DNA of 32,000 nucleotides, taken from assembly GCA_026625185.1 (NCBI GenBank), contig CP113000.1, positions 465,622 to 497,621 of the forward strand, in the 5' to 3' direction. Of this stretch, positions 1 through 32,000 are shown piece by piece; position 1 is the first letter of the stretch; the number at the start of each line of letters is the position of its first letter. Source of the DNA: Thermodesulfobacteriota bacterium. GTDB taxonomy: Bacteria; Desulfobacterota; WTBG01; JAGOGO01. The notes below the pieces were generated by a model. The model was not told the origin of the DNA. It saw only the letters and a list, made by a program, of their open reading frames with translations, and ran no database searches. Made by a program: the position numbers and the translations under genes.

Positions 1-45
1 CAACTCATCCAAAAGCTGCTCACGTGTTTTATAGGATTTGTTCAT
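1..45 (-). CDS. First 15 codons of a second copy of the PAS/sigma54 activator gene; continues beyond the left edge
   Basis: Identical to 6142..6186, the ATG-proximal end of the 4138..6186 gene (MNKSYKTREQLLDEL). Confidence 0.8.
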   Translation of the reverse strand, partial: MNKSYKTREQLLDEL

Positions 46-55
46 TGATTCGCAC

Positions 56-400
56 TCATGAATTCTTGGGTTTCAGATCGATGCCGACAAGAAACCTTTC
101 CGTGTCCGACATGTCGCCAATGAGCTTTCTCAGCGGCAGGGGGAGTTTCTTGATGAGCGTTGGGGTGGCAATAATCTGCTCTCCCTTGGCCAGCTTGGGC
201 TGTTGGTAGATGTCTATCACATCGAGTTCGTAGCAGCCTTCCAGGTGTTTTTCACAGAGTTTCCGGACATTGGCGATTGTCCGGGTTGACTTTGGGGTCA
301 TCCCAGTAACATACAGCCGAAAAACATACCTTGTCCGGTCTCGCCTCGCGGCCGCTTTTTCGAATTCCTCAGCGCTCGTTTCCCCTTTTTTCATCTTCAT
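56..400 (-). CDS. kaiB: KaiB-family protein, identical duplicate of 6197..6541
   Basis: 114 aa. The thioredoxin-like KaiB core (YVFRLYVTG..TPKS...VIDIYQQPKLAKGEQIIATPTLIKKLPLPLRKLIGDMSDTERFLVGIDL) aligns with cyanobacterial KaiB. Confidence 0.9.
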   Translation of the reverse strand: MKMKKGETSAEEFEKAAARRDRTRYVFRLYVTGMTPKSTRTIANVRKLCEKHLEGCYELDVIDIYQQPKLAKGEQIIATPTLIKKLPLPLRKLIGDMSDTERFLVGIDLKPKNS

Positions 401-425
401 GTCTGTTACTCCAAAATTTATTTTA

Positions 426-476
426 TCATCCGGAGACAGAACGAATGTCGAGTCCTACCAGCACGCGCTCAGTGTT
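426..476 (-). pseudogene. Orphan 3' fragment (last 16 codons plus stop) of the other kaiB paralogue, left at the duplication junction
   Basis: Identical to 6567..6617, the 3' end of the 6567..6917 gene. The homology stops abruptly at 476/477. Confidence 0.8.
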
Positions 477-668
477 AGCTAAGAAATTTTTAAGTTTTCT
501 TTTATTTCTTGACATCAGGAGGCCTTATAAGTGTTAGCTGGTGAACGTCTACGAAAATATCCCATTCATTCTTTGTTCCTTAGTTGACTTGACTAAAAGA
601 TTCTCGGAAGATGAAACAGACTCAAAAATGAACGCCCCTTGTGGTCGGGTGAATTTTGAAATCTGGAT

Positions 669-1952
669 TTAACCTGACAACCAATGCTTGTTGCAGTTGA
701 GCCTTATCCATTCCTTCACAATAGCATAGCCCATGAAGCGCATTATGGCATTCCTGAAACTAAGCTTAAGAAGCAAATAAATTGCCATGTAAATAGAATA
801 AAATTTAGCATAAGCCCTGATGACATTAAGCTGCAGCTCTTGGGCTGATAATAACTTTGGGACAAAAACTATATGCTGAGCGTCATAAAGGCTCCAGTCT
901 TTGGTAAAAATCCGCTTTTGCGTTTCGAGGTCTTCATAGACTTTTGTACCCGGGAAAGGCGTAAGGATTGACATCTGTATAGTGTCTATTTTCTGCTTAA
1001 CAGCAAACTTGAAGGTCTCCCATATGGTATTTTTATTATCGTCCTCTCCACCCAAAACAAACATCCCGTGGATTTTTATCTTCTTTTTGTGAAAAGAACG
1101 GATTGCGGTCACAATCTCTTCAACCGTCTGCCTCTTCTGAAAGGCCGCAAGGGTACTGGGATTAACCGACTCAAAGCCTACGCAGACGACACTGCATCCT
1201 GCCTGAGACATGAGATATATCAGTTCGTTATCTTTGGCAACGTCGGCGCGTACTTGACAAACCCAGTGCCTAATTTTGTGTTTTACCATCAGGCCCAATA
1301 AAGCCTTTGTGCGTTTAGGATGAGCGGCAAAATTATCGTCGCAAATAAAGAATTGTTTTGTATTCCGGGATTTCATTTCATTGATAATACTCTCGGCGCT
1401 GCGGAAACGGTATTCCCGGCCGAACATCTTGGTGACAGAGCAAAAACTGCAGTTGAAAGGGCAGCCTCGAGACGTGGAGATAGGCATAATGAGAGGAGGC
1501 AACCGGTACCCCTTGATCAATGAAAAGTCCGGAAGCGGCAAAGCATCAAGATCCTCGACGGGCCTGCCTTGAACAGCGGATTCTCGTCTTCTGCCCTCAA
1601 CAACGTCGACGATTGTCTCTTCAGCCTCCCCCACCACAACTTGTCTTGCGTACTCCAGTGCCTCATTAGGCAGGAGGCTTGCATGGACTCCACCTATGAT
1701 CACTTTTTCTTTAGGGAATCTTTTGGCTATCTCATAACCGCGTTTTGCTGTTGGAGTCAAGATAGAAATGCCAATGAGATCTGCCTTTAATCTCGCATAA
1801 TCAGGCACATGAATATTTTCGTTATATATCTCAACCTCATACCCCCTATTTCTTAGAATAGTCCCCAGATACACAGGGCCCAATAAGGGCATGTGTAGTT
1901 TGCTGTAGACATTTGCCTCGCAAGCGCGGGGCTCAATAAGCACGATTTTCAT
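669..1952 (-). CDS. B12-binding-domain radical SAM protein
   Basis: 427 aa. N-terminal Rossmann-like cobalamin-binding region (KIVLIEP...DLIGISILT...VIIGGVHAS), then the radical SAM cluster motif SRGCPFNCSFCSV (CxxxCxxC). Confidence 0.85.
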   Translation of the reverse strand: MKIVLIEPRACEANVYSKLHMPLLGPVYLGTILRNRGYEVEIYNENIHVPDYARLKADLIGISILTPTAKRGYEIAKRFPKEKVIIGGVHASLLPNEALEYARQVVVGEAEETIVDVVEGRRRESAVQGRPVEDLDALPLPDFSLIKGYRLPPLIMPISTSRGCPFNCSFCSVTKMFGREYRFRSAESIINEMKSRNTKQFFICDDNFAAHPKRTKALLGLMVKHKIRHWVCQVRADVAKDNELIYLMSQAGCSVVCVGFESVNPSTLAAFQKRQTVEEIVTAIRSFHKKKIKIHGMFVLGGEDDNKNTIWETFKFAVKQKIDTIQMSILTPFPGTKVYEDLETQKRIFTKDWSLYDAQHIVFVPKLLSAQELQLNVIRAYAKFYSIYMAIYLLLKLSFRNAIMRFMGYAIVKEWIRLNCNKHWLSG

Positions 1953-2046
1953 TTTTATAATTCCCGGTTTTATTTTCAGATCTTATTCCATAAGATAAAA
2001 TCCAAAACCATTTGAAGACGTACAATGATGAAACCGGGTTATGGCC

Positions 2047-2202
2047 TTACCGACCGACCAGGATTAAAACACCAGCAGCAATGGCGATTATCCCCATGAT
2101 CAAGGGTAGTCCCTGAAAGCTGAAGCTGGTCAATGCGATTAGCCCAGTCAGGATGAGCCAGATGCTCAGTAAGAGCATTCCCAGGTTCTTGGTCAGTTTC
2201 AT
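2047..2202 (-). CDS. Small two-helix membrane protein (51 aa)
   Basis: MKLTKNLGMLLLSIWLILTGLIALTSFSFQGLPLIMGIIAIAAGVLILVGR is almost wholly hydrophobic. AAGGAGG lies 8 nt upstream of this internal ATG, so the 69-aa track ORF (to 2256) is probably over-extended. Confidence 0.5.
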   Translation of the reverse strand: MKLTKNLGMLLLSIWLILTGLIALTSFSFQGLPLIMGIIAIAAGVLILVGR

Positions 2203-2259
2203 TTTCCTCGCCTCCTTGTGTGAGAAGTGAGATTCGTAAAAACGCAGCCGCCGCACAGG

Positions 2260-2469
2260 CTATTTCTGGGGCTCGCCGACCAGTTCCTCAAAAAGTGTCC
2301 GGTATTGAATCATCGCAAGGCGCAAGTCTTCCGTGTTGGCTTGCCCCCGGGTCTGGCGAAGCGCGATGTCGTGGGCGGTTCGGTAATTCTCCATGACCAG
2401 GGGATGGTCCACGGAGATATCCGCCGCACGCTGTTCAAAGTCACTTACCGGATAGCCGCGCGTGGTCAA
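2260..2469 (-). CDS. Hypothetical small helical protein (69 aa, TTG start)
   Basis: Open frame with a plausible soluble composition, in line with the flanking minus-strand genes. The overlapping plus-strand ORF 2227..2514 is Arg-rich, as antisense frames typically are. No family recognised. Confidence 0.4.
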   Translation of the reverse strand: MTTRGYPVSDFEQRAADISVDHPLVMENYRTAHDIALRQTRGQANTEDLRLAMIQYRTLFEELVGEPQK

Positions 2470-2526
2470 TCACATCGCGCAATAGTTGGTCGGCGTCCGT
2501 TACCGCACCTCTAGGGCTTTCTCCAC

Positions 2527-2724
2527 CTAGTTGATTTTCCTTTGGACCTTCCCGGCTCTCTTTTCATCTCTGCCTTCGGCTTCCAAGCCAGGATTGTTCG
2601 TGAGTTTTTCCGCCTTCTCCTTGACCTTGCCCTTCACTTCGTGAAACTTGCCCTCTACCTCATCCTTAGTCCTTGGCTTTGTGATGTTAACTCCTTTCTG
2701 AATGCCCTCCAATACGCCTAACAC
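2527..2724 (-). CDS. CsbD-family general stress protein
   Basis: 65 aa with the CsbD signature KDEVEGKFHEVKGKVKEKAEKLT...LEAEGRDEKRAGKVQ. Confidence 0.8.
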   Translation of the reverse strand: MLGVLEGIQKGVNITKPRTKDEVEGKFHEVKGKVKEKAEKLTNNPGLEAEGRDEKRAGKVQRKIN

Positions 2725-2731
2725 ATAACTG

Positions 2732-3232
2732 TCATTGTTGTTTCTTCATCACATTTTTTGTCGGTTCTTTTTTACTTGTCTCCATGGACATCATATTCTT
2801 CATTTTCTTAAACTGGTCGTCCGTCAAGATAGTCCGCACTTCTTGCATGGATTTTAACATCTCTAAATGATGAGCTGTTTTTATGTCTGCAATTTTTTTG
2901 ACAGCAGCGTTTGCCTTCCCTAGGTCGAAATCTTTCACGTCCATGATTTCCATAAGTTCGATCTGCGAAATCTTCTGGTCAGCTATGAATCGCGCCTGTT
3001 TTTTTTGCATTTCCCGGTGGATAGGCGTAATTTTATTGATCTGTTCATCGGTAAGCCCTATCTTATCCGCATTTGCGAGGCACATATCCATCATATTTCC
3101 CATCATGTCCATATTGCACATTCCCATCATCTGCCCATGATGTCCTTCATGTGTGGGCTTATCCATAATCTGCGAAAACGCAGGCAAAGCAAAAATAACT
3201 ATCAACAACAATGAAAGAACTATCTTTTTCAT
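2732..3232 (-). CDS. Periplasmic Spy/CpxP-like (LTxxQ-type) protein with a Met/His-rich N-terminal segment
   Basis: Signal peptide MKKIVLSLLLIVIFALPAFS. Two LTDxQ motifs (GLTDEQINKI, ILTDDQFKKM) in a helical body. Segment HEGHHGQMMGMCNMDMMGNMMDMC follows the signal peptide. Confidence 0.6.
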   Translation of the reverse strand: MKKIVLSLLLIVIFALPAFSQIMDKPTHEGHHGQMMGMCNMDMMGNMMDMCLANADKIGLTDEQINKITPIHREMQKKQARFIADQKISQIELMEIMDVKDFDLGKANAAVKKIADIKTAHHLEMLKSMQEVRTILTDDQFKKMKNMMSMETSKKEPTKNVMKKQQ

Positions 3233-3325
3233 AATTTACATCTCCTTGTTTGGGTTTATTTTGATAATTAGTAATGCGAAAAAGCGAAAATAGGGGCTCC
3301 GATAGCGGTCGATGACCCCCTGCGC

Positions 3326-3640
3326 CTATTTCACGATGAGATTATTCTTTACGGATTTGACCCCTCCGACGTTCCGTGCGATTTGACCCGCTTTATCGAC
3401 GGCCGTTTGAGAACCAACGAAGCCGCTCAGCTGGACGACGCCCTTGTAAGTTTCGACACTGATCTGGAAGGACTTGAGAAAATCATCAGCGGCAAGCTGA
3501 GTTTTTACCTTGGACGTGATGACCGAATCGTCAATGTATTGACCGGAACTTTCATGTTTGGATGTCGATGCACAGGCCATAAAGGTGGCGATCAACATAA
3601 GAAGTAAAAAATAGGAGATAAAGATATTTCTCTTTTTCAT
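3326..3640 (-). CDS. BON-domain (OsmY-like) lipoprotein
   Basis: Internal ATG at 3640 is preceded by GAGGAG. Lipobox-like LIATFMAC. BON pattern DDSVITSKVKTQLAAD...VETYKGVVQLSGFV.S....KAGQIARNVGGVKSVKNNL. The track ORF (to 3769) is over-extended. Confidence 0.8.
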   Translation of the reverse strand: MKKRNIFISYFLLLMLIATFMACASTSKHESSGQYIDDSVITSKVKTQLAADDFLKSFQISVETYKGVVQLSGFVGSQTAVDKAGQIARNVGGVKSVKNNLIVK

Positions 3641-3720
3641 TAGCAGGTACTCCTCTCTGTAAATTTGTTGGTGAACTGTTTGATTACGAGACCTTTTCTC
3701 CTGAAGGTATCGTAAGATTC

Positions 3721-3736
3721 GGCAAAATCTTTTCCA
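3721..3736 (-). promoter_or_regulatory. Candidate second sigma54 (-24/-12) promoter upstream of the BON gene
   Basis: Minus strand reads TGGAAAAGATTTTGCC. GG and GC have the canonical spacing and the -12 element is TTGC. It lies ~80 nt upstream of the 3640 start. Confidence 0.4.
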
Positions 3737-3793
3737 ACTTGCTGACCACCTCTTTTCCCAATACCTCACCTTCTTCGGGAAGAGTCCAAATCG

Positions 3794-3943
3794 TTACAAT
3801 ATCTTTCGTCCCTGAATAAGTTGAACCACCACCACGATAATGGCAATGACCAGCAGGATGTTAGTGATTTCACCCATCGGGTGGCCACTAACCAGCCTCA
3901 GCAGACACAAAATTAAGAAAATAACAAATATGGCCCAAAGCAT
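3794..3943 (-). CDS. lmo0937-family small membrane protein (49 aa; below the ORF-track cutoff)
   Basis: Hand translation gives MLWAIFVIFLILCLLRLVSGHPMGEITNILLVIAIIVVVVQLIQGRKIL*. This matches the MLW...LLVIA.I......GR pattern of this ~46-50 aa family. Confidence 0.7.
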   Translation of the reverse strand: MLWAIFVIFLILCLLRLVSGHPMGEITNILLVIAIIVVVVQLIQGRKIL

Positions 3944-4013
3944 ATTAAACTTTTTTTGATTTATCTATCACATCAAAAGGGAACATGCTTTGGTGTTTGC
4001 TAATGGATTGAAC

Positions 4014-4029
4014 TGCAGGATGTGTGCCA
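4014..4029 (-). promoter_or_regulatory. sigma54 (-24/-12) promoter
   Basis: Minus strand reads TGGCACACATCCTGCA, against the consensus TGGCACG-N4-TTGCW with exact GG/GC spacing. It lies ~70 nt upstream of the lmo0937-type gene and ~108 nt downstream of the activator stop codon. Confidence 0.75.
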
Positions 4030-4129
4030 GGATTGTTGTTGACAGGACAGGAGTTTCTATGATGTTGAAAATATTGAAATTTAAGCGAAGACTACAATGG
4101 AGGAATGATAGCGTGAAGGGTGCCGTTTA

Positions 4130-4160
4130 CTGATATATCAGGACTCTCCTGATATATCAG
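4130..4160. promoter_or_regulatory. Two copies of the perfect 12-bp palindrome CTGATATATCAG (4130..4141 and 4149..4160); candidate enhancer (UAS) for the sigma54 activator
   Basis: Both palindromes were read directly, 19 bp centre to centre, ~105-130 bp upstream of the -24 element. They overlap the last codons and stop of the activator gene. Confidence 0.55.
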
Positions 4161-6186
4161 GCATTTTCTTATTTCTTTGGATGCCCAGTCTCTGCATCCT
4201 CGATTCAAGCGTCTTTGGATTGATGCCTAAAATCTCTGCTGCACCGTCCTTGCCGCTTACCCGCCCTTTGGTGGTGTTCAAGGCCTCGATAATGCGGCGT
4301 TTTTCTACCTCTTCCAGAGTCCCGGACTGGTTTGCAGCTGACCGCGTAATCTTTGGTACATCAAAATGCAGGACAGGCCCAATGGTGACGATCATCGCAC
4401 GCTCGGTAACATTCCTCAGTTCCCTTACGTTGCCCGGCCAGGGATAGGCTTGCAGGGCTTCAATGTCCATCTTCCGTATTGATTCGATCCGCTTGCCCAT
4501 CCTCTTGCCGAACTCCTGAACAAAAGACCATACGAGCGGCAATATGTCCTCACGACGCTCACGAAGAGGCGGTATGGTAATCTGAAAAATGTTCAAACGA
4601 TAGTATAGGTCCTCCCGAAACCCGCCTTCGCTGACCAACCTGGCAAGATCGCGGTTCGAGGCCGTAATAATTCTGACATTGACCTTCACGGTCCGGGGGC
4701 TGCCCAGGCGCTCGAACTCACCGCTCTCCAGTACCCGAAGCAGCTTGGCCTGGAGTTCCGGCGGCAAGGAGTCAATCTCATCCAGTAAAATAGTTGAAGC
4801 ATCAGCAAGCTCAAAACGGCCAATTTGCTTCGACAGCGCGCCGGTAAAAGCACCCTTCTCGTGGCCGAACAGTTCACTTTCGATGAGGGTCGGTGGCAGG
4901 GCGGCACAGTTGACCTTAATTATGATCCGGTCCTTGCGGTCGCTCAGGTTATGGATCGCATGAGCGATCAGTTCCTTTCCGGTGCCTGTCTCCCCCAGGA
5001 TTAAAACGGTCGAGTCGGTCAGCCCCACTTGTTCTACCTGCTTCAAAACGGTACTGATCGCCTCACTGTTGCCCACGATATCCTTATGTGAGTATATCAG
5101 ATTAATTTCTTTCTTAAGATAGATATTCTCCTCATGCAATTGGTCTTTTAATTGTTCGATTATCCTGAGCGCTTCCCTAAGTGAGTTTGCCGCCTGTTTG
5201 CGGTCCTCTATTTCAAGCAAAAGCTGCTGGTTTACACTGAACAACTCTTCAGTCCGTTCCTTCACCCGCAGGTCCATCTCATCATACGCATTCTGGAGCG
5301 CCTGCTCTGCTCGTTTTCGCAAAGTGATGTCAATTATTACGACAATAATGCCGAGGACACCTTTATGAGTGATAAGTAAGTTTGCGCTCAATAGAAAGGC
5401 AAGAAACTCGTTTTTCCCATGCTTGAAAGTGACCTCAACCCTTTGAAGGATCTTGTCGGTCATTGCAGATAGAAGGACAAAGGGAGTCCCGTCAGGATAG
5501 ATGAGGTGAAATGCCTGGTCAAATGGCTGAAAGATTGGGCTTCTGCCGAAGAGTCTATCGGTCGACTGACTTGCGCGGATGATGAGGCCTTGGGGGTCGC
5601 AGAGAACAAATATTTCCGAAGCTTGATGAAGGATTTGAGTGGTCAGTTTTTCCTCTGCCAGGATCTCTTCATTGCGTTTTTGCTCTGTCAGGTCGGTAAC
5701 CACCATGCACACCGCGCCGGGCATATCCGTGTGCTCAAGGGCGCTTATGGAAAGTAAAACCGATGCAGGATTGTCACCTCCGGTCTGTAAGGTCAGTTCC
5801 CCCTTACTGTTCCCCTTTAAACCCCGCTCAAACAATGCCTTAAATAATTGAAGGTCTGTTGATGAAATGTATCGGTAGATTGACGATCCTATTACTTTTT
5901 CCAGAGACCCCTTGACGATATCTGCAAAACGTTGGTTACAAAAAAGGATCGTGCCGTCGGAAGCCAGGGTGACGGCCCCTTCGTTCATGGTTTCGACCAT
6001 GACCCGGTAAGGAAGATCGGCGCCCGATAGTGTAAAGACCCGATCTCCTTCCGCCGTTGAAACAACCAGACCATCCACCTCGCCGCTTACGATAGCGCGC
6101 AGAGTTTCCTCAGCTTCCCTCACCCGCGATCTGAGTTCCTCCAACTCATCCAAAAGCTGCTCACGTGTTTTATAGGATTTGTTCAT
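4138..6186 (-). CDS. sigma54-dependent transcriptional activator (bEBP): N-terminal coiled coil, two PAS domains, AAA+ domain, Fis-type HTH. No receiver domain.
   Basis: 682 aa. Walker A GETGTGKE, GAFTGA loop (ESELFGHEKGAFTGA), VRIITASNRDL, C-terminal HTH AAEILGINPKTLESRMQRLGI. PAS-like segments after the LRAIVSGEVDGLVV opening. Confidence 0.93.
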   Translation of the reverse strand: MNKSYKTREQLLDELEELRSRVREAEETLRAIVSGEVDGLVVSTAEGDRVFTLSGADLPYRVMVETMNEGAVTLASDGTILFCNQRFADIVKGSLEKVIGSSIYRYISSTDLQLFKALFERGLKGNSKGELTLQTGGDNPASVLLSISALEHTDMPGAVCMVVTDLTEQKRNEEILAEEKLTTQILHQASEIFVLCDPQGLIIRASQSTDRLFGRSPIFQPFDQAFHLIYPDGTPFVLLSAMTDKILQRVEVTFKHGKNEFLAFLLSANLLITHKGVLGIIVVIIDITLRKRAEQALQNAYDEMDLRVKERTEELFSVNQQLLLEIEDRKQAANSLREALRIIEQLKDQLHEENIYLKKEINLIYSHKDIVGNSEAISTVLKQVEQVGLTDSTVLILGETGTGKELIAHAIHNLSDRKDRIIIKVNCAALPPTLIESELFGHEKGAFTGALSKQIGRFELADASTILLDEIDSLPPELQAKLLRVLESGEFERLGSPRTVKVNVRIITASNRDLARLVSEGGFREDLYYRLNIFQITIPPLRERREDILPLVWSFVQEFGKRMGKRIESIRKMDIEALQAYPWPGNVRELRNVTERAMIVTIGPVLHFDVPKITRSAANQSGTLEEVEKRRIIEALNTTKGRVSGKDGAAEILGINPKTLESRMQRLGIQRNKKMPDISGES

Positions 6187-6617
6187 TGATTCGCACTCAT
6201 GAATTCTTGGGTTTCAGATCGATGCCGACAAGAAACCTTTCCGTGTCCGACATGTCGCCAATGAGCTTTCTCAGCGGCAGGGGGAGTTTCTTGATGAGCG
6301 TTGGGGTGGCAATAATCTGCTCTCCCTTGGCCAGCTTGGGCTGTTGGTAGATGTCTATCACATCGAGTTCGTAGCAGCCTTCCAGGTGTTTTTCACAGAG
6401 TTTCCGGACATTGGCGATTGTCCGGGTTGACTTTGGGGTCATCCCAGTAACATACAGCCGAAAAACATACCTTGTCCGGTCTCGCCTCGCGGCCGCTTTT
6501 TCGAATTCCTCAGCGCTCGTTTCCCCTTTTTTCATCTTCATGTCTGTTACTCCAAAATTTATTTTATCATCCGGAGACAGAACGAATGTCGAGTCCTACC
6601 AGCACGCGCTCAGTGTT
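6142..6617. repeat. Right copy of the perfect direct repeat (partner 1..476)
   Basis: See 1..476. It spans the activator start, the complete proximal kaiB and the last 51 nt of the distal kaiB. Confidence 0.95.
6197..6541 (-). CDS. kaiB: KaiB-family protein (paralogue 2, adjacent to the activator)
   Basis: Same 114-aa protein as 56..400. GGAG lies 8 nt upstream of the ATG. Only 10 nt separate its stop from the activator ATG. Confidence 0.9.
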   Translation of the reverse strand: MKMKKGETSAEEFEKAAARRDRTRYVFRLYVTGMTPKSTRTIANVRKLCEKHLEGCYELDVIDIYQQPKLAKGEQIIATPTLIKKLPLPLRKLIGDMSDTERFLVGIDLKPKNS

Positions 6618-6917
6618 TACCAGATCTCCGATAATCTTTTTAAGCGGTTCAGGAAGCTTCCTTACCAATGTCGGTATGGCAATAATCTGGTCCCCTTTGG
6701 CAAGCTGGGGATTCTTTAAAAGGTCGATCACTTCAATGCGGTATTTTCCGGCGAGGTGCTCTTCGCAGATTTTCTTTAAATTAGCAAAAGCCGTAATTGA
6801 TTTTGTGGTCTGGCCGGCTACATATAACTTCAGATTCCAGATTTCTTCTGCCGAACCGGTCTTTGCTTTCTTTCCCTTTCCTGTTGAGACAGGTGTCACC
6901 TTACTCTCCTTACTCAT
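6567..6917 (-). CDS. kaiB: KaiB-family protein (paralogue 1)
   Basis: 116 aa. Core [12 protein letters not shown]...[49 protein letters not shown]. About 55% identical to paralogue 2 by hand count. Its ATG overlaps the kaiC stop (ATGA). Confidence 0.9.
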
Positions 6918-8668
6918 CTTATTCTCCTTTCCCTCTTCTTTTTCAAGTGCTTTGTTCGCGGTGCTGAAGGTTTCCCTTTGCGAAGATGCGCCATTTTTAA
7001 ACGGTCTTCTGCCAGGGCAGCTTGTCTTTTTTGCTCTTCTTCCGCTATCAAATGCAGCTCTTCAGATTCCGCATCGAACTCGGCACGGAGCGCTGCGATC
7101 TTTTCTTCCACTGCCTTTCGCTTGCGCTCCTGCGCGCGAAGCCTGTGCTCCACCTCATGCCGGGCTGCCAGCTCGGAGGCCTTTTCCTTGGCTTCCTGGG
7201 CTACCCGGGCACTGCCGGTTAATACCTCACCGGAACCGGTATAGATATCGATAAGGCCAATGCCCTGGTTCGTGAGCAGAAACTCTTGAATCTGGTTGGA
7301 GTGGGCCATGCCACGGGACTTCAAAATGTAGAGGCCCCGGTTGCGTTCCCCATTGAGTTCAATATCCCGGAGAAGAAGCCATGTATCGATCAGCGAAGAT
7401 ATCTCTTCGCTGGTGTGTTCAAGGCTGCCTCCAAAATGGGTTAGTTCCGTCAAAAAAGTGGTGATCTTTTTCATTTTCAAATGGTCGATCAGGCGCGTTA
7501 AGATGGATTTGACCTCTGATATCTTTCCCGCTACGCTCAGGTTGCTGATCGGGTCTACAACGAAAACCTGGGGACCGAACACATCGATCACCTTGTGGAA
7601 AGTGACCAGATGCATCTCCAGGCCGTAAAGCGAAGGCCGGGCTGAATGAAACTTGAGCAGCCCCTTCTTAACCCAGCGGCTGAGATCCAGGCCGATGGAT
7701 TCCATGTTGCGGATGATCTGACTGGGCGATTCCTCAAAGGCAAAATAGAGGCAGCGCTCGCCGCGCCTGCAGGCGGCGTCGGCAAAGGTAGCAGACATAC
7801 TTGTTTTGCCGTTGCCCGCCGTGCCGGAGACGAGAATGGTGCTGCCCCGGTAGAACCCTTTCCCATCCAGCATGGCATCCAACTTGGGAATGCCCGTGGA
7901 GACGCGCTCCAAGGAAACGGGGTAGTCGAGCCCCAGGGAAGTGATGGGCAGGATCGAGAGACCGCTCTCGTCAATCAGGAAGGGATACTCGTCGGCGCCG
8001 TGCGATGAACCGCGGTACTTGACAATCCGCAGGCGGCGGGTGGAAATCTGCTCTTCGATGCGGAAATCGAGGAAGATCACGCAATCCGCCACGTATTCTT
8101 CGAGCCCGTAGCGGGTCAGGAGCTTGTCGCCGCTTTCTCCGGTAACGATGGCCGTCACCCCGCGGTCTTTCAACCAGTGAAAAAGCCGGCGCAGCTCTGC
8201 CCGAATGATGGCGGCATTGGACAGCCCGGAGAAAAGCGCTTCGATGGTATCCAAGACGACCCGTTTCGCCTTGATGGAATCAATGGCACTCCCCAGGCGG
8301 ATGAACAATCCTTCCAAGTCGTACTCACCCGTTTCCTCAACTTCGCTTCGCTCGAGGTAGACGTGGTCCGTGGCGATGAGACCGCGCGAAATCATGCCAT
8401 GGAGATCGAAACCAAGGGAAATGAAGTTCTTCGCGAGATCATCCGGCGTCTCCTCGAAAGTCATAAAGACCCCGGGTTCCCCGTAATTCATAGCGCCCCG
8501 CATGAGAAACTCCATGGCGAAAAGAGTTTTGCCGCAACCCGCGCTGCCGCAGATCAGGGTCGGCCTGCCTTTCGGAAGCCCTCCCTTCGTGATCTCATCG
8601 AGACCCTTGATGCCCGTCTGGCTTTTTTCAAGAACAGCACCATCATGTTTTGCCTTTACCATAGTCAC
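6914..8668 (-). CDS. kaiC: KaiC (double RecA-like domain ATPase/autokinase) with a ~98-aa C-terminal coiled-coil plus basic extension
   Basis: 584 aa. CI Walker A GSAGCGKT with TFEETP; CII Walker A GTAGNGKT with AFEESP. Phosphosite region [13 protein letters not shown] aligns with the S. elongatus HISTITDTIILL. RBS GGGAGG precedes the ATG. Confidence 0.93.
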
Positions 8669-8804
8669 CTCCCAACACCTTTACCCCGTTAGAAATTTTT
8701 CATTATTAACCAGGAGTTCCCTTCGGTACCCTACTTCTAACAGGGTTTATTAATCTGAAGTAATGCCTATAAGAGTAAAATACTATAGCTGCCGGTTAAC
8801 GGCA

Positions 8805-8832
8805 AATATAGCATAACTAACTGATATTGCAA
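8805..8832 (-). promoter_or_regulatory. Candidate sigma70-type promoter for the kai operon
   Basis: Minus strand reads TTGCAA-N16-TATATT, ~137 nt upstream of the kaiC ATG. A small stem-loop (TGCCG gttaa CGGCA) follows immediately downstream. Confidence 0.3.
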
Positions 8833-9032
8833 GGGTTAAATATATTTTTTATGCCTTAAGTCAATGGCATTCATTGCCTATTAATATATCAAAAATTCAT
8901 TACCTTGCCAAAGAAAAAATTCTGGAATATCAAACTTTTGGTTGCCTACGTCAAAGATAAATTTTTCTTTAGTCTCTTCAGGCGTCACCTGAAAGGTTTC
9001 ATAGAAGGAACGATTCGCTGAGAGGACATTCT

Positions 9033-9220
9033 GTGTATATCTCCAGGCCCAACTGAACAAATTTTTCTATTTGGGTTTGCGAACCCCTGGTGGTCCGGAC
9101 CTTTGGTTTTCATGTTAAGATTGTATTGCTTCCTGCGTTCCAAGGTCAAACTTTTTTCTTTTCTGCTTTTTAAGATAGACTTTTTTCTCTTCTGATGCAC
9201 CTCATTGGGAGAATATTATC
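9033..9220 (-). repeat. ~190-bp non-coding repeat element, copy A (inverted relative to copy B at 25246..25436)
   Basis: The reverse complement aligns with 25246..25436. I counted 111/147 identical positions over the central block, plus one 3-nt indel. Confidence 0.75.
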
Positions 9221-9337
9221 CGAGATCCATTTCTTAGCGAGGTGAGGAGCGGCTTTTCCATCCAATTAAAAAGGCCTCGAATCCACCTAAAAACAAAACC
9301 CATTTACCCTCTCAGGGTGTAGATGGGTTACAATAGT

Positions 9338-9361
9338 TGTAGGTACTTTTGTAGGCACTTT
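9338..9361 (+). repeat. 12-bp tandem direct repeat x2 (TGTAGGTACTTT / TGTAGGCACTTT)
   Basis: Read directly; one mismatch. It lies ~70 bp from the tRNA-Val fragment. Confidence 0.7.
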
Positions 9362-9430
9362 GACGGAAAAAGACGGCTTTTAAAGGATATTGGTGGTTGA
9401 AAATAAAGGAGAAATCCGTTTTCCCACGAC

Positions 9431-9472
9431 CTTACAAGCCGGAGGTCGTAGGTTCGAAACCTGCTCCGCCTA
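9431..9472 (+). pseudogene. Displaced 3' half of a tRNA-Val(UAC): anticodon loop to discriminator, with no 5' half
   Basis: CTTACAA GCCGG AGGTC GTAGG TTCGAAA CCTGC TCCGCCT A matches the anticodon loop, 3' anticodon stem, variable loop, T-arm and 3' acceptor strand. No AGGCGGA acceptor partner or D-arm occurs upstream. Confidence 0.65.
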
Positions 9473-9897
9473 CTCAATAAAATCAAGGCGTTAGATAAAT
9501 AATCGTAGGTCTTTTCTTTTTCTTAACAAAGGTCTTCCCCACACTATTCCCCACAGATTTGATGAACCGCTTCAAGCTTGAAAAAAGTTGCTGCAGCTAA
9601 ACTCCGGAACTTACCGGTTACAGAAAGGCCACGGAGCACGGGAATGATTTCTTGGAGGCAGTTGAAGGGCACGAGAATACACGATAAACGTCCCCGAGGA
9701 AAGGCTTTCGTGACTTTTCCCACCGTAAGAGTTAAATGCACCTTATCACCGAATAACCCCAAGACGCACTAAACTCGTTCGGCCTTTTCCCAGCCGGAGT
9801 ATTCAACTACTTGCCCAGCTAGAGACGTTGTTAATTCAATTAACTTATGAAACAACACATTCCGGCCGATGCTATTTTCGATAAGTAGGCGTGAGGC

Positions 9898-12800
9898 CTA
9901 ATGCCGGTAGACGGCAAGTTCTACGGCATGTTCAACATGATCGTCCTTCAGGTTAATCCAGGGGTCTTCTTGCATTACCCCGTCAACCGAAACGTTAGTG
10001 GCACACGCCCCTGCCGGCCCCGGCAGAACCTTTACGTTTATGTGGTAAATGGTTTCCCGGTATCGGTAGTGCACCGTAAAGCTCTCCCACTCAGCAGGAA
10101 GACACGGCTCGACATGCAACTTGTCCTTTTCAAGTTTAAGCCCCAGGACTGATTCCACGATAAGCCGGTACATCCATCCGGCCGATCCCGTATACCAGGT
10201 CCATCCACCCCGACCGGTGTGGGGGGAGACTGCATAGACATCGGCAGCAACGACATAGGGCTCTACTTTATACGTACCAATCCCCTCGGCCGATTTGCCA
10301 TGATTCACCGGGTTAATCAGGGCAAGGATTTCCCAGGCGCGTTGGCTGTCACCGAGCGCGGCAAAGGCCATGGCAACCCAGATGGCGCTATGAGTGTACT
10401 GCCCGCCATTTTCCCGGACCCCGGGGACATACCCTTTGATATAGCCGGGATTCAAATCCGATTTGTCAAACGGCGGGTCCAGAAGCTGAACCAGCGCGTC
10501 ATCCCGGCGAACGAGGCGCTTATCTACGGATTCCATTGCCCGTCGCGAGCGCGTGGGGCTACCGGCTCCAGATAGGACCGACCAGCTTTGGGCAATGGAA
10601 TCAATCCGGCATTCGGGATTGCGTGATGAACCGAGCGGCGTGCCGTCGTCGAAGAAAGCACGGAGGTACCACTCACCATCCCAGCCATTCTGTTCGATAG
10701 TCTGGCTCAGATTACCTGCTTCTCTCTCACAACGTTCGGCAAAGGGAAGATCACCGTGCAGGCGTGCTACTTCAATGAAACTCAGCAGTACTTTATAAAG
10801 GAAAAACGCGACCCAGACACTTTCACCTTTGCCGTCTTTGCCAACCATGTTCATACCGTCGTTCCAGTCACCGGATCCCATAAGGGGAAGGCCATGCTCG
10901 CCAAATCTGAGGCCACACAGGATAGCTCTTACACAGTGATCGTAGAGACTAGCCTCTTCGTCGGACCTGCCGGGCAGATCGTAATAGGAGTCCTCATCAA
11001 TATTGACCGGGCGTCCCTTAATGAAACTGACAGTTTCCTCCAATACCCCGGTATCCCCCGTGGTCATAACATAGCGACAGGCCGCCAGGGGCAGCCAGAG
11101 AAAATCATCCGAACAGTGCGTGCGCACTCCCCGGCCTGAGGGCGGATGCCACCAATGCTGAACATCTCCTTCCGGGAACTGACGGGATGCCGAAAGGAGG
11201 AGATGCTCGCGCACGAGCCGTGGCTCGGCGTGAATGAGCGCCATCACGTCTTGAAGCTGGTCACGAAAGCCGAAGGCCCCTCCGGACTGGTAGTAGCCGC
11301 TCCGTCCCCAAAAACGGCAGGCCAGGGTCTGATATAAGAGCCACCCGTTGGCCAGGACGTTGATGGACGGGTCCGGGGTCTCAACCTGCACCGCGCCGAG
11401 GGTGCGGTTCCAATACTGCCATACCGCTTCAAGCGCCCCCCGCGCGGCAGCGGACCCACGAAAGCGGTGTGCCAGGGTGCCGGCATCGTCAGCGTCTTGT
11501 CCGGCGCCGAGAGTGAAGACAATTTCACGTTCTTCCCCGTCCGCCAGTTCAAAGGCCACTCGAAGAGCTCCACAGGGATCCAGGGCGGCCCCTACCCTGC
11601 CGGAAAGCCGAGACTCCGCCATCGCAGCGGGATTCGCGACCGTTCCGTTACGCCCCAGGAATTCCGTCCGGTCGCCGCTAACGGTCCGGGTTCCATCGTC
11701 CACATTAAAAAATGCCGTTCGGGTGCCGAATTCAATGTTGTAAGGATTACGGGCAAAGAGGGCGCCGCTGAAATGGTTGATCTCGGTCATGATGTGCATG
11801 ACTGATTTTGATTTCAGATCGCCCAGCACCCATTCCGCGTATGCGGTGACCGAAAGTCGCCGCGACCGGCCCGACTGGTTACGCACCTTGAGCACCGTAA
11901 ACTTGACCGGTGCGTCCACGGCAACATAAACCCAGACCTCGGTGCTGATGCCACGCTCGGTATGCTCGAAGACACTGTAGCCGAATCCGTGCCGGGTGAG
12001 GTACGGCGTGGTGCCGCGGCAGGGCAAAGGCATGGGGGACCAGAAATGCCCTCGCTCGTCATCACGAAGGTAAAAGGCTTCTCCGCTCGAATCGCTGACT
12101 GGATCATTGTACCAGGGGGTGAGGCGGAACTCGTGGGCATTCTCGCCCCACGTATAGGCCGGCCCGTTCTCTGAAACCACGGTTCCGAAAACCGGGTTCG
12201 CCAGCACATTCACCCACGGGGCCGGTGTCACCTGCCCGCGGGCAGTTGAAATGACGTACTCCCGGCCATCAGGAGTGAACCCTCCCAAGCCGTTGAAAAA
12301 CATCAGGTCCTGCCGTGGCCGGGCCGCAACTGCCAAAGCGTCGCCTCGTTCGGTTCGAGTTGGCACAAGACCCGGTATAGTTTTTTCTGCAACGCTTCGC
12401 CGGTTGAACTGGTCCGTGAGCGTTCCCCTCTGGTCAGTGATAATGACACGAGCAACTGCCTGAAAGAGAATCCGGTCTTCTTTTGATATCTGGTCGGAAG
12501 GTCGTACGAAAATGCCACCCGGTCGATCGGTCACATTGGCTTCCGTGCCCGCAGCGATGAGCCCCATGATCTGTTCATGAAGGAGTTGCCGGTAGCCGGC
12601 GTGATCTTCGTTCCAGATCACCAGGTCAACTGCCAGTCCTTTGAGACGCCAATAGGCATGGGCCTGAACGAGTTGGCGCACCAGATTGATGTTCGACGGA
12701 TCTTCAATCTGCAACAGCACCAAGGGGAGATCACCGGAAATAGAATAACCCCAGAGGCCGGATTGCCCGCGACGGTTCTTCATCAGGGCTTCCGGATCGG

Positions 12801-15800
12801 AACGCAGGGAAGAATTGGCGTATAGAACCGAGGCGGCAAGACGTCCAAAAAGTTGCGCATCGGCTTCGGTGGCATTGATCTGCCGGAGGAGCACCTGGCT
12901 ATGAGTCCATGCCAGATCAAAAACACGATCGGCGAGATGCCGGTCCTGGTATTTCCCTATCAGACTTAAGACAGCATCATGGGTTTCACCGATACCGGTG
13001 ACGATATTGATAGTAACCGATTTTTCTGGATCAAGGGTTATGCGCTGCCTAATCGCCACAATCGGATCAAGCACCGAGCCTTCGCTACCCGAAAGACCGG
13101 ATGAACCGCTCATTGCGTCCGGATCAGCAAGGGTGTTTCCACGGCCGATAAACCGCATTCGGTCAGTCTCAAACGAAACTTCTCCACTATCCGCCCCGTG
13201 CACCGCCATGAGATGAAACATCCAGGGTGGCTGTTCATCGAGGGAGCGGGGACGTCGGGTGCAGAGAATTGCGCTCTGCGGGCGGATGATCTCGGTCTGG
13301 ACAAAAAGATTGCTGAAGGCCGGATGAAGCGCGTCCTGTGCGAACGAGGTAAGAACGACTTCCGCGTAACTCGTTACCTCGATTGTTTTGTGATTCCGCG
13401 TTCGGTTCGTGATGGTAATCCGGCGCAACTCAATGTCATCCTCAGGCGAAACGGCAATCTCGGTATGGGTGTCAAGACCCTGATCCCGGCGACGAAACTC
13501 TGCTCGCCCTTCCGAGAATATTGCTTCGTACTGGCTGGTGGCCTTGAGGGTTGGTTGGTGCGTCGTTGACCAGAAAAGACCGCTTTTAAGATCACGGATA
13601 TAACAGAAGGCGCCCCACTTATCGCAGGTGCTGTCTTCGTGCCACCGGGTCACAGCCATTTCTTTCCAGTGGCTGTACCCACCGCCCGCGTTCGTGATCA
13701 TGACGTGATATCTGCCGTTCGATAGCAACTGCACTTCCGGCATGGGAGTGTCGGGGCTCGTGTAAACACGTATGGGCATCTCTTTCACTTCAGTCAAAGC
13801 GGTATTTACTTCTGAAAGTTCGGTCGTGTGCGAATAAAAGGCCGTGGCCTTTGGCACCCGCTCCTGAAGCAGGAGCATAATTGCCTGAAACGAAGGGTCC
13901 GACTCGAATCGCCTTTGCATGGGACGATTAAGAAGTAAAGAGGCCAGAGAAAGAAGGCTCATGCCCTGGTGATGAGCCATGAAGGACCGAACCACCGCGC
14001 TCGATTGCCCGCGGGGCAGGCGGGTCGAAGTGTAGTCAATGGCTTCATAAAAACCATACTTTCCCTCAAAGCCCTGGGCGGCGATCACCTCAAGATTTTC
14101 ACAGGCTTCTTCCGGGTCTACCATGAGCGCCAGCGCTGAAGCGTACGGGGCAATGACCAGATCCGCGGAAAGTCCGCGTTTGAGGCCCAAGCCGGGCACG
14201 CCAAAGGCGCTATATTGGTAATTGAGATGGACGTCGATCAGGTTATACCCGGATTCCGAAACACCCCAGGGTACCCCCCGGTTTTTGCCATACTCGATCT
14301 GTCGTGCCACCGCCGCTTTATAAGTCTCGTCGAGCAGGGTGTTTTCATAGGTCGGCATGACAAGGAGCGGCATGAGATATTCGAACATGGAACCGCTCCA
14401 GGAAAGAAGAATCGGCTCCCCGGCGGCGGTAGTAAGCAGCCGACCCAAGGCAAACCAGCTCTCCTGCGGCAATTGTCCCTGGGCAATGGCGACAAACGTG
14501 GCGAGTCGCGCTTCCGAAGCCAGTAAATCATAGTAACTCGCGTCCCGCCGGTTTTCGCTGACGTTGTAGCCGATCGCCAACAGATGGCGAGCCTCGTCGT
14601 AGAGGAAGTCGTACTCCATCCGGGCAAGTTCATCGGATTGACGCGCCAGATCTTCGAGGACCTCTATTCTCGCCTTTGCCCGGTTGCAGGCCGCACTGAT
14701 AAATCCTTTAAGTTCATCAATCCGCTTACCGCCGTTTCGATTTATGAGTGCAGGCAGTAACTCCTTTTCAAGCTGGGCCAAGGTATGAAGCGTCGGAATC
14801 TGGTTGAGGGCGGGGAAGTCCTTCAGTTCCGCAGGCGTGAGGGAGAGCATCGTCCAGGGGCAAAGAAATTCCAGGTCCTCGAGGGCGGCCCGGCATTGCG
14901 CGGCAAAGGACCTCGACCACCAAGCAACCTGAGAATCAGAGTTGGAGCCCGAGTCATGAACTATTTCCTCAGTTAACGTCGCTAGCTTACCAAGGCTTTC
15001 CTTTACCGCAGCGAGCATATCAGGCGGTGAAACACACAGAGAAAACTCTTCCCGCGCTTGCGTGAGCCAGGGAAAAGCGTTTTCCCCGGCAGTGTCTCCG
15101 AGAATCCTCAGGGTGTCGCACAAGCCCTCAAAAACCTTGGGTCCCAAAATCTTCTCATCAGGGAGTTTGAGCAGCCCTGCCCGCAATGTTAACAGGTGGG
15201 CCGCAAGATTCCCGCTATCAACTGCCGAAATATAGATTGGCAAGAGTGGTTTCAAAGATTGGGTGTCGTACCAGTTATAGAAGTGTCCTTTATAGCGTTC
15301 CATGGCTTCCATGGAACGGAAGGCACGAGCGGTGCGATCAATGAGCTGCGCTTCGGAAATATACCCGAAGTCCCAGGCGGATAAATTGGCAAGGAGTGCA
15401 ATCCCCATGTTGGTCGGCGACGTGCGATGAGCAACTGTGGCCATGGGATGTCCCTGATAGTTATCGGGTGGAAGCCAATTATCCTCCGGACCGACGAAGG
15501 TCTCAAAGAAAGCCCAGGTCTTCCGCGAAATCTTTCTCAAAAAAATGAGCTGGTCGGAGGTAAGCTTTTTTCCCCGGCGCGTGAGGGGTTTGCTGATCCA
15601 CCAGGCTACCACGGGTGAGACAAACCAGAGGAACAGAACCGGCAGGGCGATTGCCAAATCCCCCGGCCGTAAAACCGCAAGATAGATCGCCGCGGAAAGA
15701 GCAATGACCGGGGAGATCCACATGGTTCGCCAGGAACCGGCCTGACCTTTCCGACGAGTGCGGTCGGAATCGCCCGAGGGGTTCCATTCGAGAAGCCGCT

Positions 15801-18636
15801 TGTTCGCAACCACCATTCGCCAGATGGTGCGCACAACAGCATCACTACTGAAAAATGCCTCGTAGGGCAGACACAGAAGCGTAAAAGCAACCTGACCAAG
15901 GCTCCGGCCGCTCGCGCGGAGTGCGCCGAAAATGTGCTGACCAAGAAGGACATCCCCCGGCTTCTGAAGGAGTTCCATGAAGGAGGTAAGCAAAGAAGGA
16001 ATCAGGATGATCCCCATCACCGATAAGGTCCAGAACCAGGGCGAGGGCAAAACCGTCCATCCGAGGAGGAGCAGGAGGGTCAATGCTAAAGGCGAAAGGC
16101 TGCGCCTAAGGTTGTCGAAAATCTTCCAGCGGGAGAGCAGGGGGAGAGGATTCTTCTGAAAATGCGCATCAGGGGCGGGTACACCCGGGAGCAGCCATCT
16201 GAAAAGCTGCCAATCACCGCGAATCCAGCGGTGTCGGCGATTCACGTCGGCGCTATAGTGAGAGGGGTATTCCTCGTATAACTGGACATCACTCAAAAGC
16301 CCTGCCCGTGCATAGCAGCCTTCGATAAGATCATGGCTCAAGATCCGATTCTCCGGGAAACGTCCCTTGAGGGCACGCTCGAATGCATCAACCTCATAGA
16401 TGCCCTTACCGATAAAGGAGCCTTCTTCGAAAAGGTCCTGATAAACATCAGAGACTACTCGGGTATAGGGATCGATACCGGCATCGCTTCCCCACATGCG
16501 GGCATACCGTGACCGGTTGGTGCCGGGCAGACTCACGGCCACCCTTGGCTGAAGAATACCGTATCCGGCAGAGATCCGTTGCTGGTTTTCATCGTAATGG
16601 GGACGATTCAGCGGGTGCGCCATTGCCCCCACTAGTTGCCGTGCCGCATCGCGCGGGAGTTGGGTATCCGTGTCAAGGGTAATGATATATTTCACCTTAC
16701 CTAATAATTCCGAATTTCCGACGATGAGCGAAAAGCAATCCCGTGAGCCGCCACGAAGAAAGGAATTCAGATCCCCAAGCTTTCCCCGTTTACGTTCGTA
16801 CCCCATCCAAATATTGTCCTGGGAATTAAAGCGGCGTGGACGGTGAAAAAGGAAGAAGGTGTCGTCTGGTGAAGTTCGGTACTTCTCGTTCAACGCTTCT
16901 ATTCTCTGACGGGCCAGCGCTAGCAGGGGCTCATCCTCGGGCAGATTTTCCTCGTTGGCGTCCCGAAAATCAGTGAGCAGCCCAAAAAGCAGGTTTTCGT
17001 CCCGGTTTGCCAGGAACCTGACTTCCAGCGCATCCATCAGATGCTCGACATTTTCAGCGCCGGTGATCATTGTGGGGACCACCACCAAAGTTGAAGATTC
17101 CGAGGGAATTCCTTTCGAGAAGTCCATTCTCGGGAGCGGACGGGGCGCCACCAGGAGCGTCGTCAGCCAGTTCGCCAGTGCCAGGGCTAATTGGCTTACA
17201 CCGAGAAGCGAGAGTATCCCCAAAACCCACAGCAAAACGCCGTGCACCCCATGGGAATACGCTTTCCCAAGCAAACATCCGGTAAATATCGCCGTGATCA
17301 GACCCATCGTGCCAATATAGAAGAGTAAAGGAAATCGGTGGATTATATTTTTGATCGCCTCAGTGGAAGATAAGCGCATTCCGGCGAGCCCTTCGAGCTC
17401 AGCCAACCCTTTGTCGATAAGGTAGAAGCCGACATGGTTCGCCCGACCGTCGTTGTCACACTTTCCCCCACCAACACTGGCAAGGCGTATTGCTTCTCGC
17501 GCCACCTCTTTTTCGGATAATCGGCTGCTTTTCGCAATCTTCTCCACCACGTGACGGTACTGATCACGGGTCGTAAAATCCATCTTTTTATAGACCCCGG
17601 CCGGGTCCTCACCGAGTGTATCTTCCACAACGCTCATGTTTTCGACGAACGTGCGCCAGTCCATAGCGCCCAGAAAACGGAGGCTGCCGATACTGTTGCT
17701 GATGGAAAGCTGATCTGCCGCCTGTTGCTGGTTCTCCGACTGGATTAAGTGCTCAATCGTCAGGCTTGACTCTGCAAGTTGCTGCTCAATCCAGGTAAGC
17801 GGCAATGCGAGAGCGGGACCCTGACCCTGCAGGCGGCGTGTCAGTTCCGCGACAAAAGCGCTCACCAGGGGAGGCTTTGAACGCGCCATGTCGGCAATGA
17901 CCAGGATTAAATCCTTTGGGTTCTTTTCGGCAGTCTCGGTAATTTTGTCCGCCCAATAATCGGCATTGTTCCGGTCGATCCGGTCGGCAGCAATCCGTGT
18001 TGAAACGCGCCGGAGATTTTCAATGAGCGCCAGGCGCAGCATGATCGGGATTGCCCATAATTCGCCCAGCTTCAGCACGGTAACCGTCTGATAGGCCGCG
18101 ACAAAGCTCGTGAGACTCTCTGGATCCACCCTCCCGTCGCCGTGAGAAATCGTCTCCAGCGCAATATCGTAGACACGGGGAAGCCCGGATGACGGACCAT
18201 TTTTCAAACGGGGCAGTCCCTTGCTGTAACCCTTGGGCAAATGTCTCTTGGCTGTGCGAACCTGTTCTTCGATGAGATAAAAGTTGTCGAGGAGCCATTC
18301 CCCTGCCGGTGTAATCCTCCGGTTTCCTTTTACGGCCTCAGTAAGCAGGTCCCGAACTTCATGGAGGACGCCTTCATTCTCACCCAGGCGTGACAGCAGT
18401 TGTTCAGGGACAGAGGCTGTGCTCACGGTGTGGGTGCCTGCAAGGGTCTTGCCGTGCTCCTCCATCTGTGCGGCGCTAAATAAGTCCGATCGAAGCGGTT
18501 GTTCCTCATCAATGCGCCTTTGCGCTGGACGGTTACCATGGAGACGCGCCCACAAATGGGGCAGGTTCCCGATAATGTTCTTCCTGAGGGATGTCAAATG
18601 AAAAATCTCCTTGCTGAGGACTAAAGGTTTGAGCAA
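9898..18636 (-). CDS. ndvB: Cyclic beta-1,2-glucan synthase (NdvB/Cgs/ChvB type): membrane GT84 glycosyltransferase fused to a GH94 phosphorylase-like domain
   Basis: 2,912 aa single ORF. GT region [35 protein letters not shown], with multiple TM segments. C-terminal GH94-type GDWNDGMN and (alpha/alpha)6-like region. The TTG start at 18636 is uncertain; an alternative TTG at 18597 has AAGGAG 9 nt upstream. Confidence 0.9.
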
Positions 18637-19322
18637 CCGGATTGTAGCTTTGGTAGCATCGTGGACCCCACGTCTAAAGTTGTCACCAATAATATTTTTT
18701 AGGTAGGGGCAGGTTAGTTAATTAATTTAATTTATACCTTTATCGTTTTAAATACCAGCTTTATATTGCTTACGAATTGTCTCAAATAAGACATTACCCA
18801 CGGGGTAGTTTAGGAAGGATCGTTGACTCACAAAGAGGTATTACCAAACACCAATCACAGAAAGAGGATTGGAGATGGGTCCGCAATCAAAAAAGGATAT
18901 AATGAATCGAAATCCATTGCGGTTACCATTGAAAACACGCCATCAGAATAATTGAAAGATGCAAGCGGGTTACCAAACCAAAGGCAAAGAGGCAAGGAAT
19001 ATCTCCCGTTTACTAAAACAATGATATATAACAAACCCATCAAAATTCCGTCGCCTAAAGACATGGCCGATTATTTGTATAGTGTATCGCAGGGTGTGTC
19101 ACTCTGTTTTTTCGTTGTTGGTGCGGCAAGCTGCTTTGAATGCACAAACTTTTGAATGGTGTACACACACTCAAATTTTTAAGCCGCATTTTAAAAGGCC
19201 TTTACGTGGGTAGCAAATCCGATTTTTCTGCATCCCCCCTGGCCTAAAATCAGGTGTCCATAGTGGTGTCTAACAGCGGTATTTCTCTATATCACTCCAT
19301 AGCATTAAAACTCACTTAATAA

Positions 19323-19350
19323 GTTGAACCTATAGAGTTGAACCTATAGA
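19323..19350 (+). repeat. Perfect 14-bp tandem repeat x2 (GTTGAACCTATAGA)
   Basis: Read directly in the non-coding gap. Confidence 0.8.
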
Positions 19351-19451
19351 AAACTCGGGGAGAATATTCGTGCAGACTTGCCTTTGAAGCGAATTTGGAA
19401 ATGGACAATAACCACAGAATGAGGACCTAAGAGTCTCTAAACAACGTACTA

Positions 19452-19473
19452 ATAGGGTATAAATAGGGTATAA
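19452..19473 (+). repeat. Perfect 11-bp tandem repeat x2 (ATAGGGTATAA)
   Basis: Read directly. Confidence 0.8.
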
Positions 19474-19489
19474 ACATAGAAGTTAAGAC

Positions 19490-19507
19490 TTACGTTAAGT
19501 AACGTAA
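19490..19507. repeat. 8-bp perfect inverted repeat TTACGTTA-ag-TAACGTAA, 17 bp outside the tRNA-Arg fragment
   Basis: Read directly. Confidence 0.7.
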
Positions 19508-19523
19508 CTAGTTGTTATTATTA

Positions 19524-19569
19524 GCGCGCCCAGGGTGACTCGAACACCCAACCTACGGATTCGTAGTCC
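19524..19569 (-). pseudogene. Displaced 3' half of a tRNA-Arg(ACG); putative att site of the integrative element to its right
   Basis: Minus strand reads (aagga) CTACGAA TCCGT AGGTT GGGTG TTCGAGT CACCC TGGGCGC G, i.e. anticodon loop (ACG), stem, variable loop, T-arm and 3' acceptor strand. No GCGCCCA 5' acceptor or D-arm is present on the 5' side. Confidence 0.7.
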
Positions 19570-19688
19570 TTTTAATCCACCTTCATATAATTTCACTTAC
19601 CTTCAAAAATCACTTGAAAATTCTGATAGTTTGGTGTATTATTCATTCATATTAATTCATATAAACCCACTTGTTTTCACCGAAAAAG

Positions 19689-19707
19689 TGGGGACAGAAT
19701 GGGGACA
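19689..19707 (+). repeat. Direct repeat TGGGGACA x2 (11-bp period) between att and int; candidate integrase arm-type sites
   Basis: aGTGGGGACAGAATGGGGACAAAT read directly. It lies 45-60 bp upstream of the int start. Confidence 0.4.
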
Positions 19708-19751
19708 AATTCCAGCATACGCTAATGTTTTTCATAATGAGGTAGTTAAAG

Positions 19752-20990
19752 ATGGTAACAAAATGGCACTCAACAAAATTCCCGGGAGTCAGGTATCGGG
19801 AACATAATACCAGAAAACACGGGGTTGGTAAAGATAAATATTTTGCTATTCGGTATCAGAAAGATGGAAAACGTAAAGAAGAAGGCCTTGGTTGGTATAC
19901 AGAGGGATGGTCGGCAAATAAGGCAGCGATCGTCTTAGCAGAACTGAAAAAAGGTTTTGTCACTGGTGAGGGTCCTACTCGGCTATCGGAGAAGCGAGAA
20001 GCTGCGAAGGAAAAGAAGGCTCAAAAACAGGCCAGGAAAAGAGAAGAAGAAATTGATGCCTTAACCTTTGGAAATTTTTTTGAAGAAACCTACTTCCCTC
20101 AATCAAAGCCAAATAAATCTCCCAGGTCATGGGCAAGAGAAGATCAATTTTATCGCTTATGGATTTTTCCGGTCATAGGAGAAAAACCCTTAAAGAAGAT
20201 CTCTCCGCTGGACCTAGAGCGTATTAAGAAGAATATGGCAGAGGTTGGGCGTGCTCCCAGATCGATCCATTATTGCCTCGCCGTTATTCGGCAGGTATTT
20301 AACTTTGCCCGTGCAGTTAGCCTCTATGAAGGCGATCACCCGGTATCCAAGATCAAAAAACCAAAGGTAGACAATAGACGCCTGCGTTTTCTGACCAAGG
20401 AGGAAGCGAGTCGACTCCTCAAGGAGTTAGAATTGAGGAGCCAGCAGTTGCACGATATGGCCCTTCTGTCGCTCCATTGTGGCTTGAGAGCAGGAGAGAT
20501 CTTTGATCTCACCTGGTCGGATGTAGATTTAGAGCACGGTGTCTTAATGCTAAAGGATACAAAAGGAGGGAAGAATAGACCAGCATTTATGACAGAGGAA
20601 GTCAAACACACCCTTAGATCGTTGAAGCGTGGAGGCCCAGGGGATTTGGTCTTCACGGACAGAAAGGGGAATAAAGTCAAGGAAATTTCTAATGCTTGCA
20701 GCAAGGCTGTAAAGGACCTCGGCCTGAATGAAGGCATTGAAGACAAAAGATACCTTGTAACTTTCCACAGCCTCAGGCATACCTTTGCGAGCTGGCTTGT
20801 AGAAAATGGGACCGACCTCTACACGGTGAAGGAGCTCTTAGGACATAGTACTCTTGCGATGACGGAAAGGTATTCACATCTAAGCAATGGGAAACTCCAA
20901 AAAGCTGTTCAGGATCTGGATAGATCATTAGCAAATAGGACGTCAAACAAACTACGACCCACTATGAAGATGAAAACAAATGAAGAATAA
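19752..20990 (+). CDS. int: Tyrosine recombinase / phage-type integrase
   Basis: 412 aa. C-terminal catalytic region LSLHCGLRAGEI...FHSLRHTFASWLVENGTDLYTVKELLGHSTLAMTERYSHL (R..HxxR..H..Y). N-terminal arm-binding-like domain. Confidence 0.92.
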   Translation: MVTKWHSTKFPGVRYREHNTRKHGVGKDKYFAIRYQKDGKRKEEGLGWYTEGWSANKAAIVLAELKKGFVTGEGPTRLSEKREAAKEKKAQKQARKREEEIDALTFGNFFEETYFPQSKPNKSPRSWAREDQFYRLWIFPVIGEKPLKKISPLDLERIKKNMAEVGRAPRSIHYCLAVIRQVFNFARAVSLYEGDHPVSKIKKPKVDNRRLRFLTKEEASRLLKELELRSQQLHDMALLSLHCGLRAGEIFDLTWSDVDLEHGVLMLKDTKGGKNRPAFMTEEVKHTLRSLKRGGPGDLVFTDRKGNKVKEISNACSKAVKDLGLNEGIEDKRYLVTFHSLRHTFASWLVENGTDLYTVKELLGHSTLAMTERYSHLSNGKLQKAVQDLDRSLANRTSNKLRPTMKMKTNEE

Positions 20991-21732
20991 AAAACCCGAT
21001 TGGACAAACCCGGAAGATTACGAGTATAGGGGGGGAGTATTTTGTACTGAGGTGGAATTTTTCTGTTGGGAATTCTTGAGGCGTAACAAGAATTATCGCA
21101 AAGACTGGAAAAGAGAACTGGCTAACTTTCTTGAGCGAAAAAAGCCCTTACAAAAACGAGACAGATTTGAGCTTTCCTTTTGTGGTGTAACACCAGATGA
21201 CCCCAAATGCGCAAAAAAGTACGGCTTAGCTTGGCTTTGCGATCCGGATGAAGACATGCCTAATCTCAGCTTTAAAAACATAAATGGGTCGATTAACTTA
21301 AGCAAGAATGATCTATTTGCACTCGGGATTGACCCTGAAGCACTTGAAGAAATCGAGCCCATAGAAGTTCCAGATAGTAAAGCGGCATATATTTTTGATT
21401 TAAGACTGCCAATTAAACCACAAATCGGGAAGGCAAATGAATTACTCCTAAAGGCTCAGGAATCCCTAAAAGGATGTGGAGCACTAAAACTTTTTAAACC
21501 CATCAAAACACACATGGATGACTGGGCGACATACCTTAGGATTTATGACGCTAGTATAGAGGGTAAAAAACCTTCAGAAATCGCGACGGAAATTTATCCC
21601 AAGGTTCCCGATGTTAAGCCTGATTATTATGGTAGGGACACAGTACGCAAGAATCTACAGGCTGCCAAAAAATTGATTAATGGTGGCTACAAGAAATACC
21701 TCCTCAGTTCGGAAAAATTGCGACACCCCTAA
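20980..21732 (+). CDS. Hypothetical protein with an N-terminal WEFLRRN-motif domain, resembling the transcriptional-regulator-like/DUF6499-type domain seen on integrative elements
   Basis: 250 aa. The motif FFCWEFLRRNKNYRKDW lies near the N-terminus. The gene overlaps the int stop by 11 nt. The family assignment is from memory of the motif only. Confidence 0.45.
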   Translation: MKNKKPDWTNPEDYEYRGGVFCTEVEFFCWEFLRRNKNYRKDWKRELANFLERKKPLQKRDRFELSFCGVTPDDPKCAKKYGLAWLCDPDEDMPNLSFKNINGSINLSKNDLFALGIDPEALEEIEPIEVPDSKAAYIFDLRLPIKPQIGKANELLLKAQESLKGCGALKLFKPIKTHMDDWATYLRIYDASIEGKKPSEIATEIYPKVPDVKPDYYGRDTVRKNLQAAKKLINGGYKKYLLSSEKLRHP

Positions 21733-21813
21733 TAATCCTTTTACAACTATTTCAAACTGGGACAGACTCCTAAGTGTTTATACATCAATATAAATTCACT
21801 TATGGAGGTTCCC

Positions 21814-22050
21814 ATGCATCAACATCAAAGTACCCCAAACCTTACAGCAATGGCTGCGAAATGGCCTTCTGAGTTCGTTTCCCGTGAAAGGGTAAGCGAA
21901 TTTTCCGGAGGCATTCTCCACCCGAGAACTTTGGCAAATTTAGATTCCAAGGGGGAGGGCCCCAAGCGGATCCGCATCGGCAGGAAGGTTGCTTATAACG
22001 TGCATGATCTTTGTGATTGGCTCGCGAAAAGAACACAAAATATTAAATGA
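21814..22050 (+). CDS. AlpA/excisionase-like small HTH DNA-binding protein
   Basis: GGAGG lies 5 nt upstream of the ATG at 21814 (the track ORF begins at 21802). Pattern VSEFSGG..HPRTLANLDSKGEGPKRIRIGRKVAYNVHDLCDWL is typical of AlpA/Xis-type winged HTH proteins. Its position between int and the primase also fits. Confidence 0.6.
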   Translation: MHQHQSTPNLTAMAAKWPSEFVSRERVSEFSGGILHPRTLANLDSKGEGPKRIRIGRKVAYNVHDLCDWLAKRTQNIK

Positions 22051-22061
22051 GGGGTTGAGAA

Positions 22062-23972
22062 ATGGACGAAAGCGAAAAAGTCCCAAGCGAGCTCAAAGAA
22101 CTTCCTCAATGGGTATGCTGGAGGTATGAGGGAAGCGACGGAAAGCAAAAGAAGCGTCCAATTTCCCCAAATTCCGGACGGCCAGCTGCAACAAATGCTC
22201 CAGGTGACTGGAGTACATTCAAACATGCTCAAGAATTTCTTGCTCTTCCCAAGAGCCGTGGAATGGCCGGTATCGGCTTTGTATTCAGTGATTCTGATCC
22301 TTACTGCGGCATTGACATTGACAACTGCCAGAACCCAGAAACGGGAGAACTAACCCCGCTTGCCCAAGCTATCGTCAGGGAAATAGGTTCATATACGGAG
22401 ATTTCCCCAAGTGGCCGCGGAGTGCACATCATTGTAAAGGGTAAGCCACCCTTCCCCAGATGCCGATGCTCTAATTATGGTGTCGAGATTTATTTTAAAA
22501 ATCGCTATTTCACTTTCACCGGAAACGTGCTTGATGAATATCGCGTGATCAAAGACATGCGACCCGAGTCATGGGGTTTTCTCAAGCCCTTTTTTGATCC
22601 GAACCTGCCGCTGTCACCGGACTCATCCCTTAACACTCTAAAATTGCTTCAGGAGCCAGCCCTGGTTGATGATCTGTTGATCTCCAAGGCAATGGCTGCA
22701 AAAAACGGGGAGAAATTTAAGCGGCTTATGGAAGGGGATCTCTCTGACCACGGAGGTGACCACAGTGGGGCAGACATGGCCCTTTGTACAATTCTGGTCC
22801 ACTTGTCAAAAGGTAATAAGGCCCAAATGGATCGCATTTTCAGGACCTCCACCCTAATGCGCCCGAAATGGGACGAAAGGCATAGTGCCGACGGACGAAC
22901 CTATGGGGAGATGACTATTGACAAGGCTATTGAATACACCAAAGAGGAGGGTAACATGGTTACTGAAGGAGAGTGCTTCACAGCAGCCGATCTCATTGAA
23001 AGGGACTTACCCGAACCTAAATTTGTAATTGAGAAGATTTTGGCTGAAGGATTAGCCATTCTTGCTGGGAAGCCCAAAATAGGAAAATCCCTTTTCGCTT
23101 TACAAATGGCCAGTTGTGTTGCCCTTGGAGAAAAAGTTTTGGGAGAATTTAGAACTGAGAAAGGGACAGTCCTCTATTTAGCGTTAGAAGATAATGAAAG
23201 GAGATTGCAGAAACGCATCCGTAAGTTATTGCCCAAGGGAGTCCAGGCCCCAAAGAATTTGATATTCAAAACCATACACCATGGGGGTCTGAACTCGTTA
23301 GATCGTCTTATCAAAGAGTTAGCTCCAGTCCTTGTAATTATTGATACCCTGGCCTGTTTTCGGCCTGGTGCAAAAAGGAAGAACGGCGTGCTTTATGACG
23401 AAGACTATCAAGAGATTAAATCAATTAAAGCTATAGCCGATCAAAACCATACCACGATCCTTCTTATCCACCATCTAAGGAAGATGGAGTCAGTAGATCC
23501 AATTGATACTGTATCTGGAACTTCCGGATTAACCGGGGCCGCGGACACTATCTTGGTGCTGACGAGAAAGGGGACCAGCAGGGTAGATGCAATACTCCAT
23601 ATAAGAGGGCGGGATGTTGAGCAAGATGAGGTTCCGTTAAAGTTCGATCCAAAAAACCTCTCTTGGCAATCCCTCGGCTCGCCATCAAATTTAAAAACTA
23701 CCAATCAACAACAAATTCTTTTTAATGCACTTAAAAATAATTCGTCCCCTGAAAAGCCGCTTACTGTTCCAGAGCTTTCGCAACTAACAGAATTGACCGA
23801 ACAGTATATCCGAAACACACTTCCGAAGTTTTTAGAAGATGGTTCTATTAGAAAGCTTGATAGGGGGAAGTATTATTATATTGGAGATAATAAAGATAAT
23901 GCATTTAATGCAGATATAAATGATAACGATGATAATAAGGATATTGAGGACAATGAGGACAAAGGGGCTTGA
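22062..23972 (+). CDS. Replication protein: N-terminal primase-polymerase (Prim-Pol) domain, PriCT-like helical domain, RepA/AAA_25-type ATPase, C-terminal wHTH and an Asn/Asp-rich tail
   Basis: 636 aa. WVCWRYE...KRPISP, GIGFVFSDSDPYCGIDIDNC, EISPSGRGVHIIVKG (Prim-Pol). GDHSGADMALCTILVH (PriCT-like). Walker A AGKPKIGKS and Walker B LVIIDTL. Tail DNKDNAFNADINDNDDNKDIEDNEDKGA. Confidence 0.8.
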   Translation: MDESEKVPSELKELPQWVCWRYEGSDGKQKKRPISPNSGRPAATNAPGDWSTFKHAQEFLALPKSRGMAGIGFVFSDSDPYCGIDIDNCQNPETGELTPLAQAIVREIGSYTEISPSGRGVHIIVKGKPPFPRCRCSNYGVEIYFKNRYFTFTGNVLDEYRVIKDMRPESWGFLKPFFDPNLPLSPDSSLNTLKLLQEPALVDDLLISKAMAAKNGEKFKRLMEGDLSDHGGDHSGADMALCTILVHLSKGNKAQMDRIFRTSTLMRPKWDERHSADGRTYGEMTIDKAIEYTKEEGNMVTEGECFTAADLIERDLPEPKFVIEKILAEGLAILAGKPKIGKSLFALQMASCVALGEKVLGEFRTEKGTVLYLALEDNERRLQKRIRKLLPKGVQAPKNLIFKTIHHGGLNSLDRLIKELAPVLVIIDTLACFRPGAKRKNGVLYDEDYQEIKSIKAIADQNHTTILLIHHLRKMESVDPIDTVSGTSGLTGAADTILVLTRKGTSRVDAILHIRGRDVEQDEVPLKFDPKNLSWQSLGSPSNLKTTNQQQILFNALKNNSSPEKPLTVPELSQLTELTEQYIRNTLPKFLEDGSIRKLDRGKYYYIGDNKDNAFNADINDNDDNKDIEDNEDKGA

Positions 23973-24192
23973 AGTTTGTCACCAATGTCCTTTTCTATGT
24001 TTTTACCATAGGACAATTATTTAATAAAAATTTCAATAGGTTATGACGTTTGTCCTCAATGTCATCGATATCACCGAAATTTGGAGTTATGAAAACGACA
24101 GAAAAAATGAAAATAATCCTTCAGCAAAATACTGTTTTCCCGGAGATGGAAAAGTAAATCAAAGCATACATTGCTATTAAAACAGGAGTGCG

Positions 24193-24579
24193 ATGGGACG
24201 AAAACGAAAAGAAATTGACCTTCAAGCTATTCTGATGCTGGCATCCAGAGGCATGACTCAGGTTGAGATTGCCAAGGAACTCGGAGTTTCCCATGTCACC
24301 CTTGCAAAACGGATGGGAGAATTGCGGGTAAAGGAAGGTCCCTTGAAAGAATATAGATGCTTGCTGGGCCTTCAGCTTACCGCTCTTCAGTGCAGGAGTC
24401 TGGAGGCACTTACTCCCGAAAAGTTGAATGGCGCCTCCCTAATCGAACTTGCGAGGGCATTTAGTTTTTTAAAAAAAGCCGAACTTTTAATGGAAGGGAA
24501 GCCAACCAAAATTAGGGGAATCTTAGCCTATTTGTTGGAAATGGAAAAAGAGGATAAAGACCCTTTATCCAAAAGTTAG
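24193..24579 (+). CDS. HTH-domain protein (regulator or small-terminase-like)
   Basis: 128 aa. ASRGMTQVEIAKELGVSHVTLAKRM is a classic HTH. AGGAG lies 4 nt upstream of the ATG. Confidence 0.55.
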   Translation: MGRKRKEIDLQAILMLASRGMTQVEIAKELGVSHVTLAKRMGELRVKEGPLKEYRCLLGLQLTALQCRSLEALTPEKLNGASLIELARAFSFLKKAELLMEGKPTKIRGILAYLLEMEKEDKDPLSKS

Positions 24580-24662
24580 CAGGCGACTAAAACCTCAGGT
24601 TAATTTACCAGCTCTTTATCATTGCTTTTAAAGCAACTTACTTGAAATTGTTTTAAATCTTA

Positions 24663-24691
24663 TTGACTTTTTTTTGTTATTTTGATATAAT
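24663..24691 (+). promoter_or_regulatory. Near-consensus sigma70 promoter TTGACT-N17-TATAAT
   Basis: Read directly (ttgact tttttttgttattttga tataat), ~150 nt upstream of the 95-aa ORF. Confidence 0.65.
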
Positions 24692-24838
24692 TGTTTAAAT
24701 TTAAAGACATAAGTCAATTCCTTATTCAACAATAGCCTGGCCTTTAAGGAGAGGCTCATATAACTCCTTCCGTTACATAAAATGCCTAACGGTTATTCAA
24801 CTAAGACGAAAATGGGGTTTAAAGATTAAGAAAGGATA

Positions 24839-25126
24839 ATGGTCATGAAGAAGAACAGCCAGGGAACCAGTATTGACGAGATAATGGAGAAGCACGGATT
24901 TGGAGCCGGGTCGAGCGGAGGTGGATGCGAGTGGTATACAAAGCCCATAACCTATAAAGGGAAAAAGGCCTTTGTCGCTATCACGGATGATGGTGGGTTA
25001 AGCCTTCCTGAATCGCTGGAAGAGCCAATATATGTGGGTATTTATGACATCGATTCAGGCGACGAACTGGAGGAAGCGAAGAAATTCAGCTCTCTGAAGT
25101 TTTATCTGGACACGCTCATAGACTAA
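24839..25126 (+). CDS. Small acidic hypothetical protein (95 aa; the start may be the ATG at 24845)
   Basis: Open frame with its own promoter and terminator. Asp/Glu-rich (ITDDGG, PESLEEP, YDIDSGDELEEAKK). No family recognised. Confidence 0.5.
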   Translation: MVMKKNSQGTSIDEIMEKHGFGAGSSGGGCEWYTKPITYKGKKAFVAITDDGGLSLPESLEEPIYVGIYDIDSGDELEEAKKFSSLKFYLDTLID

Positions 25127-25164
25127 TTCTTACCTCATTAAATTTATAAAATGGTTATTGCAAA

Positions 25165-25187
25165 GGGTCTCAATTCGAGGCCCTTTT
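25165..25187 (+). terminator. Rho-independent terminator
   Basis: GGGTCTC aattc GAGGCCC followed by TTTT. The 7-bp stem contains one G-U pair. It lies 39 nt after the 95-aa ORF stop. Confidence 0.65.
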
Positions 25188-25245
25188 ATATTGACCCAAA
25201 AATCGAACCTCTCCTACCTAAAGAACCAGCCAGCATGCATCCCAT

Positions 25246-25436
25246 GATAATGGTCTCCCAATGACCTGTATCCAGGAAGAAAGAAGGCTATCTTAAAGAG
25301 TAGAAAAGAAAAAAAACGATTGACCTTGGAACTCAAAAAGCAATATAATTTTAAAATAAAAAACAAAGGCCTGGACAACCCTGGGGTCTCAAACTCGGGT
25401 TAGAAAAATTTACTAATTGGGCCTGAAGACATACAT
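25246..25436 (+). repeat. ~190-bp non-coding repeat element, copy B (partner 9033..9220, inverted)
   Basis: See copy A. It lies between the terminator at 25165..25187 and vsr. Confidence 0.75.
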
Positions 25437-25526
25437 TCCCCCAACAAACCGCTTACTGGAGAGGGTAAAAAGTCTGGGGAGGGGTAGACAATAGATATTT
25501 TCACAAAGAAAAAACGCAGCGAGATA

Positions 25527-25913
25527 ATGTCTAAGGTTAAATCTCAGGACACAAAACCCGAGATTGCTGTTAGATCCGCTTTGCACAGGCTGGGATACCG
25601 ATTTCGATTAGGAGGAGGAGGCCTTCCTGGGAAACCCGACATCATCTTGTCCAAATATCGGACAGTTATCTTTGTCCATGGATGTTTTTGGCATCAGCAC
25701 CCAGGTTGCAAAAAATCAAAGATACCGGCTCAAAATTCTCTTTTCTGGTCAAAAAAATTGTCACGGAATAAGGAACGTGACAAAAGAGTTCGAGCTGAGC
25801 TTGAAAAACTGGGATGGAAAGTTAAGTTTCTCTGGCAATGCGAAATTCACCCCAGCGGGCTGCCCGGGCAGTTGAGAAATATCTTTAATAGAGGTAACCA
25901 TGAAATCCGTTAA
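25527..25913 (+). CDS. vsr: Very-short-patch repair endonuclease (Vsr)
   Basis: MSKVKSQDTKPEIAVRSALHRLGYRFRL....LPGKPDIIL.KYRTVIFVHGCFWHQH is the Vsr signature (DTKPE, FVHGCFWH). It overlaps the next gene by 14 nt. Confidence 0.9.
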   Translation: MSKVKSQDTKPEIAVRSALHRLGYRFRLGGGGLPGKPDIILSKYRTVIFVHGCFWHQHPGCKKSKIPAQNSLFWSKKLSRNKERDKRVRAELEKLGWKVKFLWQCEIHPSGLPGQLRNIFNRGNHEIR

Positions 25914-27189
25914 CGAATGCAAGCCTCACCGAGTAAGTGAAACGGCAGAGGTCCTCAAAGCATCCAGCGCGGAGATAAACACCAAGCTAGTCAGGGAAAT
26001 ATTGTCATATACCAATTGGAACTCAATCAAGAAAATCCTAAAAGGAAAGTCCATTGACTTTATTGACTTCTTCTCGGGAGTCGGGGGGCTAACGTACGGA
26101 TTTCATTCCATAGCGGTGGAAGCGGATCTTTTCAACCTAATCGGTGCCTTTGATATCGATCAACATGCAAACAAAACTTATATTCGTAATTTCGGATTTG
26201 CCCCAAGTAATTTGGATCTCTCGTCGGCAACTATTGACCAGATTAAAAGTTGTTTGAAAACCGATAAATTAAAGAAATGGAATCCTCTGATTATCCTGGG
26301 GGGACCTCCCTGCCAAGGGTTCTCAGCACATAAAAAAAAGGACCCGCGCCTTGATCCTAGGAACTCGCTTTTGGCGAGATTTGCGGAAATCTCCGTAAAA
26401 CTTGATGCGGAACTTATTATTACTGAGAACGTTCCCGATCTTTTAGGCAAGAAGCACTGGCACCACTATCAGGCATTTCAATCTACTCTTGAAAAAGGGG
26501 GATATCACATTGCAGCTGATATTCTGAATATGGCCGAATACGGAGTTCCTCAGGAGAGATTTCGTGCTGTAATTATAGCATCGAAACATTTTGTTCCTAC
26601 CCTTCCCGAGCCACAATTGAGTCGGAGAGCTTTCAGAACCGTCCGGGATGCGATAGGTGCGCTTCCCCCATTGGAAGCGGGCGGTTTCTGTAAAAGCGAT
26701 CAGATGCATATCACGTCCAGACATAGGAAAGAAACCGTCGATTTGATTAAGAGGATTCCGAAGAACGGGGGTTCACGCCCTGCCGGTATGGGGCCTCCAT
26801 GCCTGGACAGAGTCAAAGGGTTTTATGACGTTTACGGCCGACTATCCTGGGATCGTCCTGCTGTAACGATCACAGCTCGTTGCAGAACGCCCTCTTGCGG
26901 AAGGTTTGTTCATCCTGAACAGGACCGAGGGCTTTCGGTAAGAGAGGCCGCCCTTCTTCAAGGTTTCCCTCCAAGCTATATTTTCGAAGGGCCCTTCGAC
27001 GATAAATTCAAACAGATCGGGAATGCCGTTCCGCCCATATTTTCGTTGCATCTCGCAGCTCATGTCCTTTCAATGCTGGCCGGCAAAAATCGCGGGGAAG
27101 CCGGTTGCGAGAAACTTATTCGCGAACCCCTTTTTGACTCTTATAGTGGAGTTATTGCCGGGCTTAAACGAACCAGTCATATAACTTAG
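25900..27189 (+). CDS. DNA (cytosine-5)-methyltransferase 1
   Basis: 429 aa. Motif I FIDFFSGVGGLTYGF, IV GGPPCQGFS, VI ENV, VIII QERFRAVIIA, X GNAVPP. Confidence 0.93.
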   Translation: MKSVNECKPHRVSETAEVLKASSAEINTKLVREILSYTNWNSIKKILKGKSIDFIDFFSGVGGLTYGFHSIAVEADLFNLIGAFDIDQHANKTYIRNFGFAPSNLDLSSATIDQIKSCLKTDKLKKWNPLIILGGPPCQGFSAHKKKDPRLDPRNSLLARFAEISVKLDAELIITENVPDLLGKKHWHHYQAFQSTLEKGGYHIAADILNMAEYGVPQERFRAVIIASKHFVPTLPEPQLSRRAFRTVRDAIGALPPLEAGGFCKSDQMHITSRHRKETVDLIKRIPKNGGSRPAGMGPPCLDRVKGFYDVYGRLSWDRPAVTITARCRTPSCGRFVHPEQDRGLSVREAALLQGFPPSYIFEGPFDDKFKQIGNAVPPIFSLHLAAHVLSMLAGKNRGEAGCEKLIREPLFDSYSGVIAGLKRTSHIT

Positions 27190-27197
27190 GTTTTTGC

Positions 27198-28226
27198 ATG
27201 GGAAAACCTCAAACAATCGATTGCTTCTGCGGTGCGGGAGGACTTTCTCTCGGGTTCTCTATGGCGGGTTTCGAAACTACATATGCCTTTGATTCTGACC
27301 CCGCTTGTATAAGAACCTATTCGCACAACCTTGAGGGATATGCGGAAGAAAGAGATATTGCTAGTATCTCAAAGTCTTCGATTGAAGGAATTGTGGGGAA
27401 GGCATTAGATAATTTTGATGTTGTGATGGGTGGCCCCCCCTGTCAGGGGTTTAGTGTTCAAAGGAGAGGCAACGACTCGGATCCTCGTAATAATTTGGTT
27501 TTGGAGTTTGTTCGTCTCGTACTCGAAATTCAGCCTCGTTTCTTCTTGATGGAGAATGTAGGTGGATTGTTATCCCCTCGTGGTAAACAATTCTTGAATC
27601 ATTTAAACGAACGATGCCGAAAGGCAGGATACTTCCTAACGATCGCCAAGCTAAATTCTTTTGATTTCGGAGTTCCTCAGATTAGAAAAAGAGTCTTCAT
27701 TGTGGGGGAACTGACGCAAAACGTGTTTCCTCGCTTTTCCCTCCCGAAGGGTATTAAAAATCGAATTACTTTTCCTTCAACTGTTCGGCAAGCGATTGAA
27801 GATCTTATACTCAAAACGGAAACTGAGATCCCCAACCACAAAGCGGACAAGCTCTCTGCCATCAATTTGGCACGTATCAGATCCATAGAAGAAGGAGAAG
27901 GCCGCGAGTCTCTACCGCCAGAGTTGCAGCTGAATTGCCATAATAACAATGCTGGCCATCGACACCTGGATGTTTACGGACGATTGGCTTGGGATTTACC
28001 GAGTCCTACAATTACAGCTAGATTTGATAGTTTTTCCAGAGGACGATTTGGCCATCCCATATTGGATCGGACAATAACACTGAGAGAAGGTGCCCGTCTC
28101 CAATCTTTTCCTGATGATTTCGTTTTTTCGGGAACCAAGGTTCAGGTCGCCCAACAAATCGGAAACGCTGTACCACCGCTTTTAGCTTTAGCTTTAGCGG
28201 AAAGTATAAAAACTGCTTTGGAATAG
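27198..28226 (+). CDS. DNA (cytosine-5)-methyltransferase 2
   Basis: 342 aa. Motif I IDCFCGAGGLSLGF, IV GGPPCQGFS, VI MENV, VIII QIRKRVFIVG, IX TLREGARLQSFPD, X GNAVPP. Confidence 0.93.
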   Translation: MGKPQTIDCFCGAGGLSLGFSMAGFETTYAFDSDPACIRTYSHNLEGYAEERDIASISKSSIEGIVGKALDNFDVVMGGPPCQGFSVQRRGNDSDPRNNLVLEFVRLVLEIQPRFFLMENVGGLLSPRGKQFLNHLNERCRKAGYFLTIAKLNSFDFGVPQIRKRVFIVGELTQNVFPRFSLPKGIKNRITFPSTVRQAIEDLILKTETEIPNHKADKLSAINLARIRSIEEGEGRESLPPELQLNCHNNNAGHRHLDVYGRLAWDLPSPTITARFDSFSRGRFGHPILDRTITLREGARLQSFPDDFVFSGTKVQVAQQIGNAVPPLLALALAESIKTALE

Positions 28227-28235
28227 GGGGAATTT

Positions 28236-30587
28236 ATGCTAGATCACTGGCCCTCAGGGGGGCGCGATACAACACAATTTCCTGATTTCGATATAGCTAT
28301 TGAACCAGAGGACTTCCGAAGACATCTTGGCGCATTTTGTAGGCTGGAAAACATAGGTTGGAGTGACTACCCGAAGCAGGAGGAGGTAGCGGCCCTGAGT
28401 GTCGAGCCACAACGATACCGATCTTACAGAAAATTGTACCAAAACCTAGGCCTCATTTATCGGAAAGATGAGAAGATAGGACTTTCACTCTTTGGTCAGA
28501 GATTATGCCAACTACCTTCAGAATTGAGAGCCAATCTTGACGCCGGCCTCCACGAACTAAGAAATATGGCTGTGAAAATATTATCAAGATATCAATTGTT
28601 AAATCCTACCGAGGATCAGAGAGATGACTTGCCCCCAGACTGCGATGTTCTCCCGTGTATCTGTATTTGGCAGGCCATGATCTCTTTGGATAACAAACTC
28701 CATCATGAGGAATTGAATAGGGTTATTTTGCGTGTGATGCGGATGGCTGATCTTGATATCGCTATCAAGAAAATAGAAAATGCTCGCAAGTTCGGTACAT
28801 CTTATTCGCAGCAAGATGAAAATACTTTAGCGGAAATGCTAGGTAATCCGGTACATACAAATCAACCGACAGCAAGGGTAGCCTACTGGTATTCCTTTGC
28901 AGGATGGGGCGGTCTGATCATCGAGCGCAATGCGGATTCAGAAGGCTTCAGACATCTTAATGTCGATATGCTCAATATCACACAGGAAGCCATCAAGAAT
29001 CCTCCCGGGTTTTATCAGGCCAAAGATGAGACTGATTGGGAACGATATTATATTGGTGATCTTACGACACAAGTCAGCTCCTCTGAAGCAAAAATTGAAT
29101 CGGATCTTTCGAATCTCTTGACCCACTTGATCAACGGCCTTGAGTCCGCAAACCTGAGGTTCTCAAAAAACATTCTTGCAAGATTTCTCGCAAGCTGTCT
29201 CACCAAAAGACTTATTCTGCTGACTGGATTGTCCGGATCGGGAAAGACAAAACTGGCGCAGGCTTTTGCTATGTGGATTACCGGCAAAGTGGGCACTGAC
29301 AACGATCCGTTCAAGACAGGCAGTGAAATAAAATCCGACCGCATTTCGTACCATGTCAGCTCATCAGACTCAATCTCTATTGAATTTCTTAATGCCGAAA
29401 ATGAGGAAGAAGCAACAAAAGTGTTATTGCCTCGATCTCTTATAAAAGAGTGGGCGGAGGTTATCAGAGACAACGACTTCACTCGCGAAACACCCGCCCG
29501 AACAATAAGGGAGATGGTGGGTAAAAAGACCTCTTTTTCAACTCAACTCAATTCTTTTGAAACACATCTTAAGGCGGCTGCATTTGCACTCATTGAGTCA
29601 GCCAATCAGAACGTGGGAGAGAAAGGATATGAAGTTGTTGCCGTGGGAGCAGATTGGGACAATAGCGAAAATCTTCTCGGTTATCCCGATATGCTGAGAC
29701 TGAAAGAGAAAAGCTATGTAAAGCCTTCTAATGGTATTTTGGATTTGATATTACGCGCCCGCTTCAATCCCAACCTCCCTTTCTTCTTAATCCTTGACGA
29801 GATGAATCTTTCCCATGTTGAGCGATACTTTGCCGATTTTCTCTCTGCAATGGAATCAGGGGAACCCATTAATCTTCACGAAGGATCTGAGAGGGACTTA
29901 TGGGGCGAGAATCATGAAGTTCCCGGCAAGCTTCATTTACCTGAAAATCTATTTATCATAGGAACGGTGAATATTGATGAGACGACATACCTATTTTCAC
30001 CTAAGGTATTGGATCGAGCCAACGTGATTGAATTTCGCGTTGATACAGACCAAATGGAAAAATTTCTTAGTTCCCCGGGTGGGTTGTCTCTTGAATTACT
30101 GAAAGGCAAAGGGTCAGCTTTTGGTAGATCTTTTGTAAGTGCAGCAAAGCTCGGAAATGTTGCTATCGAAAAAATCGCTCGTCATACAGAATCGGATTCC
30201 ATGCGAATCCTCTCGGAAGACGAAACCCCTTTAGATGTTGAAGAACCTGTTTCCATAAAACTCAGGAAAGACCTTTCAGAGGTATTCAACGTCCTGGCTA
30301 AGGTCGGCGCAGAATTTGGTTATCGCACGGTATTCGAGATGAGTCGATTTATCTATTATTACACTCTGATATACGGCAAGGAAGCCAGGTACCTAGATGC
30401 TTTTGATGTACAGCTTATGCAAAAACTTTTGCCGAAGTTAAATGGATCAATTCGTAAATTGGGGCCTGTGCTTGAAAGTCTCCAGGAAGTCTGCGCAAAG
30501 CATGATCTTCGGATCAGCTTGGAAAAAATCCAGCGAATGAGTCGCAACCTTGACCAAAACGGATTTACGAGTTACGCCGAGGCCTAG
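28236..30587 (+). CDS. McrB-like AAA+ (GTPase-type) restriction subunit with an unrecognised ~320-aa N-terminal domain (R1.LlaJI-like position)
   Basis: 783 aa. Walker A LLTGLSGSGKT; YEVVAVGADWDNSENLLGY (equivalent to McrB VQFHQSYSYEDFIQGY); Walker B FFLILDEMNLSHVERYF; NLFIIGTVNIDETT...VLDRANVIEF. Confidence 0.85.
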   Translation: MLDHWPSGGRDTTQFPDFDIAIEPEDFRRHLGAFCRLENIGWSDYPKQEEVAALSVEPQRYRSYRKLYQNLGLIYRKDEKIGLSLFGQRLCQLPSELRANLDAGLHELRNMAVKILSRYQLLNPTEDQRDDLPPDCDVLPCICIWQAMISLDNKLHHEELNRVILRVMRMADLDIAIKKIENARKFGTSYSQQDENTLAEMLGNPVHTNQPTARVAYWYSFAGWGGLIIERNADSEGFRHLNVDMLNITQEAIKNPPGFYQAKDETDWERYYIGDLTTQVSSSEAKIESDLSNLLTHLINGLESANLRFSKNILARFLASCLTKRLILLTGLSGSGKTKLAQAFAMWITGKVGTDNDPFKTGSEIKSDRISYHVSSSDSISIEFLNAENEEEATKVLLPRSLIKEWAEVIRDNDFTRETPARTIREMVGKKTSFSTQLNSFETHLKAAAFALIESANQNVGEKGYEVVAVGADWDNSENLLGYPDMLRLKEKSYVKPSNGILDLILRARFNPNLPFFLILDEMNLSHVERYFADFLSAMESGEPINLHEGSERDLWGENHEVPGKLHLPENLFIIGTVNIDETTYLFSPKVLDRANVIEFRVDTDQMEKFLSSPGGLSLELLKGKGSAFGRSFVSAAKLGNVAIEKIARHTESDSMRILSEDETPLDVEEPVSIKLRKDLSEVFNVLAKVGAEFGYRTVFEMSRFIYYYTLIYGKEARYLDAFDVQLMQKLLPKLNGSIRKLGPVLESLQEVCAKHDLRISLEKIQRMSRNLDQNGFTSYAEA

Positions 30588-30589
30588 TC

Positions 30590-32000
30590 GTGCCACTGCT
30601 TGAACATACTGCTGAATTCCCAGGTTCTGGCCACCCACCGATAACAATCTCAATCTATCCTAAAGTCCCAGCCGCCGGTGGACAGGATAGCCTTATAGTA
30701 ATAGACCGGTCCCTAAAATATGTTGCGGGCGAAGAAGCCGACATTCAGCTTTTAGAGTCCTGCGAATACGAATTTGAGTTAAGTTCTCCTGGCTATTTAG
30801 TGACAACATCGTATGAGTCTGACCGTATTATCATTCCTAGCCGAATAAAACGAGGTAAGCTCTCTGGCACACTTCGTCCCGGGCTATTTGTTGGTTGCCT
30901 TGACCTGCTTCTTCTAGATAACCAAAAGAATGTCATATCTAGTTTGCCGGTTGAAATCAGATCAGTGAAACTGTCTTACCGTAATGATTTTCGCAACATG
31001 TTGGATTTCATCATGGAAAAAAGCCTTGGGCTTTTACTTCAAATACGTTCTCCAGCCACAGGAATGCTCACACCAGACCCGGGCCGAACTGCAGAAACCA
31101 TTGCACAACGTTTCGCGTTTCTACGTTCATTAATAGGGTCCAGGGAGTTTCAGGACTCCATAACTCGGATAGCAGTGCTACCCCACTCCCACCTGGAGTG
31201 CCGCGAAATAAAGGTGCCTGTTTCGCGATCATTTAGAGGGACTAAGCGGACCGCAAAGGAACTTGCGAGAGGCTCTCAAAGATTGCAACTTCCTAAAGAG
31301 CATCCCCTCACTGAAATTCTTGACACAGCACCCGTATCTATTGTTATTCATCGCAAGAAAACAACAATAGATACTCCTGAAAACCGCTTCGTCAAATTCG
31401 CCCTTAGGTCATTCCTGACCTTTCTAAACCGCATGAAAAATAGGCTGGAACAGATAGGTGAAAAAACTACGTCTGCTTTATATCATGATGTGGAAGCCCT
31501 TGAGGAAAATCTTGAAGCGATCCTCTACCGCCCTTTCTTCAAGGAAATATCCGATCCGTCAATACTCTCTCTAGGTAGTCCAGTTCTGCAGCAAAAAGGA
31601 GGCTACAGGGAGCTACTTCGGGCTTGGCTGTATTTTGATCTTGCAGCCCGACTCAGTTGGTCTGGAGGGGAAGACGCTTTTAAGGCTGGTCGCAGGGACA
31701 TAGCGATGTTATATGAATATTGGGTTTTCTTCAAACTACTTGATATTATGGGTCAAACATTTGACCTCGAAACTCCTCCCGCGCAAGAACTGGTTACCGA
31801 GACGCCAGATGGTTTCGAATTGAGGTTAAAGGCAGGCGAGTATACCGTCATCAATGCCATTTGTGAGAGATTCGGAAGAAGATTAAATGTTCGTTTTTGT
31901 TACAACCGCACGTTCTCGCGTCATGGGTCTGATGGAATGACCAATTATCCGAAAGCAGGCTCATGGAGTGAAAGAATGAGACCTGACTACACCTTAACAT
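30590..32000 (+). CDS. McrC-like / DUF2357-type nuclease subunit, 5' partial (runs off the right edge; not in the ORF track)
   Basis: Hand translation from the GTG at 30590 (GAGG 7 nt upstream, 2 nt after the previous stop) gives 470 open codons. These include TPENRFVKFAL, AMLYEYWVFFKLLD and, at the very edge, MRPDYTL, the expected start of a PD-(D/E)xK motif. Confidence 0.7.
   Translation, partial: MPLLEHTAEFPGSGHPPITISIYPKVPAAGGQDSLIVIDRSLKYVAGEEADIQLLESCEYEFELSSPGYLVTTSYESDRIIIPSRIKRGKLSGTLRPGLFVGCLDLLLLDNQKNVISSLPVEIRSVKLSYRNDFRNMLDFIMEKSLGLLLQIRSPATGMLTPDPGRTAETIAQRFAFLRSLIGSREFQDSITRIAVLPHSHLECREIKVPVSRSFRGTKRTAKELARGSQRLQLPKEHPLTEILDTAPVSIVIHRKKTTIDTPENRFVKFALRSFLTFLNRMKNRLEQIGEKTTSALYHDVEALEENLEAILYRPFFKEISDPSILSLGSPVLQQKGGYRELLRAWLYFDLAARLSWSGGEDAFKAGRRDIAMLYEYWVFFKLLDIMGQTFDLETPPAQELVTETPDGFELRLKAGEYTVINAICERFGRRLNVRFCYNRTFSRHGSDGMTNYPKAGSWSERMRPDYTLT

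Follow-up and report, generated by a model that had tools for sequence, protein, structure and literature searches.

Is the state of a KaiC-KaiB system passed to transcription by a sigma-54 activator (bEBP) encoded next to the kai genes? The question is raised by the minus strand of the window, the 32-kb stretch of DNA analysed here, in which kaiC, kaiB1, kaiB2 and a receiver-less sigma-54 activator are followed, in this order, by two palindromes, a -24/-12 promoter and small stress genes (Table 1). The original prediction was that the KaiBC state may be read by the activator, which would gate the sigma-54 stress genes. Each feature that it described lies on the minus strand at the position given for it, and the comparisons presented here, made at the level of DNA and protein sequence, support this reading. 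The locus probably encodes a timer or energy sensor of Rhodobacter-type KaiC and KaiB, without KaiA, that has the sigma-54 activator as an output besides a histidine kinase in this genome.

Table 1. Coordinates of the genes, protein regions and DNA elements of the locus, with the matches or predictions that identify them.
Feature	Position	Strand	Basis
kaiC	6914..8668	-	NCBIfam NF006799, 736 bits (cut-off 408); 584 aa as listed ORF, 582 aa in JGI call
kaiB1	6567..6917	-	Pfam KaiB, E 3.2e-27, 94.5 bits (cut-off 27 bits); ATGA overlap with kaiC stop
kaiB2	6197..6541	-	Pfam KaiB, E 1.2e-25, 89.4 bits (cut-off 27 bits)
Sigma-54 activator (bEBP), 682 aa	4138..6186	-	Pfam Sigma54_activat (PF00158) E 6.5e-68, AAA_lid_14, HTH_8 E 3.6e-9, PAS
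N-terminal input module, aa 1-172: helix, conserved hairpin (GEVDGLVV...VFTLSGA), PAS1	5671..6186	-	Candidate Kai-coupling domain
PAS2 (aa ~191-286) and long helix (aa 288-364) into AAA+	5092..5670	-	Pfam PAS_9 sub-threshold; AlphaFold2
Two perfect 12-bp palindromes CTGATATATCAG	4149..4160 and 4130..4141	.	Proposed enhancer (UAS)
Sigma-54 promoter TGGCACacatcCTGCA	4014..4029	-	109 nt past activator stop codon; predicted transcription start near 4003
lmo0937/DUF5670 small membrane protein, first gene after promoter	3794..3943	-	NCBIfam NF033488, 38.4 bits (cut-off 30); Pfam DUF5670
BON-domain lipoprotein, OsmY-like	3326..3640 (JGI, 104 aa); 3326..3769 as ORF	-	Pfam BON E 3.4e-21
LTXXQ (Spy/CpxP-like) periplasmic protein	2732..3232	-	Pfam LTXXQ, 24.5 bits (cut-off 24.3), borderline; NCBIfam Spy 33 bits, below cut-off
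CsbD-like general stress protein	2527..2724	-	Pfam CsbD, 51.5 bits (cut-off 40)
Small ORF, 69 aa	2260..2469	-	JGI gene call; zero Pfam matches
Small ORF, 51 aa, hydrophobic	2047..2202	-	JGI gene call; zero Pfam matches
B12-binding radical SAM protein	669..1952	-	Pfam Radical_SAM and B12-binding; 94 nt past cassette, same strand
Exact second copy of 6142..6617	1..476	-	100% identity: 476 nt in window, 911 nt on source contig

Direct reading of the sequence bore out the close spacing attributed to the four genes: the ATGA overlap of kaiC and kaiB1 is followed by gaps of 25 nt between kaiB1 and kaiB2 and 10 nt between kaiB2 and the activator. In an ortholog locus of 62% identity the overlap and both gaps are repeated exactly, and across loci 10 nt is the commonest value of the kaiB2-effector gap. 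Judged by this order and spacing, kaiC, kaiB1, kaiB2 and the activator are one tightly packed unit kept across Desulfobacterota. The kai-bEBP adjacency on which the original prediction was staked was surveyed in 80 species-representative genomes, scoring a kaiB if it lay no more than 400 nt upstream of a gene with the activator's N-terminal input module, and the synteny is kept almost without exception in relatives. A kaiB is found directly upstream of the homologous effector in 79 of 79 loci; 68 of 72 have two kaiB genes and 70 of 72 have kaiC.

KaiC is matched twice by Pfam PF06745 (E 4.4e-110), as two tandem RecA-like KaiC domains. Its best PDB match is Rhodobacter sphaeroides KaiC (RsKaiC, 8DBA; E 1.6e-191), with residues 13-555 aligned, including the tail. 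The alignment contains the Walker A motifs (GSAGCGKT among them) and the catalytic EE pairs (AFEE among them), and sets the S-S phosphosite motif EEISSLID opposite GLSSLMD of RsKaiC. A C-terminal coiled-coil extension is present past about residue 500, and the RsKaiC alignment reaches query residue 555 of 584. By these matches KaiC is of the KaiA-independent, Rhodobacter-type. We take the coiled-coil tail of this kind, from the literature on 8DBA, to stand in for KaiA in R. sphaeroides. The reported absence of kaiA was corroborated, the JGI gene table over the 22 kb around the locus, which takes in window positions 1..16186, containing no KaiA family, and none was found in related loci either. 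Lacking KaiA, the locus is not to be classed with the KaiABC self-sustained circadian oscillators.

The best PDB match of both KaiB1 and KaiB2 is R. sphaeroides KaiB (RsKaiB, 8FWJ_M), and neither protein reaches the NCBIfam cyanobacterial equivalog cut-offs. The orthologs of KaiB1 form a clade of their own, cleanly set apart and with a mean identity of 83%. KaiB2, the less conserved of the two, falls in a second, paralogous clade, whose members are 72% identical to each other and 47% identical to KaiB1. As these clades indicate, KaiB1 and KaiB2 are distinct ortholog groups that split anciently. In the VG(L/I)D motif both keep G and D, presumably the positions mutated in fold-locked KaiB; their retention is only suggestive, a hint at fold switching and at binding to the KaiC CI ring.

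Within the activator, Pfam places PAS at aa 60-170, Sigma54_activat at 370-536 and HTH_8 at 623-666. The translation contains the GAFTGA loop (GHEKGAFTGA), and the AAA+/GAFTGA/HTH output is complete as predicted from these matches. No Response_reg match was found with Pfam, in agreement with the absence of a receiver domain in the original prediction, and AlphaFold2 models residues 1-365 as helix, hairpin, PAS, PAS and helix. The claim of two PAS domains stood for PAS1, which Pfam detects; PAS2 is sub-threshold in Pfam (PAS_9, E 6.5e-4), but the AlphaFold2 model has a PAS fold at aa 191-286, with a pLDDT of ~80-90 for the fold and >90 for the long helix that follows it. PAS2 is absent in some activator orthologs, and full-length orthologs exist with 58-88% identity. 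Assignment to an FhlA-, NifA-, NorR-, PspF- or NtrC-type named subfamily was rejected: the best NCBIfam score, for FhlA, is 398 bits against a cut-off of 830, and the others are below cut-off too. Since the activator reaches no NCBIfam equivalog cut-off, it lies outside every named activator subfamily.

The N-terminal input module is modelled by AlphaFold2 as helix 8-33, strands 39-52 and PAS 69-165. It is matched at E<=1e-30 by 1,058 clusters (at 50% identity), almost always at the N-terminus and in the majority on kinases. The module is constant and the outputs are swapped, and include sigma-54 AAA+, HisKA, HisKA_3, HisKA_2/HWE, HD-GYP and GGDEF-EAL. Even among distant members (32-53% identity), kaiB1-kaiB2 lie upstream in 4 of 4 informative cases. 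Both the activator in the window and the kinase next to it carry the module at the N-terminus and are encoded directly downstream of a kaiB.

This kinase qualifies the earlier statement that there is no SasA/CikA-type histidine kinase, which holds inside the window but not at genome level, where a PAS-histidine kinase lies at the left edge behind an identical kaiB2. The exact repeat at the left edge takes in 51 nt from the end of kaiB1, a third, complete kaiB that is a copy of kaiB2 (56..400), and the first 15 kinase codons (45..1). The kinase itself (595 aa, PAS-GAF-HisKA_3) runs off the window's left end, and its first 160 aa, inside the 911-nt repeat, are identical to those of the activator. 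As a kinase with an identical input module is present in the genome, both a phosphorelay-type and a sigma-54 output would exist here. Within each of two genomes, the module of the activator is the same as that of the kinase (100% identity), but between those genomes the difference is 4.8%, and gene conversion tracts are centred on the 3' part of kaiB2 and the module. The extra kaiB before the second effector is a truncated hybrid in two genomes (L002, L032), and co-duplication of kaiB2 may therefore reflect adjacency only; Smithella-type loci have a single kaiB2 followed by two module proteins. The exact repeats derive from metagenome assemblies, and the same proteins are also found on a 3.3-Mb NCBI contig.

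Beyond the activator, the near-consensus -24/-12 promoter and the two perfect palindromes upstream of it are present as predicted. The promoter TGGCACacatcCTGCA is the sole exact match to TGGCAC-N5-YTGCW in the window, and CTGATATATCAG with no more than one mismatch has 2 matches against 0.07 expected by chance. The palindromes have 19 bp between their centres, and the second one overlaps the activator stop codon; from the -24 GG these centres are ~107 and ~126 nt away on the upstream side. A site spacing of ~19-21 bp and a distance of ~100-130 nt to the -24 element are typical of activator enhancers. A promoter match of at least 10/12 follows the activator in 35 of 54 related loci, usually 155-161 nt beyond the activator stop, whereas only 2 of 52 control regions upstream of kaiC contain a sigma-54 promoter; in 19 of the 54 activator loci no strong sigma-54 promoter was found within 600 nt past the activator. 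Tandem palindromes are kept in relatives ~95-130 nt upstream of the -24 element. The palindrome CTGATATATCAG of the window's clade occurs with the HTH helix INPKTLESRMQRLGI, and that of the main clade, CCTCAATATATTGAGG, with LHPSTLRARMHKLGI; this co-variation of palindrome and activator HTH helix suggests that the predicted binding sites fit the activator. A diverged second copy of enhancer and promoter, ~90% identical overall and with both palindromes still perfect, lies 3.6 kb left of the window.

The families assigned to the downstream cassette were recovered with Pfam and NCBIfam for the lmo0937-type, BON and CsbD proteins; the LTXXQ/Spy-like assignment is borderline and the two tiny ORFs are family-less. 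A lipobox-like FMAC is seen in the BON protein. With tblastn, no homologs of the two tiny ORFs were found in related loci, and about half of these loci gave no match to the window's cassette genes. The downstream genes of relatives are again small stress and envelope proteins, among which BON, LTXXQ and CsbD recur: 80 downstream ORFs include ABM (11), CsbD (5), LTXXQ (5) and DUF4398 (4), with three each of BON, YtxH, DUF3309 and DUF3096. Homologs of the radical SAM gene were found downstream in 6 related loci (tblastn), and in the window this gene may be in the same transcription unit as the cassette.

We propose that the phosphorylation/ATPase state of KaiC would set KaiB binding, and that a KaiB would then contact the N-terminal module of the activator, where the conserved hairpin may be the contact point. 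KaiB2 is the likeliest partner, because it is the paralog that always adjoins the effector. Contact would either keep the activator inactive or release it, and the freed activator would assemble on the palindromes, remodel RNA polymerase carrying sigma-54 at the promoter (near 4014-4029), and probably act too at the second enhancer and promoter copy, with the outcome that BON, CsbD, Spy-like, DUF5670 and related proteins would be expressed. The PAS domains of KidA bind fold-switched KaiB and are a precedent for the proposed contact (PMC9478674), which would also fit a constant N-terminal module with swapped outputs. The hosts live anaerobically and without phototrophy, so that reporting energy state or, like an hourglass, elapsed time is a more probable role for the system than that of a free circadian clock.

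The usual binding partners of PAS domains are small ligands or cofactors, and the module could itself be the sensor: it might be an ordinary ligand or redox sensor through which the activator responds alone, the kai genes being co-expressed, or the module proteins might be inputs that reset KaiC. The generic tandem-PAS fold does resemble such sensors, with Foldseek matches of the sensor region to NifL (the top structural neighbour), DosP, FixL and MmoS, and in cyanobacteria the oscillator is modulated by PAS/GAF proteins too, such as CikA and KidA (PMC9478674). We nevertheless consider this unlikely. Modules with as little as 32% identity still have kaiB1-kaiB2 as neighbours, as do at least five output types, and if no direct functional link existed this persistence would be hard to account for; conservation of the module is highest in the hairpin before the PAS core, which has low pLDDT in the monomer model, rather than in a ligand pocket; and an AAA+ and HTH activator with an adjoining promoter is an output device by construction.

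It is rather improbable, in our assessment, that KaiC and not KaiB contacts or phosphorylates the activator, both KaiB proteins merely tuning KaiC. KaiC is a kinase and an ATPase, and SasA reads KaiC directly through its KaiB-like domain. Against the SasA-type model NF006800, the score of KaiB2 is slightly better than that of KaiB1 (E 5.9e-7 versus 2.3e-4), so that KaiB2 could be a competitor and not an adaptor. However, the effector always adjoins kaiB2, the less conserved and effector-proximal paralog, with a gap of ~10 nt, no KaiB-like (thioredoxin-like) domain was found in the module by Pfam or in the AlphaFold2 model, and PAS-KaiB binding has a precedent (PMC9478674). To the idea that the palindromes form an RNA hairpin or terminator ending the kai-activator transcript, next to a fortuitous -24/-12 match, we give very little credence. 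A consensus scan does report a 14-bp plus-strand stem-loop at 4130..4160, but the coding (minus) strand has no T-run after the stem, the promoter is found again and again at a fixed offset (35 of 54 loci versus 2 of 52 controls), the palindromes co-vary with the HTH helix, and their spacing and distance to the -24 element are those of activator enhancers.

The helix-hairpin-PAS module might be a general KaiB-docking input domain (~1,000 clusters), through which a KaiA-less KaiC-KaiB1-KaiB2 timer or energy sensor would be connected to interchangeable outputs (several kinase classes, HD-GYP, GGDEF-EAL and the sigma-54 activator). In anaerobic, non-phototrophic Desulfobacterota, the KaiC state would then be passed directly to sigma-54 transcription of a set of small envelope proteins of general-stress type without a phosphorelay, with KaiB2 as a dedicated adaptor. 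We put this generalisation forward tentatively, as close to an even prospect but short of it. If true, KaiB2 would be functionally like a free-standing version of the KaiB-like domain of SasA. The layout points to a direct transcriptional output for Kai timers that is apparently undescribed; full-text searches of one open-access library found no published description of a Kai-sigma-54 activator output.

The activator shares with NifL-NifA, PspA-PspF, NorR, FhlA, DhaR and TyrR the AAA+ sigma-54 domain, GAFTGA, a Fis-type HTH and an N-terminal regulatory region without a receiver; we know of no link between any of these and Kai proteins. Nor do we know of a defined transcription factor or promoter for the Kai systems of Legionella and Pseudomonas. 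In the reports on these KaiBC/KaiC-like systems (Pseudomonas: bioRxiv 10.1101/2022.01.26.477890), the hosts are likewise non-photosynthetic and the Kai homologs are tied to stress resistance through phenotypes, whereas the window locus offers a candidate output path readable from DNA. As with cyanobacterial SasA-RpaA and CikA, the KaiC/KaiB state is proposed here to be read into transcription via a dedicated docking domain. The cyanobacterial route is a phosphorelay to a response regulator, with the KaiB-like domain of SasA fused to the kinase; in the window KaiB2 is a separate protein, KaiA is absent and the reading is proposed to be done by the helix-hairpin-PAS module of a sigma-54 activator. 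KidA is alike by analogy, its N-terminal PAS region being the KaiB-binding part, but its output is of the diguanylate-cyclase type and it adjusts the clock period (PMC9478674).

Purple bacteria have a kaiC-kaiB-PAS/HK operon (PMC4794148). Its purple non-sulfur version in Rhodopseudomonas palustris and R. sphaeroides (PMC4794148; 8DBA, 8FWJ) resembles the window locus in lacking KaiA, in the overlap of kaiC with kaiB and in having a PAS effector last; the window KaiC is closest to RsKaiC in the PDB (tail, S-S motif), and a kinase version of the window's module occurs in the same genome. That operon has one KaiB (PMC4794148), whereas the window locus has two conserved KaiB paralogs. In contrast to the purple-bacterial PAS/HK protein, the effector of the window has a sigma-54 AAA+ and HTH output with its own enhancer and promoter adjoining, and therefore no His-Asp step would be needed.

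The minus-strand row of kaiC, kaiB1 (the kaiC-proximal copy), kaiB2 and the gene of a sigma-54 activator (bEBP) that formed the core of the original prediction was confirmed by an ORF map and family scans, and the ATGA overlap of kaiC with kaiB1, the 25-nt gap that follows and the 10-nt gap before the activator gene were all read from the sequence. The closest match of the window KaiC is the R. sphaeroides KaiC (8DBA, E 1.6e-191), with the likeness extending to the C-terminal coiled-coil tail and the S-S phosphosite motif, and RsKaiB is the closest match for both KaiB1 and KaiB2. The same activator protein is recorded as WAC08049.1 in an NCBI Thermodesulfobacteriota MAG, on a contig of 3.3 Mb. 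It falls in no named activator subfamily, because each of its NCBIfam equivalog scores is below the respective cut-off. Of its two predicted PAS domains, PAS1 was detected by Pfam; PAS2 is sub-threshold (E 6.5e-4) but is supported by an AlphaFold2 model of residues 1-365, which comprises a helix (8-33), a hairpin (39-52), PAS1 (69-165), PAS2 (191-286) and a long helix (288-364).

Coordinates of the kai operon, the proposed regulatory elements downstream of it and the genes of the low-GC island (window positions)
Feature	Position	Strand	Evidence or remark
KaiC	6914..8668	-	NCBIfam KaiC, 736 bits vs cut-off 408
KaiB1	6567..6917	-	family scan
KaiB2	6197..6541	-	family scan
Sigma-54 activator, 682 aa	4138..6186	-	PAS 60-170, sigma-54 AAA+ 370-536, Fis-type HTH 623-666
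12-bp palindrome CTGATATATCAG, two copies	4149..4160 and 4130..4141		second overlaps activator stop codon
Sigma-54 promoter TGGCACacatcCTGCA	4029..4014	-	
Tyrosine integrase	19752..20990	+	sequence motifs
Primase/helicase-like protein	22062..23972	+	sequence motifs
Vsr-like endonuclease	25527..25913	+	sequence motifs
Two cytosine-5 DNA methyltransferases	25900..27189 and 27198..28226	+	sequence motifs
McrB-like AAA protein	28236..30587	+	sequence motifs

Syntrophales, Smithella, Desulfobacterales and related MAGs have many full-length orthologs of the activator (58-88% identity). All three ortholog contexts that we looked up contain kaiC-kaiB-kaiB-activator, and an ortholog locus at 62% identity reproduces the gene spacing of the window exactly. 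Starting from an alignment of 19 orthologs over their N-terminal 172 residues, one genome per GTDB species was scanned; 250 relatives were found, and the best 80 of the 250 loci were fetched and searched by tblastn with the window's proteins. The predicted adjacency of kai genes and bEBP is conserved among these best 80: kaiB lies within 400 nt in 79/79 loci with at least 400 nt of upstream DNA, two kaiB genes are present in 68 of 72 loci with at least 900 nt, and kaiC in 70 of 72 with at least 1,300 nt. The protein encoded 3' of kaiB2, the effector, mostly has a sigma-54 AAA+ output domain, in a few loci a kinase; some loci have effectors of both kinds. The arrangement is conserved across dozens of syntrophic and sulfate-reducing species of sediments, peat, groundwater and digesters.

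KaiB1 sequences share a mean identity of 83% and KaiB2 sequences one of 72%, against 47% between the two groups, and a neighbor-joining tree places 71 of the 72 upstream KaiB copies in a pure clade. These clean ortholog groups indicate an old duplication of which both copies were kept. The proposal that each effector needs its own kaiB2 was rejected: the extra kaiB is truncated in loci L002 and L032 and missing in Smithella-type loci. Two Smithellaceae loci (L040, L071) carry kaiC-kaiB1-kaiB2, a module-PAS-HisKA kinase, a module-bearing activator of 542 aa that lacks PAS2, and a CheB-CheR-PAS fusion, that is, two readers behind one kaiB2; a strong sigma-54 promoter was not found within 600 nt past their activator. 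On a contig assigned to a Planctomycetia MAG (L055, 9651..13274), kaiB2 and the activator gene are present, kaiC and kaiB1 are missing upstream, and an insertion of about 1.3 kb interrupts the AAA+ region. The locus is probably a copy in decay, possibly transferred or mis-binned.

A complete HMMER search of 1.84 billion representative proteins recovered the N-terminal input module of the activator (residues 1-172: helix, hairpin and PAS1) in 1,058 clusters at E<=1e-30, nearly always at residues 1-172 of host proteins of 115 to 1,840 aa. A Pfam scan of 75 module representatives identified 57 histidine kinases (HisKA 35, HisKA_3 15, HisKA_2 8, HWE 4), along with three HD-GYP-like outputs, one GGDEF-EAL and one sigma-54 activator. 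Five distant members (32-53% identity) were looked up, four of them informative, the contig of P0133 reaching just 165 nt upstream; KaiB1-type and KaiB2-type genes lie directly upstream in all four, with the full kaiC-kaiB-kaiB in one. Conservation is strongest in module residues 24-84, which include the hairpin GEVD(G/A)LVV...VFTL.GA ahead of the PAS core. The hairpin has a pLDDT below 50 in the monomer AlphaFold2 model, which would be in keeping with ordering of this segment upon partner binding. The common module can serve as a search target for Kai outputs in many further bacteria.

The predicted lack of a histidine kinase holds within the window but not for the genome, where a PAS-GAF-HisKA_3 kinase with the activator's module lies at the left edge. 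Window positions 1..476 and 6142..6617 are identical. On the source contig, 836,687 bp from a JGI metagenome, the full repeat is perfect, direct and 911 nt long, with its copies 6,141 bp apart (9570..10480 and 15711..16621 of L001, the window's own locus with the DNA to its left), and spans the last 51 nt of kaiB1, the complete kaiB2 and codons 1-160 of the following gene. After the left copy this gene encodes not the activator but a 595-aa PAS-GAF-HisKA_3-HATPase histidine kinase, identical to the activator over the first 160 residues, beyond which similarity ends abruptly. As read from these genes, one identical input module, each copy behind an identical kaiB2, is wired to two different outputs in this genome. 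In the related genome from the same metagenome (L002), whose activator is 88% identical to that of the window, the 5' ends of the activator gene and of a 757-aa kinase gene are 100% identical over at least 720 nt, with tract ends that differ from those in L001. The modules of L001 and L002 differ by 4.8% between genomes despite their identity within each. Such within-genome identity with between-genome divergence looks like ongoing gene conversion, an assembly artifact being another possible source of the identical repeats.

The -24/-12 promoter predicted about 108 nt beyond the activator stop codon was found at 109 nt; it matches TGGCAC-N5-YTGCW exactly, as no other site in the 32-kb window does. 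Both perfect palindromes proved to be present, with two matches against 0.07 expected when up to one mismatch is allowed. The 600 nt after each activator stop in the related loci were scored against TGGCACG-N4-TTGCW, GG and GC being obligatory, and 35 of 54 loci reached at least 10/12, for the most part at +155 to +161 from the stop; a strict regular expression gave a promoter in 25 of 59, and the position-weighted score was preferred. As a control, the 450 nt 5' of kaiC were scored likewise, with 2 of 52 loci matching. Sigma-54 autoregulation of the kai operon was rejected as a candidate, with no strong site in that region in this genome, and sigma-70-like hexamers upstream of kaiC were no more frequent than in shuffled sequence. 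A promoter-anchored alignment revealed, in the main clade, two tandem sites about 95-130 nt upstream of the -24 element (CCCTCAATATATTGAGG, ttcca, CCAAATATTGAGG). The window's clade has CTGATATATCAG in place of these sites, and its HTH helix is INPKTLESRMQRLGI versus LHPSTLRARMHKLGI in the main clade. No other line of evidence speaks as strongly as this co-variation of palindrome and HTH helix for the palindromes being the activator's own sites. Between the tandem sites and the -24 element, relatives conserve an AT-rich element (consensus about TCTAAYC-N4-TGTTATTAAAGGAT) in the place expected of an IHF-type bending site, where the window's clade has other sequence.

At L001 19522..19952, some 3.4-3.8 kb to the left of where the window starts, the final 70 codons of the activator gene persist as a remnant (81% identity); both palindromes, without a mismatch, the promoter variant cGGCACacattCTGCT and the same leader come after it. 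Over roughly 410 nt, this second copy shares about 90% identity with the promoter region of the window; the genes past it differ from those of the window and encode entericidin-like, ABM (L001 20319..20663) and OmpA proteins. Since the second set of palindromes and promoter has small genes of its own, two or more local targets are probable for the activator. Just ahead of the remnant is an IS200-type (Y1_Tnp) transposase gene (L001 18555..18986). In seven loci (L003, L005, L013, L026, L029, L033, L037), main-clade enhancer motifs are also found 2-7 kb from the activator, in or beside cassettes, and one in L005 adjoins a divergently oriented DUF5670 gene, which suggests several activator-dependent promoters per locus.

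The small stress and envelope genes expected 3' of the promoter on the same strand were identified as lmo0937/DUF5670, BON lipoprotein, LTXXQ (Spy/CpxP-like; a match only just above threshold), CsbD and two family-less small ORFs. The latter two had no tblastn homologs in the related loci and are therefore not conserved cassette members. At least one of the four named genes has a tblastn homolog in 21 of 45 loci. Families that recur in 80 hand-filtered ORFs 3' of the promoter (30 related loci) are ABM (11), CsbD (5), LTXXQ (5), DUF4398 (4) and DUF3309, BON, YtxH and DUF3096 (3 each), with OmpA, Usp and DUF5670 also present; two of the three looked-up ortholog loci carry DUF3096, YtxH, DUF3309, LTXXQ, ABM, DUF5670, BON, CsbD and OmpA genes after the activator. 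The theme of the cassette is conserved; its gene list is not. In many relatives (e.g., L007, L011, L035, L067) the first ORF, about 28-30 nt past the promoter, encodes an ABM-domain protein starting MILVIIRMKVLSEKRMELSQ; this gene is a degraded trace in some loci (e.g., L003) and is missing from the window's first cassette. A B12-binding radical SAM gene (669..1952, minus strand) has a counterpart, a few kb past the activator, in L035, L040, L065, L072, L077 and L079, which suggests a looser association with the locus.

Upstream of kaiC is a gene-free stretch of 1.2 kb (8669..9897), in which about 9430..9480, in plus-strand sense, resembles a tRNA 3' half (GGTTCGAAACCTGCTCCGCC-like). ARAGORN detected no tRNA and Rfam no known RNA in the kaiC upstream region; the tRNA-like stretch may be a leftover attachment site. 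The adjoining minus-strand ORF (9898..18636; 54-61% GC) encodes a single 2,912-aa giant resembling cyclic beta-1,2-glucan synthase/phosphorylase, with GH94, glycoamylase and GH94 beta-supersandwich domains (JGI table). An island of lower GC (39-48%) occupies about 19500..30600 on the plus strand and, from its gene motifs, is probably an integrated element with a restriction-modification system.

R. sphaeroides-type KaiC reportedly autophosphorylates without KaiA and acts as an hourglass responsive to the ATP/ADP ratio. From the observed gene order, domain content, sites and degree of conservation we infer the protein contacts and the direction of control as follows. The state of KaiC would govern whether KaiB binds; one of the KaiBs, probably KaiB2, the one nearest the effector, would touch the helix-hairpin-PAS module, and this contact would switch the activator between inactivity and an active form that assembles and works at the palindromes and the sigma-54 promoter or promoters. 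In purple bacteria a kaiC-kaiB-PAS/HK operon has been noted (PMC4794148), and the PAS domains of KidA bind fold-switched KaiB (PMC9478674). That the module instead senses a ligand on its own is unlikely. A Foldseek search with the sensor model gave generic tandem-PAS sensors as the sole structural neighbors. Direct contact of KaiC with the activator seems improbable, and the palindromes are most improbable as merely a hairpin: a terminator is unlikely because the coding strand has no T-run 3' of the stem.

The role and signaling of KaiBC outside the cyanobacteria is a long-standing open question. With KaiBs as the proposed link, a complete, testable output path is legible in the DNA, from KaiC sensor, two KaiBs, reader module and ATPase activator to sites, promoter and target genes, and the matter of what non-cyanobacterial Kai systems control becomes concrete. 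Since light plays no part in the life of the hosts, the system is relevant to whether a Kai timer measures energy state or the time elapsed since a stress, and it is small enough to be rebuilt in vitro or in a reporter strain. In the open-access full texts covered, which include few subscription-journal papers, no match joining Kai with sigma-54, RpoN, NtrC or enhancer-binding-protein appeared relevant, mostly as judged by title and abstract, and for purple bacteria the literature covered notes only a PAS/kinase gene 3' of kaiB (PMC4794148). Lacking KaiA, as predicted (no KaiA family among the called genes at the locus), the system is no KaiABC oscillator; nor is it a two-component regulator, because the activator has no receiver domain, in agreement with the family scans. 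Its manner of working would be like that of the purple-bacterial KaiCB-PAS/HK arrangement and of the SasA or CikA read-out.

Follow-up and report, generated by a model that had tools for sequence, protein, structure and literature searches.

A probable LlaJI-type restriction-modification operon on an integrative element, with a predicted Type IIS-like recognition domain and an inserted domain in its McrB-like NTPase

The operon and its genomic setting

The 32,000-nt stretch of DNA analysed here (the window, in whose coordinates all positions are given) carries a five-gene DNA-defence operon as cargo of a mobile island or integrative element. By sequence and ORF positions the gene order is vsr-M1-M2-R1-R2, all on the forward strand; the features discussed below are:

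19752..24579, + strand: backbone of the integrative element that carries the operon (Pfam matches)
25320..25349, + strand: candidate operon promoter, TTGACC-18-TATAAT, within the 400-nt gap upstream of vsr (a consensus match only)
25527..25913, + strand: vsr, very-short-patch T:G mismatch endonuclease (PF03852, TIGR00632)
25900..27189, + strand: M1, C5-cytosine DNA methyltransferase, 429 aa, with a ~50-aa N-terminal extension (PF00145, 1e-51)
27198..28226, + strand: M2, C5-cytosine DNA methyltransferase, 342 aa (PF00145, 8e-67)
28236..30587, + strand: R1, McrB-like, 783 aa
28236..29105, + strand: R1 N-terminal domain (NTD), aa 1 to ~290, mainly helical and multi-winged-helix, a predicted sequence-specific DNA-recognition module (AF2, Foldseek)
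29226..29249, + strand: R1 Walker A (P-loop), GLSGSGKT, aa 331-338
29289..29627, + strand: R1 insertion, aa 352-464, ~113 aa, between the post-Walker-A helix and strand beta2
29787..29807, + strand: R1 Walker B, LILDEMN, aa 518-524
29970..29981, + strand: N-I-D-E (aa 579-582), the NTPase signature of R1, an NxD form of McrB's NxxD motif
30036..30587, + strand: lid and helical region at the R1 C-terminus, closing with GFTS[FY]AEA, a near-invariant motif
30590..32000, + strand: R2, McrC-like, GTG start, of which the first 470 aa lie within the window

The genes are closely packed: vsr and M1 overlap by 14 nt, and the gaps are 8 nt (M1-M2), 9 nt (M2-R1), and 2 nt (R1-R2). A first-pass annotation had read this as a single tightly coupled operon with two C5 methylases, an McrB-like NTPase, and an McrC-like nuclease—we recovered the same positions, overlap, and spacings, and Pfam and motif matches agree with that gene content. 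The promoter-like site matches 11 of the 12 consensus positions; such sites are no commoner in the region than in shuffled sequence.

Pfam matches in the backbone are to a tyrosine integrase, a RovC-like regulator, an NrS-1-type primase-polymerase with an AAA_25 helicase, and an HTH protein, and the GC content drops at ~19 kb from ~0.55 to ~0.40-0.46. There is no tRNA within the window, and repeats or att sites flanking the operon amounted to short, chance-level matches only. Related loci share the arrangement: the Vsr-M-M-R1-R2 order recurs in L001 and L005 and M-M-R1-R2 in Paenibacillus (L006), while an R2 homologue sits immediately downstream in nearly all of the 87 related loci with enough flanking sequence.

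Methylases and Vsr

M1 and M2 are 33% identical to one another, and both contain motifs I (FxGxGG), IV (PPCQGFS), VI (ENV), VIII (QxRxR), and X (GNAV). In every locus with the same R1 N-terminal domain, orthologues of M1 (51-65% identical) and M2 (60-67%) are found in the same order; in loci with other R1 N-termini, the methylases are 25-47% identical to M1 and M2.

The vsr product scores 1e-25 against PF03852 and 130 bits against TIGR00632 (cut-off 97.85), with the profile match starting at position 13-14. Alignment with the Vsr proteins of L001 and L005 shows the ATG at 25527 to be a conserved internal Met; the homologues begin 13 codons upstream (M-x-D-I/V-), where vsr has ATA (25491) for ATG. 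The conserved N-terminus extends in frame back to 25488, with a stop at 25485. The placement of vsr ahead of the methylases had been singled out as unusual; it is a family trait, as vsr also comes first in L001, L005, and L021.

The NTPase core of R1

Judged by its sequence, R1 is a member of the NxD branch of McrB-like NTPases and not of the NxxD type to which E. coli McrB belongs. Of the 124 relatives whose sequence includes the motif, nearly all have N[IV]DE, and one reads NVDD. Similarity to E. coli McrB is weak (PDB 6hz4, E 0.0017), and the search for a canonical McrB gave a PRK11331 score of 16 bits against a cut-off of 637, no AAA_5 match, and a signature of NxD rather than NxxD. The R1 C-terminus has no relevant match in Pfam (E<=10) or among PDB sequences.

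R1 does match the PADLOC model PDC-M26A (E 3.8e-46, in three pieces on a 724-position profile), so the family to which its core belongs is already on record as a candidate for defence; our literature search found no text on PDC-M26. The core family is also catalogued under the name 'McrB family protein'.

The R1 N-terminal domain

The first-pass annotation had recognised no DNA-binding domain in the R1 N-terminus; AlphaFold and Foldseek place its fold with the Type IIS readers N.BspD6I and BpuJI. The AF2 model (pLDDT 91, pTM 0.81) is mainly helical with short hairpins. In Foldseek searches of the PDB, significance is reached only by N.BspD6I (prob 1.0 over ~300 columns, E 5e-7 to 1e-5) and by the recognition domain of BpuJI (E 4e-4 to 2e-3), with generic winged-helix regulators next in line; FokI is matched at E 0.2 only, and no B3, EcoRII-N, or BfiI-C match was obtained. 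TM-scores are modest (TMq 0.32-0.44) and rmsd large, as expected if the sub-domains differ in orientation, and the output does not specify which part of the target is aligned. The domain thus has a known fold, which in spirit counts against the first-pass view of it as novel, although the refutation set there named LlaJI-family folds and this is not the B3 fold of LlaJI.

The likeness is confined to structure: a 30-sequence profile found no relevant PDB match and no Pfam match at E<=10. Searches for homologues with the NTD only, by single sequence and by profile, returned close relatives and fragments, and the new architectures were limited to AAA_5-core fusions. Comparison by hhalign of the NTD profile with the unrelated R1 N-termini of L021 and L007 gave probabilities of 5-9%.

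The domain is found in seven loci (L001, L003, L005, L006, L068, L074, and the window), all of which carry M1 and M2 orthologues, and it is fused to NxD cores with the insertion, to NxD cores without it, and to a canonical NTAD McrB core (protein P0137, 59% identical to the R1 NTD). This constant association with the two methylases, together with fusion to other McrB-type cores, points to a portable specificity module for an asymmetric site—very probably, the NTD is the specificity determinant of R1.

The inserted domain

Walker A and Walker B of R1 are 182 aa apart (184 from K337 to D521), which bears out an initial estimate of ~183 aa and a ~110-aa inserted module; alignment resolves a clean indel of ~113 aa. 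Across the 87 related loci the spacing is bimodal, at either 68-79 aa or 173-190 aa, so the insertion is a real two-state character and not a product of chance. Roughly half of the NxD McrB-type motors sampled contain it. Sister operons lacking it show that the basic M-M-R1-R2 design can do without it.

The insertion is modelled by AF2 as a compact domain (pLDDT 91.7) of four strands plus four helices, with the motif SFETHLKAAAFA. It matches nothing in Pfam or among PDB sequences, and fold searches gave a best E of 0.1 in the PDB and partial small-barrel matches at E >= 0.02 in BFVD (viral structures). Homologues occur as stand-alone proteins of ~110 aa, which belong to no Pfam family and adjoin GmrSD, McrBC, a DUF4420 nuclease, and a C5 methylase; others occur as C-terminal domains, in at least one case in a protein that also has an Mrr_N domain. 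Inserted and free forms share invariant Y, W, and R residues and an invariant E-x-H motif. Net charge has a median of -2 (-6 in the R1 of the window), a property that is uninformative on DNA binding since the predicted DNA-binding NTD is also acidic. Both the NTD and the insertion had been proposed as specificity or regulatory determinants; the Type IIS fold of the NTD sustains the proposal for that domain, and the insertion was assigned no known fold.

An upstream C5 methylase accompanies 22/31 insertion-bearing loci vs 12/25 loci (19/28 vs 9/22 once loci with the NTD are left out; Fisher p = 0.086); given this p value and the non-independence of the loci, we make no claim linking the insertion to methylase presence. 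An origin of the insertion as an intein or mobile gene was considered and rejected: there are no splice-junction residues, conservation keeps to the reading frame, and the model shows a folded domain attached to the AAA+ core.

The insertion could represent an undescribed autonomous domain family, a sensor or regulator shared among restriction nucleases—an idea we put forward tentatively and with more doubt than belief. If true, the insertion would give R1, as part of a site-specific nuclease driven by NTP, a second input, for instance foreign modification or methylation status.

R2

R2 has a beta-rich N-terminus followed by DUF2357 (aa 93-346, 2e-41) and the start of a PD-(D/E)xK domain (aa 374-469; PDDEXK_7, 8.5e-10). 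The window ends at its 'RPD' motif, which leaves the (D/E)xK outside view; in alignment, full-length homologues (600-784 aa) go on with HFDAKYK. R2 matches no PADLOC model.

Proposed mechanism and alternative explanations

We regard the locus as probably a LlaJI-type (Type II/Type IV hybrid) restriction-modification operon on an integrative element, with the following mechanism. M1 and M2 would each methylate cytosine C5 on one strand of an asymmetric site, and Vsr, as expected from its family, would mend T:G mismatches that arise from deaminated 5mC. R1, as an McrB-like AAA+ NTPase of the NxD branch, may use NTP, translocate, and bring about cleavage by analogy with its relatives; its NTD, with the fold of a Type IIS enzyme, would bind the unmethylated site. 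By analogy with McrBC and LlaJI, the R1 ring would recruit R2, which would stimulate NTP hydrolysis and cut the DNA. The insertion, as an autonomous accessory domain, would most likely modulate the motor or nuclease through contact with DNA or a partner and not contribute to specificity—this is the least supported step of the scheme.

That last step is where a different reading departs: the insertion itself may read DNA or its modification, such that cores with only the insertion are Type IV enzymes and R1 combines a sequence reader, the NTD, with a second reader. Proteins of 470-520 aa that consist of core plus insertion (P0043, P0051, P0077) do pair with R2 with no C5 methylase nearby, stand-alone homologues adjoin the Type IV enzymes GmrSD (10-nt gap) and McrBC, the invariant Y, W, R, and E-x-H suggest a conserved functional site, and a passage in Bell et al. 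(2024, PMC11090510) offers the guess that such inserts encode specificity domains. However, the fold is unlike any known modified-base reader (SRA, EVE, YTH, ADAM), the domain is neutral to acidic, and the upstream C5 methylase in the 22 of 31 insertion-bearing loci (the screen covered C5 methylases only) indicates that these are not typical Type IV systems; we therefore consider a second reader unlikely.

The kinship of R1 and R2 with McrB and McrC, and the many core relatives that have no nearby C5 methylase, could also fit an ordinary modification-dependent Type IV pair that happens to lie beside vsr and unrelated, non-cognate methylases. This is the least credible reading and would surprise us greatly: the genes lie 2-9 nt apart or, in one case, overlap, M1, M2, and the NTD are co-inherited in all seven loci over three motor types, the modelled NTD fold appears to be that of a sequence-specific Type IIS reader and not of a methyl-base reader, and a 5mC-dependent enzyme alongside two active 5mC methylases would be self-toxic. 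It is also improbable, if slightly less so, that the cassette is decaying and partly inactive, with the vsr start codon lost and the restriction genes perhaps defective beyond the window. The ATA in place of the ancestral vsr ATG would fit decay, as would an automated gene caller that, on the identical contig, missed vsr and started R1 at Met148, and the R2 C-terminus lies beyond the window end; against this, every reading frame is intact, the catalytic motifs of M1, M2, and R1 are all present, R1 aligns end to end with its homologues down to the invariant C-terminal GFTSxAEA, and translation of Vsr might still begin at ATG 25527 or at ATA/ATT.

Significance

The operon is otherwise a recognisable kind of restriction-modification system, and under the LlaJI-type reading it offers a concrete, clonable example of a branch of McrB-like motors, the NxD branch, that has never been characterised. 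A Type IIS-style reader and two cognate 5mC methylases appear to move as a cassette among at least three McrB-type motors, which makes a clear case of specificity modules being exchanged between Type II and Type IV machinery. The insertion—a compact domain without a fold match that recurs beside unrelated restriction nucleases—is a defined structural and biochemical target.

Comparison with known systems

The closest described architecture is that of LlaJI (Lactococcus lactis pNP40, with a homologue in H. pylori), which likewise has four co-oriented genes, for a pair of 5mC methylases that act on an asymmetric site, an R1 resembling McrB, and an R2 resembling McrC (PMC1459862). LlaJI restricts unmethylated DNA, the N-terminal half of R1 holds specificity, and R2 is a PD-(D/E)xK nuclease (PMC1459862; PMC12707154); genetics shows R1 to be the sole specificity subunit and both R subunits to be required (PMC1459862). 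The DNA-binding N-terminal domain of H. pylori LlaJI.R1 has a B3 fold, as cited in PMC7680126 and PMC12707154. In contrast to the 585-aa LlaJI.R1 with its B3 N-terminus, the R1 described here has 783 aa and a predicted helical, multi-winged-helix NTD of the Type IIS kind, and, with LlaJI compared by description, it also differs in its NxD signature and 113-aa inserted domain. R2 homologues of the present system span 600-935 aa vs ~49 kDa for LlaJI.R2, and, unlike in LlaJI, vsr leads the operon. The nearest lactococcal plasmid match, p275A, aligns in the core only, at 25% identity, and differs in gene set. The label "LlaJI-like" in the first-pass annotation therefore holds for the M-M-R1-R2 layout but not for orthology, as R1 falls in the NxD branch (LlaJI again being compared by description).

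R1 and R2 share with the McrBC of E. coli and T. gammatolerans the AAA+ Walker A and B motifs, the signature Asn, and downstream conserved blocks, along with a partner that has a DUF2357 finger and a putative PD-(D/E)xK domain. McrBC differs as a Type IV system that reads modified bases via DUF3578 (ADAM) or YTH and lacks a cognate methylase; it has the signature NTAD and a Walker spacing of ~72 aa with no insert, whereas R1 is NxD with an insert.

Also close in kind are the NxD, methylase-associated McrB-like GTPases in Bell, Sahakyan, Makarova, Wolf, and Koonin (2024, eLife, PMC11090510), whose relevant passages describe N-x-D followed by E, a methylase, an enlarged McrC, and GTPase-domain insertions. 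There the NxD branch is defined and termed uncharacterised, insertions in McrB GTPase domains are reported in general terms, and the methylase-associated groups are deferred to future work; those passages contain no description of the R1 NTD, the inserted domain, or its free-standing homologues.

For the NTD, the comparison is with the recognition domains of Type IIS enzymes—N.BspD6I (2ewf, 5liz, 6qnz), BpuJI (2vla, 5hnf), and FokI (1fok)—and the likeness is at the level of fold and not of sequence. Type IIS systems have two methylases per asymmetric site. In the BpuJI system, for instance, the two methylases of the asymmetric site are both 5mC enzymes (PMC1874659). Type IIS enzymes carry the reader and a nuclease directly joined in a single chain, whereas in R1 the predicted reader is carried on an NTP-driven motor that would recruit a separate nuclease.

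Operon Layout and Genomic Setting

The restriction–modification operon runs on the forward strand and is tightly packed, with a 14-nt vsr/M1 overlap followed by gaps of 8, 9, and 2 nt. The first-pass annotation had described its genes, positions, overlaps, and gaps accurately, and domain searches agree: Vsr and two C5 methylases are recognised by Pfam and NCBIfam, with DUF2357 plus PDDEXK_7 in R2. Motifs I, IV, VI, VIII, and X are present in both M1 and M2, which share only 33% identity.

Features of the operon and adjoining island
19752-24579: integrative island backbone (integrase, RovC-like regulator, NrS-1-type primase-polymerase with AAA_25 helicase, HTH protein)
25527-25913, +: vsr, ORF from first ATG
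25900-27189, +: M1, C5 methylase
27198-28226, +: M2, C5 methylase
28236-30587, +: R1, McrB-like AAA+ NTPase (Walker A, aa 331-338; insertion, aa 352-464, between the helix after Walker A and strand beta2; Walker B, aa 518-524)
30590 to past the window end, +: R2, McrC-like, GTG start

Two details of that description needed correction. R2 is incomplete in the window, stopping at an 'RPD' motif where full-length homologues continue with HFDAKYK, and the first ATG of vsr corresponds to a conserved internal Met, homologues starting 13 codons earlier. Upstream of this ATG the same frame codes for the N-terminal residues that Vsr proteins conserve, T-I-D-I-F-T-K-K-K-R-S-E-I (window 25485-25529). The codon that is ATG in homologues is ATA here (25491), preceded by a TAG stop at 25485; therefore, either Vsr uses a non-canonical start codon or its product is 13 residues short. 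Automatic public gene calls on L012 (JGI 3300040744 Ga0439198_0004459), a locus identical to window 18677-31012, miss vsr and call a 65-aa ORF in another frame instead. They also place the start of R1 at Met148, leaving half of the recognition domain out of the deposited protein (P0001, 636 aa).

Four loci with methylase-less R1 relatives (L042, L058, L091, and L098) have a Vsr-like coding sequence directly upstream of the R1 relative, or possibly fused to it, some 0.9-1.3 kb 5' of the core match; in L091 it is not covered by any ORF of at least 110 aa. A single-methylase relative (L007, 10454-11128) carries an HhH-GPD glycosylase gene directly 3' of R2—possibly a functional counterpart of Vsr in the repair of 5mC deamination.

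The operon lies within a low-GC island (~0.40-0.46 versus ~0.55 in the flank; GC falls at ~19 kb) that starts with a tyrosine integrase; the window yielded neither a tRNA gene nor an att repeat. Genes in the host flank include those for KaiB/KaiC, a sigma-54 activator, and a GH94 glucan-synthase-like protein. The last, a 2912-aa ORF (9898-18636, -) in the higher-GC flank adjoining KaiBC and the activator, combines the supersandwich and catalytic domains of GH94 with a glucoamylase-like domain, and resembles cyclic beta-1,2-glucan synthase. A perfect 476-nt direct repeat (1-476 = 6142-6617, the left copy cut by the window start) holds a complete 114-aa kaiB ORF (56-400 = 6197-6541), and is either a kai-region duplication or an assembly artefact.

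The R1 N-Terminal Domain

R1 consists of three separable parts, as judged by BLAST and MAFFT: an N-terminal domain (NTD, aa 1-~290), an AAA+ core, and the insertion. The NTD had been called unrecognisable, a claim superseded by a fold assignment. Sequence searches give no Pfam match and no PDB-sequence profile match. An AlphaFold2 model from a 30-sequence alignment (pLDDT 91, pTM 0.81) is mainly helical with short hairpins, and its best Foldseek match in the PDB is N.BspD6I, a nickase of Type IIS (E 5e-7 to 1e-5, probability 1.0, ~300 columns). Significance is otherwise reached only by the recognition domain of BpuJI (E 4e-4 to 2e-3); lower-ranked matches are generic winged-helix regulators, and FokI reaches E 0.2. 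The structure search thus places the domain in a Type IIS-like fold, and not in the B3 fold reported for LlaJI.R1 (cited in PMC7680126 and PMC12707154); the model appears to contain no B3 fold.

In Type IIS systems an asymmetric site is served by a pair of methylases; that of BpuJI includes two 5mC methylases (PMC1874659). In every locus with this NTD (L001, L003, L005, L006, L068, L074, and the window), R1 follows orthologues of M1 (51-65% identical) and M2 (60-67%), always arranged in that order; at loci with other R1 N-termini the methylases are much more distant from M1 and M2. The NTD itself is fused to three cores: the R1-type 'NxD' core with the insertion, the same core without it (e.g., Paenibacillus P0019), and, in a 59% identical form, a canonical NTAD McrB core (P0137). 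From the modelled fold match, the co-inheritance with M1 and M2, and these fusions, we conclude that the NTD is probably a portable sequence reader matched to the two methylases.

The R1 Core and Its Insertion

Searches with R1 gave only weak generic AAA matches. A match to E. coli McrB (6hz4, E 0.0017) is marginal, and its alignment puts both Walker motifs and the downstream blocks in the correct places. A database search returned 1126 relatives, the name at NCBI for relatives being 'McrB family protein', and the core is already in PADLOC as candidate PDC-M26A (E 3.8e-46). The signature of the core, N-[IV]-D-E in nearly all of the 124 relatives covering the motif, puts R1 in the 'NxD' branch of McrB-like GTPases; Bell et al. 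(2024, PMC11090510) present this branch as uncharacterised and often methylase-associated, and note insertions in McrB GTPase domains in general terms. The extreme C-terminus of R1 (30561-30584, aa 776-783) reads G-F-T-S-[FY]-A-E-A and is almost invariant family-wide, as might be expected of a tail with a conserved role in docking or regulation.

The large insertion claimed from the sequence stands. It is wholly present or wholly absent: Walker A–Walker B spacing in 87 loci is either 68-79 aa or 173-190 aa, against ~72 aa in E. coli McrB. The model is confident (pLDDT 91.7, pTM 0.81) and shows four strands then four helices, with no Pfam or PDB-sequence match. Fold searches of the PDB (best E 0.1) and BFVD (best E 0.02) found nothing significant, both giving only partial small-barrel likenesses.

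Free-standing homologues extend the claim. Among 1.84 billion representatives, a profile search found only 165 matches, most inside McrB-like proteins; some stand alone (~105-129 aa), and others form the C-terminal domain of proteins of 394-616 aa, one with Mrr_N. All forms share invariant Y, W, R, and E-x-H residues. Stand-alone homologues sit 10 nt upstream of GmrSD, beside a McrB/McrC pair, after a DUF4420 PD-(D/E)xK gene, or divergent from a C5 methylase, which marks the domain as a module associated with restriction. In L102 (7001-7390) and L103 (22-411) the 129-aa homologue, which ends before the Type IV GmrSD gene, overlaps a preceding 155-aa ORF, as if all three were co-transcribed.

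The M-M-R1-R2 design does not depend on the insertion, since L006, L068, and L074 lack it, and the presence of the insertion shows no significant link with that of methylases. In the sister operon L021 the order is Vsr, one 787-aa ORF (2694-5057) joining M1-like (40%) and M2-like (47%) regions, R1 (797 aa, unrelated N-terminus, with insertion), and R2 (935 aa).

Proposed Mechanism and Comparison with Known Systems

To the observed parts list, conservation, and co-inheritance we add a scheme inferred from LlaJI genetics and McrBC structures. M1 and M2 would protect an asymmetric site, and the NTD would bind that site when unmethylated; the NxD AAA+ ring may then engage the DUF2357 finger of R2, NTP hydrolysis would drive DNA handling, and the PD-(D/E)xK domain would cut, with Vsr presumably offsetting 5mC deamination. 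The role of the insertion is the weakest step. We favour an accessory or regulatory contact; the main rival is that the insertion is a second reader.

By analogy, the operon would work like LlaJI; however, unlike LlaJI.R1, R1 appears to have no B3 reader, and its signature is NxD rather than the NxxD of E. coli McrB. The operon matches the group of NxD McrBC systems associated with methylases, which Bell et al. noted in 2024 and did not analyse.
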